A stretch of DNA of 64,000 nt from Candidatus Falkowbacteria bacterium GW2011_GWF2_43_32 (GTDB taxonomy: Bacteria; Patescibacteriota; Patescibacteriia; Patescibacteriales; UBA12465). The notes below the pieces were generated by a model. That model did not search any database, was not told the DNA's origin, and saw nothing but the letters and a program-made list of their open reading frames with translations. Positions within the stretch are counted from its first letter, which is position 1; each line of letters starts with the position of its first letter. The stretch lies in assembly GCA_000999715.1 (NCBI GenBank), contig LCGL01000001.1, positions 131,139 through 195,138 of the forward strand. The letters are read 5' to 3'. Position numbers and translations under genes: made by a program. Positions 1-64,000 of this stretch are shown here, one piece after another.

Positions 1-144
1 ACTGGTGGCGTCTATTTCTCTGGCCGTTTCCGAATCAACCTTAAAGCCCTCGTTAATGGTATTGATGCCGAAAACAACCGCGGGCACCAAGGCCACCGCG
101 ATTGCCAGCCAAAAAAATTTTGATTTTAAAAGATGCTTTTTCAT
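1..144 (-). CDS. 5' part of a gene for a secreted/membrane protein, truncated by the left window edge
   Basis: My own translation of the minus strand from the ATG at 144-142 gives MKKHLLKSKFFWLAIAVALVPAVVFGINTINEGFKVDSETAREIDATS. The frame stays open to base 1. A basic N-terminus followed by a hydrophobic stretch indicates a signal peptide or anchor. The fragment is too short to appear in the ORF track. Confidence 0.4.
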   Translation of the reverse strand, partial: MKKHLLKSKFFWLAIAVALVPAVVFGINTINEGFKVDSETAREIDATS

Positions 145-175
145 AAAATATTCATTAGGTCTTAAGCGGGCTGTC

Positions 176-802
176 TTATTTTATCGCCTCCAATTTTTTG
201 ATTCGCGCTTCCAGGCTATCAATTTCCGCCTGCTGTTCTTTAATCGCTTCAATCAAAGGGGCGACCAAGTTGGCGTAATGTACCGATTTCGTATCGCCAG
301 CTTCGGAAACTAAAACCGGAAACACTTGTTCCACTTCCTGAGCGATTAAACCGATGCCGGCCTCGCCGTCCTTAATCCAATCAAAAGAAACGCCGCGTAA
401 TTGCAGGATCTTGTCCAGCGAACTGTCCAAAGTTTTGACGTTCTTTTTCAATTTTTCATCCGAAGCATAAACAAAAGCCGTCGCCGCCGCCGTGCCGTTG
501 ACGTGCAGGAGATAACCTGGACTGGTTGTACCGATGCCAACATCGCCGTATTCAACAACAAACCCTATGGCAGGCTGATTTTTGGCAACATAGAGACCAC
601 CACCAACTTCTCCCAAGCGCTGGACTCGCAAATCCTCGTTCAAATAACTGCCTGTAATCGCCGCCTCCGTTTTCCAAACTGCCAGACTAAAGACGGCAGT
701 CGTCAAAATAACGCCAATCACCAACCAAGGCGCACCGACTTTCACATTCTTGAGATTGTTCATAAGATTGTTCATAAAATTTAGATTATTATCTATGTTC
801 AT
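176..802 (-). CDS. Short tail-fibre-like protein with an N-terminal TM anchor, one GDVGIGTTSP unit and a C-terminal endosialidase-chaperone (peptidase S74 / PF13884-type) domain
   Basis: This is ORF 176-871. The hydrophobic segment is GAPWLVIGVILTTAVFSLAVW. The C-terminus reads SDEKLKKNV..LRGVSFDW..GLIAQEVEQVFP..YANLVAPLIEAIKEQQ followed by a coiled-coil tail, and it is paralogous to the C-terminus of 3355-7695. The track start at 871 lies inside the upstream terminator hairpin, so I prefer the ATG at 802; the ATG at 775 is also possible. Confidence 0.75.
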   Translation of the reverse strand: MNIDNNLNFMNNLMNNLKNVKVGAPWLVIGVILTTAVFSLAVWKTEAAITGSYLNEDLRVQRLGEVGGGLYVAKNQPAIGFVVEYGDVGIGTTSPGYLLHVNGTAAATAFVYASDEKLKKNVKTLDSSLDKILQLRGVSFDWIKDGEAGIGLIAQEVEQVFPVLVSEAGDTKSVHYANLVAPLIEAIKEQQAEIDSLEARIKKLEAIK

Positions 803-831
803 ATAATACCATATTTTGAAAAACCCGTAAA
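803..831 (-). promoter_or_regulatory. Candidate sigma70-type promoter (TTTACG-17 nt-TATTAT on the minus strand)
   Basis: Read on the minus strand, TTTACG is at 831-826 and TATTAT at 808-803, separated by a 17-nt spacer. If this promoter is used, the real start codon is the ATG at 775 rather than 802. Confidence 0.3.
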
Positions 832-865
832 TAAAAAGCCCCTCCTGACAAAAGTCAAGCGGGGC
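829..865 (-). terminator. Rho-independent terminator after the 882-2828 gene
   Basis: The minus strand reads GCCCCGCTTGAC-TTTT-GTCAGGAGGGGC, with 11 of 12 positions paired, followed by TTTTTATTT. Confidence 0.55.
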
Positions 866-881
866 CCTCAAATAAACACAA

Positions 882-2828
882 CTACTGTTGATAAACCGTT
901 AAGCGATCGGTGCGATCGGCCAAGAAAACTTTATCTCCAAAAACGGCGATACTGCCACTCTTGCCCGGCGCGGTTGTCCAGAGGATGTTACCACCCAAAT
1001 CCATTCTGGTTATTCCAACATAACTACCACCAAACCGATTAGAAAAATAAAAACTATTCTCGTCATATTTCCTTACAAAAATATGTGTACTTTCACTTCC
1101 CTCCGCAACAACTTGCCGCCAAATCAAGTCCAAGCCTTGTCCGTCCGCTCTCAAGCGATAACAAGTTACAAGAGACTTATAGGGAATACCTTCTGACAAA
1201 CTGCCAAAACTTTCACTGACAATCAACAAGGAATCGTTCGGAAAAATTTGTAGGCCCTGGGCTCCTGAGCTGTTAGAATAATCAGGCCCCAAAACTTCCC
1301 AGAGCTCGTTGAAGTTCTGGTCAAACTTGGAAATTACGAGTACGCCATAAGCCATAAACCCTCCCGCCATAAAAATGTCGTCATCCATAAAAACAATATA
1401 GTCATAATCCGTCACCAAGCTTGGTTCACCAATGATCTCTCCATTCGGATTCAATATCGTAGTTTGCTGAAATCTCGGGGTATAAAGATTTCCATTCGCG
1501 TCCATTGCCAAACTGGGAGCCATTCCCTGTCCGGGATCAACCAAGGTACTCCAACGCAACTCACCGCTTTGACAATCATAGGCGTCAATATAAGTGTCGC
1601 CATCGCCAATTCCCAGGGCGGCATTTCGAACGATGTGATAATAAACCACCCCATTGGCGACGATAATGCCACCGCGGGGATAATCTATTTGGTCGGTTAC
1701 AATATCATTTTTCCAAACCAGTTCGCCGGCGGTATTGAATTTGGCGACGAAAGCGTCTCCATAAATACCGTTAAATTGTCCGCCGACATAAACATTCCCA
1801 TCCGCATCAACTTCCAAATCCCAAATCTCGGTTTCGGGGATGTAAAATCCCTCCAAAGTGGTAAATACCATGTCTGCGCCATAGGTCGTGCCGAGCGCGT
1901 TAGTGGCGGTTATGCGGTAATAATAGGTCGTTCCTCCGGTCAATTGTCCCAAATTAAACGATACGGTCGTATCGTTGATAATCACGGCGCCGGAACTGAC
2001 TACTACCCGATTGCCGTAATCCTTGGCCAAATCATATTCAAAAGAAATGGAAGTAACCAGCGCGTTGGCTTTAACCACGGCATTTAAAGTCGCGGTCGTA
2101 ATGCCCACCTCGCTGGCGGCTTGAGTAATCACAATCGGCGCGTGATCGGCAATCAAAGTGGAGAAAGTAAAATCATAACCGTATCTCGTACCGGCCGCAT
2201 TTACGCCTTTCACGGCGTAATGATAAAGTTCACCGTCTTCCAGGCCTTCCAAGGTCACCGACACCACGGTATCGCTTTTGATAAGCAAACCGGTGCCGAC
2301 TGTCGCGAAATAACGATAAGAAGTGGTCGGGCCGTATCCGAAAGAAATATCAACCGGCAAAGGATTGGCCTGAACGGCGGCAAACAAAGTAACCGTCGTC
2401 GTTCCCACTCCCTCCGCTTCCATGGTCGTGACTACCGGAGCGGAAACGGGCGCGGACAAAGTTCGAAAAGAAAGATTGCGTCCGTAACTGGTGCCGGCTT
2501 CGTTTTTGGCATAAGCTTTCACCGCGTAATCGGTGTCCGGACTCAAGCCGGAAACAAGCACGGAAAACGGACCGTAACGCTTATTCTCCGCCGAATAAGC
2601 CTGGCCTGATTCCAAAATGATAATACCCAAATCCAACAGAGTTGCTCCTCCGTCAGATTCCAAACTGCCGTTAATGACGGCGGAGCGAGCAGTGACGTCA
2701 CTGCAAGAAACCGTGGTTACTTTCGGCAATTCCGTAAATACTTCGGGTTTGCAACAAGAAAACAAAATCATCTGCGCCAAGCCGGTTGCTACAACCAGCC
2801 AAATGGCAATAACTTTAATTTTTTTCAT
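882..2828 (-). CDS. Lipoprotein with three FN3-like repeats and a C-terminal beta-propeller (SBBP/PQQ-like repeats)
   Basis: The protein is 648 aa with signal and lipobox MKKIKVIAIWLVVATGLAQMILFSC. It has three ~95-aa repeats ending GTSYGRNLSFRT, GTRYGYDFTFST and GTTYGADMVFTT. The C-terminal half carries repeats such as DADGNVYVGGQF..FVAKFNTAGELVW, typical of SBBP-type propellers. Confidence 0.7.
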   Translation of the reverse strand: MKKIKVIAIWLVVATGLAQMILFSCCKPEVFTELPKVTTVSCSDVTARSAVINGSLESDGGATLLDLGIIILESGQAYSAENKRYGPFSVLVSGLSPDTDYAVKAYAKNEAGTSYGRNLSFRTLSAPVSAPVVTTMEAEGVGTTTVTLFAAVQANPLPVDISFGYGPTTSYRYFATVGTGLLIKSDTVVSVTLEGLEDGELYHYAVKGVNAAGTRYGYDFTFSTLIADHAPIVITQAASEVGITTATLNAVVKANALVTSISFEYDLAKDYGNRVVVSSGAVIINDTTVSFNLGQLTGGTTYYYRITATNALGTTYGADMVFTTLEGFYIPETEIWDLEVDADGNVYVGGQFNGIYGDAFVAKFNTAGELVWKNDIVTDQIDYPRGGIIVANGVVYYHIVRNAALGIGDGDTYIDAYDCQSGELRWSTLVDPGQGMAPSLAMDANGNLYTPRFQQTTILNPNGEIIGEPSLVTDYDYIVFMDDDIFMAGGFMAYGVLVISKFDQNFNELWEVLGPDYSNSSGAQGLQIFPNDSLLIVSESFGSLSEGIPYKSLVTCYRLRADGQGLDLIWRQVVAEGSESTHIFVRKYDENSFYFSNRFGGSYVGITRMDLGGNILWTTAPGKSGSIAVFGDKVFLADRTDRLTVYQQ

Positions 2829-2926
2829 TATTCAAATTTTAAAGTGCTGATTGTATTGAACAACCTCAATACTTGGTTCGTCTCTTTGTTGAGACTGATT
2901 TAAAGATAAGCTTTAAATCTATCTGA

Positions 2927-2955
2927 AGTATAGTATATTTTTATATAAATGTCAA
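2927..2955 (-). promoter_or_regulatory. Near-consensus sigma70 promoter for the 882-2828 gene (TTGACA-17-TATACT)
   Basis: On the minus strand TTGACA is at 2955-2950 and TATACT at 2932-2927, with a 17-nt spacer. Confidence 0.5.
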
Positions 2956-3011
2956 TAATATAAGCTAAATCTTATTTAAGATTAGCTAAAATACGGCCAT
3001 AATATTAAGCC

Positions 3012-3353
3012 CTAACGCCGCGGTCTCAAGTTTTCCAGCAACTGCTCATATTCAGCATCGGTGAGTGTCGGCGTAGCGGTGGGCGACGGTTTCAAATTTT
3101 CCAATAACTGCTCATATTCGGTGTCGGAAAGCGTCGGCGTGGCGGTGGGCGACGGTTTCAAATTTTCCAATAACTGCTCATATTCGGCCGGAGACAATGT
3201 TGTGCCGCTATCCTCGCTCTTTTCTTCATTCAACCAAGGAACGATTTGTTCCAGCGGTTTGTCCTTCAAGCTCAACAACAAATAGGCGACCGCCAGCGTC
3301 ACCAAGATGGCTATGATGGAAATGATAATTCTTTTGGTTTTGATGTTTAACAT
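3012..3353 (-). CDS. Small membrane-anchored protein with tandem 22-aa repeats
   Basis: The protein is 113 aa with N-terminal TM segment IIISIIAILVTLAVAYLLLSL. It then carries 2.4 copies of EYEQLLENLKPSPTATPTL(S/T)D(T/A). Confidence 0.6.
   Translation of the reverse strand: MLNIKTKRIIISIIAILVTLAVAYLLLSLKDKPLEQIVPWLNEEKSEDSGTTLSPAEYEQLLENLKPSPTATPTLSDTEYEQLLENLKPSPTATPTLTDAEYEQLLENLRPRR
3031..3190. repeat. 66-bp tandem repeat, about 2.4 copies (units start at 3031, 3097 and 3163)
   Basis: The unit ttttccaataactgctcatattcggtgtcggaaagcgtcggcgtggcggtgggcgacggtttcaaa recurs head to tail with a few substitutions. It lies in-frame inside CDS 3012-3353. Confidence 0.9.
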
Positions 3354-3354
3354 A

Positions 3355-6300
3355 TTATTTGATTATTTCTAAAGCTCTGATTCTGGCTTCCAAATCATCA
3401 ATAGTTTTGGTTTTCGCTTCCAAGTCCTCAATCTTGGCTTGCTGTGCTTTGACGGCCTCAATCAAAGGCGCGACCAAGTTGGCATATTGCACGCCCTTGG
3501 CTCCGTCCTGACCGAAGACCAATTCCGGGAAAACTTTTTCCACCTCTTGCGCAATCAAACCGACACTTGGCGATCCGTCTTGTTTCCAATCGAAAGTAAC
3601 ACCGCGCAATTTCAAGATTTTTTCCAAAGAATTATCGATACTCGCGACATTTTTCTTCAAATTGCGATCGGAACTCCAAATGAAAGAGCTCGCTTTGACG
3701 TTGCCGTTAACTTCCAGTTTTTCGCTCGGCGCCGTCGTCCCGATGCCAACGTTCCCCGACGTCGGCAAAATTGTAATTCTGGCGGTTCCATCAAAATTTC
3801 CTGACTTAATATGAAAACGTTTATCAGTATCGGTTCTCAATCCCATCCACCAGTCATCCGTTCCGGCGGTCTGGAAATAGACTCCGCCGGCGTTCGTCGT
3901 AGCGCCTCTGTCAATTTCTATCCCGGCTCCGGTGGAACTGTCCAAATGCAAACCATACCCGACAAGATCACCGGCTACGGTTAGCGCTTGGTCGGGCGCG
4001 GTGGTGCCGATGCCGACATAACCCAAATTGTTAATCCTCATCATTTCCGTGGCATTACCGGTATTCCTGGAACCGAACGTTAAAGCGCTAGTTACCCCGG
4101 CATTTATAGCTACACTCTTGATAAATCCGCTGACACCGACGCCGCCGGTGGAGACGTCATTCGCGTAAAATTCAATGCCGCCATAATCATTAGCCACATC
4201 TATAGTGGTGTGCGTGTTCTCTATTCTAAGGTATGGGGCACTGGCTGAAGAGCCGCCATCTTTTGTAATCTGTAAAAGTTTCGCCGGCGCTGTCGTCCCA
4301 ATCCCCACATTCCAAGCCGTAGAACTGGCATAAAGATTGGAGCCGCTCAAACCCCAATAAGTGCCGGCCATACTATCAACATAAGCTTTCGTGGCGGCAT
4401 CGGTGTCAACAGTCGGTGTAGCCACATTACCGATTTTTCCGCTGCCGGCTTTGATGGTATAACCGGAGGCCACAGTCGCCACTTCCAATCCGGCAGTCGG
4501 TGCGGTTGTTCCAATTCCGAAATAACCGGAACTGTTAATAGTCATTCTGGTAGCCGCATTCACAACAAACTGCATTAAATCACCACTATTATTATACACA
4601 ATCCACCCTCTATCCGTGTCATCGCTATCGCCAAAATCCAATCTGGCGACAGACGATGTCCCGGAGGTAATTCTTGCAATCGTATTTCCTGTTCCCAAAA
4701 TATGTAATTGAACTTCAGGGGCTGTCGTGCCGATGCCGACGTTGCCGGCTTGTGTCCAAGTCAAAACATCTACGTCAGCTGCAGAAGTATTAACATGTCC
4801 TAGTGTTGCTGAATCTCCTGCCTTACTAGCAATAAATGCCATATTATTTTCAAGTCCTGCTTCAGAAGCATCATAGTGTCTAATTTCTAATCTTTTTTGT
4901 TGAGTTACTTCACCATTAATTCTTACTTTGGTAGTTTCTGCTGATTCTGTATTAATATCTAAATGTGCTTGTGGGCTTGTTATTCCTATACCCACCTTCC
5001 AAGCCGTGGAGCTGGCATAAAGATTGGAACCGCTTAAACCCCAAGGCTGAGAAGCGCTGGCCACGCTGTCGGCATAAGCTTTCGTGGCGGCATCGTCATC
5101 GGCAGTCGGTGTGGCGACATTACCGATTTTTCCGGCGCCGGCTTTGATGGTATAGCCGGAGACCGCAGTCGCTACTTCCAATCCGGCGGCCGGCGCGGTG
5201 GTGCCGATGCCGACCAAACCGGTTGACGTCAATCTCATTACTTCGGAATCCTGCGCTGCTCTAAAAGCCAAATATCCCATTTCTGCTACCGTGTTATTTG
5301 AAAACGTAATAATCGAACCATAAGGCGTGGTTGTGTCTTTTGTAATTACAAATTGTCTTACTGAAGAGGGGGCCACGCTACCAAGAGTTAAACTTATTGT
5401 TCCGCTGTCCGTGTTAGTCCCGGTTGAAACATGAAGTTTAGACGCCGGAGCGATAGTGCCGACGCCGACGTTGCCACCTAAAGGATTTAACAACAAGTCA
5501 TAAGCAATGGACGCCGTACCAAAATTCCTAGATTGGATATAAGAAGGATAAGGAGATCCGAGCGTTCCCATGACCATTCCGACATTACTTCCGTCGCCAA
5601 CTACTAAAGCACCCTGGGCTGCCGGAACAGTTAAGTCAGGCGTGGCTAAAGCCGCTTTTACTTCTAGAGCCCGACGCGGATTAGTCATTCCGATGCCGAC
5701 GTTGCCGCCAACTTGCTGCAAAATCAGATTATTATCACTAGTACCACCTAAGTCATAGGCCTGAAGACCAGTGTAAGTATCACCACTTGTCGCTCCAGTT
5801 AAAATTCTAAAACCAGAGCCAACCCCAGTAGCATAATCAGAGTTATAAAATCTTGCTAAATCGGATGAAGCGGAAGACGGTTGAACATGCAAAGCCGACG
5901 AAAGTGCTACAGTAGGATTGAGAGCTATCTTTCCTATCACTGTTAAGTTGGCAGAAGGCGCCGTCGTCCCGATTCCGACTTTTCCATTGGCTAAAATACG
6001 CATACGTTCTGTCAAAGCAACATCGGCTACAGCATTACGAGTTGAAAAAACTAAATCTCCTATCGTATTTGTTCCACCATTAGTAAGATGCCCCTTAATA
6101 GACGCCCAACCAAGCGAGCCTGCCGCTACCGATTGAACGTTACCGAATATTAATGCTCCACCGCTACCGGCGCTGGTAGTTGATGAATTTAGTGCTAACA
6201 TATCAGTCCGCACGCCGGCATCTGTCAGATTGGCCGTTAACTGACCGGCGCCATAAAGCTCAAGTTTTGATTTTGGATTCGTCGTCCCAATCCCCACATT

Positions 6301-7695
6301 CCAAGCCGTAGAACTGGCATAAAGGTTGGAACCGCTCAAACCCCAGTAACCGACCGTGGAACCAGAACCACCGGCAAGGGTAGCGACCAAATAACCTTTA
6401 TTGACAACGTCTTCATCCTGAGTGATGGTGGAGGTTCTCATCTTAATTAAATCACTGACATCTAGTTGCGCTAAAGGAGCGGTAGTACCGATGCCAACGT
6501 TGCCGGCATTAATAGTCATATAAGAAGATGCGGCCGTCCCCCATGATTGAATATTATTATTAGGATCTCTCTCCCACCACGTTTTAGTGTCAGTCATGGG
6601 AGTCGTAAAAGAACTGTCAACCGAAATAGCGTCATGAACTCTGGCGGTAGTCCACGACGTACCCGCCGCATCTCTAACCAACCAAATCATGTTTTTGACA
6701 AAATTGCTTGACTTACCCTGAAAAGTGGTTATTATTTGACTATTTCCTGCCGTTTCTCCCAATAATGTTGTTTCTAAAACATCTAATTTTGACCCCGGAG
6801 CGGTTATACCGATGCCTGTATTACCAGAAACTAGAGAAACAATATTACCATTGTCTCTTACCGCCCAAGCCCGATCAATTGATTGAACTTCTTCTACTGT
6901 CGGCACGCCGAACCAATTTGAGACACTAACACCGGCATTGTAATAATTTAAAAACCTAAGCTTAATATAGGCAACATCGGCCCCTAATCTGTAATTACTG
7001 CTGGCGGTATCGCTTGGATTGGTCCAATCATTAGCTGTTCCCGAGCCAAAAAGATAACCGGTTTTTCTAAACCAAGTGTTGGCGGTCAAATCTCCGTTCC
7101 AAAAATAATAATTAGCAGTGCCCACGCCGGCCGAATTATAACAATTGACTTCCGCTTTAGCACTATTATAACAATCAAATCCCAAATATCTTGTTCCCGT
7201 GGTGGCATTATCTGTCCGAATCCATAAACTCAGCCTATAGGTTTTTTCATTATCAACCGGTATAAAATTTGAATATATTTGAACATCGCCGGTGGTAGTT
7301 ATTTTTAAAACTTGAGCATATTCTCCGGTGGGTAACTGCATGGTTTCTACGGAATTACCGGCTTCACCGGTCCACTGATTCATATCTGCAAAATACGGAT
7401 CCGGCAATAAATTATCGGAAGCGGGCGACCAAGAATAGGCATTATAAATATTATCTCCGAATTTTATATTACCGCTGACATCTAAAGCGGTCGTCGGCTC
7501 AGTCGTCCCGATCCCCACATCTCCGTCGATGTTCCAAATTCCGTCACCGGGGAAAGTGGCACCGTTAGCAAAATCCGGGCCGGTCTGCGCTTGTGCCATT
7601 GTCAAACCGAAAAGAGCGACCAAGGCCGCGAGAGAAAAAATTAATATTTTTTTAGACATAAACGTATTGTTTAAGCTGTTGATTATCTTTTCCAA
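3355..7695 (-). CDS. Giant secreted tail-fibre-like fibre protein (1446 aa) with a C-terminal S74-type intramolecular chaperone domain
   Basis: The signal peptide is MSKKILIFSLAALVALFGLTMAQA, so the start is possibly at 7659. I count about 14 G-x-V-G-I-G-T-T-x-P units, plus internal duplications such as AGLEVAT..SGYTIKAG.GKIGNVATPT.D.DAATKAY.D..WGLSGSNLYASSTAW.VGIG. The last 105 aa (3358-3672) read SDRNLKKNV..LRGVTFDW..GLIAQEVEKVFPELV..YANLVAPLIEAVKAQQ followed by a coiled coil. Confidence 0.85.
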   Translation of the reverse strand: MEKIINSLNNTFMSKKILIFSLAALVALFGLTMAQAQTGPDFANGATFPGDGIWNIDGDVGIGTTEPTTALDVSGNIKFGDNIYNAYSWSPASDNLLPDPYFADMNQWTGEAGNSVETMQLPTGEYAQVLKITTTGDVQIYSNFIPVDNEKTYRLSLWIRTDNATTGTRYLGFDCYNSAKAEVNCYNSAGVGTANYYFWNGDLTANTWFRKTGYLFGSGTANDWTNPSDTASSNYRLGADVAYIKLRFLNYYNAGVSVSNWFGVPTVEEVQSIDRAWAVRDNGNIVSLVSGNTGIGITAPGSKLDVLETTLLGETAGNSQIITTFQGKSSNFVKNMIWLVRDAAGTSWTTARVHDAISVDSSFTTPMTDTKTWWERDPNNNIQSWGTAASSYMTINAGNVGIGTTAPLAQLDVSDLIKMRTSTITQDEDVVNKGYLVATLAGGSGSTVGYWGLSGSNLYASSTAWNVGIGTTNPKSKLELYGAGQLTANLTDAGVRTDMLALNSSTTSAGSGGALIFGNVQSVAAGSLGWASIKGHLTNGGTNTIGDLVFSTRNAVADVALTERMRILANGKVGIGTTAPSANLTVIGKIALNPTVALSSALHVQPSSASSDLARFYNSDYATGVGSGFRILTGATSGDTYTGLQAYDLGGTSDNNLILQQVGGNVGIGMTNPRRALEVKAALATPDLTVPAAQGALVVGDGSNVGMVMGTLGSPYPSYIQSRNFGTASIAYDLLLNPLGGNVGVGTIAPASKLHVSTGTNTDSGTISLTLGSVAPSSVRQFVITKDTTTPYGSIITFSNNTVAEMGYLAFRAAQDSEVMRLTSTGLVGIGTTAPAAGLEVATAVSGYTIKAGAGKIGNVATPTADDDAATKAYADSVASASQPWGLSGSNLYASSTAWKVGIGITSPQAHLDINTESAETTKVRINGEVTQQKRLEIRHYDASEAGLENNMAFIASKAGDSATLGHVNTSAADVDVLTWTQAGNVGIGTTAPEVQLHILGTGNTIARITSGTSSVARLDFGDSDDTDRGWIVYNNSGDLMQFVVNAATRMTINSSGYFGIGTTAPTAGLEVATVASGYTIKAGSGKIGNVATPTVDTDAATKAYVDSMAGTYWGLSGSNLYASSTAWNVGIGTTAPAKLLQITKDGGSSASAPYLRIENTHTTIDVANDYGGIEFYANDVSTGGVGVSGFIKSVAINAGVTSALTFGSRNTGNATEMMRINNLGYVGIGTTAPDQALTVAGDLVGYGLHLDSSTGAGIEIDRGATTNAGGVYFQTAGTDDWWMGLRTDTDKRFHIKSGNFDGTARITILPTSGNVGIGTTAPSEKLEVNGNVKASSFIWSSDRNLKKNVASIDNSLEKILKLRGVTFDWKQDGSPSVGLIAQEVEKVFPELVFGQDGAKGVQYANLVAPLIEAVKAQQAKIEDLEAKTKTIDDLEARIRALEIIK

Positions 7696-7700
7696 TTATA

Positions 7701-9266
7701 TCATTTTCTGTAATAGTAATCAAATAAAACATCGGCTAAAAAGGGCGAATGGAATTTATCCGGCCAAGCCGGAAAAACCGCTCGCAAAAAGAATTGATTG
7801 ATGGACGGCGTGACGAAATCTAAAGCGGTGCCGGCCGGCAATTCTTGCCAGTTTTGACCGTCGGTGGAAAAAGAAAGTTTTATCGTTTCCGCGCTGGCCG
7901 CGTCCAAATTCAAACGACTCTTGGCGATACCCTGAAGAGAAAATTGCGGCGCGCGCGCCAAAGGATTGAATTCCACTTGCGCCGGCGTGTTGTTTTTAAA
8001 ACCGCGGTCCACAAAAGCTTTCCATTCCGTTTGATCGTTATCTATTGTCTTGGCTAAGAGCACATATTTATCGGCCGCAGTTTCCGCCAAACGAAAAGCG
8101 ACCGCATCCACACTGCCCAAAGTCCGACTGAAAACCGCTTCCCCGACAATGTCTTCGCCGCCGTTCTGCCAAAGCTTGATTAGGCGCGGTCGCGACAGAG
8201 TCGTACTGAAAACATACCAGTTGACATCCTGAGCGCGAGTGGCTTTAATCGCTTCCGCCTGAAAACCGTTGGCCATAACGCGGATATCAAAAAATCGGCT
8301 GATATCGGTCAATCCCTCGGGCCGAACGCGATAGGCAATGCCCTTATAAGCTCCGTAAATAAGCAAGAAATCACTCTCTTCCCCACCGCCGCCGAACAAG
8401 CCGAAATACGATGAATTGATTTGATTATTAAGCGTGGCGCTTAACAAAGGCGTAAATTCCCGTCCGTCAAAATAAAAAACCAAACCTTGATAACCGCTAG
8501 TATTTTTTAAAGTGAAACCGACTACCCAGCGTTCCGCCAAAGAGAAAAAAGAAATGGCGCTGATTTCCCGGTCTTTGACTTCCGCCGGCAAAGCTAAGGG
8601 CCGATCATTATAATACAATTCGCCCCATCGCTGTTCCAGGCAATCGGCGCCCAAACAACGACGGTCAAAATAAGGACCTTTGAAATTATTGAAATTAAAA
8701 TCCGTCCAAGAATCCGCCTGGGCGGCCACCAGATCTTCGGCGGCCGTTTGCCAACTGTAATCCGGCGGAAAAAACAGCGCCGTCGCCGTTTTATCTTGGT
8801 AAAGCGTAGTTTTATTGAAATTCATGAAAGCTTCGGAAGAAAAAGTATCAAAAAAAGTGCCGAAAGTCAGTGTCGGATCAATAATATTGGGTAAGGAATC
8901 CGTTTTCGTCGTATCGGAGTCTCCCGTCAGCGAATGCTGGGGACCGATGGTCAAAGAAGAAACGGCCGGAATGACACCATCAGGTTCATCTTCCTTGGTA
9001 ACATTGACCGAGGTCGGCGGCACGACCGCTTCTGTCCCCTTCTCCGTCTCGTTCTCCGTCAGCACCGTCGCCGCCGGCTGTTCGGACGGCGCGGAGGCCG
9101 AGAAATTAAATCGGGAAATATAATAAGCCAAAAAATAAACGATTACGCCCAGGAACAATAAAATAAAAGTTCGGAAAATTGTCGTTCCCAGTTTTTTTCC
9201 GCTTGACAATTTTTTAGTTGGAGTTTTTGCCGACATAAAACAAAGAATTTTAATCGGAAGAGACAA
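7701..9266 (-). CDS. Membrane-anchored extracellular protein of unknown function
   Basis: The protein is 521 aa with one N-terminal TM segment, TIFRTFILLFLGVIVYFLAYYI. I recognised no motif. It sits between fibre genes on the same strand. Confidence 0.6.
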   Translation of the reverse strand: MSLPIKILCFMSAKTPTKKLSSGKKLGTTIFRTFILLFLGVIVYFLAYYISRFNFSASAPSEQPAATVLTENETEKGTEAVVPPTSVNVTKEDEPDGVIPAVSSLTIGPQHSLTGDSDTTKTDSLPNIIDPTLTFGTFFDTFSSEAFMNFNKTTLYQDKTATALFFPPDYSWQTAAEDLVAAQADSWTDFNFNNFKGPYFDRRCLGADCLEQRWGELYYNDRPLALPAEVKDREISAISFFSLAERWVVGFTLKNTSGYQGLVFYFDGREFTPLLSATLNNQINSSYFGLFGGGGEESDFLLIYGAYKGIAYRVRPEGLTDISRFFDIRVMANGFQAEAIKATRAQDVNWYVFSTTLSRPRLIKLWQNGGEDIVGEAVFSRTLGSVDAVAFRLAETAADKYVLLAKTIDNDQTEWKAFVDRGFKNNTPAQVEFNPLARAPQFSLQGIAKSRLNLDAASAETIKLSFSTDGQNWQELPAGTALDFVTPSINQFFLRAVFPAWPDKFHSPFLADVLFDYYYRK

Positions 9267-9324
9267 AATAAATCTGATAAACCTTTCTTTTATTATAACA
9301 CGATATTCGGACCGAAAGCTATAA

Positions 9325-9352
9325 ACAAAACACCCCGCGAACGGGGTGTTTT
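9325..9352 (-). terminator. Rho-independent terminator after the cupredoxin pair
   Basis: CACCCCG (9331-9337), a CGAA loop and CGGGGTG (9342-9348) are flanked by an A-run and a T-run. The minus-strand reading ends in TTTTGTTT. Confidence 0.65.
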
Positions 9353-9367
9353 ATCGCAGACAGAAAT

Positions 9368-10045
9368 TTATTTAACAATCATCTTGCCGGTTTCGCCGCG
9401 GCCCTTGTGTCCGCCGACATTGCAGAAGAAAGCGTATTCGCCGGCTTTGTCCGGAGCGTTGAAAGTGACCGCTCTGGTTTCTCCGGAATACACGCCGATG
9501 CCGATAGCCGATAAGGAAGGATCTTCAAAAACAAAGCTATGGACATAAGAATCCACCGAAGTAATGGCAATCGTTATCGGGGCGCCGGTTTTAACTTCAA
9601 ATTCTTTCGGACTAAATCCCGCCGTGGAAACATCCAACTTGATAACGCTGGCGGACAGTTCTTCTTTCGCCACCGGACCGGTTTCACCCGGAGCTTCCGA
9701 TGAAGATTGGGAAACGTCATTGGCGGTCGGCTTGCCTTCCAAGGTGACCACTTTATTGTCTTTGGTGATCGGATTGGCGCCCGGAACTTCCACCCGAGCG
9801 TCCTGTAGAACCGTGTTGACTTCAATCATTTCTTCGGACTCTAACGGTATTTCTCCCTCCGCGGTCGTCGCGTCCGTCGGCTGATTAATCTCTCCCGGAT
9901 TAACCGCTTTCTTGCTCTGAGAAATCGCCACGATGATGATTAGAATAATCACAACCGCGACACCCAAAATAATCCAGATTTTTTTAGAATTGTTCTCCAT
10001 ATTTTTTAGATTATTAATAAAATAGTTAGGATTATTATTCAACAA
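9368..10045 (-). CDS. Membrane-anchored type-1 copper (cupredoxin, azurin/plastocyanin-like) protein
   Basis: The protein is 225 aa with an N-terminal TM segment and a long Pro/Glu/Thr-rich linker. The C-terminal domain carries the ligand pattern YVHSFVFED ... FFCNVGGHKGRGETGKM (His, Cys, His, Met). Confidence 0.6.
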   Translation of the reverse strand: MLNNNPNYFINNLKNMENNSKKIWIILGVAVVIILIIIVAISQSKKAVNPGEINQPTDATTAEGEIPLESEEMIEVNTVLQDARVEVPGANPITKDNKVVTLEGKPTANDVSQSSSEAPGETGPVAKEELSASVIKLDVSTAGFSPKEFEVKTGAPITIAITSVDSYVHSFVFEDPSLSAIGIGVYSGETRAVTFNAPDKAGEYAFFCNVGGHKGRGETGKMIVK

Positions 10046-10733
10046 TCATCATACCGGTTTCGCCGCGACCCTTATGTCCCGGAATATCACAGAAGAAGGC
10101 ATATTCCCCTTTTTCCGGAGCATTCCAAGATTTTACTCTGGTGCTGTTTCCGCTAACGCCCAAAGCGGTCGCAATCAAAGCCGGATCTTCCAAGCGCCAG
10201 ACATGAGTAAATTCGTCGGTGGAAGTCAACACAAAATTAACCAATTGCCCCGCTTTGACGGTAAAAGTATTCGGCGAAAAACCGGCCGAGCTGACCGACA
10301 ATTTAACGGTATAAGCGTTATCTTCCACCAAATCGGCGGAAGCAATCGGCGCCGATTCTTTGGGGGCGTCGGGTGAAGAAGGCATCACATTAAGTTTGAC
10401 CGGTGCACCCTCGGAAGTCACCACTATATTATCCTCCGTAATCGGACTGGAACCGACCGCCAAAGGCCGCGCTTCCTGAAGAGTTTCCATGTCCACCACT
10501 TCTTCAGAGACAACGCTTTTGGATGGAGCCACTTCGCCGTTGGCATTCTGTTGCGCCGCCGGTTGAATCGTTTCTGCCGGTCGGCCGTCCTTATTGGCCG
10601 CTTGTTTGCCTTGTAAAACGGCAATGGCGACAATCAAGGCGACCAGCACTACGATGCCTAAAATAATCCAAATTTTTTTAGCACTGTTTTCCATATTTTT
10701 AAAATTTAAGATGCCGGCGACTAAGCGCGCCAA
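10035..10733 (-). CDS. Membrane-anchored cupredoxin, tandem paralogue of 9368-10045
   Basis: The protein is 232 aa with the same architecture, reading FTHVWRLED ... FFCDIPGHKGRGETGMM. Its stop overlaps the next start by 11 nt. Confidence 0.6.
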   Translation of the reverse strand: MARLVAGILNFKNMENSAKKIWIILGIVVLVALIVAIAVLQGKQAANKDGRPAETIQPAAQQNANGEVAPSKSVVSEEVVDMETLQEARPLAVGSSPITEDNIVVTSEGAPVKLNVMPSSPDAPKESAPIASADLVEDNAYTVKLSVSSAGFSPNTFTVKAGQLVNFVLTSTDEFTHVWRLEDPALIATALGVSGNSTRVKSWNAPEKGEYAFFCDIPGHKGRGETGMMIVE

Positions 10734-10796
10734 CGCATTAATTATATAAATTTATTAATTACATTATACCATGATTTCCGCCATTTTTGAATATCT

Positions 10797-13700
10797 TTAT
10801 TTTACTTTCACGCCCTGCCGTGTTTGATCCTTGACTTTCAACGGCCACTTACGCCAATCAAAGCGTTTGCCAATCAAGCGATATGAAATTTCAGCCGGAC
10901 GATCGGAACGGAAAATCAATTTATTGTCTTGAATCAAATAATATACGGAAGCAAATTCGCCATAAGGAGTAATTAGAACGTCTACACTGTCTTTGCTAAA
11001 ATCAACTATTTGCCGCCAAACCCAGAGTTCGCCGCCCTCTTCCGTCTTGGCAAAATCAATCACCGCCTCAAATTCCGTCTTTACTTCGGCAGCTGTCGGC
11101 ACCGCAACTTTTCGGTTAATTTTAATCTTGCCGACATATTCTTCTTTCACGCCGCCGACGACGGAAGAAACGAAAGTCGCGTAATTAATGCCGTTAAGGA
11201 AATATAGAGGATCAATGGTGGTGGCGTTTAATTTTTCAACCGTTAAAGTACCCACTTGATCAATTGAATAACCGCTCATATCAATATATCCCTGCATATC
11301 TCCGCCGGCAAGAGGCAAATAGCCGCCTGTTTCATAAGTACCCGACGTACCGGCAATCAGTGTTTTAACTAATCCATAATTGGCTAAAGCATAATCATCT
11401 TCGGAAAGATAAGTGTCGGCATAGTTATGACCGGTGCCGGAAGATCCGGCCGGAGCGGCGACACCGGAATTGGTAATGGAAAAAATGTCATTCGGCGCGG
11501 TGGTACCGATGCCGAGTCTTCCGGATATATCAAGAAGCATGGCCGTTCCACTGCCAAAAGTATCATTATTAACATTAAATGAAATGCCTTTGCCGCTTCT
11601 ACCTTGCAAGGCCAGAGTACCGCTATAATACCCGACATATGACCGAGAATTAAACTCTATTTTAGGAGAACCGGTTATCCCGCCCCCATCATCAAGAGAC
11701 AATAAAGATGGAGGACTGACCGTTCCAATTCCGACATATCCGGAATTTAAAGTGGTCAAACCTTTTATCATGTCAATCTGAGTACCGGCCGGCAAACTGC
11801 CGACTAAGACTCCGGTGTCACCCTCCACAATACTAAACGAACCGCCAACTTCAATGCTTTGGTTCAAGATAGAATGGCTATAATATAAATAAGAGGAATT
11901 CACGTTGCCGACATATAAATCAATCGTCTTGGAGCTCTCGGTATCGGCGGTAATGATAGCTTTTACATCAAACGAGGTGCCATTATTTGAAACACTGCCG
12001 AGATGGTGAATATCTACAATCGGAGAACTGGTCATCGCCGGTTGTCTGGCGGTGAATTTATATATGCTGGTAACATCATTATCATTGGTAATACCCCTCA
12101 TATGGGTCATAAACGTTCCCTGATATGTATGGTACTGACCGGTTAAAGTTAGGGTTCCTATCTTATGCCACTTACTGTTAGTCGGATCTAATCTTGCAGA
12201 TTTCCAAGTAGTTATCATTCCCGTTGATTTGATTATTCCGTTGACCTCCAGTCTTTGACTGGGATTCGTCGTGCCGATGCCCACGTTGCCACCATTCGCA
12301 ATATAAGAAACAGCATTGGCAGTGGCAGCCAATTTTATATTATGATTATTTGCTCCATCATATAAACTTAACGTTCCGCCCCAATCTTGATTATAAACTT
12401 TAAACCGAACCCCTGATGAAGTATAATTTATGGCAAATAAATCAACGTCTTCACCCGTAAAATCTATTTGCAGCTTACCAAGAGTCGGTGCCGTCGTCCC
12501 GATACCCACGTTCCAAGCCGTAGAGCTGGCATAAAGATTGGAGCCGCTCAAGCCCCAATAGCCGACCGTGGAACCCGAGCCGCCGGCGATTAATGTTTTA
12601 ACCACTCCATAATTGGTCAGGGCGTAATCATCGGTAGAAAGATAAGTATCGGCATGGTTATGACCGGTGCCGGAAGATCCGGCCGGAGCGGCAACGCCGG
12701 AATCGGTAATGGAAAGAATATCGTTAGGCGCGGTGGTGCCGATGCCAACATACCCCAGATTATTAATCCTCATCATTTCTGTGGCATTGCCGGTATTTCT
12801 GGAACCGAATGTTAAAGCGCTGGTCACCCCGGCATTTATAGCTACACTCTTGATAAACCCACTGACACCGACGCCGCCAGCGGAGATATCATTCGCGTAA
12901 AATTCAATACCACCATAATCATTAGCCGTATCTATAGTGGTATGTGTATTTTCTATTCTAAGATACGGGGCGCTGACCGAAGAATCGCCGTCTCTTGCAA
13001 CCTGTAAAAGCTTTGCCGGAGCCGTCGTGCCGATGCCGACATTACCGTTATATCTAATCGTCATTGCTCTGGCTAATGTTCCATCGGAAGTAGGGGCTAC
13101 ATCGAAGAAAAGATCGGAACCAAAAGTATTTACGGAATTGCTATTTATCGTGCTTCCTATTCTTGCATAATTTATATTTGCATCATTGTTTTGATAATTT
13201 GATCCACGGAAAAGTATTCCGCCTCCATGCCCAACATAAGGCAGGGTATTTGCTTTTGCCGATATCGTCAATATATCATTGTATGTAGTGCGGTTTACTG
13301 TTTCATATCTTTGAATTTCTGTTTGCGTGTTTGGCACCGTCGTCCCAATCCCGACGTTGCCGCCAGAAGTAATTCTCATTTTTTCAGTTGTAGCACTTGA
13401 AATTCTCGTTCTAAAAGCTAGATCACCACTTGCACCATTTACATACCTTATAGCATCTATTTCCGCCATGGGCGTTGCGGCATCAGCACTAGTAACATCA
13501 AAAGCTAATCTCGCACCATCTGAATTAGTAGTTCCTTTGTGTCTAATGGTTGCTATTGTTTCAATCCCTGCGCCATTAGTCCCACCTGCAATCTCTATAG
13601 GTGTTGTCGGATCCGTCGTCCCGATTCCCACCTTCCAATCGGTGGAACTGGCATAAAGATTGGAGCCGTCCAAACCCCAGTAACCGACCGTTTCTCCGGA

Positions 13701-14342
13701 ACCGCCGGCGATAGCGGAACCAATGGCAGAATCCAAATAACCTTTATTAATAACATCTTCATCCTGAGTGATGGTGGAGGTTCTCATCTTAATTAAATCG
13801 CTGACATCTAACTTAGCGCCGGGAGTGGTCGTACCGATACCAACGTAACCGGTGTCGGGAATAACTAAAGCCGGATTGGAACTCTGAAAAATATAATTGG
13901 ATACACCGACCGAACTGCTTCCCAGCTTCAATGTCGCCCCTACACAAACCCCTCCGATTAACTCATAGCCCTGGGCGCAAGCCGAGCAAACCTCGGTACA
14001 TTGATTAAAAGTCGTACAATTATCGGGAACGGTAACATTCAATTTACAAGTAGTCGTTGAACATTTGGTGTAACCGGTATTACAACTTAAAACGCAATAG
14101 TTATATGAGCAACTAAAAGCATAGGTTCCGCCGGTCGGGTTAACCGGACAATCGGCGGTAGACTCCACTTCGCAAACAAGAGTATTTCCGTTACACCACG
14201 ACCTCCCTTCCGTCCAATTACAAAAGACACCGTCTTTCATGGTATTGGTTTCACAACCTCGCGTGGATGTATCAGCCTTAGCCGAAAAAGAAATCAAGAG
14301 TCCGAAAAATATTAAAATGGGAAGCAGTTTTGTATGCTTCAT
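10797..14342 (-). CDS. Giant secreted tail-fibre-like fibre protein (1181 aa) with an N-terminal Cys-rich module
   Basis: The signal peptide is MKHTKLLPILIFFGLLISFSAKA, followed by a Cys-rich N-terminal ~110 aa. I count about 9 GIGTT units. There are two copies of the cassette NDI(L/F)SIT.SGVAAPAGSSGTGHN.ADTYLS.DDYAL.NYG.VKTLIAG. Near the C-terminus is a tail-fibre-type LPLAGGDMQGYIDMSGYSI motif. Confidence 0.85.
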   Translation of the reverse strand: MKHTKLLPILIFFGLLISFSAKADTSTRGCETNTMKDGVFCNWTEGRSWCNGNTLVCEVESTADCPVNPTGGTYAFSCSYNYCVLSCNTGYTKCSTTTCKLNVTVPDNCTTFNQCTEVCSACAQGYELIGGVCVGATLKLGSSSVGVSNYIFQSSNPALVIPDTGYVGIGTTTPGAKLDVSDLIKMRTSTITQDEDVINKGYLDSAIGSAIAGGSGETVGYWGLDGSNLYASSTDWKVGIGTTDPTTPIEIAGGTNGAGIETIATIRHKGTTNSDGARLAFDVTSADAATPMAEIDAIRYVNGASGDLAFRTRISSATTEKMRITSGGNVGIGTTVPNTQTEIQRYETVNRTTYNDILTISAKANTLPYVGHGGGILFRGSNYQNNDANINYARIGSTINSNSVNTFGSDLFFDVAPTSDGTLARAMTIRYNGNVGIGTTAPAKLLQVARDGDSSVSAPYLRIENTHTTIDTANDYGGIEFYANDISAGGVGVSGFIKSVAINAGVTSALTFGSRNTGNATEMMRINNLGYVGIGTTAPNDILSITDSGVAAPAGSSGTGHNHADTYLSTDDYALTNYGVVKTLIAGGSGSTVGYWGLSGSNLYASSTAWNVGIGTTAPTLGKLQIDFTGEDVDLFAINYTSSGVRFKVYNQDWGGTLSLYDGANNHNIKLAATANAVSYIANGGNVGIGTTNPSQRLEVNGIIKSTGMITTWKSARLDPTNSKWHKIGTLTLTGQYHTYQGTFMTHMRGITNDNDVTSIYKFTARQPAMTSSPIVDIHHLGSVSNNGTSFDVKAIITADTESSKTIDLYVGNVNSSYLYYSHSILNQSIEVGGSFSIVEGDTGVLVGSLPAGTQIDMIKGLTTLNSGYVGIGTVSPPSLLSLDDGGGITGSPKIEFNSRSYVGYYSGTLALQGRSGKGISFNVNNDTFGSGTAMLLDISGRLGIGTTAPNDIFSITNSGVAAPAGSSGTGHNYADTYLSEDDYALANYGLVKTLIAGTSGTYETGGYLPLAGGDMQGYIDMSGYSIDQVGTLTVEKLNATTIDPLYFLNGINYATFVSSVVGGVKEEYVGKIKINRKVAVPTAAEVKTEFEAVIDFAKTEEGGELWVWRQIVDFSKDSVDVLITPYGEFASVYYLIQDNKLIFRSDRPAEISYRLIGKRFDWRKWPLKVKDQTRQGVKVK

Positions 14343-14364
14343 AACTGTCTAAATTATACAATTA

Positions 14365-17199
14365 TTACTTACAACAGGCAAATTGATAGGTGAGACTACA
14401 ACGATTTAAACCGCCAAATCCATCGCCACTGGCTAGCTTGATCCAAACTGCGCCATAATCAGCGGTGGCCGAAGCACTCGTCCAGCCCTGACAATCGTTA
14501 GCGTTTGCCGTATACCCCGGAGGGCCATTGGAAATCCAGAAAGTTGTATCTAAAGGAATATCGGCGCCGTTGCCGCTGTTGATTGTGTATAGAATTTCAT
14601 CGGCCGTACAGACATGACTGCCGGACTCAACCGCATTACAAAGAGCGTCAACGCCGGTATAGCCGGATTGCGAACCGTTGTATTCCAATGGAGTAGAAGT
14701 AGAATAACTGGCAAAAGCGACCGGAGCCAAAGTAGAATTAACCCAACCCATAGTAGCCACATCCGTATCGGCGGTCGGTGCGGCCACGTTACCGATTTTA
14801 TAAGTCATCGCCGTAGAGGTACCGGCCAAAATCGCATAGTCGCTGGGAGGAACGACTTCCAACGAAGCGGTCGGTGCGGTGGTGCCGATGCCGACATTGC
14901 CATTATTCAACATCGTAGCAACAACTGTTCCCCCGTCCGTTCCACCAACCCATTGATGAGCTATGCCTGCCGCCGTACCCGCTCCTGTTGTAGATTTATA
15001 AGTTATTTTAGAATCAACAGCCGTTCCGCCTATTAAGAGGGGAGTAAATAAACTACTGGTATATGCGCTAAGCCAGTATCTATTTGATGCTCCTAAATTA
15101 CGGTTATTACTGATATCAGGAATAAGATTACCACTATATTGTATAGTTGAAGCACTAAAATATAAAGCTCCGCTATCTGTCCTGATTCTCGCGTAGCCAT
15201 TACTTGACTCCATCCAGAGATGTTTTCCTGTAACTGTCCCAGGTTTTAAATCTATTTGAAAATCACCATTTAATGCCAGTTCTTTTCCCGGCGCCGTCGT
15301 CCCGATGCCGACGTTGCCGCCAGATTGAAGAAACAATCTGGTACCAACCCCTGTTTCAACGAACTCAAAACTACCAGAAATTCCTCTAATATGCCACTGT
15401 TTATTACCAGAGTCAGTTTCAGTAAAACCAATATTAGGGTTTGCGTCACCAATTTCTAATTTAAACCCTGGCTCAGTCGTCCCAATCCCCACATTCCAAT
15501 CCGTAGAACTGGCATAAAGATTGGAGCCGTTCAAATTCCAATAGGCGGATTGAGACACCTCGTCCCCGTCATCAACATATTGCTTGGTGGCCACATCAGT
15601 ATCGGCTGTTGGAATAGCCACATTACCGATTTTATAAGTCATCGCCGTGGAGGTGCCGGCCAAAATCGCATAACCGCTGGCCGGGACGACTTCCAATCTG
15701 GCCGCCGGCGCCGTCGTCCCGATGCCGACGTCGCCTGCTATGTTAAAAGTTATCTTTGGTGTGTTATTATACATAAACTGATAACCAGCAACACCGCCCT
15801 CCGCCCCATTAATTGCAAGATACCCTGACGAAGAAGCCCCAGTTAAACCTCTGCCAACATCATAATACCTTGTACCACCAGATGTACCCATAATTCTTAA
15901 AGCAGGACCATCAACATTAATTTGCAATTTTGCCCCCGGTGCCGTCGTCCCAATTCCTACATTTTGAGCGGTTGTACTAGATATATAAATGGCTGGTGAT
16001 GTTATGCCCCCCAACCCCTGAGTGCCAATTCTTATTGGGGTTCCGGCAGTATTTCCAGCATAAGATGCTGTTATAAAATCAAAAGTAGAAACTGTTTGTC
16101 TAAAAAATGTTCTCTTAATATTCACATCTGCTAAATCAGAGCTATTATCTACTTCAAACGTAGTGTCTTTATAAACACCGCTTGCGACATCGGGATAAAA
16201 TCTCATTGAAGCATTTGTAAAAGTTCCACCCGTTACGCCCATCGCGAAACCCGGTCTTGAATAACCACTCGCAGTTGAACCTGCAACAAACTTCACATAA
16301 TCGTAAGTTCCAGTACTCCTCACCGCCCCAACCACATCTAATTTCTCCACCGGACTCGTCGTCCCAATCCCCACATTCCAATCCGTAGAACTGGCAAACA
16401 GATTGGAACCGCTCAAACCCCAATAGCCGACCGTGGAACCGGAGCCGCCGGCAATTAATGTTTTGGCCAATCCATAATTGACCAAGGCGTAATCATCGGT
16501 AGAAAGATAGGTAGAGGCATAATTATGTCCGGTGTCGGATGACCCGGCCGGAGCGGCCGTGCCGGAACCGGTAATGGAAAAAATGTCATTCGGTTCGGAA
16601 GTGCCGATACCGACATAACTGGTGGGCGGAATATATAGGGCGGGATAAGTGGCGCTCTGAATCACCGTGTTGCCGCTGGCCGGAACCGAATCATAACCAA
16701 GTTTCAAAGTCGGAGCGGTTCCTTCGCAGGCATTGGTACAAGCATTAAAAGTCTCCCATGATTCGCAAGATTGCGTGGCGATACAAGTATTATCGGTCGC
16801 GCAAAGCGTATAACCCGGATCACAACTGGCGCAAGCCCCGGCCGTGCAATTGGAATTGGTTAAAGTGGCGCAATGGTCGGCCGGATCATTGTAAGTACAA
16901 CTGCGAGTCGGATAAGTGCTGGCGGTACACAACAAATAATCGGCGATACAAGTACTGCAAGCGCCGCAAGAATCCAAAGTGGCGCAAGGAGAAACGGCCG
17001 TCAATTCATTGGTCGGACAATAGGCCAAATCCATACTGCGACAAGAGCCGGAACAATAATATAATTGACTCGGCTCACTGGCACAACCGACACCCTGCGG
17101 ACTGGCGGTCGGACAAGTAATTGTCGCCGACGCCGAAGAAGCGAAGATGAATCCGATAACGAAAAATATGGGAATTAGAAACAGGAATTTCTGTCTCAT
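14365..17199 (-). CDS. Secreted tail-fibre-like fibre protein (944 aa) with a Cys-rich N-terminus and a 6-Cys C-terminal globular domain
   Basis: A signal peptide is followed by a Cys-rich N-terminal ~130 aa. I count about 7 GIGTT units and one copy of the NDIFSITGSG..GHNYASTYLSTDDYAL cassette. The last 105 aa (14365-14682) carry GSHVC..EIL..NGPPGYTANANDC..FACCK. Confidence 0.85.
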   Translation of the reverse strand: MRQKFLFLIPIFFVIGFIFASSASATITCPTASPQGVGCASEPSQLYYCSGSCRSMDLAYCPTNELTAVSPCATLDSCGACSTCIADYLLCTASTYPTRSCTYNDPADHCATLTNSNCTAGACASCDPGYTLCATDNTCIATQSCESWETFNACTNACEGTAPTLKLGYDSVPASGNTVIQSATYPALYIPPTSYVGIGTSEPNDIFSITGSGTAAPAGSSDTGHNYASTYLSTDDYALVNYGLAKTLIAGGSGSTVGYWGLSGSNLFASSTDWNVGIGTTSPVEKLDVVGAVRSTGTYDYVKFVAGSTASGYSRPGFAMGVTGGTFTNASMRFYPDVASGVYKDTTFEVDNSSDLADVNIKRTFFRQTVSTFDFITASYAGNTAGTPIRIGTQGLGGITSPAIYISSTTAQNVGIGTTAPGAKLQINVDGPALRIMGTSGGTRYYDVGRGLTGASSSGYLAINGAEGGVAGYQFMYNNTPKITFNIAGDVGIGTTAPAARLEVVPASGYAILAGTSTAMTYKIGNVAIPTADTDVATKQYVDDGDEVSQSAYWNLNGSNLYASSTDWNVGIGTTEPGFKLEIGDANPNIGFTETDSGNKQWHIRGISGSFEFVETGVGTRLFLQSGGNVGIGTTAPGKELALNGDFQIDLKPGTVTGKHLWMESSNGYARIRTDSGALYFSASTIQYSGNLIPDISNNRNLGASNRYWLSAYTSSLFTPLLIGGTAVDSKITYKSTTGAGTAAGIAHQWVGGTDGGTVVATMLNNGNVGIGTTAPTASLEVVPPSDYAILAGTSTAMTYKIGNVAAPTADTDVATMGWVNSTLAPVAFASYSTSTPLEYNGSQSGYTGVDALCNAVESGSHVCTADEILYTINSGNGADIPLDTTFWISNGPPGYTANANDCQGWTSASATADYGAVWIKLASGDGFGGLNRCSLTYQFACCK

Positions 17200-17260
17200 A
17201 GTTAATTTAACTTATTATACAAAGAAAACCCGAATTTGTCATTTAACACGCTCAAGAATT

Positions 17261-19339
17261 TCATTGACAGCAAGCAAACCGAATAGAATTATTGCATTGC
17301 ATCAACAAGCCGCGCCCCTCCGGAAAACCGGTCGCCGGTTTCTGCCAATAAGTACCGTAAGCGGCCGAGGTATTATTCGTCCGCGCATTACAATCGTTGG
17401 CTAAAGCCGTATAGGCGGGAGGACCGTTAAAAACCCAGGCGTCTTCCGAGGGCGGACTGCCGCCGTCTTTAATCGTATTCAAAATTTCAAAAGTGGCGCA
17501 GACATGAGAACCGGCATATTCACCGGCGCACTCCGCATGAGCGTAAGCGTAACCGGCCGTACCGCTGTTATCGCCGTTATAAATACCGGTTGTTACGCCG
17601 ACAAGAACCGCCGTCGTGGAAGAACCGGAAAGAATAAAAGTGGAGTCCACATATCCCTTGGTAACCACATCCGTATCGGCGGTCGGAGCGGCCACGTTAC
17701 CGATTTTATAAGACATCTCCGTGGAAGTGCCGGCCAAAATCGCATAGCCGCTGACAGGCGCCACCTCCAAGGGAGCGGCCGGAGCGGTGGTGCCGATGCC
17801 CACATAACCGCTTTTCAAAATCGCAAATTTACTCGTTGAGGCAACCTGTAAATCAAGCAATTTAGAAGTGGAGGTGGAATTGGTATCGGTAATATTCATC
17901 AACCAAGCGGTAAATTCCGTGTTGGCCTCATTCCAGGTTTGGCTGGTGTTCAAAATCGGCGCATTAGTGGTCATCGTTGCGCCGCCGCTGATAATATCTC
18001 CGAATTTGGTCACCCGGAAACGAGTAATACCGCCGACTTGAAAATTCAATAAATCGCCAACAAAATTCGCGGGAGGATTAGCGCCGATAAAGGTGCCGGA
18101 ACTGTCCTGACCGGTCAAATCATTGGGACCGATCTGAAAAAAAGTTTTGGAAGTCGGCGGCAAACCGGTGTTGGTGCTGAAATTTGTTTTTAAAGAGTCA
18201 CCGATTTTTAATTGCAAAGTGCCGGCGTCATATTCAATGGAACGCTGTAAATCCGTGTCGGTCGGATTGTCCGGATCGTAAAAAGTGATACCGGGCGAAG
18301 AAGCGGCCACCAGTAAAGGAGCGGAAAAAACAAAATTACCGTTAGTGCCGAGAGTCGGATCGAAAGAAATACTTTCCCAGCCGTCGGTAGTGCGGCCCAA
18401 TTGAATCTTGCCCGTGGAAGTGGCGCCCAGCGGATTTTCAACGAACGAAGCCGCCCCCGAAGCATCTAAATCCACCAAAACATTGCCGACCACGCTTAAC
18501 TTCTCTGCCGGAGTAGAGGTGCCGATGCCGACATTACCACTAGTCGGTAAAACCATTAATTGAACAGAATTGTTTTCTCTCACAGAAAAATTCTTACCAG
18601 TAGGTCTATTAAGTATCAGTTGTTGGTCGTTTATACCACTAAGAATATTCATATTACCAAGAGTTTTCGTCAATCCATTCAAAGATATTCCCATATAACC
18701 ATTGCTTGGTTGCCCCACCTCAAATTCGCCACGAGTTGCATAAGTATCATCTTGAACATGAAGTTTTGATTGAGGTAATAGAAGCCCTATCCCCACCTTC
18801 CAATCATTGGAATCGGCATAAAGATTGGAACCGCTCAAACTCCAATAACCAACGGTTTCTCCCGAGCCGCCGGCGATTAATGTTTTAACCAATCCATAAT
18901 TGGCCAGGGCATAATCATCGGTAGAGAGATAAGAAGCGGTGTAATTATGACCGGTGCCAACGGATCCCAACGGCGCGGCTGTGCCGGAATCGGTAATGGA
19001 AAAAATATCGTTCGGCGCGGTGGTGCCGACGCCGAAATCGCCGGAAGCAAACAAATCAACCGCCTGAATTGTGCCGTTGACTTCCAAACCGCTGGCCGGA
19101 GCGCTGGTGGCGATACCGAGCGGCCCGTTCATGGAAACCGGCAGCCAAGTGTTAACGAAATCCGTAAACAAATCATTCCATTCCGAAGAAGTTAAAGTAC
19201 CATTATATTCTTTTTCATAAGTGGAGGTGGAACTGGCGGCCCGAGCTCCCTGTAAAGAAAAAATAAATAAAAAACTTCCGCCTAACAACAAAAAAGCGGC
19301 TAATTTAATCGTTAATTTTCGTCCGAAAAATAAGGACAT
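17261..19339 (-). CDS. Secreted tail-fibre-like fibre protein (692 aa) with the same 6-Cys C-terminal domain
   Basis: It has a signal/anchor segment, 4-5 GIGTT-type units and one copy of the NDIFSITDSG..GHNYTASYLSTDDYAL cassette. The last 106 aa (17261-17581) are homologous to the C-terminus of 14365-17199: GSHVC, NGPPAYTALANDC, FACCQ. Confidence 0.85.
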   Translation of the reverse strand: MSLFFGRKLTIKLAAFLLLGGSFLFIFSLQGARAASSTSTYEKEYNGTLTSSEWNDLFTDFVNTWLPVSMNGPLGIATSAPASGLEVNGTIQAVDLFASGDFGVGTTAPNDIFSITDSGTAAPLGSVGTGHNYTASYLSTDDYALANYGLVKTLIAGGSGETVGYWSLSGSNLYADSNDWKVGIGLLLPQSKLHVQDDTYATRGEFEVGQPSNGYMGISLNGLTKTLGNMNILSGINDQQLILNRPTGKNFSVRENNSVQLMVLPTSGNVGIGTSTPAEKLSVVGNVLVDLDASGAASFVENPLGATSTGKIQLGRTTDGWESISFDPTLGTNGNFVFSAPLLVAASSPGITFYDPDNPTDTDLQRSIEYDAGTLQLKIGDSLKTNFSTNTGLPPTSKTFFQIGPNDLTGQDSSGTFIGANPPANFVGDLLNFQVGGITRFRVTKFGDIISGGATMTTNAPILNTSQTWNEANTEFTAWLMNITDTNSTSTSKLLDLQVASTSKFAILKSGYVGIGTTAPAAPLEVAPVSGYAILAGTSTEMSYKIGNVAAPTADTDVVTKGYVDSTFILSGSSTTAVLVGVTTGIYNGDNSGTAGYAYAHAECAGEYAGSHVCATFEILNTIKDGGSPPSEDAWVFNGPPAYTALANDCNARTNNTSAAYGTYWQKPATGFPEGRGLLMQCNNSIRFACCQ

Positions 19340-19433
19340 TAAAAAAATTTTCTCTCACTAAACTTACCTGAATTATAACATCTTTTCGTAAACTTGCCAA
19401 CAAAAATATTTCTCTGCTTCCCGTTTTCCACCC

Positions 19434-19814
19434 TTACATCCTGATTTCCACACTGCGCTGAGTATTTTGGAAACTGCCGACGGCTTTAAAGGTCAAAGGC
19501 GGCCAATCAATAAAATAAACATCGTAAGCGGCGGCCGAGGAAAATATTCCCTCATCCTCAAAAATCGGTACTTCCTCGTCGGGGGTGGTATAAACATAAC
19601 TGTTCTGCCGCATTTCCCACAGCAAGCGTTCCGCACCGGCTTCGGCCGCGAAATAAGCCTTGGTGGACTGCGCCTGCACGCCGCCGGATTTGATGCTGAT
19701 CAAAGCGACATAAGCGCCGCCCAAAGCCGACACCAACATGCCGGCCATGATAAACATGGTCAAAAGCAAGGCACTGCCCGGTTGATTATTTTTTTTCAAT
19801 AAAGCTTTCATCAT
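19434..19814 (-). CDS. PilX-N-like pilus-associated protein
   Basis: The protein is 126 aa. Its N-terminus KKNNQPGSALLLTMFIMAGMLVSALGG follows the G-S-A-L plus hydrophobic helix pattern of PilX N-terminal domains. It is the last gene of the minor-pilin block. Confidence 0.5.
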   Translation of the reverse strand: MMKALLKKNNQPGSALLLTMFIMAGMLVSALGGAYVALISIKSGGVQAQSTKAYFAAEAGAERLLWEMRQNSYVYTTPDEEVPIFEDEGIFSSAAAYDVYFIDWPPLTFKAVGSFQNTQRSVEIRM

Positions 19815-19889
19815 AGGCGTGATATCCGAATAATCGTTGTAATATTAGGCTATAAATTGTTCCCACAACCGAACCGCCGGATTAAAAAT

Positions 19890-20477
19890 TTATTTATAAT
19901 AACGCGAGGCGACGCTGGTTTGGAGAGTCATTTCGGATTGAAATTGTCGCTCGTTCAAAGCATGCGCCCGCAGATTGACGGTAAGCAAAGCTTGCGTGGA
20001 AGTGCTCGCATTCAAAACAAAATCCAAGTCATCAATCCAAATTTTGGCGGGCGAAATAAAACCCGTTTCGGAATTTCGACTGACCTGAAAACGCTGACTG
20101 TCGCCGTCGGACACCAAAGAATAGGTGACGCATTGATTATAATAATTTTTGAAAATCAAGGTATCGCTACTCCCCGTTTCGGAAACGATGAAAATTTCGT
20201 CATCCGGTATGCCCGGACAAACAGCCTCGTTCTTCTGCGCCATCCGCATTTCTTTGTTGATTACTTCCAAAAAATATTTCAAACTTTCTTGGACATTTTG
20301 TGTGGCGATGGCACTCCGCTGTCCGTCAATCACCAATTTAAAAATGCCGGTCGCCGACAAAATAATGACGGAAAATAAGGCGACGGAGATTATCACCTCC
20401 ATCAAAGAAAAACCGGCCGCCATTTGCGACGATGCCGAACGATCGATTTTTTGTAAATTTTTCCTAGCGCCAATCAT
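19890..20477 (-). CDS. Minor (pseudo)pilin with a prepilin N-terminal cleavage/methylation motif
   Basis: The ORF track gives 19890-20534. The motif AAG|FSLMEVIISVALFSVIILSATG (G/F-x-x-x-E plus a hydrophobic helix) fits a start at MIGARKNLQKIDRSASSQMAAG, which is ATG 20477. Confidence 0.7.
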   Translation of the reverse strand: MIGARKNLQKIDRSASSQMAAGFSLMEVIISVALFSVIILSATGIFKLVIDGQRSAIATQNVQESLKYFLEVINKEMRMAQKNEAVCPGIPDDEIFIVSETGSSDTLIFKNYYNQCVTYSLVSDGDSQRFQVSRNSETGFISPAKIWIDDLDFVLNASTSTQALLTVNLRAHALNERQFQSEMTLQTSVASRYYK

Positions 20478-20985
20478 ATAAAATAGTTTCCAGGACATAA
20501 GAATAATCATTGTCACGGCTGTTCCAAGACACATCGGATAAAACGCGGAAAGAATTCACGTCCAAATCTTCAATCGTAATCAAGCGCGTAAAACCGCTGG
20601 AAGTGGCCGCCTCGCTCAAGCCGTGCCGATAAAATCCGTCGTCATCCCGCCGCAAAAGCGGACTGGCGGAAGAAGAGGTCGCTTGCGGCGCTTCATCCAA
20701 ATAATCCATATAATAATATCCGGCCGCCAAATCGGTATTGAAAGGATCGCTCGTTCGCCAATTGGAATCGCGCACTTTTCTCACCAATTCTATTCCCTCT
20801 TGCGCCAACTGATAAGCGATCAGATTATCTTTGTTATAGCTTTGACTTTGAATATTTCTGATAACCAGCGACAAAACGCCGACCAAGCCCATGGAAATGA
20901 CAAACAACACCACGATGATTTCCAGCAAGGTGAATCCGGCCCGGTGCCGGCGATGCGCTTGTTTTTTATCGATCTTCGCAAACAT
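20464..20985 (-). CDS. Minor (pseudo)pilin with a prepilin N-terminal cleavage/methylation motif
   Basis: The protein is 173 aa and starts MFAKIDKKQAHRRHRAG|FTLLEIIVVLFVISMGLVGVLS. Confidence 0.75.
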   Translation of the reverse strand: MFAKIDKKQAHRRHRAGFTLLEIIVVLFVISMGLVGVLSLVIRNIQSQSYNKDNLIAYQLAQEGIELVRKVRDSNWRTSDPFNTDLAAGYYYMDYLDEAPQATSSSASPLLRRDDDGFYRHGLSEAATSSGFTRLITIEDLDVNSFRVLSDVSWNSRDNDYSYVLETILYDWR

Positions 20986-21082
20986 GAAAATTATTATTAA
21001 TGACTTTAATTCTGTCGGCCGCTTTAATTAATCATTCCCCTCCCGACCGTTCTAATATGCCTCTTCTCTCCCGGTCGCCGCT

Positions 21083-21700
21083 TTAATCCGTCACTTCCAC
21101 CAAACCCAAAAAATTAACCCGCACCGTTTTTACGAACTCGGTGCGCTCTTCTTTCAAAGTAATATCCAAAGTTGAGGACGTCGCCGCACCGTCATAAATA
21201 TTGGTCTGCGGATCGGGCGGAAAAAAAATGACATTGACGCTGTTATTGAGTTGAGAACCGTCGGTTTCCAGGGCATAAATTTCTATGCCGTCCGGCAAAC
21301 GCGTGGTACGCGCGCCGTAATTTATCACCCCTTCTTCCGTTTCGTCATAATCCATATAACCGACCGTTCCGGTGGCGTTCAAATCGGCAAACAGAGTGTA
21401 AGCGTTTTCATTGATATCCAAATGAATGCCCCAGCCGCTGGCCGGCACCGTCTCGTTATATTTAACCAAACCGAGCGTATTATTCTGCGCCAAATGCAAG
21501 TCCGCCACCAAATTCTGCGCGGTCATAATCAAATCCGTCCGCTTGTTGGCGGAACGATAATCAACGATGAACAAAACCGTAATCAGCATAATCATGGACA
21601 TGCTCACCACCATTTCCAATAGAGTAAAGCCGGACTCAAACCGTCCGCAAGGCGAGATTTTCAAGCACCGGGTTTTGAATTGTAAGATTTTTTTAATCAT
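21083..21700 (-). CDS. Minor (pseudo)pilin, GspH/FimT-like
   Basis: The track ORF 21083-21979 overlaps the upstream gene. The internal start MIKKILQFKTRCLKISPCGRFESG|FTLLEMVVSMSMIMLITVLF at 21700 gives a canonical prepilin leader and leaves a 28-nt gap after the 21729 stop. Confidence 0.7.
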   Translation of the reverse strand: MIKKILQFKTRCLKISPCGRFESGFTLLEMVVSMSMIMLITVLFIVDYRSANKRTDLIMTAQNLVADLHLAQNNTLGLVKYNETVPASGWGIHLDINENAYTLFADLNATGTVGYMDYDETEEGVINYGARTTRLPDGIEIYALETDGSQLNNSVNVIFFPPDPQTNIYDGAATSSTLDITLKEERTEFVKTVRVNFLGLVEVTD

Positions 21701-21728
21701 CTTGTTTCCGTTTATTCCGCTCAACCGA

Positions 21729-23198
21729 TTATTCCGCTTTGATTTCCCGCCACAAAGGCAAATCATAATTGATATTGACGGTCGTGGAAGTACTGCAGAC
21801 ATATGAATCGGGATCGGTGGTACTGAGGTTGACGACCGTACCGGTCGCCTGGAAGAAAATAATGAAAGTGGTCGGCGCGGTATCGTCGCTGATGGTGGCT
21901 GACACATCGTCCGTCGTCCACAAATAACTGCAAGTGCTGGTGGAACAACCCAAAGGTACTGCCGGCGCGGCGCTGTCATAATAATAGGAATCGCTGGTAA
22001 ATTCGGTCGTCGTGCCGACTAAAACTTCATAAGGCTCCCAGGTGAAATAGGGTGTGGGAAATTCATGGGCATAGGTCGTAAAAGTTCTGATGTCGCTGTC
22101 CGGATTGCCGTCGGTGGCTTCGTCTCCACTGCCCAAATGTCCGTCGTCCACGCCATATTGATACCATTCGGTCGCCTCGCCTTCCGAATCGAACAACCTT
22201 ATCCACCAATAATAATGCGTATTATAATCCAAGGCCGGACAACCGGGGTCGGTATTGGGAATAATATATTGCGAGGCGACCGACGGAGTTTTAATGCCGC
22301 TCCAACAAATATAATCGCTAGTGGAAGTAGAAAAACTGTTGGTGTCGTTCACCACGATTTCATAACCGTTTTGCGTGCCGCTTTTCAAATACCACTTCAA
22401 AACCGCCTTGCGGGCTTCGTCATTGCAGGCGTTGGAATAACTCCAATTCGGCGCGGACAAATGTCCGACCTGCAAATTGCTGATATAAACTTTATAATCC
22501 CTGGTCGCGCAATTGCCGGCACCGCCGCCTTCGCTCTCGCAATTAAAACTGATGTCCCCCAAAGTGCTGGTGGCGTAACCGACAAAATCTCCGGGCTCAA
22601 CGTCATGTCCCGGCAAAACCGAATCATCCAAATAATCCCAGGATTGCAGAGCTACCGGAGTGGCCGTGGCATTGTCCAAGCGAATCCAATCGCCCGAGGA
22701 AGCCGTTCGCGCCCAACCATGAATCAATTGCGTGCTTTCGTTATAGCAGGCCCAACAATTATTGCCGGCATTGCAAGTATTGGGACAATTGACATTGAAA
22801 GCGTAATTGTCCGGCGGATCGTCGGCATCCGGCGTTGTCGTCGCTTCCAAAGAAATCAAGCCTTGCGAATAATTCCAGGCTGTGCCGGAAAAATTGCCGT
22901 CATTATCGATGGAAACATGATGCACCAAGTTAGTGCAAGGCGTCGCATAAAAATGAAAACCGCGCGGCTCCGGATAGGCATAAAGATTTTCCGCCACATC
23001 CAATTGATCGCTGACCAAATCGTCCAGACAATCAAAATAAATATAACGATACTCGTCACTCCACCAGGCGGCTCCCCGCACCGTGGAGGTGGCCGCTTGC
23101 GCCACGGAAACCGACCGAATTATCAAAAAACCGGCAACAACAAAAATTGCCCAAAAAATTTTCCGACGGTTGCTGATTTTTCGGCTAACGCTCAACAT
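21729..23198 (-). CDS. Cys-rich secreted protein encoded at the head of the minor-pilin block (candidate pilus tip/adhesin component)
   Basis: The protein is 489 aa with N-terminal anchor IFWAIFVVAGFLIIRSV and many Cys and Trp residues. It has FN3/PKD-like segments such as YEIVVNDTNSF..HYYWWIRLFDSEGEATEWYQY. Any functional role is inferred from position only. Confidence 0.6.
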   Translation of the reverse strand: MLSVSRKISNRRKIFWAIFVVAGFLIIRSVSVAQAATSTVRGAAWWSDEYRYIYFDCLDDLVSDQLDVAENLYAYPEPRGFHFYATPCTNLVHHVSIDNDGNFSGTAWNYSQGLISLEATTTPDADDPPDNYAFNVNCPNTCNAGNNCWACYNESTQLIHGWARTASSGDWIRLDNATATPVALQSWDYLDDSVLPGHDVEPGDFVGYATSTLGDISFNCESEGGGAGNCATRDYKVYISNLQVGHLSAPNWSYSNACNDEARKAVLKWYLKSGTQNGYEIVVNDTNSFSTSTSDYICWSGIKTPSVASQYIIPNTDPGCPALDYNTHYYWWIRLFDSEGEATEWYQYGVDDGHLGSGDEATDGNPDSDIRTFTTYAHEFPTPYFTWEPYEVLVGTTTEFTSDSYYYDSAAPAVPLGCSTSTCSYLWTTDDVSATISDDTAPTTFIIFFQATGTVVNLSTTDPDSYVCSTSTTVNINYDLPLWREIKAE

Positions 23199-23309
23199 AT
23201 CAATTATTGAAATTATAACATTTTTCCCGGATTTTAGGAATAAATTTTTACTTAAAACAAATAACTGTTATGATAATAATGTCGGGACTAAATTATTTTT
23301 TTCCGAGAC

Positions 23310-23819
23310 TCATAAAAATCCCTCGTTTGAGGGGTTTTTGTTATAAAAATTAGCTAAAAACTTCTTCCCCAATTTAATCATTTCTTCCCGTTTTTTATTT
23401 GTTTCATCGGTATAACCGAGCAAATGCAATAAGCCGTGCACCAATAAAAAATAGAAAACCTCGTCGGGGCGGATTAATTTTTTATCCGCGCCCTCTTTCT
23501 TTTCCCCGATAATTTCCCGATATTTTTCCACTTTTTTGGTTTCGGAAATATTGATGATGACTTCCCCCAAATAAGGGCCGGAACCGAAGACCGGTCGTCC
23601 GGCGCCGCGCGGTATTTTCCCGGCCGGAAATGACAAAACATCGGTCGTTTTATCCGACTGCCGATAGGTTTTATTCAAATTTTTCATTCTCGCCGGTCCG
23701 ACAATCGCCACCGAAACTTCATATCCGCTTTTCCGATAGGCGCGCAAAAACCGCTCCGCGACGGTCGTGATTTTTTGCGCCTTGATTTTTTGTTTGGTCG
23801 TATTGTTGATTTCGATCAT
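23310..23819 (-). CDS. ybeY: Endoribonuclease YbeY (rRNA maturation factor)
   Basis: The protein is 169 aa. It carries the family motif LLVHGLLHLLGYTDE, where the usual form is H-G-x-L-H-L-x-G-Y-D-H, and the N-terminal region is typical of YbeY. Confidence 0.8.
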   Translation of the reverse strand: MIEINNTTKQKIKAQKITTVAERFLRAYRKSGYEVSVAIVGPARMKNLNKTYRQSDKTTDVLSFPAGKIPRGAGRPVFGSGPYLGEVIINISETKKVEKYREIIGEKKEGADKKLIRPDEVFYFLLVHGLLHLLGYTDETNKKREEMIKLGKKFLANFYNKNPSNEGFL

Positions 23820-23868
23820 AAATTTCGGTCATCTGCCGACAAATCCCTCTCGGACGACTTGTTATTTG

Positions 23869-24909
23869 TTAAAACAGTCTTCTTAATTTTCTCAAACAAC
23901 CGTAAAGCAGATACCAACCCGGCTGGTAAATAAGGTCGAAAGTCCCGGGATATTCCGCCGTTCGCCCGCCGAAACCAAGTTTAAAACGCGTCACGCCCGG
24001 CCATTTCTCGGCGTCAAGACCGTAAAAATCATAATAAAGATAAGCCTCTTTCCGAGCGAGTTTTATCACCGACCATTGCAGGAGATAAGGCGCCATCACC
24101 TCGCGAAATTCATTGTCGGAAGCGCCATGCAAATAAGTAACTTTGTCGCCCCAAAAACAAAACAAGCCGGCGGCGATATTTTTACCGCGATAACGAGCCA
24201 AAAATAATTTGACCAAGGCGGTATCGTTCAATAAATTACGATAGTGCTCCGGTTGGTGCAAGCGAAAACCGTCCCGAGCGCCGGTTTTTTTCATCAACCG
24301 CCAAAATTCCGAAAAATCTTCCGCTCGACCGACGATTATTTCTACGCCCTTTTTCTCGGCCAAACGAATATTATACCGGGTTTTTTGGCGCATGGCGGCC
24401 AACAATTCCTCTTCGCTCGCTTTTAAATCCAGCAATAAAGTCTTTTTGGGTTGCAAATCCCGGGTTTTTTTAAGCGACCAGCCAATCTTTTCCGGTTCCT
24501 TGGTCGGTTCCTTGGCCGGTTCCAGTCGCCAGAATACCGGCCGGCCGTTCCCATCTTGGTTCTTCGCCGCTTCAATCCAACCCGTGCCGATATTTTTCAT
24601 CAAAAATCGAATCGCCGCCGCATCGCCGAGCGGACCGCGCGGCGAATACCAGTAAAAGCGACGACGGCCGATAATGCGTAGGGATTTTTTAATCAGGGTC
24701 GCAACCGCCAAAAGTTTAGGTGCCGTTTTTTTGCCGCTCTCTTCCGCCAGCACTCCGACTCTGACAATTTCCTTCCCCTCCGACCGTTCCAATTCTCCCC
24801 ATTCCCAAGATTGCAAAAACTCCGCTCCCCGGTTTCCCGAAGCGGTTCTAATAAAATCATTCCACAATTTCTTGTCCGAACAATAAATCAATTTCATATA
24901 CAGCCTCAT
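23869..24909 (-). CDS. FemAB-family peptidoglycan interpeptide-bridge aminoacyltransferase (FemX-like)
   Basis: The protein is 346 aa. RQKTRYNIRLAEKKGVEI and the overall length and pattern are typical of the FemAB family. The start may be the ATG at 24897, because a TATAAT box overlaps 24913-24908. Confidence 0.65.
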   Translation of the reverse strand: MRLYMKLIYCSDKKLWNDFIRTASGNRGAEFLQSWEWGELERSEGKEIVRVGVLAEESGKKTAPKLLAVATLIKKSLRIIGRRRFYWYSPRGPLGDAAAIRFLMKNIGTGWIEAAKNQDGNGRPVFWRLEPAKEPTKEPEKIGWSLKKTRDLQPKKTLLLDLKASEEELLAAMRQKTRYNIRLAEKKGVEIIVGRAEDFSEFWRLMKKTGARDGFRLHQPEHYRNLLNDTALVKLFLARYRGKNIAAGLFCFWGDKVTYLHGASDNEFREVMAPYLLQWSVIKLARKEAYLYYDFYGLDAEKWPGVTRFKLGFGGRTAEYPGTFDLIYQPGWYLLYGCLRKLRRLF

Positions 24910-24917
24910 TATATCAT

Positions 24918-24953
24918 AAAACCAAAAAGGAGTCCGCCGTCGCGAACCCCTTT
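24918..24953 (-). terminator. Terminator after the major pilin gene
   Basis: The minus strand reads GGGGTTCG-CGACGG-CGGACTCC, an 8-bp stem that includes 2 G-U pairs, followed by TTTTTGGTTTT. Confidence 0.4.
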
Positions 24954-25009
24954 AAAAATTTCTTCTTGAGAATTAAAATCATCAACCCCGAGAAACCGTT
25001 TGCCGGGAC

Positions 25010-25453
25010 TTAGTAAATACCGGCCGGAGTGGCATACCGCATCTCATTTCCGGTAACTTCATTGATGGTCGCCCCCAGGCAGAACTCAATGGAGTAAGAA
25101 GAGTCGGCCCCACTATCACCGGTCTTGGCATAAGTATACTCATCGGCATCATCTTCACAGGAATCTCCGTCAGTCGGAAGCGGCGGAACGGGAATAGCGC
25201 GCAAATAAGTGCCGTTATCGCTGGATAAAGTGGCTCCGGCGGTCACGGACGCGAATTCCGGATAATCGCCGACATCGTTATAATACATTTCCAGCGCGGT
25301 CTGGATTTGCTTCACATCGGCAATACGTTTGGCGTCGCGCGCTCTGGCCCGCGCCGAATTCAAAGCCAGGACGGACAGGGTTGATAGCAAGCCGATAATG
25401 GCAATGACCACCAACAATTCAATCAGGGTAAAACCCTTTTTATTTTTGTTCAT
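25010..25453 (-). CDS. Major type IV pilin
   Basis: The protein is 147 aa and starts MNKNKKG|FTLIELLVVIAIIGLLSTLSVLALNSARARARDAKRIADVKQIQTALEMYY, a textbook class III signal followed by the pilin alpha1 helix. It has its own promoter and terminator. Confidence 0.9.
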   Translation of the reverse strand: MNKNKKGFTLIELLVVIAIIGLLSTLSVLALNSARARARDAKRIADVKQIQTALEMYYNDVGDYPEFASVTAGATLSSDNGTYLRAIPVPPLPTDGDSCEDDADEYTYAKTGDSGADSSYSIEFCLGATINEVTGNEMRYATPAGIY

Positions 25454-25503
25454 AAACTGCGAGTTTAAATAAAATAAATTTTATGTAAATATGACTTAAT
25501 CAT

Positions 25504-25532
25504 ATTATAACATTAACGTAAAAAAGGCGCAA
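25504..25532 (-). promoter_or_regulatory. Candidate sigma70 promoter of the pilin gene (TTGCGC-17-TATAAT)
   Basis: On the minus strand TTGCGC is at 25532-25527 and TATAAT at 25509-25504, with a 17-nt spacer. Confidence 0.45.
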
Positions 25533-25547
25533 TACTTTTTGGGAGTT

Positions 25548-26753
25548 TTAGAACTGACTGGCCAGATTATACATCGGCAAGAGTACGGCCGCGACCATCA
25601 CGCCGACGCCGATGCCCATCAAAACCATAATCACCGGCTCCATCAACTTGCTTAAATTATCCAACATGTTCGTGCTTTCCCGGGTATAAAAAGACGTAAT
25701 CCGATCCAGCACCGCATCCACTTTACCGGTTTTTTCGCCGACGGCAATCATTTGCGGCACCATTTTCGGCACGTAATCGCTGGCTTCAAACACTCCGGAC
25801 AAAGATTCGCCGTCATTGATGGATTGCAAAGTTTCCAAAATCAAATCGCGATAAATCACGTTGCCGACCACCTCGGCCACAATCTCCAAACTGCGCGTAA
25901 TGGTGACGCCGCCTTTTAACAAGGTGGACAAAGAGCGGGAAAAACGCATCAAATAAATATATTTGAACAAACGACCGAAAATCGGCAAATTGATTTTCAA
26001 CAAATCCACTTGCCGCCGACCGAGGGCGGTTTTCAAATAAAAATGTATCATAACGCCGACGGCAATCGCCAACAACGCGATTAACCAAAGATACTTCTGC
26101 AGAAATTCGGAAGCGCCGATAACCAAACGCGTAGACAGGGGCAAGGCGGCGCCGGTTTCCGTCAAAATCGCCGTCAAATTGGGAATGACGTAAACCATCA
26201 ACACGATACCGACGGCAATCAAGCCGACCGTGATAAAAATCGGATAAATCATGGCGCCGCGCACCTTGGCCACCATGTCATAATTTTTTTCCATCTCGTC
26301 GGCCAGATAATTTAATACGTCATCCAATTTGCCGGAAGTTTCTCCGGAGCGGATGATGTTCACGAAAAATTCCGAAAACAGGCGCGGCCGCTTGCCGAAG
26401 GAGTCGGACAAAAACGCGCCGCTGTCCACCTCAAAAGCGATATCGGCAATCAAACTTTTCAACGAAATATTTTTGGTTTGATCCACCAAAATCATCAACG
26501 ATTCCACCACCGGCACATTGGCGGAAATCATGACCGAAAATTGACGCGAAAAAATCACCAAATCCTTACTCTTGATCGGCGCAATCATCATCAAAAATTT
26601 GGTTTCCGAGGTGTTGGTGACGTCCAACAAACTGACGACGGTCAATTCTTTCCGGCGCAAACGCAAAATGGCGTCGCTTTCCGACAAGCCCACGACTTTG
26701 CCGATTTTACGGCGACCGTCCGCGTCCTCCGCTTGATATTTAAAAATAGGCAT
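25548..26753 (-). CDS. pilC: Type IV pilus platform protein PilC (GspF family)
   Basis: The protein is 401 aa with a duplicated GspF-type domain and three TM regions. It lies next to pilB. Confidence 0.85.
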   Translation of the reverse strand: MPIFKYQAEDADGRRKIGKVVGLSESDAILRLRRKELTVVSLLDVTNTSETKFLMMIAPIKSKDLVIFSRQFSVMISANVPVVESLMILVDQTKNISLKSLIADIAFEVDSGAFLSDSFGKRPRLFSEFFVNIIRSGETSGKLDDVLNYLADEMEKNYDMVAKVRGAMIYPIFITVGLIAVGIVLMVYVIPNLTAILTETGAALPLSTRLVIGASEFLQKYLWLIALLAIAVGVMIHFYLKTALGRRQVDLLKINLPIFGRLFKYIYLMRFSRSLSTLLKGGVTITRSLEIVAEVVGNVIYRDLILETLQSINDGESLSGVFEASDYVPKMVPQMIAVGEKTGKVDAVLDRITSFYTRESTNMLDNLSKLMEPVIMVLMGIGVGVMVAAVLLPMYNLASQF

Positions 26754-26772
26754 AAGAATTCTCGGTTATTCT

Positions 26773-28530
26773 TTAACTCTCAACCACTCTCAAAACTTCT
26801 TCCCAGGAAGTTTGTCCTTGCAAAACCTTTAACACTCCGTCCTGCTTGATGGATAAAAATTCTTCGGTTTTTTTCACCGCTTCAATATTCAAATTTTGAT
26901 CGCCGTTATTGATTAACTCCCGCAAAGCGTCGTTGATTTCAATCACTTCGGCGATGGCGACACGATCGGAATAGCCGGTATTCTCGCAACGAGGACAACC
27001 GACCGCTTGGAAAATTTTATATTTGGCGAGCGCTTGTTCCGGCGTACTAAACTCCGACAATTCCTGTTTAATGACCTCCGCCGGCGCATTTTGCAATTCG
27101 GCGGTCATCTCGGCGATGGCATCGGGAGACAATTTGGTTTCTTTTTTGCAGTGCGGACAAAGTCGGCGCGCCAAACGTTGAGCGATTACGGTTTTCAAGG
27201 TGGAAGCCAATAAAAATCTCTCGATTTTCATATCCAACAAACGAAACACCGCTCCCAAAGCGTCATTGGTGTGCAGAGTGGATAAAACCAAGTGCCCGGT
27301 CAAAGAAGAATGAATGGACAATTCGGCGGTTTCTTCGTCGCGAATTTCTCCCACCATGATAATATTGGGATCTTGACGCAAAATGGACCGCAAACCGCTG
27401 GCGAAAGAAAACCCGATTTTCGGCCGCACTTGCGATTGGTTGATGCCCTTGATTTCGTATTCAATCGGATCCTCCAAGGTGGAAATATTGACTCCCTCCT
27501 GATTCAAAATATTCAACATGGCGTACAAAGTGGTGGTTTTACCGGAACCGGTCGGCCCGGTAACCAAAAAGATGCCGCTGGTTTTCTTACTGCCCTCTTC
27601 AATCCGGCGCAAAGCCAATTTATTGAAACCCAATTGCTCCAAACTGGGCGCGCCCTTGGAAGTGTCCAAAATTCTCATCACCACTTTTTCCCGATTGACC
27701 AACGGCAAAGTGGAAATACGAAAATCAACTTCGCGATTATTGACCACCAAACGAATGCGGCCGTCTTGCGGAATGCGGGTTTCGTCCAATTTCAATTTGG
27801 CCAAGACTTTAATACGCGCGATAATGGCGTTATGAACGGATTTCGGCAAACTCAAAGAAGTGTGCAAAATGCCGTCGATGCGATAACGAACGCGGCTGTC
27901 GTTGGCATACGGTTCAATATGAATATCGGAAGCGCGCGCTTCCACGGCATGACGAATGATTACGGAGACGATGCGGGAAACCGGCGCGCTGTTGATATCT
28001 TCGGCGCTCACCTCTTCGCTGTCCGTTTTGACTGTCACCAATTCCTCCCCTTCTTCCTTGGCTTTGACTTCCAAGGCACTGGAAATTTCCTGTTCAATCT
28101 TTTGATACTGCTTGAAAACTTTCTGCCAACCGGCGGCGGAAACCAAAAAATATTTCACTTGCGACTTGTCGTCGGCCGTCAAAAAATTGATCGCCTCCAT
28201 AGCCTTCAAATTCGGCTCCACCAAACCGATTTTCAAAACTTTTTCCTCCCGACCGAAACAGACGATTTTGTAAGTCTTGGCAATTTCCTCCGGCAAGAAA
28301 TTGAGAATCGCTTCCGGCACTTCTTCGTTGGTCAAATTATAATAAGGCAAATTAAAAACCTCCGCCCGAAATTCCGTCAATTTTTCTTCGTCAATGATTT
28401 TCTGACCGACCAAAAAAGAGCTCAAGCTCTCTTTGTTTTTGAGAATGAGCTTTTTAATCTCCGCCGCTTTATCGGCGCTAATGATTTTTTTGGCCTGCAA
28501 CAGGCTCAACAGTTGTTCATTTTTATCCAT
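26773..28530 (-). CDS. pilB: Type IV pilus assembly ATPase PilB (GspE family)
   Basis: The Walker A motif is GPTGSGKTTT, the Walker B/Asp box is IIMVGEIRDEETA, the His box is TGHLVLSTLHTND, and the tetracysteine motif is CPHC..CPRC. The ATG at 28530 (MDKNEQ..) is preferred over the TTG at 28554 given by the ORF track. Confidence 0.9.
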   Translation of the reverse strand: MDKNEQLLSLLQAKKIISADKAAEIKKLILKNKESLSSFLVGQKIIDEEKLTEFRAEVFNLPYYNLTNEEVPEAILNFLPEEIAKTYKIVCFGREEKVLKIGLVEPNLKAMEAINFLTADDKSQVKYFLVSAAGWQKVFKQYQKIEQEISSALEVKAKEEGEELVTVKTDSEEVSAEDINSAPVSRIVSVIIRHAVEARASDIHIEPYANDSRVRYRIDGILHTSLSLPKSVHNAIIARIKVLAKLKLDETRIPQDGRIRLVVNNREVDFRISTLPLVNREKVVMRILDTSKGAPSLEQLGFNKLALRRIEEGSKKTSGIFLVTGPTGSGKTTTLYAMLNILNQEGVNISTLEDPIEYEIKGINQSQVRPKIGFSFASGLRSILRQDPNIIMVGEIRDEETAELSIHSSLTGHLVLSTLHTNDALGAVFRLLDMKIERFLLASTLKTVIAQRLARRLCPHCKKETKLSPDAIAEMTAELQNAPAEVIKQELSEFSTPEQALAKYKIFQAVGCPRCENTGYSDRVAIAEVIEINDALRELINNGDQNLNIEAVKKTEEFLSIKQDGVLKVLQGQTSWEEVLRVVES

Positions 28531-28565
28531 GATAGTGGTGAAAATTATCCTCAAATGCCGACTTT

Positions 28566-28958
28566 TTATTTTTCCCGAAAAAACAAGGAATTATTGCCTT
28601 GCACGCAACGGCGCGGCGCGACCGCCGCCTCGGTACCGGAAGCGCTGGTAACCAAGGGAGTAACCGCCACTCCCGACCCGACCGCCGACGTACCGAGTCG
28701 ATTGCAAATATCGTCAAAATCGAAATCAATCACGTTATTGGTCAGTCCCAAAAACTGCGGCAATTTCAAAACCGTCAAATCCAAAGCTTCTCCGGCAGGA
28801 ATCACAATGGATTGCGCCGACGGCGTCAGCGGTTCAATCAATCCGGATCGCTCGCGCAACCAATCCAGGGCTTGCAAGCGGAAAATAAACAACGCCAAAC
28901 CGCCCAAGATCATCAGGCTAAGAAAGAAAATAAGCATGGCGCGATAGCTGTTTTTCAT
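28566..28958 (-). CDS. Small membrane protein of the pilus cluster, function unknown
   Basis: The protein is 130 aa with N-terminal TM segment AMLIFFLSLMILGGLALFIF. It sits between pilO and pilB. Confidence 0.5.
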   Translation of the reverse strand: MKNSYRAMLIFFLSLMILGGLALFIFRLQALDWLRERSGLIEPLTPSAQSIVIPAGEALDLTVLKLPQFLGLTNNVIDFDFDDICNRLGTSAVGSGVAVTPLVTSASGTEAAVAPRRCVQGNNSLFFREK

Positions 28959-28962
28959 AATG

Positions 28963-29580
28963 CTAAAAAGACGCTTGATAAAAATAAGTGGTCAAAAAAA
29001 TGGTGGCGCTGTCTTCCGACGGCGAAAACTCCACGGCGCTAATGTCAAACAGGCGCAAATTATTTTCCAAAATGCGCAATAATTTTTTAAAATTTCCGTA
29101 ATCGACCGCCATCACTTCCAGGGAAAGATTAATCGTGCCGACTTTTTTGTCGGTCACACTGATAATGGAAGGACTGGTCGGCGGCGGCGGCACGCCTTCC
29201 ACCGGTTGATCGATTTGAATGTTGGTCACCAGCCAACCGCCCCGACTGACGATTTCCGCCAATTCGCCGAACAATCTTTCCCGAGCATAGTTATCGGGCA
29301 AAACGCTGTTGAATTTTACCAAATCGGCCGGACTGATTTTTTTATATACCTCGGCGATAGCCTGCAGGCTGGCCAGTTTTTTCTGCTGATTCTCGTAAAG
29401 CCGCCGTTGTTCTTCAATATTCATCAAGATGGCCGCTTCCGTCGCTCTGAATTTCGGCCCCAAAAAAGCGAAATAAGCGACCGCCAAAAACAAAATCAAG
29501 ACGCCGGCCAAAATGGCGTTGAAATAATTGTTCAGGAAAAAATTGCGGGAATTTTGATTTTTAAAATTATGGCTGACCAT
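28963..29580 (-). CDS. pilO: PilO-like pilus alignment protein
   Basis: The protein is 205 aa with a single TM segment, a coiled-coil region (EEQRRLYENQQKKLASLQ) and a C-terminal ferredoxin-like part. It lies directly after pilN. Confidence 0.55.
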   Translation of the reverse strand: MVSHNFKNQNSRNFFLNNYFNAILAGVLILFLAVAYFAFLGPKFRATEAAILMNIEEQRRLYENQQKKLASLQAIAEVYKKISPADLVKFNSVLPDNYARERLFGELAEIVSRGGWLVTNIQIDQPVEGVPPPPTSPSIISVTDKKVGTINLSLEVMAVDYGNFKKLLRILENNLRLFDISAVEFSPSEDSATIFLTTYFYQASF

Positions 29581-29582
29581 AC

Positions 29583-30215
29583 TTATTTTTGAAAAATTTC
29601 CGGATTAACTTTTAACGACAAATCAAAACTGATTTCATTGCTTTGACCGCCGTCCACGTTTTTCTCGGCCTCCGCCAATTCCACCGTCGCCTGTCGCGTC
29701 AAGGGGTCGTTCAAAAACGCTTTGACCTGCCAGGAAACATCGGCAAAAGAAGAGGCCTTGGCGCCCAGATTATAAGTGCCGCTCAAATCGCCGCTGAATT
29801 CGCTATATTGAACGGTGCTGAGAGTATTGCGCTCCAACCAGCTGAAAAAGTTGGTCCAATAGACATGATTGGACAATAAATTGGAAAAAGCGACCGATTT
29901 TTCCTTATAGGCGACCGCCGCTTCGGCCTGTTCCTTAAACCGTCCGACCTCTCGATTGATTTCCGCCACGCTCTCGTTTAAAGCTTGCGCTTGGGCGATT
30001 TCTTGTTTTTCCCACCAATTCAAACCAAGATAAATTTCCATGACAAACAAGCCGGCCAAAAACAAAACCACCACCAAAATGAGAATGCTTCGATTCCAAT
30101 CAAAGAAAATTCTGGCTTCGTCTTTAATAAGATTAACTTCCAAAATTTTCGGATTTTGCAAATATTTTTTTCGGCTGTCTTCTTTTCGGGATGTCTTCTT
30201 CTTAAATGAAAACAT
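29583..30215 (-). CDS. pilN: PilN-like pilus alignment protein
   Basis: The protein is 210 aa. It has a VNLIKDE motif (compare INLLP), then a TM segment and a coiled coil. It lies directly after pilM. Confidence 0.55.
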   Translation of the reverse strand: MFSFKKKTSRKEDSRKKYLQNPKILEVNLIKDEARIFFDWNRSILILVVVLFLAGLFVMEIYLGLNWWEKQEIAQAQALNESVAEINREVGRFKEQAEAAVAYKEKSVAFSNLLSNHVYWTNFFSWLERNTLSTVQYSEFSGDLSGTYNLGAKASSFADVSWQVKAFLNDPLTRQATVELAEAEKNVDGGQSNEISFDLSLKVNPEIFQK

Positions 30216-30225
30216 GAAATTTTAA

Positions 30226-31305
30226 TTATTCTATTTCTCTCATGGCCAGTCCGATGGCCACGGCCAAACGCGGACCGACTTCGCTCAAAACCGGCTTCAA
30301 CTCCGCCGGATAATGAATGCGATTCCAGGGATCGCCAATAATCACTTTCAAATTCAAGCGAGAAGAAAGATATTCGGCCAAATTCAAAAGTAAAGCTCCG
30401 CCGCCTGATAAGACCACTTTTTCCACTTCGCCGCTGTTTTGCGAGCGAAAAAAATCCAACATATATTGCATCTCGGTCACGATCGGTTCCAAAACTTTGA
30501 CCAAAAACTGCGGCACTTCTTCTTGAGCGTCAGCGCTCAAAGCGCCGCTCAAATCACATTTGAATTGTTCGGCTTGCGCATAAGTCAGACCCATCTTTTC
30601 CGCCAGGGCCTTGGTCACGGTGGAAGCGCAAACCATCAAACTGCGATTTAAAACCGGAATGCTTTCCTTGACGATGGACAAGTCGGTGCTGTTGGCGCCG
30701 ATCTCCACGATCATCACCGTGGATTTATCGTCGCCGAGCAAAGAACGGACCAGAGAAAACGTTTCCGTCTCCAAACTGGCCAGACTCAATTTCGTGGCTT
30801 TGAAAATATCAATATATTTCCGCACCAACTTTTTCGGACTGCCGGTCAAAAAAACTCGCATATTCCCTTTGGTCGGAATCTTGCCGTCGGCTTCCGGAAT
30901 AACTTTCCAGTCCAAAGTCATTTCCTCCAAAGGCAAAGGAATAACTTTTTTGGCTTCTTCGTTAATGGCCGCCGCCAAGCCTTTTTTATCGACGTTGGCG
31001 ATGTTGATGATGGAGGAAAAAACCGCGAAGGTCGGCAAAGAAGCGGTCACTCTTTTGCTGGTAATCCCGGACTCCGTCTTGATTTTGTTGATCGCCCGCG
31101 CCAAATAATTGATGTCCGTCATTTTGGTGAAACTGACATCGCTGGTGCTTTCGCTGAAAGCGTAATTGGACAAATAAATATGACGATTTTTTTTCTTCAG
31201 CTCCACCATTTTCAAAGAAGCGTCGCCGATATCGATTCCCAAATAAAGATTGTTGCCGCTAAAAGAAAATAGACTCATATATGATATAGAAAAAAATCCA
31301 ATCAA
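30226..31305 (-). CDS. pilM: PilM, actin-like ATPase of the type IV pilus machinery
   Basis: The protein is 359 aa with an actin/FtsA-fold signature: LGIDIGDASLKMVEL and VVLSGGGALL. The start is possibly at 31278 (MSLFSF..). Confidence 0.8.
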   Translation of the reverse strand: MIGFFSISYMSLFSFSGNNLYLGIDIGDASLKMVELKKKNRHIYLSNYAFSESTSDVSFTKMTDINYLARAINKIKTESGITSKRVTASLPTFAVFSSIINIANVDKKGLAAAINEEAKKVIPLPLEEMTLDWKVIPEADGKIPTKGNMRVFLTGSPKKLVRKYIDIFKATKLSLASLETETFSLVRSLLGDDKSTVMIVEIGANSTDLSIVKESIPVLNRSLMVCASTVTKALAEKMGLTYAQAEQFKCDLSGALSADAQEEVPQFLVKVLEPIVTEMQYMLDFFRSQNSGEVEKVVLSGGGALLLNLAEYLSSRLNLKVIIGDPWNRIHYPAELKPVLSEVGPRLAVAIGLAMREIE

Positions 31306-31372
31306 AATTGAATTATCCCTTAGTTTAGTATATAATAATTATATAATATCTGGAAACATTAAACAAGCATCT

Positions 31373-32617
31373 ATGAACTTCTTCGCTCGCTATAAAAAAG
31401 TTTTTCTGATTTTCTTATTTTTGGCCGCCGTGGCTCTCATCGGTTACCTTATTTGGCGCATTTTTTTTAGTCCGCTTCCCGTCACGCCGACCGCCACCAC
31501 CACTCCCGCCGTTGTCGGCGGCGGCTTGCCGACAGCCGGTCCGGCCGGCGAAAGCGGCATCGGCGGCGGCGGTACCGGAATTCTGCCCGACGGCACTCCG
31601 ACCGGCGGTGCCCCGAGCTTGAACGAGCCCGATGTTTTGGCGGTTGGCGGTTTAACCAAGACCGGCATCCTGACCGCTTCGCCCGTACTCAACCCGACCC
31701 TGGGAGATGACGGCCAAATTCGTTATTACGATCAAGCCGACGGCCGTTTTTACAGAATTGATAAAGACGGAAAAGCCACTTTATTGAGCGATAAAGTCTT
31801 CCATGATGTGGCCAATATCGTTTGGGCGCCGACTCAAGATAAAGCGATTCTGGAATATCCGGACGGCAATAAAATTCTCTATAATTTCCAAACCAAAAAA
31901 CAAGTGACTCTGCCCTCTTACTGGCAAGAATTTTCTTTTTCGCCGAACGGCGGTCAAATCACTTCCGAAAGCATCGGACTGGATCCGGAAAATCGTTGGT
32001 TGGTGGTCGCCAACGACGACGGCTCCCAGGCGCGCGCCGTGGAGAACATCGGCACGAACGCCCAAAATGTCTATCCCTCCTGGTCGCCCAACAACCAAAC
32101 GGTGGCGATGTATACCAAGGGACTGGATTTTAATCGGCAAGAAATATTTTTCATCGGTCTGAACAACGAAAATTTCAAGTCCACGGTTATCGAGGGCCGC
32201 GGCCTGCAAACGCAATGGTCCACCAGCGGCGACCGTCTGCTTTATAGCGTTTACAGCACGGCGACGGATTTAAAACCGCGACTCTGGATTGTGGACGCGC
32301 AAGGCGATTCCATCAATCAAAATCGCCGCAGTTTCAGTTTGGAGACCTGGGCGGACAAATGCACTTTCGCTTCCAATACCGAAATCTATTGCGCCGTACC
32401 GGAAACGCTGGAAAGAGGCGCCGGCCTGTTTCCGGAAATGGCCGATAAAACCAAAGATAATTTATATAAAATAGATTTGGTGACCGGCGCCCGCAAATTG
32501 ATTGCCGTTCCGGACGGAGCCTATAACATCTCCCAAGTTCTGGTCGGCGAAAATCAAGATTATCTGTACTTCACCGATAAGATCACTCAACAAATTTACG
32601 AGATAAGACTGAAATAG
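31373..32617 (+). CDS. Anchored TolB-like/PD40 beta-propeller protein
   Basis: The track ORF starts at 31250. The ATG at 31373 gives MNFFARYKKVFLIFLFLAAVALIGYLIW (TM segment) followed by a Gly/Pro/Thr linker. PD40-like repeats follow, for example VYPSWSPNNQTVAMY and WSTSGDRLLYSV. Confidence 0.55.
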   Translation: MNFFARYKKVFLIFLFLAAVALIGYLIWRIFFSPLPVTPTATTTPAVVGGGLPTAGPAGESGIGGGGTGILPDGTPTGGAPSLNEPDVLAVGGLTKTGILTASPVLNPTLGDDGQIRYYDQADGRFYRIDKDGKATLLSDKVFHDVANIVWAPTQDKAILEYPDGNKILYNFQTKKQVTLPSYWQEFSFSPNGGQITSESIGLDPENRWLVVANDDGSQARAVENIGTNAQNVYPSWSPNNQTVAMYTKGLDFNRQEIFFIGLNNENFKSTVIEGRGLQTQWSTSGDRLLYSVYSTATDLKPRLWIVDAQGDSINQNRRSFSLETWADKCTFASNTEIYCAVPETLERGAGLFPEMADKTKDNLYKIDLVTGARKLIAVPDGAYNISQVLVGENQDYLYFTDKITQQIYEIRLK

Positions 32618-32618
32618 C

Positions 32619-33275
32619 ATGCGCAAATCTTTTTTGTTGGATTTGCTGTTTCCCGTCAAATGCCTGGCCTGCGGCCAAGAAGGCGCTTGGTTATGCGAAA
32701 GCTGTTTTCGGAAATTGAAATTCGGCGCGCCGGAAACAAAGCATCGGTTGATCGTTCCCGAGCTGACGGCCATCTTCATCGCCGGCGATTACGACGATCC
32801 CTTGTTATCCGAACTGATTAAAAAATTCAAATATAATTTTCTGACCGGCCCGGGAAAAGTTCTGGGGCGGTTTTTAATTTTATTCTGGCAAGGACAGTTG
32901 TCCGCAAATCGCAATTTGGCGGTCGCGGAAAAATTTCTTTTGCTGGCCGTTCCCCTTTCCAAAAAACGCCGCCGTTGGCGCGGCTTCAACCAGGCGGAAA
33001 TTTTGGCGCAAGAATTGGCCGAGAGTTTTTCTTATCCTCTCGGTCAAGAATTGAAACGCATCGGACACCAAAAACCGCAAGCCGAACTGAGCGAACAAGC
33101 TCGATTGGCCAATGTGCGCGACGCTTTCGTTTGGACCGGGGCAAGCTTGGCCGGACAGACAATTTTATTGATAGACGATGTGGTGACAACCGGCGCGACC
33201 TTAAACGAAGCGGCCAAAGCCCTGAAAGCGGCCGGTGCCGCCGCGGTATACGGACTGGTCTTGGCCAAAGGATAA
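32619..33275 (+). CDS. comFC: ComF-family competence protein (phosphoribosyltransferase domain)
   Basis: The protein is 218 aa. The N-terminal zinc-finger pattern is CLACG..C..C. The C-terminal PRTase motif is ILLIDDVVTTGATLNEAAKALKAAGA. Confidence 0.8.
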   Translation: MRKSFLLDLLFPVKCLACGQEGAWLCESCFRKLKFGAPETKHRLIVPELTAIFIAGDYDDPLLSELIKKFKYNFLTGPGKVLGRFLILFWQGQLSANRNLAVAEKFLLLAVPLSKKRRRWRGFNQAEILAQELAESFSYPLGQELKRIGHQKPQAELSEQARLANVRDAFVWTGASLAGQTILLIDDVVTTGATLNEAAKALKAAGAAAVYGLVLAKG

Positions 33276-33343
33276 AAATAAAATTCCGCCCTCCGGCAAT
33301 TCTTTGTCAATCAATCTCCAGCCAAGAGTGCAGTCGCCCTCTC

Positions 33344-33372
33344 TTTACAAAAAAAATAAAAAGGCTTATCAT
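33344..33372 (+). promoter_or_regulatory. Candidate promoter of the thrS leader (TTTACA-17-TATCAT)
   Basis: TTTACA is at 33344-33349 and TATCAT at 33367-33372, with a 17-nt spacer. It sits about 300 nt upstream of the thrS start, which suits a T-box leader. Confidence 0.35.
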
Positions 33373-33379
33373 TAAATTA

Positions 33380-33598
33380 CCCTCACTAATTGTCGCGCCT
33401 ACCAAACGCGGTTAGAAAAACAAATTTTCTAAGAAAAATCACTTTTTCCTAAAGTTAAGGTAAATTTTAAAGCGTCCCGCTTCACGGCGGGAAAGCCAGG
33501 TGGAACCGCGAGACTGCATATTCGGCGATTAAACGCCCCTAAAAGTCCCGTCCCGGCAACAACAGCTTATTGTTGTTCTTGCCGGGAGGGGATTTTTT
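33380..33598 (+). promoter_or_regulatory. T-box riboswitch leader (tRNA-Thr sensing) with terminator/antiterminator
   Basis: The T-box core GCCAGGUGGAACCGCGAGAC (33495-33514) matches the GGUGGNACCGCG consensus. The Stem III hairpin is 33475-33492. The terminator stem 33546-33590 is followed by the T7 run at 33592-33598. The alternative antiterminator pairs 33495-33500 and 33508-33514 with 33545-33557, leaving a 7-nt UGGAACC bulge. The element lies directly upstream of thrS. Confidence 0.65.
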
Positions 33599-33675
33599 TA
33601 AATACCGATAATCGAAGACCGATTTTTTGCTGTTTTGAATCACAATTTTATAATTTAACCATAATCATAAATCAT

Positions 33676-35439
33676 ATGAACAAGGAAAAAATGCCCGTAG
33701 AAACCAAGCGCCATTCCATCGCGCATCTTTTGGCGGCGGCCGTCAAAGAAATTTGGCCGGAGGCGCAATTAAGCATCGGTCCGGCGATCGATAACGGTTT
33801 TTACTACGACATCGATTTCGGCGATGTCAAAATAAGCGACGCGAATTTCAAAGAAATAGAAAAAAAGATGGCGCATCTCGCCAAACAAAATCTGAAATTT
33901 GAACGTCGCGAAGAAAAAATAGACCTGGCTCTGCAAGCGGCCCAAGACGCGGGCGAAATTTATAAAGCGGAACTGCTGACCGACTTGAAAGCCGGCGGCG
34001 AAACGGTGGTGAGCCACTATACCGTCGGCAAATTCACCGATCTCTGTCGCGGCCCGCATGTGAACAACACCAACCAAATCAAACCGGGCAGTTTCAAACT
34101 GCATAAACTGGCCGGCGCTTATTGGCGCGGCGACGAAAAAAATAAAATGCTTACCCGGATTTACGGTCTGGCTTTTGACACCAAAGAAGAATTGGACGAT
34201 CATTTAAAAATGCTGATAGAAGCGGAAAAACGCGATCATCGCAAATTGGGCAAAGAACTGGATCTCTTTTGCTTTTCCGAATTGGTCGGCGCCGGCTTGC
34301 CTCTCTACACGCCAAAAGGCATGGTTATCATCGAAGAATTGAAAAAACATATTGAAGCCGTCTGTCGGAATTACGGTTTTGAAAAAGTGATGACTCCGCA
34401 TCTGGCGAAAATAGATTTATACGAACTTTCCGGCCACGCCAAAAAATTCAGCGAAGAACTGTTTCACGTTTCTTCCAGCAAGGGCCACGATTTTGTCATG
34501 AAACCGGTGCAATGTCCGCACCATACTCAAATCTACGCTTCCCGCCCCCGTTCTTACCGCGATTTGCCGATTCGCTATATGGAATCGGAGAAGCAATATC
34601 GGGCGGAAAAAACCGGCGAAGTCGGCGGACTTTCCCGCGTCTATGCCATTACCATTGAAGACGGCCACACTTTTTGCCGCATCGATCAGGTAAAAGAAGA
34701 AATAAAAAATCTGGTGAACATCATCAAAGATTTCTATAGCGCCCTGGGTCTTTGGGGACGACATTGGGTTTCCCTGTCCGTCCGCGACTATGCTCATCCG
34801 GAAAAATATATCGGCGAAACGGCCGACTGGGATTTATGCGAAAAAATGTTGGCGGAAATCTCCGATGAGTTGAAGCTGGATGCCAAACGCCAAGAAGGCG
34901 AAGCCGCCCTCTACGGCCCGAAGCTTGATTTTATGTTCCGCGATTCCTTGGGCAAAGAAATTCAAATTCCGACCGTGCAAATCGATTTTGCCACGCCCAA
35001 AAAATTCAATCTCACTTACGCCGATAAAGACGGCACGGCCAAAAATCCGGTAATGGTTCATCGGGCGATTCTCGGTTCTTACGAACGTTTTCTGGCCCTC
35101 TTGATAGAACATTTCGCCGGCGCTTTTCCCTTGTGGCTGTCGCCGGTGCAAGTAAAAATCGTTTCCGTGGCCGAAGCCCATTCTCCGGCTTGCACCCGGT
35201 TGGCGGCGGAATTAAAAGCGGCCGACATCCGCGTTGAAGTGGACGAGGCCAACGAAACCGTCGGCAATAAAATCAGAAAAGCGGTGGCCGAAAAGGTGCC
35301 CTATATGCTGGTTATCGGCGACAAAGAAGCCAATTCTCCGACCCTCGCCGTCCGCGATCGCGGCGCGGCCGACACTCGGGAAATCACCAAAGACAAATTC
35401 ATCGCCGAAGTGCTGAATAAAATAAAAAACCATCTCTAA
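33676..35439 (+). CDS. thrS: Threonyl-tRNA synthetase (short form lacking the N-terminal TGS domain)
   Basis: The protein is 587 aa and starts in the editing/SAD domain (HSIAHLLAAAV). The class II core reads FRDSLGKEIQIPTVQIDF and HRAILGSYERF, and a C-terminal anticodon-binding domain follows. Confidence 0.95.
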   Translation: MNKEKMPVETKRHSIAHLLAAAVKEIWPEAQLSIGPAIDNGFYYDIDFGDVKISDANFKEIEKKMAHLAKQNLKFERREEKIDLALQAAQDAGEIYKAELLTDLKAGGETVVSHYTVGKFTDLCRGPHVNNTNQIKPGSFKLHKLAGAYWRGDEKNKMLTRIYGLAFDTKEELDDHLKMLIEAEKRDHRKLGKELDLFCFSELVGAGLPLYTPKGMVIIEELKKHIEAVCRNYGFEKVMTPHLAKIDLYELSGHAKKFSEELFHVSSSKGHDFVMKPVQCPHHTQIYASRPRSYRDLPIRYMESEKQYRAEKTGEVGGLSRVYAITIEDGHTFCRIDQVKEEIKNLVNIIKDFYSALGLWGRHWVSLSVRDYAHPEKYIGETADWDLCEKMLAEISDELKLDAKRQEGEAALYGPKLDFMFRDSLGKEIQIPTVQIDFATPKKFNLTYADKDGTAKNPVMVHRAILGSYERFLALLIEHFAGAFPLWLSPVQVKIVSVAEAHSPACTRLAAELKAADIRVEVDEANETVGNKIRKAVAEKVPYMLVIGDKEANSPTLAVRDRGAADTREITKDKFIAEVLNKIKNHL

Positions 35440-35477
35440 GAAATGCTAGAAGAAAAAGTCCGTCTCTAAATTAAATT

Positions 35478-35507
35478 AAAAACTGCCGTTCCGCGGCAGT
35501 TTTTTTA
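35478..35507. terminator. Bidirectional Rho-independent terminator between convergent genes
   Basis: AACTGCCG (35481-35488) pairs with CGGCAGTT (35494-35501). The hairpin is flanked by an A-run upstream and T6 downstream. Confidence 0.7.
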
Positions 35508-35556
35508 TGACTGATATTTTCTGGTTCGTTGAAATCGCCTGTCAGCCACCCGGATA

Positions 35557-36246
35557 TTATTTCCCCACGACCAACATTTCCTTCGTCAAAAGCGGAAACG
35601 GCTCATGAAAGCCGGTGGCATAAGGACGAATCGCGCGGAACAAAACATCCGCCGAATAGCGATAATCTTCTCCCCGGCGCGTGCCGGGATCGTTGGTGAT
35701 AAATTCCGCAGTTTCGTAATCGTAGCCTTTAATCAAAATCATGTGCCGTTCCGGTCCGGGCGGAGTGAAATAAGGGTTGCCCAAGGCTTGACCGTTCAAC
35801 GGCACCAGAACCAAATGCCCCTTGTCCAATTCGCCTATCATTTCCGCCGTCTCCCTGATCGGCTTGAGCGCCACGTTACCGTGCGAAAAATAATCGCCGA
35901 AAATCCACACCAACATATCAAATAAAGCCACATCGCGATCTTCGCCGTAGGTCGCTTTTTCCCAATCCGATAATTTTAAAATCCGGGCGCGCCATTCATA
36001 ACGGTCAAAACCGGTCTCGCCACGCACCCAGGCCAGAGCCATTAAAGCGGTCGCTTCTTCACAGCCGTCTTCTTGCCTTTGGTCCTGCCATTCGGCCAAC
36101 GGCGCTTGCGCGGTAAAAGGAACCGCTGCCGACAAATTCGCCGGAAAGGACGAAGCGGCGGACACGCTTAAAAATCCGAACAAGACAAAAAATAAGAAAA
36201 AAATTCCTACAGCGGCGACTAAAGATGATAATTTATTTGGTCTCAT
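35557..36246 (-). CDS. Secreted C39-like cysteine peptidase family protein
   Basis: VPFTAQAPLAEWQDQRQEDGCEEATALMALAW resembles the Peptidase_C39_2 N-terminal Cys motif. A TM/signal segment lies at the N-terminus. The start at MRPNK (36246) is preferred over 36282. Confidence 0.45.
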   Translation of the reverse strand: MRPNKLSSLVAAVGIFFLFFVLFGFLSVSAASSFPANLSAAVPFTAQAPLAEWQDQRQEDGCEEATALMALAWVRGETGFDRYEWRARILKLSDWEKATYGEDRDVALFDMLVWIFGDYFSHGNVALKPIRETAEMIGELDKGHLVLVPLNGQALGNPYFTPPGPERHMILIKGYDYETAEFITNDPGTRRGEDYRYSADVLFRAIRPYATGFHEPFPLLTKEMLVVGK

Positions 36247-37069
36247 GCCACAAAAGTTTCTTATGATGTTCAATAATCTCATTAATCGTTCCGTCCTCCG
36301 CGTATTGTTGCAACAAATAATCGATTGACGGCAAATATTTGACGAAAGGCGATTTTTTGGACACCGTCAGATAAAAATTTTCCGTACTGACATATTCCGG
36401 CAAAATTTCCACCCGATCGACCAACTGCTGTTCGGCCATTAATTTCTCGGCGGAATATAAAGCGTAAACAAAATAATCCGCTTGCTCCGTTTCCAACAGC
36501 CCGACCGCTTCTTCGGCCGTGCCGACGACTTGAACGGTCAAATTTTCCAAAATATAGGTATCAAATTGTTGTCCGTAACTGTCGCCGACGGTAACCACGC
36601 CTTTTTTGCCGATTAAATCGCTCCAGACTTCATAGGAAAAAGCCTTTCCTTTTTTGACGACCAAAACAATCGGATCAACCGTGTAAGGGATGGAATAATC
36701 CATATAGGTTTCCCGTTCGGTCGTTTTGTAAGCGGCCACCAGAAAATCCACTTCTCCGCTTCGCGTTTTCGCTTGGGCCACATCCCAAGAACCGACATAT
36801 TTAAAATCGGTAATCAAACCCAGCTCCGCCAACACCCGGGAAATAATTTCCGGACCGGCGCCGACAATCTTATCGCCCGCCTGATACATAATCGGCGGCC
36901 ATTCCGGATGTCCGGAAATAATCGCCGACTGGTTCAGAGGTCTATTTTGAAAATAATAAACCGCCAGAAAAATGAAAGTAGCCAAAAAAACAATGCTAAA
37001 GACGATAAAAGCCGCCCGCCCGATTTGTTTCCACATAATTTTCATATAATTATTCGCTAGTTTTATCAA
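36233..37069 (-). CDS. Solute-binding protein, family 3 (PBP2-type), membrane anchored
   Basis: The protein is 278 aa. GPEIISRVLAELGL..FKYVGSWDVAQAKTRSGEVDFLVAAYKTTERETYMDYSIPY matches the SBP_bac_3 pattern. The start may be 37045. Confidence 0.6.
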   Translation of the reverse strand: MIKLANNYMKIMWKQIGRAAFIVFSIVFLATFIFLAVYYFQNRPLNQSAIISGHPEWPPIMYQAGDKIVGAGPEIISRVLAELGLITDFKYVGSWDVAQAKTRSGEVDFLVAAYKTTERETYMDYSIPYTVDPIVLVVKKGKAFSYEVWSDLIGKKGVVTVGDSYGQQFDTYILENLTVQVVGTAEEAVGLLETEQADYFVYALYSAEKLMAEQQLVDRVEILPEYVSTENFYLTVSKKSPFVKYLPSIDYLLQQYAEDGTINEIIEHHKKLLWHETK

Positions 37070-37748
37070 CGATGATAAGCAAATTCAAAGTCTCGCCCCG
37101 AGGACGCTCGTGCATCGTTCCGTCCCGGGATTGATATAAATAATTGACCGGAAAATCTTTCTTCAAATAATCAAAGTGCCGCTCGTCCAAGTCAAAATGC
37201 ACATGATGCTTATTTCTGCCGGCCGACTCTCGATACGGCACACTGCACAGCAATTTTTTACCGGCCAACGACAATAATTTATTGACACAATCGGCCACGG
37301 CTAAATTTATATGTTCTATCGTCTCAAAAGAAACGACGACATCAGCCGTACCTTGAAAATCGGCGATATCCGATTTCACAAAATCAATATTGTCTCTTGT
37401 TTTATAATGTTTATTCGCATATTGAATGGCCTCCGAAGAAATGTCCGCACCGACGACAGACCGACAAGAATCGGCCAGCAAGAGGGTGCCGTAACCGGTG
37501 CCGCAGGCGATATCAATGACAGTATCGTGTTGAGAAATCAGTTTTTGCGCCCAATGATAACGGGCTTCCTGGTGATAATCGTTGATACAAAATTTTCCCA
37601 GGATATTCGGATCATATCTTTCGCCGTTGTTCAACGCATTATGTTTGATAATATTACAAAACTTATAAAACCAATAAGCGATGGTCTTCGGATTATTCTT
37701 CAACATCATAAATTTTTCCGACAAATATTTTTTCATGTCCGTCGCCAA
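37050..37748 (-). CDS. Class I SAM-dependent methyltransferase
   Basis: The protein is 232 aa with motif I VIDIACGTGYGTLLLA and post-I VVGADIS. Confidence 0.75.
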   Translation of the reverse strand: MATDMKKYLSEKFMMLKNNPKTIAYWFYKFCNIIKHNALNNGERYDPNILGKFCINDYHQEARYHWAQKLISQHDTVIDIACGTGYGTLLLADSCRSVVGADISSEAIQYANKHYKTRDNIDFVKSDIADFQGTADVVVSFETIEHINLAVADCVNKLLSLAGKKLLCSVPYRESAGRNKHHVHFDLDERHFDYLKKDFPVNYLYQSRDGTMHERPRGETLNLLIIVDKTSE

Positions 37749-37830
37749 CGCGTTTTAAAATCTCATATCCCGACAATAATGATTATACCATATCGCCCGC
37801 AATCTCCCAATCAGCTAATTCTTCGCTAAA

Positions 37831-37850
37831 ACAGCCCCGAAAGGGGCTGT
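37831..37850 (-). terminator. Hairpin ACAGCCCC-GAAA-GGGGCTGT followed by TTTTAG on the minus strand
   Basis: It sits 8 nt beyond tRNA-fragment copy A. I interpret it as the original terminator of the tRNA-Ser gene and as the present terminator of the TA operon. Confidence 0.5.
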
Positions 37851-37858
37851 CGGTAAAC

Positions 37859-37876
37859 TGCGGAGAGGGTGGGGCG
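37859..37876 (-). repeat. tRNA-Ser 3'-end fragment, copy A (distal, degenerate)
   Basis: It reads tgcggagagggtggggcg, against gcggagaggcggggattc at the 3' end of the intact tRNA (44161-44178). Confidence 0.6.
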
Positions 37877-37918
37877 CACCGGGAACGGCGCTTGATAACT
37901 CCCTGCTGACCTCTTTGT

Positions 37919-38185
37919 TTAAGAAGAATATAACTGGCTGTGCGTGCCAATGGCTACAAAATAAATAATTTGGCCTTCTGCTACTTCTTCAAAAATAGCC
38001 CGCCAGTCACCATTAATATTAATACTCCGATAATTTCGGAGTTCGCCAACCAAGGGATGATTATTCAATATAGAATTATAAGGATCATTAATAAAAATAT
38101 CTAATCTTGCCTTAAAATTAGTTTTTACATTGACCGGACATTTTTTAAATTCCTTAATAAATTTTTTGGAATATTCAATCTGCAT
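37919..38185 (-). CDS. RelE/YafQ-family type II toxin
   Basis: The protein is 88 aa, with KKFIKEFKK at the N-terminus and GDWRAIFEEV..IYFVAIGTHSQLY at the C-terminus, which is the RelE/ParE superfamily pattern. It starts 3 nt after the antitoxin gene. Confidence 0.7.
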   Translation of the reverse strand: MQIEYSKKFIKEFKKCPVNVKTNFKARLDIFINDPYNSILNNHPLVGELRNYRSININGDWRAIFEEVAEGQIIYFVAIGTHSQLYSS

Positions 38186-38188
38186 AAA

Positions 38189-38464
38189 TTATTTACTATC
38201 CAAAAAACTAATGGCGGCCCGGTTATTTTTAAAAGAATAAAAATTACCCGCCCTTCTCTCATCTCTTGATTCTTTTATGGAAGACAATAAATAATCACTC
38301 GGTGTGTCTTCATTTAAAGTAAATAAAACCGCTTTATTGCGAATAAGTTGTTTTAGAAACCCATTAATTGCCCCACTTAAACTTAAGCCTAAATCAGCGG
38401 CTATTTTTTGAGCCTCTTTTTTTATTTTGATATCTGTTTTTATGTTGATAACTGTTGAGTTCAT
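38189..38464 (-). CDS. DinJ/RelB-family antitoxin
   Basis: The protein is 91 aa. INIKTDIKIKKEAQKIAADLGLSLSGAINGFLKQLI is the ribbon-helix-helix pattern of DinJ-type antitoxins. Confidence 0.7.
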   Translation of the reverse strand: MNSTVINIKTDIKIKKEAQKIAADLGLSLSGAINGFLKQLIRNKAVLFTLNEDTPSDYLLSSIKESRDERRAGNFYSFKNNRAAISFLDSK

Positions 38465-38487
38465 ATTTTTATTATTTATAAATTAAT

Positions 38488-38515
38488 GTATACATTGTAT
38501 ATACTTAGTATATAC
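38488..38515. promoter_or_regulatory. Candidate TA operator made of three palindromes: GTATAC, GTATATAC, GTATATAC
   Basis: GTATAC is at 38488-38493, and GTATATAC at 38497-38504 and 38508-38515. They lie 24-51 nt upstream of the antitoxin start. Confidence 0.4.
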
Positions 38516-38676
38516 GATATTGAAAATTTTGTCAATATGTATTAGTTCAATTTTGGAACTCCGCTATTTTACTTGAGTATTAGATAAAATATTTAAATAT
38601 CTACATAATAATTATCATGCTCCCCAATCTACTCTGGAACCAAAAAATAAGGCTTAAGGGCTGTATTTTTCTTAAT

Positions 38677-38695
38677 GCGGAGAGGCGAGGATTCT
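38677..38695 (-). repeat. tRNA-Ser 3'-end fragment, copy B
   Basis: It reads tgcggagaggcgaggattc, with 1 mismatch over 18 nt against the intact tRNA end. Confidence 0.75.
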
Positions 38696-38784
38696 CAAAA
38701 TAATAGAGTTGGCCGCAGTGGTCATCAACCTTGATTGATAACATATTCACTTTAACTAATTATATTTTAACATATTGATAAATT

Positions 38785-38824
38785 TATAAAAAATAGCCTC
38801 GAATTGCTTATGCAATTCGAGGCT
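38785..38824 (-). terminator. Rho-independent terminator after the 38904-39545 gene
   Basis: The 13-bp stem pairs AGCCTCGAATTGC (38795-38807) with GCAATTCGAGGCT (38812-38824). The minus-strand reading continues ATTTTTTAT. Confidence 0.7.
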
Positions 38825-38903
38825 GTATCCGCCAGCCGGCGGACAAAAGGCTAAAGACTGAAGTCTAGAGACTCAAAGAATCAAAAGACTAAGATTTAAA
38901 AAC

Positions 38904-39545
38904 TTACGAAACGACGAAAGCAACCCCGTGCCTACGATTCCACTTGCCATCAGGGTTGTCACAGAACGAGCTCAACGAAGAACTATTGAAATCGCGATTA
39001 GCGTAGAGCAACGTAGAATCGCCGTCAGAATCTTTAATTGGTTCGTGCATAACAACAATCCAATATAAATCCATAGCTTCCAGCTCTTTGTCAGAGAATC
39101 TCTCTCTGATTAAACAGGCCACTTCAGCGTTTGGTGTGGTGAGCTTACGATTTTTAGCATCTTTACGGATGTTTTTAGTGACACGTTCGTTGTCACTAAA
39201 AAGGTCGCCCTTCAAAACGGCAATTTTGTAGGTAATGCCACTTGTCGGTTTAAAGTTTTTTGAACGTAGAACACTTTTAGCGTAATCGCCGACTCGAAAA
39301 CTTTTACTTTCCAAACGAGAGATCCATTCTTCACCGGTGGTGCCATCTGAAGTTACCGAGAAACGGATAACGCTGTCTTTTTCAGTCCACTTCGGTTTGA
39401 TAACTGAAATTTGTACTTCTCCGGCGTTTACCATGCGAATGGCTTCATTAGGGTCATCAATCCCTGTTTGTTTCATGATGTTGTTTACTAAGGCATTTAA
39501 TTTGCCTGTTTCAACGTTCTGGATAGTAAATAAATATTTTTCCAT
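38904..39545 (-). CDS. Hypothetical protein (island cassette)
   Basis: The track ORF runs to 39680. The ATG at 39545 (MEKYLFTIQNVETG..) is preceded by AAGGAG at the right spacing. I recognised no motif. Confidence 0.6.
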   Translation of the reverse strand: MEKYLFTIQNVETGKLNALVNNIMKQTGIDDPNEAIRMVNAGEVQISVIKPKWTEKDSVIRFSVTSDGTTGEEWISRLESKSFRVGDYAKSVLRSKNFKPTSGITYKIAVLKGDLFSDNERVTKNIRKDAKNRKLTTPNAEVACLIRERFSDKELEAMDLYWIVVMHEPIKDSDGDSTLLYANRDFNSSSLSSFCDNPDGKWNRRHGVAFVVS

Positions 39546-39821
39546 GATTATTTCTCCTTGCGCTACATTGCGCTGTTTTACTTTCCTCAACTCCGAGGCG
39601 GAACTGATAACCATTTTGGTCACAGCCAGGAAACGACTATCCGCCAACCGGCGGATTAACCATCTTTTGGCTGTGACCAATTTCGCAAATTAATTTTTAA
39701 AGGTCAATAATTATAAAATATTATATCATATAAATTATATTCTGTCAACTCAGAGAGGGCTGAACAGGTTCGAGCTTTTTATTATTACGCCAATATTAAA
39801 TAAATTAATATAATATCTTTC

Positions 39822-39973
39822 TGCGGAGAGGTGGGGATTATCGCGCTCGCTTTTTGCCATAATGCAAAAAGCTCTCCGCCTCCGCCAGTTGGCGGATGGC
39901 GGACAGTTCAAATCCCTTTCATCTTTTACGCATACAAAAATATAACCCTTCTGGGTTGTATTTTTGTATGCGG
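39822..39973 (-). repeat. Non-coding island module, copy 1, starting with tRNA-fragment copy C and ending in a 19-bp hairpin plus degenerate fragment C'
   Basis: Block 39822-39874 (53 nt) is nearly identical to 43727-43779. Block 39905-39973 (69 nt) is nearly identical to 43881-43949. Confidence 0.8.
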
Positions 39974-40022
39974 GGTATTAGGGACTATATCCGAACTGAA
40001 ATGAAACAAAATACCAATAAAC

Positions 40023-40685
40023 TTATTCAATCCCTCTAACTTCTTGCCAGAACCTCTTAAAATAGGTGACCATAAAATCATGTCTTGCTTTAGCTATTTT
40101 TTTTCCGGTTTTTGTTAGTGTTTTATTCTTTATATTTTTTAACTTGAACTCATATTCCATGATAGCCGTATCGTCAACAGTATAAGCCTTGTCTTTCTTT
40201 AACTTAACTAGTCTCTTCTCATTTCCGGTATATAGAGCGTGTCGTAGATAGCCGGCAAATAAAAAATCACGACCGATACCAACTGCCCCAATAGAGTCTA
40301 ATTTATCCGCATCAAACAATACTTTAGCTTCAATCGTTTTAGGAATATTATTGTTCCTGTATCTGTGGCTAATAATACAATGGAGAATATTATCCATTGT
40401 ATTTTGATCTAATTTATATCTTTGTAAAATCTTATTAGCCATTTCAGCTCCCTTTTCAGCGTGACAAAATTTTCCCCGGCTAGCCATTTCCTCCTTACGA
40501 CCAATATCATGTAATAGACAAGCTGCCATCAAAACAGATAAATCCGCTTTTTCTTTCCGACCGATATTCATAGCCAAACTACAAACACGCTCGACGTGAG
40601 TCCAATCGTGACAACCGTTAGCACCAACAAAAAATTTCTTAGCTTCTTTTTCTATCTTTTTAATGATTTCTTGACTGATTTTCAT
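40023..40685 (-). CDS. HD-domain phosphohydrolase
   Basis: The protein is 220 aa with the metal-binding pattern H..HVERV, LLHDIGR and FDADKLD. Confidence 0.75.
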   Translation of the reverse strand: MKISQEIIKKIEKEAKKFFVGANGCHDWTHVERVCSLAMNIGRKEKADLSVLMAACLLHDIGRKEEMASRGKFCHAEKGAEMANKILQRYKLDQNTMDNILHCIISHRYRNNNIPKTIEAKVLFDADKLDSIGAVGIGRDFLFAGYLRHALYTGNEKRLVKLKKDKAYTVDDTAIMEYEFKLKNIKNKTLTKTGKKIAKARHDFMVTYFKRFWQEVRGIE

Positions 40686-40772
40686 ATTCTTTAAAACTAT
40701 TGCTTTTTTGATTTATCTATGCTATCTTAATAATAGAATTTCTATTAAAAAGCACCTCTTAAAGTTTCGTCT

Positions 40773-41285
40773 TTAAGCGGTGCTTTTTTCTTTAGCTATA
40801 TATTCAAGCTTATTCCTCAAATTATCCATAAACACGATTTTCTCTTTTGCAGTCTTTTTTAACAATTTTGAGCAATTCTTTACATCAGGACTAATCACTC
40901 TAGACAGCTTGCCTTTCTCGTATAAATATTTAACCAAGCAATAAAAGTCGCCATCGCTAGAAACAATAATTGCCTGATCAAAATTATCAAATTCTATCAT
41001 AGTTTGCAAAACCAAATCAGCATCAACATTGCCCTTGGGCTGTCTTTCTTCATTAGACAAAACAGGTTTAAAAATTAAGATATAACCATCTTTTTGCAGG
41101 GATGAATATAAATCCTGATTTTCTGGGATAAATCCGATAAACAAAAATGCCTGAGAAACTTTATACTTCTCTTTTAAATAGACACGAAACTTTTTAAAAT
41201 CAAGCTTCCAATTTAATTTATTAATACCCAGGTTTAAATTCTGGCTATCAATAAAAGCATAGTTGTTTTTGATGTTTTTCTCCAT
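40773..41285 (-). CDS. NYN/LabA-like (PIN-fold) nuclease domain protein
   Basis: The protein is 170 aa with NYAFIDSQNLNLG and AIIVSSDGDFYCLVKYL, the typical NYN-domain acidic motifs. Confidence 0.7.
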   Translation of the reverse strand: MEKNIKNNYAFIDSQNLNLGINKLNWKLDFKKFRVYLKEKYKVSQAFLFIGFIPENQDLYSSLQKDGYILIFKPVLSNEERQPKGNVDADLVLQTMIEFDNFDQAIIVSSDGDFYCLVKYLYEKGKLSRVISPDVKNCSKLLKKTAKEKIVFMDNLRNKLEYIAKEKSTA

Positions 41286-41504
41286 ACAAGATTATTTTAC
41301 CATAAATCTCTGAATCCCAAAAACATACAATTTCGGTTCGAACTTTTTCATGAATGATAAAAAATTAGAAATATTAGCGTTAAAATTGTTATTACCGACA
41401 GAAAAAAGCCAAGAATTCTTAAATACCAATTTTCCACGTTCGAACTTTCAAAAGAGCCGATAAAAAAGGACGAAATGAGCTTTTAGGCTCGCTTCGTCCC
41501 ATTC

Positions 41505-41534
41505 TGCGGAGAGGCGGGGACGTGATTGAAATGG
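41505..41534 (-). repeat. tRNA-Ser 3'-end fragment, copy D (extended repeat shared with copy E)
   Basis: It reads tgcggagaggcggggacgtgattgaaatgg. The first 16 nt match the tRNA end, and the rest matches copy E. Confidence 0.75.
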
Positions 41535-41569
41535 CATTAAATCAAACTTGCGTCAATTTTTTTTAAATT

Positions 41570-43000
41570 TTACAATATTCCACAATTTATCTGACTTATT
41601 TTTTGAATAATACCCTTATTAGCATCTACTTTTATAAAATCCCCATCTTTCAATATCTGTGTGGCTATTTTAGTACCTATAATACAGGGTTTTTTTATTT
41701 CCCTAGAAACAATGGCCGCATGACATAATAGTCCGCCCTCATCGGTTATTATGGCTTTTGCTTTTTTCATAGCCGCTAAATAATCCGGTCTGGTCATCGT
41801 AGAAACCAGTATATCTCCATCTCTAACTTTATTAATGTCATTGGGGTTAATAACTATTTTAACATAGCCAGAAACGATTCCGGGACAAGCCACCTGACCC
41901 TTAATCTCGTGAATATTTTGTTTTTCTTCTTTTTTCACAATTTTATTTTTATCAACGATAATGTTTTTTCCGTCTTGAAAAATGTAAACACAATCCATAA
42001 TCTTTCTTTGCTCAATAATTTTCTTTATCTTTTCTGAATTTTTAAATAGCTCTATAATTTCTTGATGAAGCAACAGGGAAATATCTTCTAAACTAATTCT
42101 ATATCTTTTAGCTATTTCGCTCAGAATCCTGCCGTGTTGATAAAAAGATAGTGATCTGAAATGACTTCTATGGTCTTTCAAGAAAAAATGTTGATGAGCA
42201 TAATCAAGAAATAATTTATCTATTTTTGACCAAGAATGACTCTTGATAAAAGAAATATATCTCTTTTTATTATTTAAAAACTCTTTTTTGGTCTTGTCTA
42301 TAAATTCTCTTGCCTGTTTACGATTAATCTTTTTTGCTCTATTTTTAAAATAAGCTGAGGAATAGGGTTTTACTATGGCACTATAACAAGGTATATAAGA
42401 ATATTTAACCCAATGTTTTTTAAGTAATTTTCCCTTGTCGCCATTATCTAAAATAATCTCCATTAAATCTAGTTGCTCTTGAATGATATAATGGGGCTTT
42501 TCCAAAGAACTAACTATTTCTAGCCCAATTTTAATATTTACTTTATTTCTTAACAGGATTTCTATTAATTTTTTTTCCGTTATCTCACCCAAAATGAAAC
42601 CAACCCAAAGAGCGGAGACGTCGGAATCTAAAACTTTAATTGATTTTTTAAATAATAAAAAAAGCTCTTTATCAGAAGCTTGTTTTAAATTAATTTTGCC
42701 TATCCCTCCAAAATATTTTTCAATAAATAAAGCTCTTTCAATTACTTTATTATTAATATCTTTGAGAAATTTAGAATTTAAAAAACGATTATCAAAAAAA
42801 TAATGATTGAATTCTTCCCACTCTTTATTTAAAAAATATCCATCTGCACTATCTTTTTTGATAAAATAAAGTTGGTTATTTATGCCTCGCCCTATTATTG
42901 CCTTTAAAGGTTTCCGGCAAGAGATGGAATAAGTCTGAGCCTGGTGAAGGGTGAGCGGTCTGTTAAAAAATTTATACCAATTGTTTAAGTTTATTTTCAT
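41570..43000 (-). CDS. PEP-utilizing-enzyme family protein carrying only the central part and the swivel phosphohistidine domain (no ATP-grasp)
   Basis: The protein is 476 aa. Its C-terminus GQVACPGIVSGYVKIV..GDILVSTMTRPDYLAAMKKAKAIITDEGGLLCHAAIVSREIKKPCIIG is the PEP-utilizers mobile domain, with the catalytic His in CHAAIV. Confidence 0.7.
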   Translation of the reverse strand: MKINLNNWYKFFNRPLTLHQAQTYSISCRKPLKAIIGRGINNQLYFIKKDSADGYFLNKEWEEFNHYFFDNRFLNSKFLKDINNKVIERALFIEKYFGGIGKINLKQASDKELFLLFKKSIKVLDSDVSALWVGFILGEITEKKLIEILLRNKVNIKIGLEIVSSLEKPHYIIQEQLDLMEIILDNGDKGKLLKKHWVKYSYIPCYSAIVKPYSSAYFKNRAKKINRKQAREFIDKTKKEFLNNKKRYISFIKSHSWSKIDKLFLDYAHQHFFLKDHRSHFRSLSFYQHGRILSEIAKRYRISLEDISLLLHQEIIELFKNSEKIKKIIEQRKIMDCVYIFQDGKNIIVDKNKIVKKEEKQNIHEIKGQVACPGIVSGYVKIVINPNDINKVRDGDILVSTMTRPDYLAAMKKAKAIITDEGGLLCHAAIVSREIKKPCIIGTKIATQILKDGDFIKVDANKGIIQKISQINCGIL

Positions 43001-43010
43001 ATTTGAAATC

Positions 43011-43040
43011 TGCGGAAAGAGCGGGACGTAGTTGGAATGG
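43011..43040 (-). repeat. tRNA-Ser 3'-end fragment, copy E (degenerate)
   Basis: It reads tgcggaaagagcgggacgtagttggaatgg. It aligns with copy D over about 30 nt with a few changes. Confidence 0.6.
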
Positions 43041-43059
43041 TTATAAATAATAAAATAAT

Positions 43060-43635
43060 TTAAGTTTCATTCTCATTTGCCACAAACTTTTTAAAATTTT
43101 CTATATCCTGCTCAGATCCTAATATGTGTATTTGTTCTGGATTTCTGACTTTAATTTGGATGCCTTCTTTAGTTACAGTAGAGCTTTCTACACTTGCATC
43201 GTATTTGTATATACGGGCACCTTCTGGCGAAAAAGAAGGATTATTGTAGCTTCTATATTCCTTATCATAAATTACTTTTTCCTCAGTGCTATCTTCTGGT
43301 TTAGGCATTATTAAAAGAGATTTAATATTTAAAAGCACGTTATTAATAACATCTCCATAAACACCTTGTATAGGGGAATATGAAAAATATGTACCAAACA
43401 TATTATCTCTAAACTTTTCTATTTTATTAGAGCTTGCATGATAAACAATATCTCTTACTTTACTGTCTGGAAAAATAGTATCTAAATATTCAGAATACTG
43501 TTCTTTTGTTCCAATTTCTGCAAGTTCTGGATTTTGCTCAAATGCAAAATCTACCCCTTCTTTAATTTGAGGTTTTTCAATTTTATTTTCTCTTTTTTCT
43601 GCATTCTGCGAAGCATTGTTAAGAAATTTTTCCAT
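43060..43635 (-). CDS. Hypothetical protein (island cassette)
   Basis: The protein is 191 aa. It is AT-rich and has no secure motif. Confidence 0.55.
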   Translation of the reverse strand: MEKFLNNASQNAEKRENKIEKPQIKEGVDFAFEQNPELAEIGTKEQYSEYLDTIFPDSKVRDIVYHASSNKIEKFRDNMFGTYFSYSPIQGVYGDVINNVLLNIKSLLIMPKPEDSTEEKVIYDKEYRSYNNPSFSPEGARIYKYDASVESSTVTKEGIQIKVRNPEQIHILGSEQDIENFKKFVANENET

Positions 43636-43726
43636 ATTTTACATTTACCTTAATATTAGCATTGCTCGTTCCAAAGTTCAATTCTCCCTACTAAAAACAG
43701 CCCCTATTTCAGGGCTATTTACAAAC

Positions 43727-43949
43727 TGCGGAGAGGCGGGGATTATCGCGCTCGCTTTTTGCCGTAATGCAAAAAGCTCACTTGTCCAGAGTTGGCGTCC
43801 GGATTGCCATTCAGGGCAATCCGTCCGACGCTCGTCCGCTCGTTCCGGCTTCCGCCCTCACTCGCGTCTCGCTGCCAACTAGTTCGAATCCCTTTCGTCT
43901 TTTACGCATACAAAAATACAACCCAAAAGGGTTGTATTTTTGTATGCGG
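43727..43949 (-). repeat. Non-coding island module, copy 2, starting with tRNA-fragment copy F and ending in a 19-bp hairpin that abuts copy G
   Basis: It has the same 53-nt and 69-nt end blocks as 39822-39973, but a 101-nt middle section instead of 30 nt. The hairpin pairs GCATACAAAAATACAACCC (43906-43924) with 43929-43947. Confidence 0.8.
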
Positions 43950-43963
43950 AGAGGCGGGGATTT
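43945..43963 (-). repeat. tRNA-Ser 3'-end fragment, copy G
   Basis: It reads tgcggagaggcggggattt, with 17 nt identical to the intact tRNA end. Confidence 0.8.
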
Positions 43964-44119
43964 CCGCCTCGGGTTGCCTTAGCGGCAACCCTCGTTGTCC
44001 TGGGCGGACCCGCTAAGTGCTCCTTAAGGTCGCGCTTATCGTCGCTCGTTCTCTCGTCCTCATTCCATTCGGACTCGAGTCTCGCTCGCCGCCTGTTCTC
44101 ATCCCCGCCTTCTCAGCTT

Positions 44120-44161
44120 CTAACTAAAAACATACAGCTTGCGCTGTATGTTTTTAGTTAG
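44120..44161 (-). terminator. 19-bp hairpin directly abutting the tRNA-Ser 3' end (terminator-like)
   Basis: CTAACTAAAAACATACAGC (44120-44138) pairs with GCTGTATGTTTTTAGTTAG (43-61, i.e. 44143-44161) around a TTGC loop. Confidence 0.5.
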
Positions 44162-44252
44162 CGGAGAGGCGGGGATTCGAACCCCGGATAGGAGTTTACA
44201 CTCCTATAACAGGTTAGCAACCTGCCGCTTTCAACCACTCAGCCACCTCTCC
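44162..44252 (-). tRNA. tRNA-Ser (anticodon GCU)
   Basis: The minus strand reads GGAGAGGTGGCTGAGTGGTTGAAAGCGGCAGGTTGCTAACCTGTTATAGGAGTGTAAACTCCTATCCGGGGTTCGAATCCCCGCCTCTCCG. The acceptor is 7 bp, the anticodon loop is TTGCTAA, the variable arm is long, the T loop is TTCGAAT and the discriminator is G. CCA is not encoded. Confidence 0.9.
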
Positions 44253-44377
44253 AAGATTAAACCAAAATAAAAAATTGAAATATCAACAACCCGGTTTTTA
44301 CACCCTAAATATTTCAATCTTCCAACGTTTATGGTATAATCACTATATAAAATATAGTTTAGCTTGTCAAACAAAAT

Positions 44378-44905
44378 ATGCCTCAAAATCAGCCAAACAA
44401 CACCTCTTACATCCGTTGGTCGGTACCGGAATATCGAACGCCGAAACGCGGTCGCAACTGGTATATCTTCGCCGGCCTATTTGTTTTTCTCTGTCTGTTT
44501 TTTTCTTTTTTCTCTCTGCAAGCCTGGCGCTTAACCTTCCTCGGCCCTAACTCCAACTTCCTCTTCGCTTTGATTATCGTCATCGCGGCCGCTATCATGA
44601 TTGTCAATAAAAATCGCCCGCCCCTGATGGTTAATGTCGAGCTCGGCCCGGAAGGCGTCAAAGTCGGACGTCGCTTCTACGATTATGACGATTTCAAAAG
44701 CTTCGCCGTGCTTTATAAGCCGAAACAAAGCCTGAAAAATTTGTATTTTGAACGGAAAAGTTCCGCCAGCCAACGTCTGTCTCTCCCTTTGCGCCATCTG
44801 GACGCTTTAAATGTCAGAAATTTTTTAATCAAGTATCTGGATGAAGATTTGGAAAGAACTAACCCGCCCTTATCCGAACAGTTGACTAAACTTCTGAAAT
44901 TATAA
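44378..44905 (+). CDS. Membrane protein of unknown function (two TM helices plus a small C-terminal domain)
   Basis: The protein is 175 aa. The TM segments are NWYIFAGLFVFLCLFFSFFSL and FLFALIIVIAAAIMIV. Confidence 0.6.
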   Translation: MPQNQPNNTSYIRWSVPEYRTPKRGRNWYIFAGLFVFLCLFFSFFSLQAWRLTFLGPNSNFLFALIIVIAAAIMIVNKNRPPLMVNVELGPEGVKVGRRFYDYDDFKSFAVLYKPKQSLKNLYFERKSSASQRLSLPLRHLDALNVRNFLIKYLDEDLERTNPPLSEQLTKLLKL

Positions 44906-44924
44906 TAAGATAAAGGAAGTTTTA

Positions 44925-44996
44925 GCCTTCATCGTTCAACGGATAGGACGCAAGATTGCGGATCTTGAAATCCAGGTTCGATTCCTGGTGGAGGCA
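44925..44996 (+). tRNA. tRNA-Arg (anticodon GCG)
   Basis: The sequence is GCCTTCATCGTTCAACGGATAGGACGCAAGATTGCGGATCTTGAAATCCAGGTTCGATTCCTGGTGGAGGCA. It folds as acceptor 7 bp (1 G-U), D stem GTTC/GGAC, anticodon stem CAAGA/TCTTG, loop TTGCGGA and T arm CCAGG-TTCGATT-CCTGG. Confidence 0.85.
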
Positions 44997-45020
44997 CTTT
45001 TACCGACGACCCTTAAATTT

Positions 45021-47069
45021 ATGGATTTGCATTCACCCATCATCACATTGCCCCGCGTCGGACAAACAACTTATGCGCTTTTGAAAAAGCTGGGTCTGGA
45101 AACCGTCCATGACCTGCTTTTTTATTTTCCTTTCCGTTATGACGATTTCTCCCGAAGCGTTTCCATCGCCTCTCTGCAGGCGGACACGACCGCCAATGTC
45201 AGCGGCGAAATTGAGCTGATTCAAAACAAAAAAAGTTTCAAACGGCGAATGTCCATTACCGAAGCGTTGATCAAAGACGAAACCGACACGCTGAAAGTCA
45301 TTTGGTTCAATCAACCCTTTCTGACACGCACGCTCAAGGTCGGCGATAAAATTTCCTTGGCCGGACGAGTCAGTGAAAACTACGGACAATTGGCCATGGT
45401 TTCTCCCGTTTATGAAAAAATCTATTCCGACGAGTTGGTCCACACCAGCGGCCTGGTGCCCAATTATCATCTGACGGCCGCTCTGACTCAAAAACAAATT
45501 CGTTTTTTAATCAAACAAATAATCTCTCTGGCCGATACGACGGAAGATTGGTTGCCGACGGAAATAAAAAAGCGTCTCAATCTTTTAGACTTGGGTCGGG
45601 CTCTGCGTCAAATCCATTTTCCCAAAAATCACGCGGAAGTTTTGACGGCGCAACGCCGACTGGCGTTCACGGAATTATTTCTCCGCCAACTGAAAGCGCA
45701 AATGATCAAACGACAACTGCGCGATCGCCGGGCTCTACCGATTAAATTTCAAGAAGCGGCCACCAAAAAATTCGTGGACTCTCTACCTTTTAAACTCACC
45801 GACGACCAACGGAAAGCCGCTTGGGAAATTTTGAAAGATTTGGAAAAGTCCGCTCCCATGAGCCGTCTCTTGGAAGGCGATGTCGGCAGCGGCAAAACTT
45901 TGGTTGTCATCTTGGCCTTATTGAATACGGCCCTGAACAAGCGTCAATCCGCTTTGATGGTGCCGACGGAAATTCTCGCCCAACAACATTTTCATTCCAT
46001 TTCCAAGCTATTGGCGGCCTATAATTTCAACATCGCTTTGGCCACACATCACCGTAAAGATAAGGACTGGCAAAACGCCGACATCGTTATCGGCACGCAA
46101 GCCTTAATTCAAAAGAACATCAAATTCAAAAATTTGGCTCTGGCCGTCATAGACGAACAACATCGTTTCGGGGTCGCGCAACGCAAAAAAATTCTGGAAG
46201 TCGGCCTCACCGACGAGACAACAAAATCCTCGCTGACGCCGCACTTTCTGTCTCTGACCGCCACGCCGATTCCCCGCTCTCTGGCGCTGGCGATTTACGG
46301 CGATCTTGATTTATCCGTCATCAATCAATTGCCGACCGGACGCCAACCGATTATCACTAAAATCGTTACCGAAGCCGGTCGATCGGCCGCTTATGATTTT
46401 ATTCGCGCCCAAATAAAAGCCGGCCGCCAAGCGTTTGTCGTTTGTCCTTTGATTGACGAATCGGACAAACTCGGCGCCAAGTCCGCCAAACAAGAATATG
46501 CCAAATTAACCGCCGACATTTTTCCCGAACTCAAAATCGGCCTCTTGCACGGCCGGTTGAAGGCGCCGGAAAAAGAAAAAGTGATGGCTGACTTTTTGGA
46601 CAATAAACTGCAAGTTTTGGTGACGACGGCGGTCATTGAAGTCGGCGTTGACGTGCCGAACGCGACGATGATGCTGATTGAAGGCGCCGAACGTTTCGGC
46701 CTGGCGCAACTTCATCAGTTCCGCGGCCGAGTCGGTCGCGGCGGTCATCAATCCCACTGTTTTGTTTTCCCCTCCCGGGAAGAAATAAGCAATCTGCAAA
46801 CCATTGAACGCCTGGAAGCTCTCACCAGACATCGCGACGGCTGGGAATTGGCGAAAATAGATTTAAAACTGCGCGGCGCCGGCGAATTGTACGGCACGGG
46901 CCAAAGCGGTTTTCCGGAACTGCAAATCGCCTCCCTGTTTGACTACGCCAACATCAAAAAAGCGGCCGAAGAAGCCAAACTGCTGATTCATGACGATCCG
47001 GAATTGCTAAAATATCCCCGCCTAAAACAACAGCTGGGCAAATGGGAAGAAAATGCTCATTTGGAATAA
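45021..47069 (+). CDS. recG: ATP-dependent DNA helicase RecG
   Basis: The track ORF start at 44988 overlaps the tRNA, so the ATG at 45021 (MDLHSPIITLPRVG) is preferred. The protein has a wedge domain and helicase motifs GDVGSGKT, VIDEQHRFGV and QLHQFRGRVGRG. Confidence 0.9.
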   Translation: MDLHSPIITLPRVGQTTYALLKKLGLETVHDLLFYFPFRYDDFSRSVSIASLQADTTANVSGEIELIQNKKSFKRRMSITEALIKDETDTLKVIWFNQPFLTRTLKVGDKISLAGRVSENYGQLAMVSPVYEKIYSDELVHTSGLVPNYHLTAALTQKQIRFLIKQIISLADTTEDWLPTEIKKRLNLLDLGRALRQIHFPKNHAEVLTAQRRLAFTELFLRQLKAQMIKRQLRDRRALPIKFQEAATKKFVDSLPFKLTDDQRKAAWEILKDLEKSAPMSRLLEGDVGSGKTLVVILALLNTALNKRQSALMVPTEILAQQHFHSISKLLAAYNFNIALATHHRKDKDWQNADIVIGTQALIQKNIKFKNLALAVIDEQHRFGVAQRKKILEVGLTDETTKSSLTPHFLSLTATPIPRSLALAIYGDLDLSVINQLPTGRQPIITKIVTEAGRSAAYDFIRAQIKAGRQAFVVCPLIDESDKLGAKSAKQEYAKLTADIFPELKIGLLHGRLKAPEKEKVMADFLDNKLQVLVTTAVIEVGVDVPNATMMLIEGAERFGLAQLHQFRGRVGRGGHQSHCFVFPSREEISNLQTIERLEALTRHRDGWELAKIDLKLRGAGELYGTGQSGFPELQIASLFDYANIKKAAEEAKLLIHDDPELLKYPRLKQQLGKWEENAHLE

Positions 47070-47084
47070 AAAGTTGGCAAAAAG

Positions 47085-47113
47085 TTGACAGAATTTTTAA
47101 TTTATATTATAAT
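47085..47113 (+). promoter_or_regulatory. Perfect-consensus sigma70 promoter TTGACA-17-TATAAT
   Basis: TTGACA is at 47085-47090 and TATAAT at 47108-47113, with a 17-nt spacer. It lies 42 nt upstream of the 47155 start. Confidence 0.6.
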
Positions 47114-47154
47114 TATTTTAATAAAGTCCTTTTTAATCACCAAAAACCTTAATA

Positions 47155-47448
47155 ATGAAGAAAACGACAATAATGGAAGCTCTAAAGAATGGTTCCCGGG
47201 TCTTGATAGACTCCAGCCGAGCAATTTATACTGCCGGCGGAACGCTCACTCTTCCCTTTATCTCAAAAACGGCATTTGATTTGGGAAAAAAAGATTTTAC
47301 TTTTGCGCATTTTCAAAGTTTTGATTTTGTAAACGAAAATGACAAAAAAATCATTACCGATCTGTTCCGCTCCAGACAAAGAGCCGCCGCTCGGATAAAG
47401 CGAAAAAAAAGAAAAGAGCTCGGAAAATTTCCCGAGTTATACAACTAA
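47155..47448 (+). CDS. Small protein with a strongly basic C-terminus, function unknown
   Basis: The protein is 97 aa and ends RSRQRAAARIKRKKRKELGKFPELYN. It is framed by a consensus promoter and a terminator. Confidence 0.55.
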   Translation: MKKTTIMEALKNGSRVLIDSSRAIYTAGGTLTLPFISKTAFDLGKKDFTFAHFQSFDFVNENDKKIITDLFRSRQRAAARIKRKKRKELGKFPELYN

Positions 47449-47451
47449 AAC

Positions 47452-47480
47452 AAAAAGCAGTTTATTCAACTGCTTTTTTT
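47452..47480. terminator. Bidirectional Rho-independent terminator
   Basis: GCAGTT (47457-47462) pairs with AACTGC (47468-47473). The hairpin is flanked by A5 and T7 and lies between convergent genes. Confidence 0.7.
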
Positions 47481-47501
47481 CTTATTCCGATATTTTAAGC
47501 T

Positions 47502-48851
47502 TTATTTTATAATCTCCACGAGATCGGCCAAATTTTTGATTTTTAATAACTTCAAGCGACCGCCTTTCACGGCAACATTGGGAATAATTGCGGTCGTGAA
47601 TCCCAGCCGTTCCGCTTCCTGAAGGCGCTGTTCCAATTTAAAAACATTTCTGACTTCCGCGCCCAAGCCCACTTCGCCCAGAACCAAAGTCTGTCGATTA
47701 AAATTCTTGTTCAAATAAGAAGAAATAATCGCCGCGCAAGCGGCCAAGTCCAAAGCCGGATCGCTGATTTTCAAACCGCCCACCACATTCAAAATAATAT
47801 CCTGACTGGTCAAATTTATCTTGGTGCGTTTGGTAATTACCGCACTCAAAACCTGAAGCCGATTAAGATCATAGCCGCTGGTTTTTCTTTGCGGATAACC
47901 GAAAACCGTCTTGGTCGCCAAAGCCTGCAAATCGGCCAGAAAAGGACGCGTTCCTTCCATCACGCAACCGATAACCGACCCGGAAATATTTTCTTGATCG
48001 GCTTCCACAAAAACCAGGCTCGGATTTTTTACCTCTTTAAAACCCTGACCGGTCATTTCCAGCACGCCGAGTTCGTTCACCGAACCGAAACGATTTTTCG
48101 TCGTCCGCAAAAGACAATAATTATTGTTGGTTTCGTTTTCCAGATATAAAACCGTGTCCACGATGTGCTCCAAAGATTTCGGGCCGGCCACCGTTCCGTC
48201 TTTGGTGATGTGCCCGATCAGAAAAACGGCAATATTGTTTTCCTTGGCCAGCTCCAAAAACTTGACGGCCGTCGCCCGAATTTGCGCAATATTGCCCGGT
48301 TCGGACGGCACCAGAGCGGAATAAACGGTTTGGATGGAATCAACGATCAAAATCGCCGGTTTTAATTTTAAGGCCGCGGCCACGATTTTTTCCGCATTGG
48401 TTTCGGAAATGAATTTCAAATTATCCAAAGAGCAACCCAAGCGATCCAAACGAGCTTTAACCTGAACGGCCGATTCTTCGCCGCTGACATAAATAGTCGC
48501 ATAATCCCGGCCGACCGCGCCGGCAATCTGCGCCACTAAAGTTGATTTGCCGATACCCGGTTCGCCGCTCAATAAAACCAAAGAACCCGGTACCAAGCCG
48601 CCGCCCAACACCCGGTCAATTTCTCCGATATTCGTTTTCAACCGCATTAAAACAACGGCCGGAATAGTCTTTAAATCGATTACTTCAGCGCCGCCCAGCT
48701 TTTTGACGGCGGCGTTTTTCTCTGTCCGACTGTCCGTGGTTTGTTCTTTCAAGGTTCCCCAGGAACCGCACTCCGAACAACGCCCACTCCATTTAGGGAA
48801 TTGGGCGTCGCAATTGGCGCAAACAAAAATTGTCTTAATATTATTGGCCAT
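47502..48851 (-). CDS. radA: DNA repair protein RadA/Sms
   Basis: The start MANNIKTIFVCANCDAQFPKWSGRCSECGSWGT at 48851 opens with the zinc finger. The Walker A motif is GEPGIGKST, a KNRFG motif is present, and a Lon-like C-terminal domain follows. The longer track ORF to 48938 is rejected. Confidence 0.9.
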   Translation of the reverse strand: MANNIKTIFVCANCDAQFPKWSGRCSECGSWGTLKEQTTDSRTEKNAAVKKLGGAEVIDLKTIPAVVLMRLKTNIGEIDRVLGGGLVPGSLVLLSGEPGIGKSTLVAQIAGAVGRDYATIYVSGEESAVQVKARLDRLGCSLDNLKFISETNAEKIVAAALKLKPAILIVDSIQTVYSALVPSEPGNIAQIRATAVKFLELAKENNIAVFLIGHITKDGTVAGPKSLEHIVDTVLYLENETNNNYCLLRTTKNRFGSVNELGVLEMTGQGFKEVKNPSLVFVEADQENISGSVIGCVMEGTRPFLADLQALATKTVFGYPQRKTSGYDLNRLQVLSAVITKRTKINLTSQDIILNVVGGLKISDPALDLAACAAIISSYLNKNFNRQTLVLGEVGLGAEVRNVFKLEQRLQEAERLGFTTAIIPNVAVKGGRLKLLKIKNLADLVEIIK

Positions 48852-48873
48852 GTCGGTAATTATCTTCGCTTCC

Positions 48874-49491
48874 CTATTTTTCCCAATAAACCTCGTCCGC
48901 CAACCATTCGTCGTCCTCCAAAACAAAACGCAAATCAATCGTTTGAAAATAAGACGTGCCGCCGTTGATCTCTCCCGTGCTCTCGCGCCGTTCGGTGGCG
49001 ACGATTACTTGAGCGGTGCCGGAATTTTCATCAAAACTCTTCGCTTCCGCGGTCAGCGCCCGTGTCGTGATACCGTAATATGAGCCGTCATTTTTGGCCT
49101 GGCTCTTGAGCGTGGCGACATAAGTGTCCACCCAGGTCGCCAAATCATCGGTCATAAAAATTTTCAAATCAATAAAATTGCCGTAAGCGGATTGATTGGA
49201 AAAAGAGCCGAAGCGTTCCGCGAAAGACATGGCCAATTTTTCCAAATCGGCGGCATTGAATTTATGGGCTTTCTCTTGAGAAATATCGTATTCTTGACGA
49301 TTAAGCGGCTTATCGCTCGGCGTCGTCGTGGCCGGCACGGCGGACGGCAGCTGCGCCGTCGTGGCCGCGGGCAAAGTCTCCGCCGACGGCGTCGTTTCTT
49401 TCTTTAAAAAGCCGAAATAAACAATCAGCAAGATAAGGGCCAGACCAAGCAAGATGATTAAAATTCCCAATGTTTTGCGGTTGTTTTGCAT
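48874..49491 (-). CDS. Membrane-anchored protein of unknown function, downstream of the VirB4-like gene
   Basis: The protein is 205 aa with N-terminal TM segment TLGILIILLGLALILLIVYFGF followed by a Thr/Pro/Ala linker. Confidence 0.55.
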   Translation of the reverse strand: MQNNRKTLGILIILLGLALILLIVYFGFLKKETTPSAETLPAATTAQLPSAVPATTTPSDKPLNRQEYDISQEKAHKFNAADLEKLAMSFAERFGSFSNQSAYGNFIDLKIFMTDDLATWVDTYVATLKSQAKNDGSYYGITTRALTAEAKSFDENSGTAQVIVATERRESTGEINGGTSYFQTIDLRFVLEDDEWLADEVYWEK

Positions 49492-49527
49492 ACTTTTATA
49501 TTAAATATTGCGTTTATCGATATCGTC

Positions 49528-51426
49528 TTAGGCCGCTTCTTCCCGCTGGCTTTCTTCAAATTCCTTTTTCGCTTCTTCCAATTCTAACAATTGCCGCGGA
49601 TCGGAAGTAATCAATTGATCTTCGGTATAGGAAGCGACCACTTTCATCGCCACATGTTTATTGCCGGCGAAAAAAATGCCCTCGCCGATTCCGCATTCCA
49701 ACAACAAGTATTTTTCTCCTTCCGTCAGCAAGAAAGTTTTCTGAATCAGGTCAATCGCCGCCGGCGATTGCTTCAACAAAATCTGCAAAGAGGAGTTGGT
49801 GACAATCGCTTGGCCGTAAGGCGAAGTCAAAAAGTCGTTGACGTCCTGCGTGATGGTGGTGACGCCCAAATAGTATTTGCGGCAACGTTTAACCAGCGCA
49901 AAAATGAATTTGGCGCTGTCTTCGTGTTGCATCATCCACCAAGCTTCGTCAATAACCAGGATGCGTTTTTTCATTTCGCTTCTGACCACATTCCAAATAT
50001 AATTGACGATGGTGTAAATGGCAATCGGTCGCAATTCGTCTTCCAAATCCCGCACCGAAAAACAAACCAATTGATTGCTCATGGCCACGTTAGTTTGATT
50101 ATTGAGCAAACCGGCGAAAGTTCCCTCCGTATATTTTCGCAAACGCAAAGCCAAATCCGCGCCACCCTCCATGCCGTCCAAAATTTGTTCAAAATCCGAC
50201 ATAATCGGCGCTTCAATCTTGGTCAAATCGGAATCCGGCGTGATGTCTTTCTTGGCATAAGTTTCCAACAACGCCCGATCGACGATGGAATCTTCGTCAT
50301 AACTCAACTTGCCGAGCATCAACCTGACCAAGCCCTTGAGGGTAATGACGGCACTGCGAATAATGTCTTTCGGCTTGGCCTCTCCGCCGATAGAGCGCGG
50401 CAAATCGAAAGGATTGATTTTATTTTCCGAAGACAAAGAAATATTGATGTAAGTGCCGCCGACCGCTTCCGCCAAATGCTTGTATTCATATTCCGGATCA
50501 ATGACAATCACGTCGGTGCCGAGCATCAAAGAACGCAAAATTTCCAATTTAATGGCATAACTTTTGCCGGCGCCGGAAGTGGCGAAAACGACCGAATTGG
50601 CGTTCTGAAGAGAAAAGCGATCAAAAAGAATCAAACTATTATTGTGACGATTGATGCCGTATAAAATGCCCCGATCGCTGGTCAATTCGCTGGAGATGAA
50701 CGGAAAAGACGAGGCAATCGGCGAAGAATTCATGTTAAAAGTGATATACAATTCATCGTCGCCCAAAGGCAAAGTAGAATTGAAACCTTGTTCCGATTGA
50801 TAATAAACCCGGCGAGAGTAAACCAGGCGCGAACCCAAAATATCTTCCACCGAATCGGACAGACGATCCAGTTCCTCCAGATTTTCCGAATACAAAGTAA
50901 TATACAAAGCGAATTGAAAAAATTTCTCCGTTCCTTGTGTCAGGGCGTCGCGCAAATATTCAATGTCGCGCAAAGCCGTTTCCCGCAAAGGATCGCGAGC
51001 GGCGCCTTTTTCCGCGTCGCTGACAATCTGCGCCTCCAAAGTACCGACTTTGTTTTTCAGTTGTTTTAAAATAATGGCACTCTTGACCGGATAAAAAAAC
51101 ATGGAAACGTCAAAAGTGGAATTCAAATTGATAATCGGCGCGAACCAACCGACGGAAATATAGCGCGGATAGGAAATCACGAATATCGTGCGCAAAAACT
51201 GATTGCCCAAACGAAGGAAATTAGATTCCACTTTCAAGCTGGCCGGAGCGATAACATCGCGTACCGACAGAATGCCGCGACGGAAAGCCTTCTCTTCTTC
51301 AATCACCTCGCGCGTCAATTCCGGATTTTCCTCGATCAAAGGCCCGCCGGCCGGTTTGGGAACGAGAGTAATCGGCGTTTGTAAAGTGATTTTATTCGGT
51401 TGTTCTTCCTTGTTGAAATTAACCAT
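49528..51426 (-). CDS. VirB4/TraE-like type IV secretion ATPase (Gram-positive type)
   Basis: The protein is 632 aa. The Walker A motif is FATSGAGKSYAIK and the Walker B motif is RILVIDEAWWMM. The N-terminal region FLRTIFVISYPRYISVGWF is typical of VirB4-family proteins. Confidence 0.7.
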   Translation of the reverse strand: MVNFNKEEQPNKITLQTPITLVPKPAGGPLIEENPELTREVIEEEKAFRRGILSVRDVIAPASLKVESNFLRLGNQFLRTIFVISYPRYISVGWFAPIINLNSTFDVSMFFYPVKSAIILKQLKNKVGTLEAQIVSDAEKGAARDPLRETALRDIEYLRDALTQGTEKFFQFALYITLYSENLEELDRLSDSVEDILGSRLVYSRRVYYQSEQGFNSTLPLGDDELYITFNMNSSPIASSFPFISSELTSDRGILYGINRHNNSLILFDRFSLQNANSVVFATSGAGKSYAIKLEILRSLMLGTDVIVIDPEYEYKHLAEAVGGTYINISLSSENKINPFDLPRSIGGEAKPKDIIRSAVITLKGLVRLMLGKLSYDEDSIVDRALLETYAKKDITPDSDLTKIEAPIMSDFEQILDGMEGGADLALRLRKYTEGTFAGLLNNQTNVAMSNQLVCFSVRDLEDELRPIAIYTIVNYIWNVVRSEMKKRILVIDEAWWMMQHEDSAKFIFALVKRCRKYYLGVTTITQDVNDFLTSPYGQAIVTNSSLQILLKQSPAAIDLIQKTFLLTEGEKYLLLECGIGEGIFFAGNKHVAMKVVASYTEDQLITSDPRQLLELEEAKKEFEESQREEAA

Positions 51427-51432
51427 ATATAT

Positions 51433-52110
51433 TTATCTTTCCACTCTGATTTTATCCAAGTCCGCCAAATTTTGATTCTTGGCCGTTTCCGGATTGTAAG
51501 TCTTATAGTATAACTCGATCAAACTTTGCGTGTCCAAGCGCGCCGTTGCCACGCCCATGGATTCCATGCCGCCCGCGACGCTGTCAATACGCCTGTCCAA
51601 CATTTCCTGATATTTTTGAAAAGTTTTTTCTTTTAATTTGATAATCGTCGCCGGTCGCAGCGCTTCGGAAAAAAGATTAAAGAAACTCTTATGCTTGTCG
51701 GACAAAGGATTGTAAGGCACGATGACATAAAACCGTTTGTTCATGATTTTACCCAAAGAAGTCAGCTCTTTGATGTATTCGATATAATCGGCGGTCTGCA
51801 CTTTCAACAATTTGTTGATTTGTTCTTTTTCTTTAACCCGCAAATATTCCAAATAATTGTCTATATCCAATTCACGCGATTGAATGACTATTTGCAAAGT
51901 GAAACCCAGATTGTTCAAGAAACGAACATAGGAATCAATGACCGCATTTTGTTCGTCTTCGCTCTTCAAAGAAAAGTTAATGCTGGATACCAGAAGCACG
52001 GCGCGCAAAGTGCCGTCCTTCATAACCACCGTATTGTCTTTAATCTCCGCAATATCCAAATATTGCTGGGTGGACGAGCTTATTTTATTTTTGGTCTGTT
52101 TGTTGGCCAT
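51433..52110 (-). CDS. Hypothetical protein of the T4SS-like cluster
   Basis: The protein is 225 aa and lies between the PrgI-like and VirB4-like genes with 3- and 6-nt gaps. The N-terminus YLDIAEIKDNTVVMKDGTLRAVLLVSSINFSLKSEDEQ weakly resembles VirB4 N-domains. Confidence 0.5.
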   Translation of the reverse strand: MANKQTKNKISSSTQQYLDIAEIKDNTVVMKDGTLRAVLLVSSINFSLKSEDEQNAVIDSYVRFLNNLGFTLQIVIQSRELDIDNYLEYLRVKEKEQINKLLKVQTADYIEYIKELTSLGKIMNKRFYVIVPYNPLSDKHKSFFNLFSEALRPATIIKLKEKTFQKYQEMLDRRIDSVAGGMESMGVATARLDTQSLIELYYKTYNPETAKNQNLADLDKIRVER

Positions 52111-52113
52111 ATA

Positions 52114-52533
52114 TTATTCGCCTTTATATCTTCCTTTAGTGTCCACAATCAGCGCCAATTCCGCCAATCGCGAAGTCTTATATTCTTTTTTAGTCTCCGG
52201 TTCATAACCGGGCTTGATGATATCCAACTTCTCTTCCTGTTCTATGGCCACCAACCGATTATTCCAAACGCGCAGACCCGGACGACGAACGGTTTGAATG
52301 GCATTTAAGACAAACAAATGAAAGGGCTGGCTATTCACTTTAACGAAAGAAAAAACGGCGGCGATTATCGTTATTATAATGGCAATTACCAAAAACAAAG
52401 AAAAATCAAACAAGCGATAACTGATGGCCATAATAATGGCGGCGGCCAGAATAATCAAAAATTGCCGAGTGGTCAACGGACCGATAATCTTGCTTTCCAC
52501 ATCCAGAAATTGTGGCACGGTGAACTGTTGCAT
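52114..52533 (-). CDS. PrgI-family (VirB3-like) small membrane protein
   Basis: The protein is 139 aa. It starts MQQFTVPQFLDVESKIIGPLTTRQFLIILAAAIIMAI and has two TM helices, matching the PrgI-family pattern. Confidence 0.6.
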   Translation of the reverse strand: MQQFTVPQFLDVESKIIGPLTTRQFLIILAAAIIMAISYRLFDFSLFLVIAIIITIIAAVFSFVKVNSQPFHLFVLNAIQTVRRPGLRVWNNRLVAIEQEEKLDIIKPGYEPETKKEYKTSRLAELALIVDTKGRYKGE

Positions 52534-52547
52534 AGATTAAACAAATG

Positions 52548-54365
52548 TTAAAACACTAATTTTCCGTTCAAACTGACGACGGCTTCTATTTCTTCCCGGG
52601 TTAAATAATCTTGTCCGGATTGACGACGCTTCTCTATCGCTTCTTTCAAGGAAATCCCGGCGACAATCGCTTCTTGCCCGGAACGCAGATATAAACGATT
52701 GACCGGGCTTTGTCGCCAAGCGCGAACACCTGCCACCATTTTATCATACCCGTCTTTTTCCAACAATTTTATTTTAGCCAAAACTTTAGCGGTCATCTCC
52801 GCCGGTGTCTGTCCTAAATGACGAAAATTAACCACATCCAAAAATTGCAATTCTTCTATCGGTCCCATTACTTTAGGCACCGCTTTGATATCCTGCAGGC
52901 GCGGACGAGAAGCCGAGACGACGGGAGCGGGACGAGCAAGCGTCGTTTTCGGAACGACCGGAGCGGACGGTGCCGGCGGAGCGGATTGAGCGACCGATGA
53001 GGCAACCGGAATTTTAGACGCAACCGGCACTTTCGGAACAAGCGGCGTTGGCGGAACGGATGAAGCGGATTGAGCAAACGGAGTTTTCGGAGCGATCGGC
53101 GCAGATTGAGTCAGCGTCGTTTTTGGAGCGACCGGAGCGGACGGGACAGCCGGAATTTTCGAAACAGACGAAGCCGTCGGAGGAGTCGGAACGGTCGGAG
53201 TTTTAGCGACCAACGGCGTGGCCGCTATTTTTGCGGCGGTCAATTTTAATTTCTTTTTGGATGTAAACAGTTTGGCCCAAAAACCAAGCGGTTTCGACGG
53301 TTTTACTTTAGCCTTCGTCGGCGTTACCGGAGACGATGGCAGAATTTTTTTAAGCGGTTGGAGCGTTTGTCCTTGCGGAATCGGTCGGAAAGATCTCGTC
53401 GGCACAGCCGCCGCCAGCGGCGAAACTGCCGGGGCTGTCGGAGCTGTCGGAGTTACGGAAACTGTGGCGGCCGTCAGCACGGTTTTATCGGCGGGGGTCG
53501 CCGCAGTCGGCCGAAGCGGAACCGGAGGTTTAACCGGCGCAACGGATTTGGGCTGAACCGATTGAACTGGCTTAGCGGCAGTCTGTCCGGAAGACGGCAA
53601 AATCAATTGTTCTTCCGGCGACGGCAAATCCAATTGTTTTTCTGCGGCCGGCAATTCATGTTTGGTGTCCAATTTTTCCGGCACTTTTATGCGACCATCG
53701 GCGATAACTTGTTTAAGATTATATTCTTCCGCCGAACCCCGGCTCGTAGCCGAGATTTTTTCCGCCCCGGCGATAATTTTATCCAAACGACCCGCCGGAA
53801 CAACCGGCCGAGACGCGGCGGCGGCATCGATTTCCAAACTTTTGAATTGATGACTGTCGCAAATTTTCAATACCCGATTAATTTCCGCGTCGCTTAAACT
53901 CAAGCCGCCGTTAACGACCGGCTTGCTTAAAGACGCGCGCGTATCAATCTTACTGCGTACACCGCGCAAATAAATCGCCAAAATATTTTTAAAACGACCC
54001 AATAAATCCGCACTCGGCAAAACCAAACCCGCCTCCTTAATCAATAACCCTGCATCTTTATCCAAATCCCAGGCACGTTTGTCGGCCGCCAAGCCAAGGT
54101 GATCGGCCGCCACCATAAAAACTTTTTCTTTCAATTCACGAGTCAGATCGGCCGCTTTTTCCGGCGCCAATAAAGCTTCGCCGCTGAAATAAGCCGGCAA
54201 ATCCTGAAGAGCCATTTCCTTAATCATCACTTTCATGACAACCATCGCCAAATCAACGTGATAGCGGTTTTCCAATTCCGTCAAAGAGGCCATCACCGAT
54301 GCCGAAGAAACCTTGTCCCGCAAGTCTTTGGACAGGCTATTAAATTTTTGCAAGTAATCAAACAT
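52548..54365 (-). CDS. Large protein with a central Pro/Ala/Thr/Val-rich low-complexity region, function unknown
   Basis: The protein is 605 aa. The central ~250 aa consist of degenerate repeats such as APVAPKTTLTQSAPIAPKTPFAQSAS. It is the first gene of the T4SS-like block. Confidence 0.6.
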   Translation of the reverse strand: MFDYLQKFNSLSKDLRDKVSSASVMASLTELENRYHVDLAMVVMKVMIKEMALQDLPAYFSGEALLAPEKAADLTRELKEKVFMVAADHLGLAADKRAWDLDKDAGLLIKEAGLVLPSADLLGRFKNILAIYLRGVRSKIDTRASLSKPVVNGGLSLSDAEINRVLKICDSHQFKSLEIDAAAASRPVVPAGRLDKIIAGAEKISATSRGSAEEYNLKQVIADGRIKVPEKLDTKHELPAAEKQLDLPSPEEQLILPSSGQTAAKPVQSVQPKSVAPVKPPVPLRPTAATPADKTVLTAATVSVTPTAPTAPAVSPLAAAVPTRSFRPIPQGQTLQPLKKILPSSPVTPTKAKVKPSKPLGFWAKLFTSKKKLKLTAAKIAATPLVAKTPTVPTPPTASSVSKIPAVPSAPVAPKTTLTQSAPIAPKTPFAQSASSVPPTPLVPKVPVASKIPVASSVAQSAPPAPSAPVVPKTTLARPAPVVSASRPRLQDIKAVPKVMGPIEELQFLDVVNFRHLGQTPAEMTAKVLAKIKLLEKDGYDKMVAGVRAWRQSPVNRLYLRSGQEAIVAGISLKEAIEKRRQSGQDYLTREEIEAVVSLNGKLVF

Positions 54366-54509
54366 GGACTTTGTCCCTCTGAAAATAAAGGGGTTAATCT
54401 CGCCCCGACGACAAAAATAAAAGAAAAAACAGAACGCTTATTCTGCTTCTATTTTAGCATATTTGGCGAAAAAGAGTAAATAAAAACGGCTAGGGATTAC
54501 GGGCCGCAA

Positions 54510-54541
54510 ACTTTATCTTTTCTTTATCTCTCTTTTGCTAT
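54510..54541. repeat. 32-nt intergenic motif, copy 1 (actttatcttttctttatctcTcttttgctat)
   Basis: It is 31/32 identical to 56279-56310. It ends 11 nt before the tRNA-like gene, and its 3' end together with tatt forms TGCTATATT, an extended -10 element. Confidence 0.85.
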
Positions 54542-54552
54542 ATTGGAGAGAC

Positions 54553-54636
54553 GGAAGGTGTTGCGCCAAGGTCGGCGTCACTGACTGATAATCAAGTGAT
54601 TCTTTCGAGAATGAGGTTCGAATCCTCCACCTTCCG
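54553..54636 (+). tRNA. Non-canonical tRNA-like gene with an 8-bp acceptor, 4-bp T stem, long variable arm, anticodon loop CUGAUAA (GAU) and discriminator G
   Basis: I folded it by hand. The acceptor pairs GGAAGGTG (54553-60) with CACCTTCC (54628-35). The D arm is GCGCC-AAGGTC-GGCGT. The anticodon stem pairs CACTGA with TCAAGTG and has one bulged A. The loop CTGATAA is at 54585-91. The V arm is ATTCT-TTCG-AGAAT, the T arm is GAGG-TTCGAAT-CCTC, and G is at 54636. Confidence 0.6.
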
Positions 54637-54712
54637 CCGGTATTGCTTTTTCTTTTCAAATTTGCTATCATATTAGCAGTTATCAGTCAGTGATTCTCGT
54701 TATCCGAAATCT

Positions 54713-54750
54713 AAAAACACCTCTCCTCACGGAGCGGTGTTTTTGTTTTT
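54713..54750. terminator. Bidirectional terminator
   Basis: ACACC-T-CTCC, a TCAC loop and GGAG-C-GGTGT form the hairpin. It is flanked by A5 and TTTTTGTTTTT. Confidence 0.6.
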
Positions 54751-54757
54751 AAAACCG

Positions 54758-55701
54758 TTATAAAGTCGTAATCGGCCGGCTTTGAGTGATATAAAATTTA
54801 TTTTTCACATAAACCCATTCAATATCGCAAGGAAATTTATAATGTTTCTCGATACCGGCGCAAATTTTCGCCAAGGCCACGATTTGCTTGCCGTTTAATT
54901 TCTGTCTTTCTCCCTGGGCTTTTGGGATCTTAACCCATTTCGTGCCGCCGCCCGTGCCTTTAACTATTTGGCGTGCTTGCGCCGCGATATTAATGTCAAT
55001 CAAAGAATAACCGCGCTTAGAAACCACGTAAGAATCCGGGGTAACGGAGCCGGAAACAATCGCTTCGCCCAAACCGTAGCCGGCTTCAATAATCATTTGA
55101 TTTCTATCCTGCGTTACCGGATGAACGGTAAAGGCGATACCGGAAATTTCCGCCTCCACCATTTTTTGCACCACCACCGCCACGCTCACGGCCGCTTTCA
55201 ACAGTTTCTTTTCATGACGATAGAAAATCGCTCGCGGCGTAAATAAAGACGACCAACATTTTTTTACATTAATCAATAAAGTTTTTTCGGTCGTATTCAA
55301 ATAGGTTTCCAATTCTCCGGCCCAGGAAGCCGTGGACGAATCTTCGGCCGTAGCGCTGGAGCGAATGGCGACGAAAGGCGCTTTCAATTTTTTAAATTCC
55401 GCCATGATATCTTTGGCCAAATCCGTCGGCATCGGCGCCTTGGCAATCAAATCGCGAATAACATTGGAGTAACGATCCACCAAATTAATATCTTTGTAAT
55501 TGATTTTCCTTAACTGCGCCGCCACTTCTTGCGTCAAATCCGTTTCCGTTAAAAACCGATCGGCACCGAAATTTTTGCCGCTGTCATTTCGCCGAGCGAG
55601 GCTCCTTTACCGCCGGCTTCAAAAACGGATTTTTTGCTGATTTTAGAGAAAGATTTGATAAAAGTTAACGATTGTTTTTTTGGTTTATTTTTGTCTTTCA
55701 T
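54758..55701 (-). pseudogene. PPDK_N (PEP/pyruvate-binding, ATP-grasp) domain gene interrupted by a frameshift in a T5 run
   Basis: The N-terminal fragment 55701-55549 reads MKDKNKPKK..FEAGGKGASLGEMTAAKISVPIGF* and ends in GGTTTTTAA. One extra T would read through as GFLTETDLTQEVAAQLRK.. into ORF 54758-55537 (VAIRSSATAEDS, ISGIAFTVHP). Confidence 0.7.
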
Positions 55702-55723
55702 TTTATTAAAAATTGCTATTTTC

Positions 55724-56275
55724 CTATTGTAACAACCCGCGCGCCCGGCAATAACTGGATTTGTACTTCTCGGGATGATAAGCTTTCATCCTTTTTATTT
55801 TACAACAAAGACGAAATTTAGCAATTTCGTCTTTTAATTTCCGTAAATCAACCTTTTGATCGTAACCGAGACAAATAAGATCCGGACGATATTTTTTCAG
55901 CACCGACCAACGATTTTTTAAGCCTCCCAAAACGGCGCGACCATGAAAATTTGACCGACCGTCAACGACCGGACGAGTAATCGTGATATTTGTCTTCATT
56001 TTTTTTAACGCCGCCGTCACCTTCCCGGTCCGCGTCTTTTCATCTTCCTGCGCCGCATACCCTTTACTCCGCCAAACATTTTTATCGCGGGCGACAATAA
56101 CGATTAACTCTATTCGATATTTTGTTTTTTCTTTTTTGACCGTGTCGTTATTGACCGACTTGCTCTTAACCGAAGAACGCTTCATCATTTTCTCGCCAAA
56201 AAACCGCGCCTGCCGGAAATAATCTAAATGGCCCGGATGCAAATTATCAAATGTGCCGAAAACCATTACTTTCAT
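55724..56275 (-). CDS. Cytidylyltransferase-like nucleotidyltransferase (HxGH family)
   Basis: The protein is 183 aa. MKVMVFGTFDNLHPGHLDYF is the (T/H)xGH signature, and a Lys-rich insertion follows it. Confidence 0.55.
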   Translation of the reverse strand: MKVMVFGTFDNLHPGHLDYFRQARFFGEKMMKRSSVKSKSVNNDTVKKEKTKYRIELIVIVARDKNVWRSKGYAAQEDEKTRTGKVTAALKKMKTNITITRPVVDGRSNFHGRAVLGGLKNRWSVLKKYRPDLICLGYDQKVDLRKLKDEIAKFRLCCKIKRMKAYHPEKYKSSYCRARGLLQ

Positions 56276-56278
56276 AGG

Positions 56279-56310
56279 ACTTTATCTTTTCTTTATCTCG
56301 CTTTTGCTAT
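56279..56310. repeat. 32-nt intergenic motif, copy 2 (actttatcttttctttatctcGcttttgctat)
   Basis: It is 31/32 identical to 54510-54541. On the minus strand it ends 3 nt before the ATG of 55724-56275. Confidence 0.85.
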
Positions 56311-56318
56311 GGGGGTTT

Positions 56319-57479
56319 TTATTTAGCCCTGTTAATTATCTTCTTCAGCTCCGCCACCTTATCCAATTTCTCCCAGCGAAATTCCGGCCGGCCGAAATGT
56401 CCATAAGCCGCCGTCTTTAAAAACACCGGCTTCTTCAATTCCAAATGATCGATAATCGCTTTCGGACGGAAATCAAAAACTTTTCCGATGGCCGCCAAAA
56501 TATCTTCTTCCGCGTACTTATTGGTGCCGAAAGTATCGATATAAATACCAACCGGTTTAGCGACGCCGATGGCATAAGCGACCTGCAATTCACACCTGTT
56601 CGCCAAACCCGCCGCCACCACATTTTTCGCCGCATAACGCGCCATATAAGCGCCGGAACGATCCACTTTGGAAGAATCTTTGCCGGAAAAACAGCCGCCG
56701 CCGTGTCGGGCCATGCCACCGTAAGTGTCAACGATAATTTTGCGACCGGTCAAGCCCGTATCCGCCGCCGGTCCGCCATAAGTGAAAGCGCCGGTGGAAT
56801 TAATGAATACTTTTGTTTTCTTGTCCATTAACTTGCCCAAAATCGGTTTAATCACTTTCGCTAAAATATCGGCCCGCACTTTGGTCAATTTAACTTTTTC
56901 ACTGTGACAAGCGGCCACCACCACCGTTTCCACGCGCTGGGCGATGCCGTCATGATATTCCACCGTCACTTGGCTCTTGCCGTCCGGACGAAGATAAGGC
57001 AAAACTTTTTTCTTGCGCACTGCCGCCAACTTCGCCGTCAATTTATGGGCCAACACTATCGGTAAAGGCATCAATTCTTTAGTCTCGTCCGTCGCATAGC
57101 CATACATCAAACCCTGATCGCCGGCGCCCTGTTCTTTAAATTCTCCCGTGCCTTCATCCACTCCCTGGGCGATTTCCGCACTCTGAGCATGCAAAGACGA
57201 CATGATACCGACACTATCGCAATCAAAACCGGATTCCGCGCCATTATAGCCGATGCTTTTCAAAATTTTGCGCACAGTGTCGTCAACTTGGATATATTCT
57301 TTCGTGCGCACTTCGCCGCCGACGACAATCATGCCGTTAGTGGCAAACGATTCCACGGCCGCATGACTCTCCGGATCTTTTTTTAACATTTCATCCAAAA
57401 TGCCGTCTGAAATTTGATCGCAGACTTTGTCCGGATGTCCTTCGGTCACCGATTCCGAAGTCATTAATTTGATGTTCAT
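56319..57479 (-). CDS. metK: S-adenosylmethionine synthase
   Basis: GHPDKVCDQISD, GAGDQG and GGGAFSGKD-type motifs (here GGGCFSGKD) are present. The ATG at 57479 (MNIKLMTSESV) is preferred over the TTG-initiated track start at 57503. Confidence 0.95.
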   Translation of the reverse strand: MNIKLMTSESVTEGHPDKVCDQISDGILDEMLKKDPESHAAVESFATNGMIVVGGEVRTKEYIQVDDTVRKILKSIGYNGAESGFDCDSVGIMSSLHAQSAEIAQGVDEGTGEFKEQGAGDQGLMYGYATDETKELMPLPIVLAHKLTAKLAAVRKKKVLPYLRPDGKSQVTVEYHDGIAQRVETVVVAACHSEKVKLTKVRADILAKVIKPILGKLMDKKTKVFINSTGAFTYGGPAADTGLTGRKIIVDTYGGMARHGGGCFSGKDSSKVDRSGAYMARYAAKNVVAAGLANRCELQVAYAIGVAKPVGIYIDTFGTNKYAEEDILAAIGKVFDFRPKAIIDHLELKKPVFLKTAAYGHFGRPEFRWEKLDKVAELKKIINRAK

Positions 57480-57543
57480 ATTTTTGGTCCGTTTCGCCGG
57501 CAAGCGGAGATAACGGAAATTAATTAGCGAAAATTTAACAACC

Positions 57544-58800
57544 TTAAGTCCCCAATTCCCAAGAAGCCAAATAAGCAGCCTGTTCTTTGGTCAAGGTATC
57601 AATTTTGATTCCTAATGATTTCAATTTCAATCGCGCCACGCGATTTTCCACCGCTTCCGGCACATTATGAACTTTAACCGCCAACTTGCCGGCGTTCTTT
57701 ACCACATATTCCGAAGCCAAAGCCTGTGTGGAAAAACTCATATCCATCACGCTGGACGGATGACCTTCGGCCGCGGCCAAATTGATCAGTCTTCCCTGTC
57801 CCAAAACATAAATCCGTTTTTTGCCGACCAGATATTCGTCCACATTTTTCGTCACGCCATAATTGACGCGACCGGCCATTTTTTTCAAAGCCGGAATATT
57901 TATTTCCACGTCAAAATGTCCGGAATTACAAAGCATGGCGCCGTCTTTCATCACTCTAAAATCATCGGCATCAATCACTTTGATATCACCGGTAATCGTA
58001 CAAAAGACATCGCCGACTTTAGCCGCCTCTTTCATCGGCATCACCCGAAAACCGTCCATGGCCGCTTCCAAAGATTTGATCGGATCTATTTCAGTCACAA
58101 TCACTTCTGCTCCCATGCCCCGGGCCCGCATCGCAAAGCCGCGTCCGCACCAACCGTAGCCGGCGACCACGATGCATTTCCCGGCAATCAAAATTCCGGT
58201 CGCCCGCACGATGCCGTCCAAAGTGGACTGTCCGGTACCATAGCGATTATCAAACAAATTTTTTGTTTTGGCGTCGTTAACGGCAATGACCGGCAATAAT
58301 AAGCGCCCGTGCGCCGCCAACGCCCGCAAACGAATCACGCCGGTCGTGGTTTCTTCCATACTGCCCAGAATATCCTTGGCCTGATATTTATATTTATTGT
58401 GCAAAAGCGAAATCAAATCCGCGCCGTCGTCCATCGTAATTTGCGGTTTGTTTTTTAAAGCCTGATTCAAATGAGCATAATAGGTTTTGGTGTCTTCGCC
58501 GTGGACAGCCAGAACTTTCAACCCGTGATTTTTTACCAAAGCAGCCGCAACATCGTCTTGCGTGGATAAAGGATTGGAGGCGACCAAAGTGACGTCCGCA
58601 CCGCCGGCTTTCAAGGCCAGCATCAAATTGGCCGTTTCCGCGGTGACGTGCATACAAGCGGAAATCCGCTTGCCTTTAAACGGTTTGTTTTTGCTGAACT
58701 CCGCCTTCAAACCGGCCAAAACCGGCATATCGCGTCCGGCCCATTGCAAACGCTTTTCTCCCTGAGCCGCCAATTTTAAATCTTTAATGTGATGAATCAT
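57544..58800 (-). CDS. ahcY: Adenosylhomocysteinase
   Basis: The protein is 418 aa with MDDGADL, the NAD-binding [11 protein letters not shown], and conserved HFDVEI. Confidence 0.9.
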
Positions 58801-58839
58801 ATTGACTTTATTGTTAATTATAGTATAATATAAATATTA

Positions 58840-59859
58840 CTACGAAAAAGACCCCTGTGCGGTTCCGTCCGCATCGGGGGCTTTTTCTTTTAAGACGGTT
58901 AATCTTTCTCGGTAATTCTCATAATATCTTTTCTTGAGTCCGGCGAGGGTAAAGCTATGTGTCTGCGTGCCGAACTTCTCCACCGTATAGACCGCAACCA
59001 GCCCGGCCAATTGCCCGCAAGTTTTTAAATCGCCGCCGGAAAGCAAGCCCTTGATAAAGCCGGCGCGATAAGCGTCGCCGGCACCGGTCGGATCGCAGGT
59101 ATTTTTCGGCCGCGCCGCCGGAACGATTATTTTTTTCACCTTATCACCGCGTTGATAAATTTCCGAGCCTTCCCCGCCTTTGGTAATCACTAAAATTTCC
59201 ACGGTTTTAATCAAAGTCTTTAAATCAATTCCCAGCTTATTCTGCGCCAATTTAATTTCGTAATCGTTGCCGATTAAAATTTGAGCGCCTGACAGCGCTT
59301 TTTTCAATTCCGCCGGCGAAAAAGCGATTAGAGCCTGGCCGGGATCAAAAATATAAGGGATTCTCTTTTGTTGATACATCGCGGCATAATCCAACATCCG
59401 CGCCTTGTCGTCGGGAGAAATAATCGCCCAAGCAATGTTTTTAAAGCCGGCAACCAGCGGCCGAACATAATTTTTCGGCAAAGGACCGGGATAAAAAGCC
59501 GTAATCTGATTGTCTTTCCGGTCGGTGATGATATAGGCGGCGGCGGTTTTTTCGCCCGTCATTTTTTTAACGCGGCTCAAATCAATTTTTCGCTTTTTAA
59601 GCCAAGTTTCATAAGATGAAAAATCTTCTCCGACCACTCCAAAAATAGTCGGCCGAACGCCGAGCAGACCAAGATTATAAGCAATATTTCCGGCCGTGCC
59701 CCCGAAGCTTACTTTAAGGCCGCCGAGGAAAAAGCTGACGTTGAGATTATGAATCTGATCAGGCAAAATATGGTCGCCGAAACAACCCGGAAAATTCATA
59801 ATTTGATCGTAAGCCAAAGAACCGGAAACAGCTATTTTCAAAGATTTATTTTTTAACAT
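58840..59859 (-). CDS. PfkB-family carbohydrate/nucleoside kinase (adenosine-kinase-like by context)
   Basis: The protein is 339 aa with the PfkB signature DPTGAGDAYRAGF. It lies immediately upstream of ahcY and metK. Confidence 0.7.
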   Translation of the reverse strand: MLKNKSLKIAVSGSLAYDQIMNFPGCFGDHILPDQIHNLNVSFFLGGLKVSFGGTAGNIAYNLGLLGVRPTIFGVVGEDFSSYETWLKKRKIDLSRVKKMTGEKTAAAYIITDRKDNQITAFYPGPLPKNYVRPLVAGFKNIAWAIISPDDKARMLDYAAMYQQKRIPYIFDPGQALIAFSPAELKKALSGAQILIGNDYEIKLAQNKLGIDLKTLIKTVEILVITKGGEGSEIYQRGDKVKKIIVPAARPKNTCDPTGAGDAYRAGFIKGLLSGGDLKTCGQLAGLVAVYTVEKFGTQTHSFTLAGLKKRYYENYRERLTVLKEKAPDADGTAQGSFS

Positions 59860-59913
59860 TTTACTATTTTTTAGCTCACGTACTTATTTCGCGCTAAAAT
59901 ACACAAACTATAC

Positions 59914-60681
59914 TTAAATTAATCCCCATTTAAACAAAGTGGCTTGTTCTATTTTTCTAAAAACCAACTGTTCAAATAATATGCCCACCAAAGCAATCAT
60001 TATTATACCCGAAATAACTTGATCAAATCTGAAGGCCCATTGCGACATCCAAATATATTTGCCCAGGCCGCCGGCCGTCACAACCAACATCTCCGCGCCG
60101 ATAAGCGACCGCCAAGCAGAGCCAAAGCCGACACGAATACCGCTGAGTATTTGCGGCAAAGCCCCCGGTATTATCACTTTCATTATAGTTTGAAATTTAT
60201 TTAATTCCAAATTACGCGCTACCAACAACCAATTCCGATTGACGCCTTGGACACCGCCGATAACACTATAAATCATACGCATAAAACTGGAAATAAAAAT
60301 AACTATCCAAATAGTTTGACGCGTAAATCCGAAAAATAAAATAATCAGCGGCAACCAAGCTAATGACGGCACCAAATTAATCGCCGATAAAAACGGTAAA
60401 AATATCTTACGAAAGTTGGAATTAATTCCGACAAATACTCCCAGTATCAAAGCAAAAAATACAGATACAAAAAAAGATGGAAAAATATTTAAAAAACTGT
60501 TTAACAATAATTTAATCAAGCTACCATTTTTAATCAACTTTAAAAAAGTGTTTAATGTCTCGTTAGGCGAAGACAGCAACCAAGTGGGGACTATTTGAGT
60601 AATATTCAAAGTATACCAAACAATTAAAACAACTAAAAATAACGACCAACCCAAAACAATTTCTTTAATTTTCGGAACCAT
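59914..60681 (-). CDS. ABC transporter permease (NitT/TauT-type)
   Basis: The protein is 255 aa with multiple TM helices and an EAA-like loop, FGSAWRSLIGAEM. Confidence 0.75.
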   Translation of the reverse strand: MVPKIKEIVLGWSLFLVVLIVWYTLNITQIVPTWLLSSPNETLNTFLKLIKNGSLIKLLLNSFLNIFPSFFVSVFFALILGVFVGINSNFRKIFLPFLSAINLVPSLAWLPLIILFFGFTRQTIWIVIFISSFMRMIYSVIGGVQGVNRNWLLVARNLELNKFQTIMKVIIPGALPQILSGIRVGFGSAWRSLIGAEMLVVTAGGLGKYIWMSQWAFRFDQVISGIIMIALVGILFEQLVFRKIEQATLFKWGLI

Positions 60682-61705
60682 ATATTTCTTCTTGCGCCAC
60701 CATTAATCTGTTTTCGAATCTTAAATCATAAACATCCTGAATCGATAGCTCCCGTTCTAACATTCCCATTTCTTTGGCTTTTTTAGCCAAATTCATCGTA
60801 ACATCCGGATCTTGCCAAATCATATTAAGCACTTCTCTGTTATCCCATTGGCTAACGATTTCTTCGGCCGCACGACTCACCGCACCCCCGCTTCCCTTCT
60901 TGATGTGATCGGATAGTAATTTTGCCGCTTCAGGCGCATTATCATGAATTAAACGATGAGCATCAATCAAGGCTTCTAAAAAGGCGGCGGTCTCCCCTTC
61001 GTGCTGATCAAGAAACTCTGCGTTAACTACGATAGAATTGCGTGGTAAAAATTCTTGATCATACCCTTTTCTATCCCATTCCGGCAAAACCACGACGCCA
61101 GACTCAAGTAACTGCTCCGTGTCTTGTTTAGATACAACTACAGCATCAACCGCTTTTTTATCCATCAGCGCGGTAGCTTGATATGCCCTTTCAATATCAA
61201 CAAAATTTATTTTGCTTACATCAATATTTTCTTTACCCATAACCGATCTGAAAAAAAGATCATTAATTCCACTGGCGTTAACTAAAATATTTTTGCCGTA
61301 AAAATTCGTAAGATTATCTAAATTTTCGCCTGGTCTGATCAACACAAAACTCGGTGAAGCGGCAGAAGCGGCAATAATTCTGATCGGCACGCCCTTGGCC
61401 ATGGCTGTCATGAAATTAGTAAAACTACCGATACCTAAATCAACTTGATTAGCGGCTAAAGCCAACATAACTTCTCGACCGCTTTTAAGCGGAACCATCT
61501 GCAACGTTAAACCGTGCGCTTGGAAATATCCTTTCTCATAAGCGACTATAATTGAAGCATTAGTAACGCTTTCCGTATTATATCCAACTCTAATCGTAAT
61601 GGGACTAGAATCATTCTCTTCCAATAATCCAGAAAAAATAAAATAGCCGCCAATCAATAATACGATTATTCCGACAAATAAACCTGATTTTTTAATAATT
61701 TTCAT
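60665..61705 (-). CDS. ABC transporter substrate-binding protein (NMT1/THI5-like)
   Basis: The protein is 346 aa with an N-terminal anchor and the pattern IRVGYN..VDLGIGSF..IRIIA. It sits between the ATPase and permease genes. Confidence 0.65.
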   Translation of the reverse strand: MKIIKKSGLFVGIIVLLIGGYFIFSGLLEENDSSPITIRVGYNTESVTNASIIVAYEKGYFQAHGLTLQMVPLKSGREVMLALAANQVDLGIGSFTNFMTAMAKGVPIRIIAASAASPSFVLIRPGENLDNLTNFYGKNILVNASGINDLFFRSVMGKENIDVSKINFVDIERAYQATALMDKKAVDAVVVSKQDTEQLLESGVVVLPEWDRKGYDQEFLPRNSIVVNAEFLDQHEGETAAFLEALIDAHRLIHDNAPEAAKLLSDHIKKGSGGAVSRAAEEIVSQWDNREVLNMIWQDPDVTMNLAKKAKEMGMLERELSIQDVYDLRFENRLMVAQEEIYGSEN

Positions 61706-61760
61706 AAATTAATTATTTCTAACTATGGATTAAACGTTCTGAATATTCCCAAAAACTAAG

Positions 61761-62564
61761 TTATATATCTTTGAAAATTAAATTATTTTTAAAATCATGA
61801 TTAAAATTATTCTTAAATTCCTTGGCAATTTCCTTTTCAATATCCTTAGCAATTTTCATAAACTTACTGTCATATTGAGGGCGCGGTCGAGGTAAACTTA
61901 TCTTATAAATTTTTTTAATCCGAGCCGGCGAGCTTGAGAGAAGATAAATAGTATCCGCCAAGACAATGGCCTCATTAATACTATGGGTTACAAAAACAAT
62001 TGTTTTTTTGGTCTTTTGCCAAATCTTCTCTAAGTTTGCCCTCATATGCTTACGGCTCTGAGAATCCAATGCCGCAAAAGGTTCGTCCATCAGCAAAACC
62101 CTCGGATTAGAAATTAAAGCTCGCGCGATAGCTATCCTTTGTTTCATCCCCCCGGAAAGATTATGAGTATACCAATTCTTAAACTTTGTTAATCCTACCA
62201 TTTTTAAATATTTGTCCGCCAAGACTTTTTTTTGCCGTAGCGATAGCCCGCTTTTTTCTAAACCAAAAATGATATTACTATAAACCGTCATCCAAGGAAA
62301 TAAAATATAATCCTGAAAAATCAAAATCCGGTCTGTTCCCGGCTTGTTAATCTCTTTATCATCTAATATAATCCGACCGGTCGTGGGCTTTAAAAACCCG
62401 GCCACGAGACGTAACAAGACAGTTTTGCCGCAACCGCTCGGGCCTAAAACGCAAGCCAACTCACCATTATGTAAAGAAATATTAATGTTTTTTATCGCCG
62501 GAAATTCATTCTTTCCGCCAAAGTTTTTACTGACATTTTCTAACTTCAAAATTTCCTTACTCAT
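61761..62564 (-). CDS. ABC transporter ATP-binding protein (NitT/TauT-type)
   Basis: The Walker A motif is GPSGCGKT, the signature is LSGGMKQRIAIARAL and the Walker B motif is LLMDEPFAALD. Confidence 0.9.
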   Translation of the reverse strand: MSKEILKLENVSKNFGGKNEFPAIKNINISLHNGELACVLGPSGCGKTVLLRLVAGFLKPTTGRIILDDKEINKPGTDRILIFQDYILFPWMTVYSNIIFGLEKSGLSLRQKKVLADKYLKMVGLTKFKNWYTHNLSGGMKQRIAIARALISNPRVLLMDEPFAALDSQSRKHMRANLEKIWQKTKKTIVFVTHSINEAIVLADTIYLLSSSPARIKKIYKISLPRPRPQYDSKFMKIAKDIEKEIAKEFKNNFNHDFKNNLIFKDI

Positions 62565-62613
62565 ACATTATGGCGAAAATTATCGATTTGCCTGGACAGC
62601 TATTTTCAAAGAT

Positions 62614-63549
62614 TTATTTTTTAACATCGGATTTTTGCGCCTGTTTTAACTCCGCCGCCTTCAAACGACTGATTTCCTGCTTAATCGCTTTATACTCCAG
62701 GCTGGAAGGGGGGTAGTTTTTCAAACTGGTCTCCAATTGAATCAAGGGAGAAACGGAATCGGTCTGAGAGGCTAAAAACTGTTGATTAAAGGCGGATATC
62801 GATTGCGGGGTTGTTTCTTCCAATAAAGCCTTCGCGGCGGCTATCTTTTTATTTTCAAGCACCGGATCTAAAACTCCTTTTCTAAAAATATACAATTTTC
62901 CGTCTATCTTTATCGGCGGTTCTTCGTCAAACCCTTCCGGCAAATCCGAGGGCAAATTAAGAAAATCATAAATATTAAATAGAGTCATCAACTTTTTATA
63001 ATCTTCGGGAGAAATATCCTTATTTCCTTTGAAAGAACCGAGATATTGAGCTTTTATCAGATTATCAACTTTATCCAGACCCACTTTGGATACATAATTC
63101 TTGACCCAATCCTTCACATATTTTATTTCGTAGTCGGCAGTGATTATTTCATTATTTTCCAACAGAGCTTTCTTTAATTCTTCTTTAAAAACATTGCGAT
63201 CGTCAATTACTAGTATGCTCAAAATTTTATCGACTATCTTGGCCAGAATATTATAGTCTTCAAGCTTAAACTGAAAACAAAAATTATCTTTAATCAAGCC
63301 GATGACTTCCTTGTCGCCCAGTGCCGGCAAACAAACAAACTTTAATTTCAAAACCTCCGATTGATAAAATCTCAATAGCTTTGGCTGAGCTCTAAGCTCA
63401 TTGATGTTTCTGTCTATAGCTCGACTTAAGAGACGCGAAAGCTCCAATGCCCTGAAGCGATCGTCATTAGTCACAATATAATCACTTATTTCCGGCAACA
63501 AATCGGCATAACTCTGCTCCAATATTCTTTTTGATTTATTGGTATCCAT
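62614..63549 (-). CDS. Hypothetical protein
   Basis: The protein is 311 aa with no recognised motif. Confidence 0.55.
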   Translation of the reverse strand: MDTNKSKRILEQSYADLLPEISDYIVTNDDRFRALELSRLLSRAIDRNINELRAQPKLLRFYQSEVLKLKFVCLPALGDKEVIGLIKDNFCFQFKLEDYNILAKIVDKILSILVIDDRNVFKEELKKALLENNEIITADYEIKYVKDWVKNYVSKVGLDKVDNLIKAQYLGSFKGNKDISPEDYKKLMTLFNIYDFLNLPSDLPEGFDEEPPIKIDGKLYIFRKGVLDPVLENKKIAAAKALLEETTPQSISAFNQQFLASQTDSVSPLIQLETSLKNYPPSSLEYKAIKQEISRLKAAELKQAQKSDVKK

Positions 63550-63552
63550 AAA

Positions 63553-64000
63553 TTAATTGACGCCTAAATCGTTAACAACATGACTATAACGCGGCTCTAT
63601 GTCTCCCTTGCCTTTTCCGGCTAAATTTCCAAGGCGGGTTTCCAAGACATCAAGGAGAGACTTGTTGCTATCTTTATTAATTTTACTAAATTCGGTCTCT
63701 AGTTTGGGATTGGCCTTGATAGCCTCATAACAGTATTTAGCGGCACTTTCATTCATAGTATTCATTCGACCGTGGCCATGAGCGTTATCCATGCTCTGTA
63801 ATTTAAGAACTCCGCCGACATTAAGATGAAACTTACCTTCCTTATCGTGATAACCGTAAGCCAAGCGATTGTCTTTGCGGATGCACTCTTCTTGCTGTCG
63901 CTTTCCGCTTTCCGTCGTCATGATATCATTATGCTCTAAATCGGTTGTTTCGCGCCATTGACCGTTTTCCATCACATACGCAGAAGTGGCCGCCCAATGA
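63553..64000 (-). CDS. Hypothetical protein, possibly truncated by the right window edge
   Basis: The track ORF 63553-63975 starts at a GTG, and the frame stays open upstream to base 64000 (..HWAATSAYV-MENGQW). The true start may therefore lie outside the window. Confidence 0.45.
   Translation of the reverse strand, partial: HWAATSAYVMENGQWRETTDLEHNDIMTTESGKRQQEECIRKDNRLAYGYHDKEGKFHLNVGGVLKLQSMDNAHGHGRMNTMNESAAKYCYEAIKANPKLETEFSKINKDSNKSLLDVLETRLGNLAGKGKGDIEPRYSHVVNDLGVN

Follow-up and report, generated by a model that had tools for sequence, protein, structure and literature searches.

Two genes in the window (the whole 64,000-nt stretch of Candidatus Falkowbacteria DNA that was analysed) probably encode trimeric fibres that the cell makes for its own surface, with the same build as phage tail fibres and the MAT ("mosaic adhesive trimer") fibres of Bdellovibrio, because both end in the self-cleaving folding domain of phage tail fibres (Peptidase_S74, PF13884). 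What was established computationally is the identity of the domain and its fold, the conserved catalytic motif, the chromosomal context, the mosaic gene structure and purifying selection. The CPR (Patescibacteria) account for about a quarter of bacterial diversity and, to our knowledge, all of their cultivated members are obligate epibionts. In CPR host recognition, the only factors implicated so far are type IV pili and a few unnamed "adhesins" (PMC10633639, 10.1101/2024.11.25.624915, PMC11665869).

Domain content and predicted fold of the two C-termini

Both proteins had been described before as carrying S74 chaperone domains, and the Pfam scan placed PF13884 in each of them far above the gathering score of 22 (large fibre: 64.3 bits, E = 1.3e-17; mini protein: 59.8 bits, E = 3.3e-16), with model positions 1-57 of 58 covered in both regions. 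The domain makes up the last 105 aa of the large fibre and the last 95 aa of the mini protein, and a capping-loop motif stands immediately before it. For the large fibre, the span 3358-3672 on the minus strand of the window given in the preliminary description was exact, beginning with the Ser of 'SDRNLKK' and ending with the last codon (ORF-track aa 1342-1446). For the short protein the boundary at 463 was right and the one at 176 was not, as it takes in the stop codon, and the domain occupies 179-463(-) (ORF aa 137-231). The shared pattern quoted at that time (SDxxLKKNV..LRGV.FDW..GLIAQEVE.VFP.LV..YANLVAPLIEA.K.QQA.I and a heptad tail) was found as written. When the capping motif ahead of each domain is included, the two regions share 58% identity (BLASTP E = 5e-53), which by this alignment is a likeness far beyond chance, with one 10-aa indel in the C-terminal helix. 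Their DNA is 61% identical and holds no long identical tract; on the basis of this DNA identity, a recent duplication of the S74 ends or gene conversion between them was ruled out.

The catalytic Ser-Lys pair was also checked, and the Ser with a Lys at +5 is present in both proteins. In the large fibre it lies in 'SDRNLK' (Ser at ORF-track aa 1342, which is aa 1330 in the annotated numbering starting from the ATG at 7659; Lys K1335), and in the mini protein in 'SDEKLK' (S105, D106, and K110 of the 199-aa protein). S, D, and K were invariant in 70 aligned mini homologues, the window copy included (alignment A1), S and K in 50 aligned larger homologues (alignment A2), and S[D/E]xxxK was found in 118 of the 120 best homologues. 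PDB sequence searches returned MyRF ICA 7dc3 (E = 3.4e-8), whose ADLRAK site aligns with the S-D-x-x-x-K motif, and the phage long-tail-fibre tip 6f45, whose 'SSDRRIKK' aligns with 'SSDRNLKK' of the large fibre.

A chaperone fold was likewise recovered, as the AlphaFold models of both C-termini matched MyRF ICA 7dc3, endoNF 3gw6, GA-1 3gud, and T5 pb1 4uw8. In the fold search (Foldseek), the mini protein matched 7dc3 (E = 4.7e-6), then 3gw6 and 3gud, while the large-fibre C-terminus had Bdellovibrio Bd2133 and Bd3182 on top (E = 4e-7 to 1e-6), with 7dc3 (E = 4.8e-6), Bd1334, T4 gp34, T5 pb1 with its chaperone, and 3gw6 as lower matches. Target-normalised TM-scores to 7dc3 were 0.59-0.67 over both models (0.67 for the large-fibre S74 model). 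The models are monomers, with pLDDT (AF2) of 90-97 in the large-fibre S74 domain, and 93-98 in the mini S74 domain. Ahead of the chaperone domain, confidence is low across much of the modelled large-fibre fragment (pLDDT 46-66). Both are predicted to have the hairpins and the long C-terminal helix of the S74 fold class, which form the trimer core in solved domains; in the large fibre this helix is where the domain finishes.

Table 1. Features of the S74 fibre locus (window coordinates)
Feature	Position	Strand	Details
Mini S74 gene	176..775	-	199 aa + stop
Mini S74 domain	179..463	-	95 aa; PF13884 59.8 bits
Single capping-loop unit 'GDVGIGTTSPGYLLHVNG' and pre-cleavage strand, mini protein	464..547	-	
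Variable ectodomain cassette, mini protein (aa 39-86)	518..661	-	dN/dS comparison with orthologue
N-terminal hydrophobic helix, mini protein (aa 15-43)	647..733	-	AF2 helix prediction
Promoter-like site, mini gene	803..831	-	9/12 positions with TG; consensus match
Terminator hairpin then U-run, between FN3 gene and mini S74 gene	834..869	-	Folding energy
Small single-pass membrane protein with three 'LSPAEYEQLLENLKPSPTATPT' repeats	3012..3353	-	113 aa
Large S74 fibre gene	3355..7659	-	1434 aa as annotated; ORF track reaches 7695 (1446 aa)
Large-fibre S74 chaperone/autoprotease domain	3358..3672	-	105 aa; PF13884 64.3 bits
Last capping-loop unit 'GNVGIGTTAPSEKLEVNG' and strand to cleavage site, large fibre	3673..3756	-	14th of 14 motifs
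Predicted signal peptide MSKKILIFSLAALVALFGLTMAQA, large fibre	7588..7659	-	Read directly from the sequence
Promoter-like site, large fibre gene	7695..7723	-	10/12 positions, extended -10 TG; consensus match only
Fibre paralogue without S74	10797..14342	-	1181 aa; Cys-rich N-terminal module, 9 capping motifs, unique tip
Fibre paralogue without S74	14365..17199	-	944 aa; Cys-rich N-terminal module, 6 capping motifs
Fibre paralogue without S74	17261..19339	-	692 aa; 4 capping motifs, tip ...FACCQ
Two pseudopilin genes (N_methyl motif)	19890..20985	-	Directly upstream of fibre array, same strand
Type IV pilus machinery	25548..31305	-	PilM, two small ORFs, PilB (T2SSE), PilC (T2SSF)

A mosaic fibre array beside type IV pilus genes

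The genes are arranged on one strand in the order type IV pilus genes, pseudopilins, three fibres without S74, the 1434-aa S74 fibre, and the mini S74 gene, beyond which LigA and then GatCA follow (Table 1). Cupredoxin-like genes are found inside the fibre array. The large fibre consists of 14 repeat modules (spacing 67-107 aa after the first) and contains a weak CBM_4_9-like region. The number of capping-loop motifs (V-G-x-G/N-x-x-x-P-x-x-x-L) per protein is 14, 9, 6, 4, and 1 in the five proteins, and in the PDB sequence search these motifs aligned to the chains of Bd2133, Bd1334, and Bd2439; for instance, 'GNVGIGTTAPSEKLEVNG' of the large fibre aligns to 'GNVGIGATAPTAKLEVAG' of Bd2133.

Within this genome the paralogues are split into two S74 members and three members with other tips, in line with what had been reported for the latter (1181, 944, and 692 aa): none has PF13884, and two share a Cys-containing tip, ending ...FACCK in the 944-aa protein and of the same type in the 692-aa protein. 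Sequence searches of the PDB with the two non-S74 tips gave no matches beyond the shaft motif. A diversity-generating retroelement acting on the Cys-containing tips was considered, and no reverse transcriptase was present among the ORFs scanned. DNA modules are common to the fibre genes at 80-90% identity, and the S74 fibre and the 1181-aa paralogue, for example, share 300 nt at 87% (3995-4294 vs. 12727-13026).

The S74 proteins and the three non-S74 paralogues would thus form a mosaic adhesin repertoire encoded beside type IV pilus genes. Both S74 proteins are expected at the cell surface with a role in adhesion, the most likely use of the fibres being contact with a host or partner cell, which makes the S74 proteins of this locus candidate host-attachment proteins. 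That they are self-cleaving surface fibres with another function (a structural coat, aggregation fibres, or phage decoys or shields) we consider rather unlikely. S74 fibres are also found in Anaerolineae, Gemmatimonadota, and Bacteroidota that are not known predators or symbionts, and the cupredoxin-like genes would fit such a function, but the nearest relatives are rich in predatory or host-dependent CPR, DPANN, Bdellovibrionales, and Omnitrophota, and both the shared shafts with varied tips and the hypervariable ectodomain of the mini protein are typical of receptor-binding proteins. A further point against it is the linkage to type IV pili, by which host attachment in Saccharibacteria is driven.

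This linkage extends to other genomes, as CPR S74 genes often have type IV pilus genes as neighbours, along with a gene for a small repeat-containing membrane protein, which is a new point. Among 17 CPR loci, 7 had pilus genes no more than 10 kb from the S74 gene, vs. 2 among 34 non-CPR loci, figures that are partly confounded by small genome size. In this window the S74 genes lie 12-25 kb from the pilus genes and are not adjacent to them. Eight other CPR loci encode proteins built like the 113-aa membrane protein (Table 1) immediately upstream of their S74 genes; the 113-aa protein itself has a marginal repressor match in PHROGs (2.5e-4). BLAST among these S74-adjacent proteins yielded weak matches at permissive settings only, and their relatedness rests mainly on shared build and position.

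By homology, both S74 proteins would trimerise and cleave themselves. Export would rely on the N-terminal signal peptide in the large fibre and on the N-terminal hydrophobic anchor helix in the mini protein. Outside the membrane, three S74 domains would then associate via their long heptad helices and interleaved hairpins, and this association would set the folding register of the upstream beta-structured fibre. Each module of that fibre is capped by a loop with the motif 'GNVGIGTTxPxxxLxV', and the 1434-aa protein has 14 of these, the 199-aa protein one. In the native trimer, the Lys of S-D-x-x-x-K would activate the Ser, which would then cut the bond just before itself and release the chaperone fragment (105 aa in the large, 95 aa in the mini protein). 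The mature large fibre would be long and end in ...SSFIWS, with the unit at 3673..3756 as its C-terminal end, and the mature mini protein would form a mini-trimer close to the membrane, its ectodomain having about 60 residues and ending in ...TAFVYA. An ectodomain of this size is very short for an adhesin, which counts against our explanation.

It is improbable, though a coiled-coil tail alone could hold the trimer and cleavage would leave the mini protein only about 60 extracellular residues, that S74 acts here as a permanent trimerisation tag, uncleaved and kept on the mature protein. Oligomerisation alone would not require the Ser, Asp, and Lys that are invariant in the 70 mini homologues and that recur as a motif in nearly all of the best 120 (118/120). 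Furthermore, all S74 proteins tested so far self-cleave, among them the cell-encoded Bd3182, for which cleavage at the SDxxxK Ser was shown experimentally (PMC10769870).

If the two genes do encode surface fibres as proposed, the locus represents a CPR genome with a phage-tail-fibre-like adhesin repertoire of the kind that acts in Bdellovibrio prey handling, featuring swappable tips, a putatively self-cleaving folding domain, and physical linkage to pilus genes. It would also provide concrete candidate genes, together with Ser-to-Ala and Lys-to-Ala point mutants, for host-range determinants in CPR and possibly DPANN.

The 199-aa S74 protein

The reading of the short protein as an anchor, one repeat unit, and a chaperone was borne out: the protein consists of a hydrophobic N-terminal helix (a membrane anchor or else a long signal peptide), a single capping-loop unit, and the S74 domain. 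Its length, read earlier as 231 or ~208 aa, was corrected. The true product is likely the 199-aa protein starting with MNNLMNNLKNV (ATG at 775), because the 231-aa reading begins at a TTG just 5' of the terminator hairpin 834-869 and crosses it, and the ~208-aa reading would start at an ATG that directly adjoins the -10 box of the promoter-like site. The hairpin has a folding energy of -23.8 kcal/mol (z = -6.1), and none of 200 shuffled sequences folded as well. The 199-aa start is used in the public annotation and conserved in an orthologue (P0002/L170), and the protein is identical to a public one (P0001, 'hypothetical protein UV95_C0001G0139, Candidatus Falkowbacteria').

In comparison with this orthologue, the S74 part of the gene has 9 synonymous and 0 non-synonymous changes (dN = 0, dS = 0.16), while the 48 codons of the ectodomain (aa 39-86) reach dN = 0.49 and dS = 1.28. 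Outside this cassette dS is 0.16-0.23, and one residue differs in aa 1-38, which include most of the hydrophobic helix. Judging from these substitutions, from its own promoter-like site and terminator, and from its many homologues of similar size, the mini S74 gene is functional and under purifying selection. Its middle 48 codons look exchanged between close relatives. With respect to size, 44 of the 120 best homologues have 184-205 aa, and proteins of 187-205 aa, each bearing its own signal peptide, make up the commonest size class in this set, coming from many CPR lineages. From these homologues, the mini S74 proteins form a large, conserved class in CPR and DPANN, which is likewise a new point.

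An alternative, in which the 199-aa gene would be what truncation left of a longer fibre gene, or a silent cassette supplying other fibre genes with a chaperone end by recombination, would be consistent with its position at the end of a mosaic, recombining array, its single repeat unit, and the apparent exchange of its middle codons. It is nonetheless very unlikely, since the gene comes with a promoter-like site of its own and a terminator upstream, its start is conserved, its S74 part has accumulated synonymous changes only, and its size class is the commonest among the best 120 homologues across many CPR lineages. The role of recombination donor for the chaperone end, which had been among the suggestions for the short gene, found no support, as the two S74 ends have only 61% DNA identity with no long identical tract and three of the four large fibres have no S74 domain.

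Beyond the trimeric surface fibre that we favour for both genes, a more specific reading of the mini class can be put forward tentatively, namely that these proteins are a distinct conserved surface component of CPR and DPANN, consisting of membrane-anchored trimers with an exchangeable ectodomain of ~50 residues that work with the pilus in recognising the host. It is conceivable, at a similarly low level of confidence, that the mini trimer is folded and then unmasked by S74 self-cleavage, and we would regard just as cautiously the possibility that the mini gene forms a unit with the small repeat-containing membrane protein, often inside type IV pilus operons. If true, the mini trimer could serve, e.g., as a close-range docking point after pilus retraction, or as a base for other fibres.

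Chromosomal setting and comparison with known systems

Phage origin was assessed with Pfam on 40 window proteins, and ten of these, located in or beside the fibre array, were also compared with PHROGs; 10 kb beyond the window start were included. The proteins had been regarded as cellular, and their neighbours agree with this, as they are flanked by ThrRS, RecG, YbeY, LigA, GatCA, and type IV pilus genes, with phage genes absent. The window also encodes FemAB, PilB, PilC, PilM, pseudopilins, RadA, and MetK, and LigA, GatC, GatA, and DsbA lie just beyond its start. No capsid, portal, terminase, tail-tube, baseplate, or integrase gene was detected in the 64 kb window and the 10 kb beyond its start. 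Tail-PHROG matches were confined to the fibres (the large one matching PHROGs 9942, 2.6e-55, and 18345) and the adjacent FN3 protein (weak, 2.4e-7). The array has the GC content of the genome around it, and a related 895-kb chromosome (L009) carries it in synteny, with an S74 fibre of only 546 aa.

Prophage origin was rejected after these domain scans. The idea that these are phage tail-fibre genes (prophage cargo or a remnant, and not the cell's own surface) is highly improbable, despite fibre bodies and S74 ends that match many tail-fibre PHROG families, 976 matching GenBank phage records (all < 60% identity), and IMG/VR viral-contig copies of S74 up to 61% identical: no virion or integrase genes accompany them, housekeeping and pilus genes surround them on the same strand, all five proteins have N-terminal signal peptides or anchors that virion proteins do not need, and both GC content and synteny tie the array to the chromosome. 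The S74 module itself may be of recent phage origin, because the viral-contig copies are equally similar.

The window proteins resemble the phage chaperones (K1F endosialidase 3GW6, T5 pb1 4UW8, and GA-1 neck appendage 3GUD) in PF13884 (MEROPS S74), the Ser-Lys motif, the C-terminal position after a fibre region, and the predicted fold. In contrast to these, they are encoded in a chromosome without virion genes, carry secretion signals, and stay below 60% identity to GenBank phages. The eukaryotic MyRF ICA (7DC3) is the best single-domain match in sequence and structure, the upstream capping loop included. In MyRF the anchor lies C-terminal to the domain and cleavage frees the N-terminal trimer, whereas in the window proteins the anchor or signal is N-terminal and cleavage would thus free the chaperone fragment.

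Close homologues already have automatic names at NCBI ('tail fiber domain-containing protein' and 'cell wall surface anchor family protein') and come from MAGs of Parcubacteria, Falkowbacteria, Paceibacterota, Jorgensenbacteria, Azambacteria, and Nanoarchaeia. S74 proteins are also encoded in MAGs of uncultured Saccharibacteria (L012, L030). One source calls a homologue a trimeric autotransporter adhesin, and this name was rejected, as no Pfam domain of the YadA-type anchor, head, or stalk was present in the five proteins. The literature searched for CPR and DPANN together with S74, PF13884, or tail fibres contained no discussion of such proteins.

The closest system is that of the Bdellovibrio MAT fibres, in which S74 on cell-encoded fibres and their surface location were shown experimentally (Caulton 2024, PMC10769870). 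Cell-encoded S74 fibres have thus been known since 2024, and the domain on cellular proteins is less new than the preliminary description implied. Full MAT family membership was ruled out, because no window ORF (E ≤ 10) and no other S74 ORF of the CPR loci matched a profile of the conserved, beta-rich MAT N-terminal anchor domain (~130 aa, next to the signal peptide). The 20 S74 proteins behind this profile included L037 and L047 of B. bacteriovorus, and it did recover 25 non-CPR proteins. The absence of the anchor domain counts against our explanation. In place of this domain, the N-termini of the window proteins are Cys-rich or plain. A separate N-terminal module, 'AWTEPxxxPPxGNVxAPLN', occurs in many other CPR fibres but is missing from those of the window, since its profile matches them by the capping-loop part only. 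The organisms also differ, i.e., an ultrasmall CPR bacterium vs. a proteobacterial predator, as do the genes, which here stand in one array beside pilus genes and include a 199-aa mini form with no reported Bdellovibrio counterpart.

On the other hand, the MAT fibres are the best structural matches to the large-fibre C-terminus, and those of the S74 subgroup (e.g., Bd3182) are likewise cell-encoded, with a signal peptide and a C-terminal S74 domain with SDxxxK. Both systems also have a long shaft with a common capping loop, known from solved trimeric MAT fibres ('GNVGIGATAPTAKLEV' in Bd2133 vs. 'GNVGIGTTAPSEKLEV' in the window), and both combine S74 and non-S74 members with swapped tips in one genome, with mosaic exchange of parts. 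The window proteins would extend the MAT concept to cells whose envelope and anchoring module are different, and the very small S74 protein among them could be a minimal system for chaperone-assisted trimer folding.

Peptidase_S74 domains of the large fibre and the mini protein

A common pattern had been described preliminarily at the C-termini of two proteins, the large fibre (1434 aa) and the mini protein (199 aa), and assigned to the intramolecular chaperone domain Peptidase_S74 (PF13884). It was located exactly (see table), both regions matched the PF13884 profile ('chaperone of endosialidase', model positions 1-57/58) with 64.3 bits (large fibre) and 59.8 bits (mini protein) against a gathering score of 22, and the C-terminal regions, compared together with the unit 'G(N/D)VGIGTT.P...L.VNG' (the preceding capping unit), were 58% identical (BLASTP E = 5e-53; 61% identity in DNA), so the shared pattern is real and far beyond chance. 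A single 10-residue indel separates the two S74 regions, in the C-terminal helix. The catalytic Ser and Lys were found in both proteins within S-D-x-x-x-K at the start of the domain: no substitution of S105, D106, or K110 occurs among 70 aligned mini homologues, 50 larger homologues keep S and K throughout with D at least 90% conserved, and S[D/E]xxxK is present in 118 of the 120 best homologues.

Sequence searches of the PDB retrieved the MyRF ICA domain 7dc3 (3.4e-8) and the phage long-tail-fibre tip 6f45 (4.7e-7), whose 'SSDRRIKK' lines up with 'SSDRNLKK' of the window. The AlphaFold model of the mini protein (mean pLDDT 82; 93-98 over the S74 part) comprises an N-terminal helix (aa 15-43), a few short strands and a chaperone fold with a terminal 32-residue helix; its top PDB fold matches were 7dc3, the endosialidase chaperone 3gw6, and the GA-1 chaperone 3gud. 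For the large fibre, the last 331 residues were modelled (pLDDT 90-97 over S74 and low before it), and the best matches of this model were the Bdellovibrio fibres Bd2133 and Bd3182, followed by 7dc3 (target-normalised TM-score 0.67), Bd1334, T4 gp34, 4uw8 (T5 pb1 with its chaperone), and 3gw6. The heptad-like tail of the pattern corresponds to the long terminal helix, which lies outside the 58-position Pfam model yet is part of the S74 domain and forms the trimer core in solved structures. Both regions are almost certainly chaperone domains of the PF13884 type.

In the public annotation, the large fibre starts at the ATG at 7659 (MSKKILIF) and the mini protein at the ATG at 775 (MNNLMNNLKNV). 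The latter has an identical entry, named 'hypothetical protein', in Candidatus Falkowbacteria bacterium GW2011_GWF2_43, and the window lies on contig DNKM01000006.1 of NCBI assembly GCA_003489845.1; the source is accordingly a member of the CPR/Patescibacteria. The 231-codon reading of the mini gene opens with a TTG a little 5' of a strong hairpin, which it traverses, a promoter-like site abuts the ATG of a ~208-aa reading, and the start MNNLMNNLKNV is kept in an 84%-identical orthologue, all of which favours the shorter 199-aa model. Judged from these signals, the mini gene looks like a transcription unit of its own; promoter-like sites (consensus matches only) precede each large fibre gene too.

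Coordinates of features in the window and in loci beyond it (L-numbers)
Feature	Sequence	Position	Strand	Remarks
ORF with mini protein	window	176-871	-	231 codons; 199-aa model 176-775
S74 end of mini protein	window	179-463	-	span matching 3358-3672; 95 aa
Promoter-like site, mini gene	window	831-803		extended -10
Hairpin	window	834-869		-23.8 kcal/mol, z = -6.1; followed by U-run; directly past stop of upstream FN3 gene
FN3 and PQQ-like-domain surface protein	window	882-2828	-
Small membrane protein	window	3012-3353	-	113 aa; three copies of 'LSPAEYEQLLENLKPSPTATPT'
66-nt tandem DNA repeat	window	3021-3152		encodes the repeats of the 113-aa protein
ORF with large fibre	window	3355-7695	-	1446 codons; 1434-aa model 3355-7659
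S74 end of large fibre	window	3358-3672	-	Ser of 'SDRNLKK' through last codon; 105 aa
300-nt block, two copies	window	3995-4294; 12727-13026		87% identity
Cupredoxin-like genes	window	9368-10045; 10035-10733	-	80% identical over 3' ends
Non-S74 fibre, 1181 aa	window	10797-14342	-	Cys-rich N-terminal module
Non-S74 fibre, 944 aa	window	14365-17199	-	Cys-rich N-terminal module; Cys-containing tip ...FACCK
Non-S74 fibre, 692 aa	window	17261-19339	-	Cys-containing C-terminal tip ...FACCQ
tRNA-Ser	window	44161-44252
TraG/VirB4-like P-loop ATPase	window	49528-51426	-
Vgb_lyase-like surface protein	L167	10632-11804		390-aa gene just past window start
Syntenic fibre array	L009 (OW818634.1)	485-10381		related 895-kb chromosome
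Small membrane proteins	L003; L005; L007; L015	9653-9946; 9672-9980; 9236-9529; 9339-9557		immediately upstream of S74 gene
Small membrane proteins	L019; L051; L172; L173	7864-8226; 8454-8738; 9686-9988; 9674-9952		immediately upstream of S74 gene

Fibre family, gene array, and linkage to pili

Copies of the capping-loop motif 'G-x-V-G-I-G-T-T-x-P-x-x-x-L-x-V' number 14 in the 1434-aa fibre, nine, six, and four in those of 1181, 944, and 692 aa, and one in the mini protein, and these loops align residue for residue with those of solved Bdellovibrio fibres. As proposed earlier, the three other paralogues lack S74 and carry different tips, one type being common to the 944- and 692-aa fibres and the third paralogue having a unique 240-residue end; neither type had a sequence match in the PDB. 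The fibre genes are mosaic in DNA: besides the 300-nt block, they share a 261-nt block that occurs four times (three copies being 62-85% identical to the reference copy) and a 103-nt block that occurs eight times. The array of L009 includes fibres of 1306 and 576 aa with the same Cys-rich N-termini and an S74 fibre of 546 aa (vs. 1434 aa in the window), with LigA next, so module number varies between relatives and fibre length changes through module gain or loss.

The genes form a single minus-strand array read from 31 kb to 0.2 kb: PilM, two small ORFs, PilB, PilC, FemAB, YbeY, two surface-type ORFs, two pseudopilins, the fibres of 692, 944, and 1181 aa, two cupredoxin-like proteins (genes in tandem), a 521-aa protein, the 1434-aa S74 fibre, the 113-aa membrane protein, a 648-aa FN3/beta-propeller protein, and the 199-aa S74 protein. 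Past the window start follow a beta-propeller protein, LigA, GatC, GatA, and DsbA, and the window also encodes ThrRS, RecG, RadA, YbeY, a FemAB-family enzyme, MetK, AdoHcy hydrolase, and three tRNAs. Domain scans of 40 window proteins (Pfam) and of the 10 kb past the window start turned up no gene for a capsid, portal, terminase, tail, or integrase; in a PHROG scan of ten proteins in and beside the fibre array, phage tail families matched the fibres themselves and, weakly, the FN3 protein (2.4e-7), the sole other match being that of the 113-aa protein to a repressor (marginal, 2.5e-4). With housekeeping and pilus neighbours, no phage structural or integrase genes, and an array GC content equal to that of the rest of the window, the S74 proteins are cellular, as the preliminary description had held.

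The mini gene is flanked by two beta-propeller-type surface proteins; a beta-propeller minor pilin, PilX2, has been proposed as a pilus adhesin in Saccharibacteria (10.1101/2024.11.25.624915). Elsewhere in the window, GC content falls from ~0.46 to 0.33-0.36 (~38000-44000) and 0.37-0.39 (~60000-64000); the former stretch, which includes HD-domain and PEP-utilising-domain proteins and whose end adjoins the tRNA-Ser, may be an acquired island. A type IV secretion system is reported to be widespread among Patescibacteria, and the TraG/VirB4-like ATPase may belong to it.

S74 genes adjoin pilus genes in several CPR loci. L005, L019, and L051 have in common a surface protein, a 94-120-aa small membrane protein, an S74 protein (204-697 aa), zero to two genes, and then PilB, PilC, and pilins; the order is pilin, pilin, PilD, 92-aa protein, 193-aa S74 protein in L173, and PilB, PilC, pilins, LigA, GatCA, 186-aa protein, 198-aa S74 protein in L174. 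Among loci of at least 12 kb, 7/17 CPR vs. 2/34 non-CPR loci had pilus genes no more than 10 kb from the S74 gene (Fisher p = 0.004); the sample is small, and genome size is a partial confounder. In eight CPR loci, the gene directly 5' of the S74 gene encodes a single-pass protein of 72-120 aa; most of these proteins carry two or three copies of an 'LTxEQxxxLxxL'-type repeat (also written 'L(T/S)xE(Q/E)xxxLxxL'; less clear in L015 and L019), and the 113-aa protein of the window is built alike. They had no significant Pfam match (the window copy only marginal, sub-threshold ones) and weak mutual BLAST similarity, and may be partners of the S74 proteins.

Relatives and the mini size class

A word-indexed search returned 813 homologues of the mini protein (E < 1e-5) and 2833 of the large fibre C-terminus (E < 1e-10). 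Those with a name came mostly from CPR (Parcubacteria, Paceibacterota, Falkowbacteria, Jorgensenbacteria, Azambacteria, Portnoybacteria, Peribacteria) and in some cases from DPANN archaea, the name usually being the automatic 'tail fiber domain-containing protein'. At least 520 stretches in a scan of species-level genomes encode relatives, and CPR, DPANN, Bdellovibrionales/Oligoflexia, Omnitrophota, and Planctomycetes are strongly represented among the best 80. S74 domains just as similar occur on viral contigs (up to 61% identical; GenBank phage copies < 60%), so the module is shared between phages and cells. Close relatives (53-55% identity), some of them short (139-229 aa), were also seen in MAGs of DPANN and other archaea (L014, L041, L045, L075, from Woesearchaeota, Nanoarchaeota, and Methanosarcinales; also P0019).

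The mini size is a class and not an accident, 44 of the 120 best homologues having 184-205 aa and their own N-terminal signal or anchor. In a Nei-Gojobori analysis against the orthologue in L170, dN and dS were 0.011 and 0.22 for aa 1-38, 0.49 and 1.28 for aa 39-86, 0.026 and 0.23 for aa 87-104, and 0 and 0.16 for the S74 part (aa 105-199). In this pair the chaperone domain is under strict purifying selection, and the pattern as a whole argues against a dead remnant. The 48-codon ectodomain is ~6x more diverged than its flanks, silent sites included, which looks like cassette exchange; the comparison, being of one pair, is suggestive only, and it hints that specificity resides in the short mature ectodomain.

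Proposed mechanism and comparison with Bdellovibrio fibres

In the account that we infer (trimerisation, cleavage, localisation, and ligand alike), chains would be exported via the Sec pathway, three chaperone domains would trimerise and template the folding of the upstream shaft, and the Ser-Lys dyad would cut directly before the Ser, releasing fragments of ~11.6 and ~10.6 kDa. Mature fibres and an anchored mini-trimer would remain on the surface and, together with the pilus, mediate contact or adhesion. We consider this account, surface adhesion included, probable. The finding is of value chiefly for the testable candidates that it offers for host recognition by CPR.

S74 domains on cellular fibres are already known from the mosaic adhesive trimer (MAT) family of B. 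bacteriovorus, which comprises 21 cell-encoded trimeric fibres sited on the predator surface, 13 ending in S74 with SDxxxK and eight in other tips; self-cleavage was demonstrated for Bd3182 and is abolished by S782A (Caulton et al. 2024, PMC10769870). The MAT-like proteins listed there for other lifestyles belong to Oligoflexia, the PVC group, Alphaproteobacteria, the FCB group, and Omnitrophica, with no CPR (PMC10769870), and no mention of S74 or tail-fibre-like proteins in CPR/DPANN was found in the literature searched.

The window set resembles MAT fibres in its shaft motif, its split into S74 and non-S74 members, and its mosaicism, but is without the conserved MAT N-terminal domain, a defining feature, which rules out full membership. 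A profile of that domain, built from 20 proteins (two from B. bacteriovorus), recovered 25 non-CPR proteins, yet matched neither any window ORF, with the threshold relaxed to E <= 10, nor any other S74 ORF identified in the CPR loci. Many CPR fibres begin instead with a signal peptide and 'AWTEPxxxPPxGNVxAPLN' (28 of the 120 best mini homologues; fuller form 'AWTEPxxxPPxGNVxAPLNV'), a CPR-specific module also present in L007, L012, L019, L022, L025, L027, L051, and L069, that sits on S74 and non-S74 fibre-like proteins alike and may play in CPR the part of the MAT anchor domain. The window proteins have neither module. Both the observation and the interpretation of the preliminary description hold, in that these are cellular S74 proteins with the canonical domain and motif. 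The phenomenon, cell-encoded S74 fibres, is of a known kind, and what is new is the lineage (CPR), the different anchor, the conserved mini form, and the previously unremarked linkage to pilus genes. Given the shared shaft, split, and mosaicism without either N-terminal module, we class the window set with MAT fibres in the way it works, but as a variant that is anchored differently.

Follow-up and report, generated by a model that had tools for sequence, protein, structure and literature searches.

The window, that is, the whole 64-kb stretch of DNA that was analysed, is a segment of the cellular chromosome of an ultrasmall, uncultured bacterium of Candidatus Falkowbacteria (Patescibacteria/CPR) and not of a phage, and it carries ThrRS, RecG, tRNAs and a type IV pilus (T4P) operon. 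It matches contig DNKM01000006.1 of assembly GCA_003489845.1, the proteins of which are assigned to Candidatus Falkowbacteria at NCBI, with 100% identity. Five fibre genes are present, with the T4P operon directly upstream. Pfam scans of about 45 open reading frames (ORFs) across the window revealed no phage structural genes near the fibre genes. As judged from their sequences, the products of the five genes are secreted fibres that resemble phage tail fibres and belong to the kind known from Bdellovibrio as mosaic adhesive trimers (MAT), with surface display being predicted. The fibre genes and the pilus cluster are arranged as follows.

176..871, minus strand: fibre gene g176, a small protein of 231 aa with a Peptidase_S74 domain, which contains SDEKLK at 446-463, and 1 loop motif
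3355..7695, minus strand: fibre gene g3355, an ORF of 1446 aa with a TTG start, 13 loop motifs and a signal-peptide-like N terminus
10797..14342, minus strand: fibre gene g10797, 1181 aa, with a signal peptide and 9 loop motifs
14365..17199, minus strand: fibre gene g14365, 944 aa, with a Cys-rich N-terminal domain and 7 loop motifs
17261..19339, minus strand: fibre gene g17261, 692 aa, with 4 loop motifs
19434..31305, minus strand: type IV pilus gene cluster, upstream of the fibre genes and on the same strand
19434-21979, minus strand: pilin-like genes of the type IV pilus cluster
25548-26753, minus strand: PilC of the type IV pilus cluster
26773-28554, minus strand: PilB-type ATPase of the type IV pilus cluster
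30226-31305, minus strand: PilM of the type IV pilus cluster

Gene callers place the start of g3355 12 codons further in, at an ATG at 7659, which gives a protein of 1434 aa. Signal-peptide-like N termini are found in g3355, g10797, g14365 and g17261. The S74 domain is the only domain recognized by Pfam in the fibre proteins, and NCBIfam has no family for any of them. In g3355 the Peptidase_S74 intramolecular chaperone domain is matched at residues 1342-1393 (3517-3672) and contains SDRNLK at 3655-3672. PF13884 (E 1e-17) scores 64 bits in g3355 and 60 bits in g176, with a cut-off of 22 bits, and the C-terminal 123 residues of g176 are 58% identical to the C terminus of g3355. The other three proteins end differently. 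The tip of g10797 is conserved and non-S74 (about 10800-11342), and g14365 (14368-14739) and g17261 (17264-17647) share a Cys-rich tip of the same kind. This Cys-rich tip is possibly C-type-lectin-like in g14365, as suggested by weak Foldseek matches (E at least 0.02) to a low-confidence model, with a pLDDT of 67 that was reached by one of five models. At the N terminus, a CBM_4_9-like region is present in g3355 at a sub-threshold Pfam score, and a Cys-rich domain (about 13863-14270 in g10797) is common to g10797 and g14365 at 41% identity; the N-terminal domains otherwise differ among the fibre proteins. Both the N- and the C-terminal domains of g3355 and g10797 are unrelated.

The stalks between these terminal domains are strings of β-rich units of 60-140 residues. 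A β-helix capping-loop motif, '...ERMRI..GN-VGIGTTxP', closes every unit, and VGIGTTxP occurs 34 times across the five genes. The stalk itself ends either in the S74 self-cleaving chaperone (g3355, g176) or in another tip domain (g10797, g14365, g17261). At the DNA level the loop motif is GC-rich and more uniform than the codon usage of the genes predicts, so it could act as a recombination substrate. Several shared modules and a recurring junction sequence were found in the stalks.

12510..12749, minus strand: class A connector unit of g10797, 'NDILSIT...YALTNYG...YWGLSGSNLYASSTAWN'
11349-11516, 16375-16614 and 18797-19036: other copies of the class A connector, with 78-84% nucleotide identity and dS of 0.42-0.84
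6298..6498, minus strand: class B connector unit of g3355, 'LDVSDLIKMRTSTITQDEDVVNKGYL...'
4285..4359, minus strand: junction 'YWGLSGSNLYASSTAWNVGIGTTAP'
6274-6348, 4972-5046, 12486-12560, 13608-13682, 15469-15543, 16351-16425 and 18773-18847: the other seven copies of the junction

The class A connector corresponds to a second cassette, NDI(F/L)SIT..., for which the original prediction gave four occurrences in three genes. These occurrences were recovered in g10797 (residues 532-611 and 943-998), g14365 (residues 196-275) and g17261 (residues 102-181). The class B unit of g3355 has a partner in g10797 at 13632-13844, with 82% nucleotide identity and a dS of 0.65. The junction contains a 55-nucleotide string that had also been reported. 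When up to 3 mismatches were allowed, this string was located at 4305, 6294 and 12506, with a chance expectation of 0. There are eight junction copies in all, including the one at 4972-5046, which had been overlooked. When the window was compared with itself by blastn, all repeats were direct and on one strand. Module classes A, B and C are shared, in differing combinations, among four of the fibre genes, which on this sequence evidence are truly mosaic.

The most prominent shared block, here called cassette D, lies in g3355 and g10797.

4018..4308, minus strand: copy 1 of cassette D, equal to a whole stalk unit of g3355 (residues 1130-1226)
12750..13040, minus strand: copy 2 of cassette D, equal to a whole stalk unit of g10797 (residues 435-531)
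3994..4017, minus strand: closing VGIGTTAP loop motif of g3355, with its partner at 12726-12749 in g10797; C-terminal limit of homology
13041..13355, minus strand: unit u3 of g10797, directly adjoining cassette D on its N-terminal side

Comparison of the window with itself aligned 3995-4311 with 12727-13043 at 86.4% identity over 317 nucleotides, with 43 mismatches, no gaps and an E value of 5.8e-105. The original prediction of a gap-free match between two blocks of about 290 nucleotides is therefore borne out, and the block extends a few bases past 4001-4290, from motif to motif. Each copy of the cassette runs from its own VGIGTTAP loop motif to the residue preceding the next motif, and the DNA of the closing motif is identical at 23 of 24 nucleotides, the sole mismatch being position 315. 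The proteins are 92% identical, with the peptides as they had been quoted; they differ at 8 of 97 residues, and none of the differences lie in the last 51. The description of the block as shared almost verbatim accordingly applies to the protein but not to the DNA. Cassette D is the penultimate stalk unit in g3355 and lies mid-stalk in g10797. As had been claimed, its surroundings are far more diverged. The adjoining units of the two genes show 27% and 34% protein identity and 42-47% nucleotide identity, and they differ in class as well as in length. Uniformly high identity along both genes, which would have pointed to a simple duplication, was not found. A weak alignment, with about 34% identity, extends along much of the two stalks.

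An AlphaFold2 monomer model of one cassette D unit (copy 1) is all-β, with a pLDDT of 92.8 and a pTM of 0.80. The best Foldseek matches in the Protein Data Bank were the Bdellovibrio proteins Bd2439 (E 9e-5, 32% identity) and Bd1334; a phage tailspike and the L-shaped tail fibre of T5 ranked next. Among viral models (BFVD) there were 42 matches at E ≤ 1e-3, with TM scores of up to 0.86, and a good many of these carry an S74 or tail-fibre annotation. The unit profile matched Bd1334 (6e-12), Bd2133 (3e-11) and also Bd2439, in which the units have the same ends, 'ERMRI..GNVGIGT.aP'. In an exhaustive HMMER search the unit type was found in 593 representative proteins at E ≤ 1e-3. A word-indexed protein search with the 105-residue cassette returned no match, not even the parent proteins, the index being limited for short queries. 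The D unit is probably a structural part of the stalk, and it may contain a ligand cleft.

Bd2439, Bd1334, Bd2133 and Bd3182 are MAT fibres of Bdellovibrio bacteriovorus, a family named for its mosaic domain composition (Caulton et al. 2024, PMC10769870). MAT proteins are intertwined homotrimers on the cell surface that bind target-cell epitopes; their C termini carry either an S74 chaperone/protease with a catalytic SDxxxK or a different (NS74) tip domain, and a single N-terminal domain is reportedly present throughout the Bdellovibrio MATs (PMC10769870). The Falkowbacteria fibres resemble them in their stalk unit, which consists of β-helix units bounded by capping loops and matches the Bdellovibrio fibres by profile and Foldseek, and in the presence of several paralogues per genome. 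They likewise comprise members ending in S74 with SDxxxK (SDRNLK, SDEKLK) and members with another tip (g10797, g14365 and g17261). The spacing of the loop motifs is 97 residues here and 96 residues between the two tip capping loops of Bd3182. When the published capping-loop consensus, V-G-[GN]-pi-x-x-P-x-x-x-L (PMC10769870), was used as a regular expression, there was no literal match; the aligned Bdellovibrio sequences carry the same VGIGT.aP form as the fibres here. In contrast to the Bdellovibrio family, the host here belongs to the Patescibacteria/CPR and is not a predatory deltaproteobacterium-like diderm, the five proteins appear to lack a single common N-terminal domain, and the mosaicism lies in stalk units shared among paralogues and with phage, not in the tips alone. 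By unit and by C terminus the Falkowbacteria fibres can be assigned to the MAT type, with trimer formation, surface display and binding being putative here. The sharing of the block is thus ordinary for fibres of this known mosaic family. Keyword searches of a literature collection found no paper linking MAT fibres with Patescibacteria.

Modular exchange of fibre segments is well known in phage fibre genes. The phage S74 tail fibres and tailspikes, such as the T5 L-shaped tail fibre pb1, the K1F endosialidase and those of cyanophages and roseophages, have the S74 domain PF13884 in common with the proteins studied here, as well as the unit fold, T5 pb1 being among the structural matches. Unlike the phage genes, the fibre genes lie in a cellular chromosome amid housekeeping and pilus genes and encode signal peptides, and the many units of their stalks make these far longer. 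Units like D are also known from P0125 and other phage-like proteins and from the tail fibres of cyanophages and roseophages, and the D unit shows 36-42% identity to annotated tail-fibre proteins. The two copies in the window are each other's nearest relatives, at 92% amino acid identity as opposed to at most 72% for any outside sequence. Searches for close relatives gave nothing above 58% identity: one locus (58%) in GTDB species genomes, five loci (58% or less) in JGI metagenome contigs, one locus (47%) in IMG/VR, and at most 42% identity in INPHARED phages. Scans of genomes, metagenomes and viral sequences found no closely related genome with both g3355 and g10797. In other Patescibacteria, the relatives of g10797 (n = 8) retain its N-terminal domain at 44-79% identity and its C-terminal tip at 44-58% identity, but the D unit is in none of them and their stalk units are entirely different.

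Over exactly one unit, the neighbouring u3 shares 86% protein identity with a unit in the tail-fibre gene of a crAss-like phage, with a dS of about 2.3. This indicates movement of individual units between the genes of phages and those of cells. In IMG/VR and INPHARED, u3 gave the generic loop motif only, or nothing.

Cassette D differs at 44 nucleotides between the two genes. Thirty-four of these are third codon positions (34/105 third positions), and 39 of the 44 are transitions, which run in both directions and show no adenine bias. The resulting dS is 0.65-0.69, with a dN of about 0.04, an omega of about 0.06 and a pS of about 0.45; with only about 100 codons available, the errors of the dS estimates are wide. 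A dS of about 0.65 indicates that the shared copy is old, and an omega of about 0.06 accounts for the protein identity without conversion. From these substitution estimates, the high protein identity of D is that of a widely conserved domain under purifying selection. In the other shared modules omega is higher (0.12-0.36), and the closest pairs have a dS of 0.40-0.85; in the flanking units (dS above 1.9) and the terminal domains synonymous sites are saturated. The longest identical run in cassette D is 32 nucleotides compared with a permutation mean of 28 (P=0.26) and shows no excess over chance. The mismatches are unevenly spread, the first 99 nucleotides holding 23 of them and the remaining 216 holding 21 (max-chi-square, P=0.027), so that identity is 77% in the first third and 90% in the C-terminal two-thirds. 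A partial conversion at a later time may account for this, or constraint on the N-terminal third may be weaker.

The arrangement of the two genes was compared between the NCBI and JGI assemblies. It is identical, with base-for-base agreement around both copies, and the sole difference is at 5509-5516. The alternative cassette arrangements that the original prediction had envisaged are therefore not seen between these assemblies. The exact 1181-residue protein of g10797 is present on five contigs.

The most economical reading of a homology island between non-homologous flanks, of the shared module classes and of the D-less relatives of g10797 is a past transfer between paralogues. We consider it probable that one stalk unit was copied between the two genes long ago, with ends at the loop motifs, and was then kept by strong purifying selection. 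Recombination would have carried one unit from one paralogue into the other, ending in or beside the conserved loop-motif DNA, and the direction of copying would probably have been from the S74-type g3355 to g10797. Copying would date back far enough for synonymous sites to have drifted to the observed dS of about 0.65, and strong selection (omega about 0.06) would have held the copies at 92% protein identity. The original prediction of homologous exchange that shuffles fibre modules is upheld as far as the genes are mosaic, and it is not upheld for recent or current exchange (dS 0.65-0.69; run P=0.26). As regards the accompanying proposal of surface or receptor-binding variation, what is shuffled is a unit of the stalk rather than a tip with demonstrated receptor binding.

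Recent or ongoing gene conversion, which would keep the cassette near-identical while shuffling modules, would agree with the sharp discordance between the cassette and its unrelated flanks, with the breakpoint that separates the 77% from the 90% identical portion, with the nearly identical closing motif and with the GC-rich, uniform loop-motif DNA as a possible substrate. However, such conversion should leave synonymous near-identity and an over-long identical run, and neither is present; about a third of third positions (34/105) differ, the same arrangement occurs in two independent assemblies, the identical g10797 protein is on five contigs, and the low omega suffices to explain the protein identity. 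The high dS, the lack of an over-long tract and the common arrangement together argue against a recent event, and we regard this explanation as improbable. The opposite possibility is that no exchange occurred, and that a whole gene was duplicated, its most constrained unit alone still being recognizable and the rest having diverged past recognition. In line with this, omega is much lower in D than in the other shared modules, the unit type is conserved across many taxa, and the two stalks can still be weakly aligned. Protein constraint should leave synonymous sites alone, though, so the contrast between a dS of 0.65 in D and of above 1.9 in the flanks speaks against it, as do the different classes and lengths of the flanking units, the unrelated terminal domains and the relatives of g10797 that lack D. 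A duplication of this kind is unlikely, if slightly less so than recent conversion.

Each gene could also have taken up the unit independently from phage tail-fibre genes or other bacteria with related donors, a route to which the 86% identity of u3 to a phage unit and the D-like units in P0125 and in cyanophage and roseophage fibres lend some plausibility. The two copies in the window are nevertheless closer to each other (92% amino acid and 86% nucleotide identity) than to any outside sequence, and a close external donor is absent from four collections, which leaves independent uptake as improbable as recent conversion. An assembly artefact in the form of a repeat-induced chimera might be expected for repeat-rich genes in a metagenome assembly, which would equally invite the suspicion of a template/variable pair of a diversity-generating retroelement or of other programmed variation. 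The artefact was rejected on comparison of the two independent assemblies, and the copies, being 14% different, are far enough apart for assembly to resolve them. Retroelement, shufflon and invertase systems were rejected as well. Pfam scans of about 45 ORFs found no reverse transcriptase, invertase or recombinase in the 64 kb; the mismatches are mostly third-position transitions and not adenine-specific, unlike those in the target of a retroelement, and the repeats are direct and on one strand. We consider these explanations barely credible, and an ancient copying between paralogues remains the preferred reading.

Gene conversion between cassettes underlies antigenic variation in, for example, pilE/pilS of Neisseria and vlsE of Borrelia. 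As in those systems, paralogous surface-protein genes here share segments flanked by short conserved sequences. In contrast, the fibre genes have no silent cassettes, each consists of a full-length ORF with a promoter-like site of its own, near-identical tracts are absent (dS 0.65), and no variant arrangements exist between the two assemblies. In MAT fibres and phage tail fibres alike, modules shared between paralogues are the defining trait of the family, and nothing here points to active switching of cassettes. The pair studied here is a clean example in which the unit of exchange is exactly one stalk block from capping loop to capping loop. It also illustrates that very high protein identity is compatible with synonymous sites that range from diverged, as in D, to saturated, as in the phage-shared u3. 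In these genes, near-identity of the proteins is therefore no evidence of recent recombination.

Encoded beside the type IV pilus genes, the fibres would probably serve the attachment of a presumably episymbiotic bacterium to its host cell. MAT-type fibres are found in CPR bacteria next to pilus genes with a presumed role in host attachment, and they have one unit or more in common with a phage fibre. A tentative extension is that a CPR episymbiont carries MAT-like host-recognition fibres beside its T4P operon whose stalk units come from a pool shared with phage fibres, so that episymbionts and phages on the same host surfaces might swap recognition units at the capping-loop motif. Fibres of this type may be a guide in looking for the host-recognition proteins of uncultured episymbionts.

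Comparison of the window with itself by blastn places its strongest internal match between 3995-4311 and 12727-13043 (317 nt, 86.4% identity, no gaps, E 5.8e-105). The match joins two of the five fibre genes, g3355 and g10797 (named, like g176, g14365 and g17261, by start coordinate), and covers a 97-residue stalk unit, cassette D.

Cassette D, from ORF calls and motif segmentation
3355-7695, minus strand: ORF of g3355, with cassette D at residues 1130-1226
10797-14342, minus strand: ORF of g10797, with cassette D at residues 435-531

The original prediction had described 4001-4290 as shared almost verbatim. Its gapless alignment was confirmed, and the homology is slightly longer, running from one VGIGTTAP motif to the next. 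On translation the peptides are as quoted, with 8 of 97 residues different and the final 51 identical; the description holds for the protein but not for the DNA, because the latter is 86% identical. A second cassette (NDIFSIT...) does occur as four copies in three genes. The 55-nt string, which encodes 'YWGLSGSNLYASSTAWNV', recurs as proposed at 4305, 6294 and 12506 with at most three mismatches, where chance predicts no copies; the junction containing it is present eight times, and the copy at 4972-5046 had been missed.

The motif [VFL]G[IV]G-T-T-x-P divides the five fibre proteins into units of ~60-140 residues, and is present once in g176, 13 times in g3355, nine times in g10797, seven times in g14365 and four times in g17261. 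Bead units end in '...ERMRI..GN', and the connector units, of which there are three kinds (A, B and C, class A being the second cassette), all end in 'YWGLSGSNLYASSTAWN'. Cassette D is exactly one bead unit. Its neighbours in the two proteins come from other unit classes, with identities of only 27% and 34%, in agreement with the claim that the flanks are far more diverged. The DNA of the loop motif is GC-rich and more uniform than the codon usage of the genes predicts: in 24 VGIGTT instances, ATC is used at 75% (20% elsewhere in the fibre genes), ACG at 71% (23%) and GGG at 54% (10%).

The C termini of g3355 and g176 carry a Peptidase_S74 intramolecular-chaperone domain with the SDxxxK motif (64 and 60 bits; Pfam cut-off 22 bits). 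In g10797 the N-terminal domain is Cys-rich and the tip at the C terminus is distinct, and g14365 and g17261 have a Cys-rich C-terminal tip in common, with an invariant GSHVC...NGPP.YT..ANDC...FACC.

Cys-rich C-terminal tips
14368-14739, minus strand: tip of g14365
17264-17647, minus strand: tip of g17261

These tips recur at the C termini of other Patescibacteria fibres with up to 80% identity. The Foldseek matches of a low confidence AlphaFold2 model (pLDDT 67) are weak, are all C-type lectin-like domains and include snaclecs, to which Bdellovibrio Bd2740 has been likened (PMC10769870).

Searched exhaustively with HMMER, the 97-residue cassette matches 593 representative proteins at E<=1e-3, 71 of them at E<=1e-10; the closest non-self copy, in protein P0121, is ~70% identical. 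The AlphaFold2 model of the unit, from a 58-sequence alignment, is all-beta (pLDDT 92.8, pTM 0.80). Its best Foldseek matches in the PDB are Bd2439 (E 9e-5, 32% identity) and Bd1334 of Bdellovibrio bacteriovorus, after which come a phage tailspike and the L-shaped tail fibre of T5, and comparison with viral models gave 42 matches at E<=1e-3 (TM up to 0.86), many annotated as S74 or tail-fibre. The sequence profile of the unit matches Bd1334 (6e-12), Bd2133 (3e-11) and Bd2439, and the alignments contain identical unit ends, 'SERMRI..sGNVGIGT.aP'. These Bdellovibrio proteins are mosaic adhesive trimer (MAT) fibres, surface fibres that form an intertwined trimeric beta-helix with capping loops and end in S74 domains (SDxxxK) or swapped adhesive tips; one member binds prey glycans (PMC10769870). 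Both the MAT stalk unit and the dichotomy of S74 and non-S74 ends are found among the fibre genes of the window, and the motifs of cassette D are 97 residues apart, compared with 96 between two capping loops of Bd3182 (PMC10769870). No one N-terminal domain is present in all five window proteins, in the way reported for the Bdellovibrio MAT fibres. The stalk units and S74 ends are demonstrably homologous to those of MAT or phage tail-fibre proteins, and the fibre genes are predicted to work like them. Because mosaicism is the eponymous property of the MAT family (PMC10769870), the sharing of a cassette fits a known family.

The original prediction attributed the sharing to homologous exchange between paralogues. 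A recent gene conversion is very unlikely. The codon alignment of the D copies (315 nt) contains 44 differences; 34 of these fall at third codon positions, 39 are transitions, and Nei-Gojobori estimates are 0.65-0.69 for dS and 0.04 for dN (omega ~0.06). The longest identical run, 32 nt, is of chance length (permutation mean 28, P=0.26), and two assemblies have the same sequence around each copy. An identical g10797 protein is found on five contigs. Mechanisms of the DGR or shufflon type are excluded, since the 64-kb window encodes no reverse transcriptase, invertase or recombinase, the D copies show no adenine-specific mismatch pattern, and all repeats in the self-comparison are direct. The mismatches are unevenly distributed, with 23 in the first 99 nt and 21 in the remaining 216 (max-chi-square P=0.027). 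The N-terminal third of D contains most of the amino acid changes and lacks regular secondary structure in the AlphaFold2 model. Weaker constraint on this third is compatible with the distribution, as is a more complex history.

An old exchange of D between the paralogues, in contrast, probably took place. The closest pairs within shared module classes have dS values of 0.40-0.85, whereas the flanks and terminal domains of the fibre genes are saturated at synonymous sites (dS >1.7), a gap that therefore cannot be explained by protein-level constraint. The flanking units are of different types, which rejects the possibility that they are diverged copies of each other. Each D copy of the window has the other as its closest relative. 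The stronger evidence comes from relatives of g10797: eight proteins of other Patescibacteria match it in the N-terminal domain (44-79% identity) and the C-terminal tip (44-58%); their stalks, of 5-16 units, are entirely different in composition, and none of the eight contains a D unit. Another S74-type protein, P0125, has D-like units at a similar position before S74. The most economical account would be a single copy event, from g3355 to g10797 or the reverse, bounded by loop motifs, whose GC-rich and uniform DNA could provide short homologous stretches for unit copying. We consider it likely that one motif-to-motif unit was copied long ago between paralogues and then kept by purifying selection.

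The immediate N-terminal neighbour of D in g10797, u3, matches a unit in a 1202-aa tail-fibre-like gene on the 26-kb crAss-like phage contig L009 (Logan SRR31729315_305642) with 86% protein identity; the match spans exactly one unit, motif to motif.

Matching units, from protein and DNA comparison
13041-13355 of the window, minus strand: u3 of g10797
10077-10406 of L009: unit of the 1202-aa gene

Neighbouring genes on this contig match crAss-like capsid, ring and auxiliary capsid families and a phage lysozyme, and its GC content is 34%, compared with 45% for the window. The DNA of the two units is 75.8% identical, with saturated dS (~2.3) and a dN of 0.10. At the level of sequence, this shows that single stalk units are common to phage and cellular fibre genes, and that very high protein identity can persist in them despite saturated synonymous sites. 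The comparison therefore supports purifying selection on cassette D.

The window belongs to the Parcubacteria group of Patescibacteria/CPR. It is identical over 14.3 kb to contig DNKM01000006.1 of another Candidatus Falkowbacteria bacterium assembly (GCA_003489845.1), and 99.97% identical over 23.5 kb to a 418-kb JGI metagenome contig. The sole difference from the latter, at 5509-5516 in g3355, replaces a short block and includes 1-nt indels that compensate each other. Genes for ThrRS, RecG, a RadA-like protein, SAM synthetase and AdoHcy hydrolase, together with three tRNAs and the PilM, PilB, PilC and pilin-like genes of a type IV pilus cluster, identify the window as cellular chromosome and rule out phage DNA. 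The fibre genes (176-19339, minus strand) lie directly downstream of the pilus cluster (19434-31305) on the same strand. Strong sigma-70-like matches, by consensus only, are situated just upstream of four of them.

Sigma-70-like consensus matches
19400-19372: upstream of g17261
17242-17214: upstream of g14365
14381-14353: upstream of g10797
7723-7695: upstream of g3355

Cassette D itself is ordinary. The setting is mildly interesting, a CPR bacterium with fibres beside pilus genes implicated in episymbiosis and one unit in common with phage, because keyword searches of a literature collection found no paper linking MAT fibres with Patescibacteria.

The NCBI annotation of g10797 (P0001, DCZ15_02305) covers only the C-terminal 755 aa, from nine residues N-terminal of cassette D onwards. 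The reading frame, however, stays open across 1181 aa, which is also the length of the JGI call, and homologues of the N-terminal domain are numerous. A 113-aa ORF (3012-3353, minus strand) that separates g3355 from g882, an fn3/PQQ-like protein, contains a 22-residue repeat, 'SPTATPTL[ST]D[TA]EYEQLLENL[KR]P', in approximately three tandem copies, with 89% DNA identity between 3021-3121 and 3087-3187. Between the fibre genes, 9368-10733 (minus strand) encodes a tandem pair of paralogous membrane proteins with cupredoxin domains (PF13473) and a 521-aa protein without a family match. A low-GC island at 38000-44300 (33-36%, compared with ~46%) is bounded by repeats (39821-39973 and 43726-43949, inverted copies included), adjoins tRNA-Ser (44161-44252) and encodes proteins with an HD or NYN domain and one protein with a PEP-utilizers mobile domain; an ORF with PPDK_N only lies apart from these, at 54758-55537. 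Amid unannotated ORFs, a TraG/VirD4-like P-loop ATPase (PF19044; 49528-51426, minus strand) may belong to the type IV secretion or conjugation-like apparatus of Patescibacteria.

Follow-up and report, generated by a model that had tools for sequence, protein, structure and literature searches.

Downstream of tRNA-Ser(GCU), in the 64-kb stretch of Candidatus Falkowbacteria DNA analyzed here (the window), small AT-rich genes are separated by direct copies of the 3' end of this tRNA, in the manner of an integration hotspot devoid of integrase. The locus raises the question of how such an array was assembled, which enzyme could have been involved and whether the units were ever moved individually. 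All positions given below are those of the window.

Layout of the island

The island represents 6.3 kb of low-GC genes and is organized in five cassettes that encode proteins and a structured module of about 160 nt present three times. Its features are listed below approximately as they are met on the minus strand; 'type II' refers to the conserved block and R1 to the module model, both of which are described in the next section.

44370-44342, minus: promoter-like TTGACA-17-TATAGT ahead of tRNA-Ser(GCU)
44161-44252, minus: tRNA-Ser(GCU) (ARAGORN; Rfam tRNA, 61.8 bits)
44161-44174, minus: copy H, the last 14 nt of tRNA-Ser(GCU), the repeated 'core'
44120-44161, minus: perfect 19-bp hairpin (inverted repeat) directly 3' of tRNA-Ser(GCU), terminator-like and symmetric
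43946-44105, minus: module copy 1 (G-H unit), with copy G as its tail (43946-43959); R1 75.1 bits, E 1.7e-17
43905-43948, minus: perfect 20-bp hairpin (inverted repeat) 3' of copy G
43728-43892, minus: module copy 2 (F-G unit), with copy F as its tail (43728-43741); R1 169 bits
43012-43727, minus: cassette 1, with a small hairpin (43702-43714) and a type II end, then degenerate copy E (43012-43025)
43060-43635, minus: 191-aa ORF of cassette 1, without family match; GC3 0.18
41506-43011, minus: cassette 2, with type II end gccatttcaatcacgt, then copy D (41506-41519)
41570-43000, minus: 476-aa protein of cassette 2, C-terminal PEP-utilizers swivel domain only (Pfam PF00391, E 3e-24)
41463-41519, plus: recombinase fossil, ~17 codons from the very end of a gene for a large serine recombinase (translation compared to the L004 recombinase)
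39968-41505, minus: cassette 3, with the recombinase fossil and a hairpin at its start and a type II-like end, then decayed copy C' (~39968-39981)
40773-41285, minus: NYN protein of cassette 3 (Pfam NYN)
40023-40685, minus: HD phosphohydrolase of cassette 3 (Pfam HD)
39823-39972, minus: hairpin (39929-39972) and module copy 3 (39826-39916), with copy C as its tail (39823-39836)
38677-39822, minus: cassette 4, with a terminator-like hairpin (38795-38824) and the end ...ttttgagaat, then copy B (38677-38690)
39748-39720, minus: perfect promoter-like site of cassette 4, TTGACA-17-TGnTATAAT
38904-39545, minus: 213-aa ORF of cassette 4, without family match
37860-38676, minus: cassette 5, with a hairpin at its start and type II end gccgttcccggtgcgc, then copy A (37860-37873)
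38535-38507, minus: promoter-like site of cassette 5
38189-38464, minus: RelB antitoxin of cassette 5 (Pfam)
37919-38185, minus: YafQ/ParE-type toxin of cassette 5 (Pfam)
37826-37859, minus: GC-rich hairpin and T-run acagcccctttcggggctgtttt 3' of copy A; a host methyltransferase gene comes next

The gene calls made in an earlier note on this sequence were correct: Pfam recovered the YafQ/ParE toxin with its RelB antitoxin, the HD and NYN proteins and the swivel-only protein, whose NCBIfam matches are likewise confined to the swivel region, and returned no match for the 191-aa and 213-aa proteins. The AT-rich character attributed to the cassette genes was borne out by a composition check, in which their composition proved foreign, with a GC of 0.343 in the island versus 0.46-0.47 in the flanks and a GC3 of 0.18-0.42 in the cassettes versus 0.48-0.57 in host genes; unlike the cassette genes, the three non-coding modules are GC-rich (0.56-0.62). 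The proposed role of the cargo in defence or conflict has a weak basis, the HD and NYN proteins being the only ones with PADLOC matches, both weak. The hairpin at 37826-37859 resembles the sequence located directly 3' of tRNA-Ser in L011, L017 and L044 and is probably the original terminator of tRNA-Ser(GCU).

Repeat copies, type II block and structured module

The copies of the tRNA end reported behind tRNA-Ser(GCU) are real: the last 14 nt of the gene recur 3' of it, on the same strand, in seven clear copies and two decayed ones. The exact 14-mer CCCCGCCTCTCCGC is present at 44161 (inside the tRNA), 43946, 43728 and 41506, with one mismatch at 39823 and 38677 and with two mismatches at 37860. 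All seven of these matches (<=2 mismatches) are on the minus strand within 37860-44174, and the seven remaining matches across the 64-kb window carry three mismatches each. The resulting 14 matches at <=3 mismatches in the 64-kb window, versus 4.8 expected, were reached in 0 of 100 shuffles. Degenerate copies E (~43012) and C' (~39968) are recognizable in register. The idea that each copy is followed by its own hairpin holds for copies H, G, F, D, C', B and A and fails for E and C.

The copies are of two main kinds, with copy B as a single third kind: copies A, D, E and C' form the end of a type II block, modules have copies G, F and C as their 3' tails, and copy B, together with the end of cassette 4 (gagaat), matches neither class. 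The additional sequence said to be shared by C and F (~36 nt) and by D and E (~14 nt) was found as described, the stretch in common to C and F even amounting to 54 nt at 96% identity.

The type II block is a conserved sequence of ~29 nt, CCGTTCCAAnTnCGT-CCCACCCTCTCCGC, that closes cassettes in many related genomes regardless of the host tRNA sequence. It was encountered at more than 30 distinct places with a core that nearly always reads CCCACCCTCTCCGC and carries CCCACCC, although the cores of the host tRNAs differ. Four of the five protein cassettes of the window end in such a block; copy A reads CCCACCCTCTCCGC, a core typical of type II blocks, and copy D combines a type II arm with the host core. 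The recombinase-bearing element of L005 terminates in a type II block as well. On this sequence comparison, the repeats closing these four cassettes are carried by the element as part of a conserved block and are not displaced host tRNA ends, so that the displacement advanced in the earlier note does not apply to them.

The non-coding modules had been counted as cassette units, a view that had to be abandoned: they are neither empty cassettes nor debris and belong to a conserved folded element that is widespread in metagenomes behind many different tRNA genes, with a tail that is usually a copy of the 3' end of the neighbouring tRNA. No match was obtained in Rfam or in the literature searched. 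The fold displays five conserved helices and 33 predicted base pairs, 27 of which show compensatory changes. In the seed alignment, 95% of the cells are paired versus 72.5% when shuffled, and the covariation score is 0.61 versus 0.20, and versus 0.06-0.11 when the partners are slid; for 71 additional distinct sequences, aligned to the model, it reaches 0.68 versus 0.19. The pairs include 100 G-U versus 33 A-C, a GGAA loop is conserved, and the module is bounded by an inverted T-loop sequence (GGGATTCGAAC) at its start and by AAUCCC and the tRNA tail at its end. Module copy 2 is a seed member whose consensus fold is also its minimum-energy fold (z-score -2.2). Module copy 1, which is outside the R1 seed alignment, has an RNA fold z-score of -4.5 and an outer helix P1 lengthened by GAGAAGGCGGGGAU / AUCCCCGCCUCUC. 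Module copy 3 is devoid of helices P3 and P4, with 10 nt in place of 73 model positions (R1 54.5 bits, E 2.6e-12), and its hairpin (39929-39972) is 95% identical to the one 3' of copy G. Most likely, the modules are transcribed as RNAs from the same strand as the tRNA. Insertions immediately 3' of a module tail are seen in L202, L143, L129 and L160 as well as at copy F of the window, and these junctions suggest that the tails act as extra insertion sites.

Recombinases and related loci

The units had been described as recombinase-less, and indeed no recombinase was detected in the 64-kb window, either by a Pfam scan of 40 of its ORFs or by profile and BLAST searches with two recombinase families of relatives. 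The fossil at 41463-41519 runs into copy D, which is on the other strand (...KKGRNELLGSLRPILRRGGD, to be compared with the C-terminus of the L004 recombinase, ...KRRNELLDSLRPCLRRGWDSNPRYP); its DNA is 79% identical to L004 4182-4259 and stop codons are found upstream of it. In related loci, large serine recombinases adjoin or overlap the 3' end of tRNA-Ser (L053, L043, L079, L005, L004 and L075), with further copies nearby in L060 and L047 and fragments in L014, L017 and L036, while those of metagenome loci are located directly after tRNA-Lys, a module tail or a type II block. The best NCBIfam matches of the relatives' enzymes are CcrB, XisF, CcrA and CcrC, all under the family cut-offs. The candidate enzyme would be a large serine recombinase, distantly Ccr/XisF-like and present at the same site in relatives, and its co-occurrence with the type II block (one complete element, in L005, and junctions) suggests that the two are linked. 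This candidate is not a tyrosine recombinase of the integron or tycheposon type.

The comparison set consisted of 80 RecG-anchored loci from species representatives, all keeping tRNA-Ser(GCU), the 175-aa protein, tRNA-Arg, RecG and RadA. The YafQ, RelB, 213-aa, HD, NYN and 191-aa genes occur in none of these 80 loci, where cassette genes recur only as distant PEP-utilizer swivel homologues. The interval downstream of tRNA-Ser extends over about 1.6 to 8 kb across related loci, and some 12 contigs stop at most ~170 nt from this tRNA. The locus comparison thus agrees with the serially loaded hotspot initially proposed, the site being hypervariable and differing completely between related species. 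A tyrosine recombinase is found at the same tRNA in L025 and L033, the anticodon loop being used in L025; more than one system therefore targets this tRNA gene. L001 and L002, the independent assemblies that were compared, contain the same island and consequently give no sign of ongoing turnover within the population; no single-cassette empty site or circular junction was seen.

The existence of discrete small units is upheld by homologues elsewhere that start or stop exactly at a repeat. The NYN cassette has a homologue in L143 (82% nt, 91% aa) with a homology that begins exactly at the core, and upstream of it a module is found at one locus and a different cassette at the other. The L143 cassette displays the same truncated recombinase end in a host with a different tRNA core and different flanking genes. 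Homologues of the 213-aa protein are encoded in L129 (77% aa) and L183 (57% aa), and the L183 homology ends exactly ahead of copy B. Cassette proteins are 77-91% identical to their homologues (57% for the L183 copy), versus only 59-72% for the flanking 175-aa protein between loci of this kind.

Origin of the array

The explanation that we favor, with a probability of roughly two in three, is a serially loaded site of the serine-recombinase type, filled with recombinase-less cassettes and working like SCC composites or cis-mobilizable elements. It can be summarized as follows. The mobile elements would carry a large serine recombinase whose gene, as in relatives, converges on the tRNA 3' end and often reads into it. 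Insertion would occur immediately after ...CTCTCCGC (3' of ...CTCCGC), as indicated by the junctions, so that the mature tRNA is never cut. In keeping with the ends observed, one end of each incoming element would provide the tRNA with a new hairpin and the other would bring its own tRNA-end look-alike, the block CCGTTCCAAnTnCGT-CCCACCCTCTCCGC. Judging from the junctions, every look-alike and module tail may become a new landing site, and elements would therefore pile up. Loss of the recombinase gene, exemplified once by the fossil, would leave short cassettes still flanked by sites, which the recombinase of a neighbouring or incoming element could move. Serine recombinases normally need an intact attB, and repeated insertion would thus require that look-alike sites be accepted.

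Each unit could instead be the eroded stump of a complete recombinase-bearing element, immobile and never mobilized in trans. Such a graveyard would account for the fossil at the start of the NYN/HD cassette, the decay of copies E and C', the internal deletion of module 3, the identical island of independent assemblies and the lack of recombinase in the 64-kb window. We nevertheless consider it rather unlikely: the NYN cassette of L143 is already recombinase-truncated, yet 91% identical (aa) in a differing host, which implies that the recombinase-less form spread or persisted across species, and the good conservation of type II blocks on recombinase-less cassettes, at more than 30 places, suggests selection as sites.

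The module might also be an attC-like site folded from single-stranded DNA, with the tRNA end as attI and cassettes swapped singly. Its ends, GGGATTCGAAC and AAUCCC with the tRNA tail, do resemble a pairing inverse core and core, its structure is conserved above the sequence of the helices, and modules alternate with cassettes in the window, L005, L134 and L159. However, an integron-type tyrosine recombinase is absent here and in relatives, most protein cassettes of the window are devoid of module and end in a type II block, the joining regions of the module are unpaired and strongly conserved in sequence, and both the GNRA-type loop and the G-U pairs are indicative of an RNA. The cassettes carry their own promoters, which makes the array unlike an integron, and this mechanism is judged improbable. 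Homologous or homology-assisted recombination of DNA taken up by this competent-looking organism, anchored on the tRNA gene and shared modules, is more doubtful still and appears very improbable. Genes for type IV pilus and ComF-like competence functions do occur in the window, and the tRNA, terminator types and modules common to several species are possible anchors, but a conserved 29-nt block closing unrelated cassettes at their far end would not be expected from one-sided homology, nor would junctions at the identical nucleotide after ...CTCCGC or serine recombinase genes exactly at the junction.

The favored serine-recombinase site can be compared with several known systems. SCC/SCCmec composite islands are made of tandem elements with short direct repeats of the target gene end between them, and some units (pseudo-SCC) are devoid of ccr recombinase (10.1101/336396; PMC3900703). 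Common to both systems are large serine recombinases (those of the relatives match the CcrB, CcrA and CcrC models, under the cut-offs), insertion at the 3' end of a single conserved host gene, which is not destroyed, and tandem elements, some recombinase-less, parted by direct repeats. In contrast to SCC, the target is a tRNA gene end (other tRNAs elsewhere) and not rlmH, in a host that belongs to the Patescibacteria; the units measure 0.8-1.5 kb instead of tens of kb, additional sites would come from a structured module, the recombinase gene and the attachment site overlap, and the enzyme is outside the Ccr families by NCBIfam cut-offs. Streptococcal CIMEs are att-flanked, have lost their recombination genes and lie in tandem at a gene 3' end, from where an incoming element can move them (PMC5704250). 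The present units are similarly att-flanked, without recombination genes and in tandem with related elements at a gene 3' end; CIMEs are however described for tyrosine recombinases and conjugation modules, whereas the candidate enzyme is here a serine recombinase, the array has no conjugation module and mobilization is hypothetical.

The resemblance to integron cassettes and partial-tRNA arrays put forward in the earlier note is fair as an analogy. In Prochlorococcus tycheposons, successive tRNA insertions push older elements inward and leave partial tRNAs and degenerate elements (10.1101/2020.12.28.424599). A tRNA-anchored island with partial tRNA copies, built by successive insertions, would be common to both, but tycheposons carry an integrase (mostly a tyrosine recombinase), replicate and bear cargo, whereas the units of the window have no integrase, their far-end repeat is element-borne instead of being a displaced tRNA piece, and a structured module belongs to the array. 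With integrons the array shares numerous small units, each of one or two genes and all oriented alike, recombination sites between them and a module with paired inverse-core and core ends; it differs by the absence of IntI and attC sites and by cassettes that have their own promoters and, for the most part, end in a linear conserved 29-nt block and not in a folded site. Under the favored reading, this lineage of Patescibacteria would have a repeatedly loaded, site-specific integration point at the 3' boundary of tRNA-Ser(GCU).

Organization of the tRNA-Ser(GCU) island and its variability

The array is attached to the 3' side of a single tRNA gene:

44161-44252, minus strand: tRNA-Ser(GCU), called by ARAGORN and Rfam

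The last 14 nt of this gene, CCCCGCCTCTCCGC, recur on the same strand as exact copies at 43946, 43728 and 41506, with one mismatch at 39823 and 38677 and with two at 37860, while all remaining matches in the 64-kb window carry three mismatches. The window holds 14 matches in total against 4.8 expected, a number reached by no shuffle, and two decayed copies are recognisable in register at ~43012 and ~39968. The downstream repeats of the tRNA end reported in the earlier note are thereby confirmed. Its gene calls within the island also proved right, and the AT-richness it had noticed by eye is borne out: the GC content of the island is 0.343 compared to 0.46-0.47 in the flanks, and GC3 is 0.18-0.42 in the cassette genes versus 0.48-0.57 in the host genes. 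Three non-coding stretches of the island are GC-rich (0.56-0.62). A second low-GC stretch (0.35-0.39) at 60000-64000 contains an ABC transporter set (NMT1-type binding protein, permease and ATPase) and a 311-aa unknown protein; no tRNA-end repeats were seen in it.

Units of the array from the tRNA outward. H to A, copies of the tRNA 3' end (core); module, structured unit of ~160 nt with a tRNA-like tail; type II end, element-borne block of ~29 nt followed by a core.
Unit 1: tRNA with copy H
Unit 2: hairpin, module 1, tail G
Unit 3: hairpin, module 2, tail F
Unit 4: 191-aa cassette, type II end, copy E
Unit 5: PEP-utilizer cassette, type II end, copy D
Unit 6: recombinase fossil, NYN, HD; type II-like end, copy C'
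Unit 7: hairpin, truncated module 3, tail C
Unit 8: 213-aa cassette, copy B
Unit 9: RelB/YafQ cassette, type II end, copy A
Unit 10: GC-rich terminator resembling the native tRNA-Ser trailer of relatives; host genes beyond

This order is not necessarily strictly chronological, since insertion can enter at any core.

The same island is present in the 418-kb JGI metagenome contig 3300025154 Ga0209417_1000024 and on contig DNKM01000006.1 of GenBank assembly GCA_003489845.1, and in a third assembly the array is interrupted by an assembly break. Relatives were scanned using one genome per species and the neighbouring RecG gene as anchor, which provided 80 Patescibacteria loci. The gene order tRNA-Ser(GCU) / 175-aa membrane protein / tRNA-Arg(GCG) / RecG / RadA is widely conserved in these loci. 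The YafQ, RelB, 213-aa, HD, NYN and 191-aa genes are found in none of the 80, and among the cassette genes the PEP-utilizer swivel alone recurs, in the form of distant homologues. The interval between the tRNA and the next syntenic gene ranges from ~1.6 to 8 kb. Several relatives carry tRNA-Ser(UGA) within 12-370 nt of tRNA-Ser(GCU), a spacing that looks like the unloaded state of the site, and others have 1-7.7 kb between the two genes. The contigs of ~12 relatives terminate at most ~170 nt from tRNA-Ser(GCU), as would be anticipated where sequence is repeated or variable. Copies of the tRNA end also form arrays in L005, L013, L014, L034, L037, L044 and other comparison loci. Invariance and synteny in all relatives, which would have spoken against the earlier interpretation, were not observed: nothing is conserved downstream of the tRNA.

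Homologues of the window cassettes met in metagenome loci indicate how precisely these units are delimited. Between the NYN cassette and its counterpart in L143, identity is 82% at the DNA level and 91% at the protein level, and the similarity begins exactly at the core. Upstream of that core lies the type II end of the PEP-utilizer cassette in the window and a module in L143; the cores themselves differ, as do the hosts. The 213-aa cassette is 78% identical to that of L129, where it stands behind a module, and 74% identical to that of L183, the similarity reaching up to the base that precedes copy B and no further. In loci of this kind the 175-aa host protein of the flank shows just 59-72% identity, less than the cassettes, which are therefore younger than the species split. 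Strong promoter-like sites occur inside the cassettes, one being a perfect extended -10 consensus.

Cargo at the window and relatives' loci includes toxin-antitoxin pairs, nucleases, Fic, zeta-like kinases, deaminases and methyltransferases. The proposal that the window cargo serves defence was not sustained, as PADLOC returned weak HD and NYN matches only, and the two unknown cassette proteins have no match in Pfam, NCBIfam or PADLOC. Proteins with the PEP-utilizers swivel as their only domain recur as island cargo (window 41570-43000; L006, L044, L117, L134, L149, L188, L115). An ORF with the PPDK_N ATP-binding domain only (54758-55537) is located 12 kb from the swivel-only protein of the window; the two could form a split PEP-synthase or rifampicin-phosphotransferase-like system. 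This ORF adjoins an 86-nt tRNA-Ile(GAU) called by ARAGORN (54553-54638, plus strand), which scores below the gathering score of the Rfam tRNA model and is perhaps spurious, or else a tRNA of unusual form.

Other parts of the window hold type IV secretion-like genes at 49528-54365 (TraG/VirB4-type ATPase, TraC-like, PrgI-like and a 605-aa unknown), kept beside RadA in relatives. A protein with a Peptidase_S74 domain (endosialidase chaperone, tail-fibre-like) and three very large ORFs of 1446, 1181 and 944 aa are found at 176-871 and 3355-17199. A type IV pilus and competence-like cluster occupies 19.8-33.3 kb:

19890-20534: pseudopilin-like protein, type IV pilus cluster
25548-26753: PilC, type IV pilus cluster
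26773-28554: PilB-type ATPase, type IV pilus cluster
30226-31305: PilM, type IV pilus cluster
32619-33275: ComF-like protein, competence-like cluster

Recombinases and kinds of tRNA-end copy at the site

None of the 40 ORFs across the 64-kb window displays a recombinase or Phage_integrase domain in Pfam, in agreement with the earlier observation that the cassettes encode no integrase. A strict motif scan of the comparison loci recovered only the tyrosine recombinases of L025 and L033, both at tRNA-Ser(GCU), which have no homologues in the window. The L025 element (~9 kb; coordinates 164-204, 9193-9233, 9272-9312, 8013-9152) occupies the anticodon loop, with 41-nt copies of the 5' half of the tRNA on its flanks; it is a different system. 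Two copies of the tRNA 5' part stand beside its promoter side, a mirror image of the usual arrangement.

Much commoner at the site is a large serine recombinase, found by means of Pfam on L053 (Resolvase, Recombinase and zinc-ribbon domains) and a home-made profile. Its gene lies on the strand opposite to the tRNA and converges on it. In L053, L043, L079, L005 and L075 it is contiguous with or overlaps the 3' end of tRNA-Ser(GCU), and in L004 that of tRNA-Ser(UGA); further copies are close by in L060 and L047 and fragments in L014, L017 and L036, making eleven loci overall. In several of these enzymes the C-terminal ...RRGGDSNPR is the antisense translation of the tRNA end. The best NCBIfam matches are CcrB, XisF, CcrA and CcrC, all well under the family cut-offs; with the CcrB, CcrA and CcrC models the L053 and L005 enzymes score 64-138 bits against cut-offs of 700-900 bits, and are distant relatives only.

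Profile searches and tBLASTn with eight serine recombinases produced no match in the window apart from the trivial antisense-tRNA one. Directed translation of 41463-41519 on the plus strand, running into copy D, gives ...KKGRNELLGSLRPILRRGGD, to be compared with the C-terminus of the L004 enzyme, ...KRRNELLDSLRPCLRRGWDSNPRYP. Stop codons are present upstream of this reading, and from the translation the stretch is identified as the fossil of a large serine recombinase gene. The truncated recombinase end is already present in the L143 copy of the NYN cassette. Resolvase, Recombinase and zinc-ribbon domains and a gene beside the attachment site, the hallmarks of integrative elements with a large serine recombinase, are seen in relatives, the window having the fossil of ~17 codons alone. 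Rearrangements are visible at two of the loci. In L079, inverted repeats that are 100% identical (5655-5759 / 7208-7312 and 7310-7399 / 8786-8875) connect both tRNA-Ser genes with the serine recombinase element, which suggests a recombinase-mediated inversion. In L005, a direct repeat of 652 nt (96-747 and 7162-7813, 99.5% identical) extends to the contig start and takes in the core together with the 3' portion of the recombinase gene, reflecting either two tandem copies of one element or an assembly effect.

All Ser-type cores in the comparison loci were sorted according to their preceding sequence. Of these, 80 are true tRNA ends preceded by GTTCGAAT, 42 are module ends preceded by GCGnnAAT, and more than 30 are type II ends preceded by the conserved block (A/T)CCGTTCCAA(C/G)T(A/G)CGT. 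The core on type II ends is nearly always CCCACCCTCTCCGC, whereas the host tRNA cores are CCCTCCTT, CCCCGCCT, CCCTGCCT or CCCTTCCT. A core that stays constant while the host cores vary must be carried by the element and therefore does not derive from displaced host tRNA sequence, the origin that had been assumed for all repeats. Within the window, type II or type II-like cassette ends account for copies A, D, E and C', the core of copy A being exactly of the element type, and module tails account for copies G, F and C; copy B is preceded by another kind of end (gagaat), neither type II nor module. The recombinase-bearing element of L005, which encodes the serine recombinase and a rolling-circle Rep protein, also terminates in the type II block. 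The window cassettes are bounded by cores, four of the five share the type II end with this element, and none encodes a recombinase. Junction comparisons place the start of the inserted DNA immediately 3' of ...CTCCGC. The mature tRNA consequently remains intact and its trailer alone is replaced, which accounts for the hairpin at the start of most units.

A folded module behind tRNA genes

The three non-coding units of the island, regarded so far as plain non-coding modules, turned out to be copies of a conserved folded element. Their architecture is shared with units in L005, L013, L014, L034 and L037 and comprises, in order:

Part 1: GGGATTCGAAC
Part 2: closing helix around two hairpins
Part 3: CYGGACAAGUGAGC
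Part 4: another hairpin
Part 5: GCGAGCGCG(R)AAAUCCC
Part 6: tRNA tail

Scanning metagenome contigs with the module pattern yielded at least 120 loci. Among the matches listed, the module stands ~50-60 nt behind tRNA genes in tRNA-sense orientation, the preceding tRNAs being Ser (GCU, UGA, GGA), Gln, Ala, Asp, Asn, Lys, Tyr and Pro; at least eight tRNA identities are represented. The tail mostly duplicates the 3' end of its own neighbouring tRNA. At least ~90 distinct copies were collected. A consensus fold was derived from a 24-sequence alignment, from which the covariance model R1 was built. R1 detects exactly three copies in the window, all within the island (169, 75 and 54 bits, the last having lost two hairpins), 11 copies in the species loci and at least 80 in metagenome loci, often in tandem.

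The consensus fold contains 33 pairs, with compensatory changes in 27-28 of them (27 on the 24-sequence alignment). In that alignment 95.2% of cells are paired, compared to 72.5% after shuffling. The covariation score is 0.61 versus 0.20 in shuffled alignments (0/500 shuffles reach 0.61) and falls to 0.06-0.11 when partners are slid; for 71 distinct metagenome sequences aligned to R1 it is 0.68 versus 0.19. A conserved fold is thus strongly supported. An RNA transcribed from the tRNA strand is favoured over a folded DNA strand by three observations: G-U pairs exceed A-C (100 versus 33), a GGAA loop is conserved in one hairpin, and in 8/10 cases the better fold is that of the tRNA-sense strand, not of the antisense strand. 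A long outer helix taking in the whole tRNA tail was rejected as a general feature, being found in a minority of copies: extensions of at least 4 bp occur in 13% of the copies versus 1.4% for mismatched partners, and the tail is probably unpaired in most. The tRNA-like sequence at both ends of the module prompted the idea of a tmRNA or tRNA-like gene on the other strand, which was rejected: neither a T-arm nor an acceptor stem can be formed, ARAGORN is negative and the G-U pairs favour the tRNA strand.

At gathering scores, Rfam reports two tRNAs only in the whole window, and chance hairpin matches aside it gives no match on 43728-44120 or 39823-39930 at E up to 1. The literature searches yielded no description of the module and nothing relevant on serine recombinases, tRNA sites or genomic islands in Patescibacteria/CPR. 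With its strong comparative support, the module appears to be undescribed so far.

Recombinase-bearing or recombinase-less units begin directly behind module tails in L202, L143, L129 and L160 and at copy F of the window; the tails therefore serve as insertion sites. Behind tRNA-Gln in L134, a ~99% identical pair of hairpin, module and tail (3148-3312 and 6100-6264) flanks a 2.7-kb cassette, and a type II-like end fitted to tRNA-Gln stands ahead of the second copy; arrays at other tRNAs therefore follow the same logic. The module bodies of L134 and L153, the latter behind tRNA-Ser(GGA), are near-identical while their upstream hairpins and tails differ, which could reflect transfer or concerted evolution within one genome. 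A short palindrome (…CCTGCCGGCAGG…) lies within the tRNA-end copy of module tails in L153, L181, L014 (5043-5080), L097 and L137 and may be a tiny separate repeat element.

Relation to known systems and significance

An integron has an intI tyrosine recombinase gene beside its insertion point, and its mostly promoterless cassettes end in attC, an imperfect palindrome with R''/L''/L'/R' boxes. The window array has no IntI, a conserved linear block takes the place of attC at the end of four of its five protein cassettes, and the cassettes carry promoter-like sites. Tycheposons possess their own integrase and usually replication genes, and are flanked by a full and a partial tRNA; repeats resembling partial tRNAs are present in the window, and none of its units has an integrase. 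SCC elements depend on CcrA/CcrB or CcrC, insert at the 3' end of rlmH (orfX) and are bounded by direct repeats of that end. The direct repeats bounding tandem elements are shared by the window array; the Ccr cut-offs are not reached by the relatives' enzymes, no recombinase is present in the window, and the target is the 3' boundary of tRNA-Ser(GCU), not rlmH. A CIME has the att sites of a known integrative element as flanks and no recombination genes, and it moves with or by means of an incoming element; the window cassettes are likewise att-flanked and devoid of recombination genes. A phage origin is without support, as the viral contigs of IMG/VR gave no match to the module pattern or to the type II block, and no free circular form was found.

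Tycheposon islands are loaded serially at tRNAs and contain partial-tRNA debris (10.1101/2020.12.28.424599), and the window array resembles them in its serial loading at a tRNA and its tRNA-end copies. SCC composite islands combine a serine recombinase, the 3' end of one host gene, repeat-separated tandem elements and recombinase-less pseudo-SCC (10.1101/336396; PMC3900703), and cis-mobilizable elements arise by accretion of integrative elements (PMC5704250). These two are the closest working analogues; with respect to SCC, the analogy would be that the array works like it, not that it is one. The array is a case of serial site-specific accretion at the 3' end of a gene, of a kind already known, in an unusual lineage. 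The outline of the earlier interpretation was thus largely right, and what had to be corrected is the origin of the repeats, the enzyme and the nature of the non-coding modules.

A more far-reaching reading, to which we assign roughly one chance in four, is that the ~160-nt module would be a new Patescibacteria-specific structured RNA (or folded DNA site) behind tRNA genes, bearing a copy of that tRNA's 3' end, and that this module, the 29-nt type II block and the Ccr-like serine recombinase would together make up an undescribed cassette-capture system at tRNAs. In it the module would either offer a renewable landing pad or control insertion.

The genomes of Patescibacteria (the candidate phyla radiation) are tiny, with mostly single-copy tRNA genes, and to our knowledge little is known of gene acquisition in this group. 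The locus and its relatives display a compact, recurrent stacking of cassettes with one or two genes each, placed precisely where the tRNA gene ends and leaving it undamaged, with a serine recombinase family located at the tRNA junction in relatives; the logic of staphylococcal SCC islands is met here at one tenth of their size, in a lineage very far from the staphylococci. The module is among the better-supported new structured elements obtainable from sequence alone, and the copying of the neighbouring tRNA 3' end in its tail raises the question of tRNA-end mimicry or site renewal. If the cassette-capture reading is true, the system would be a functional counterpart of integrons built from other parts, in organisms whose gene exchange is poorly known.
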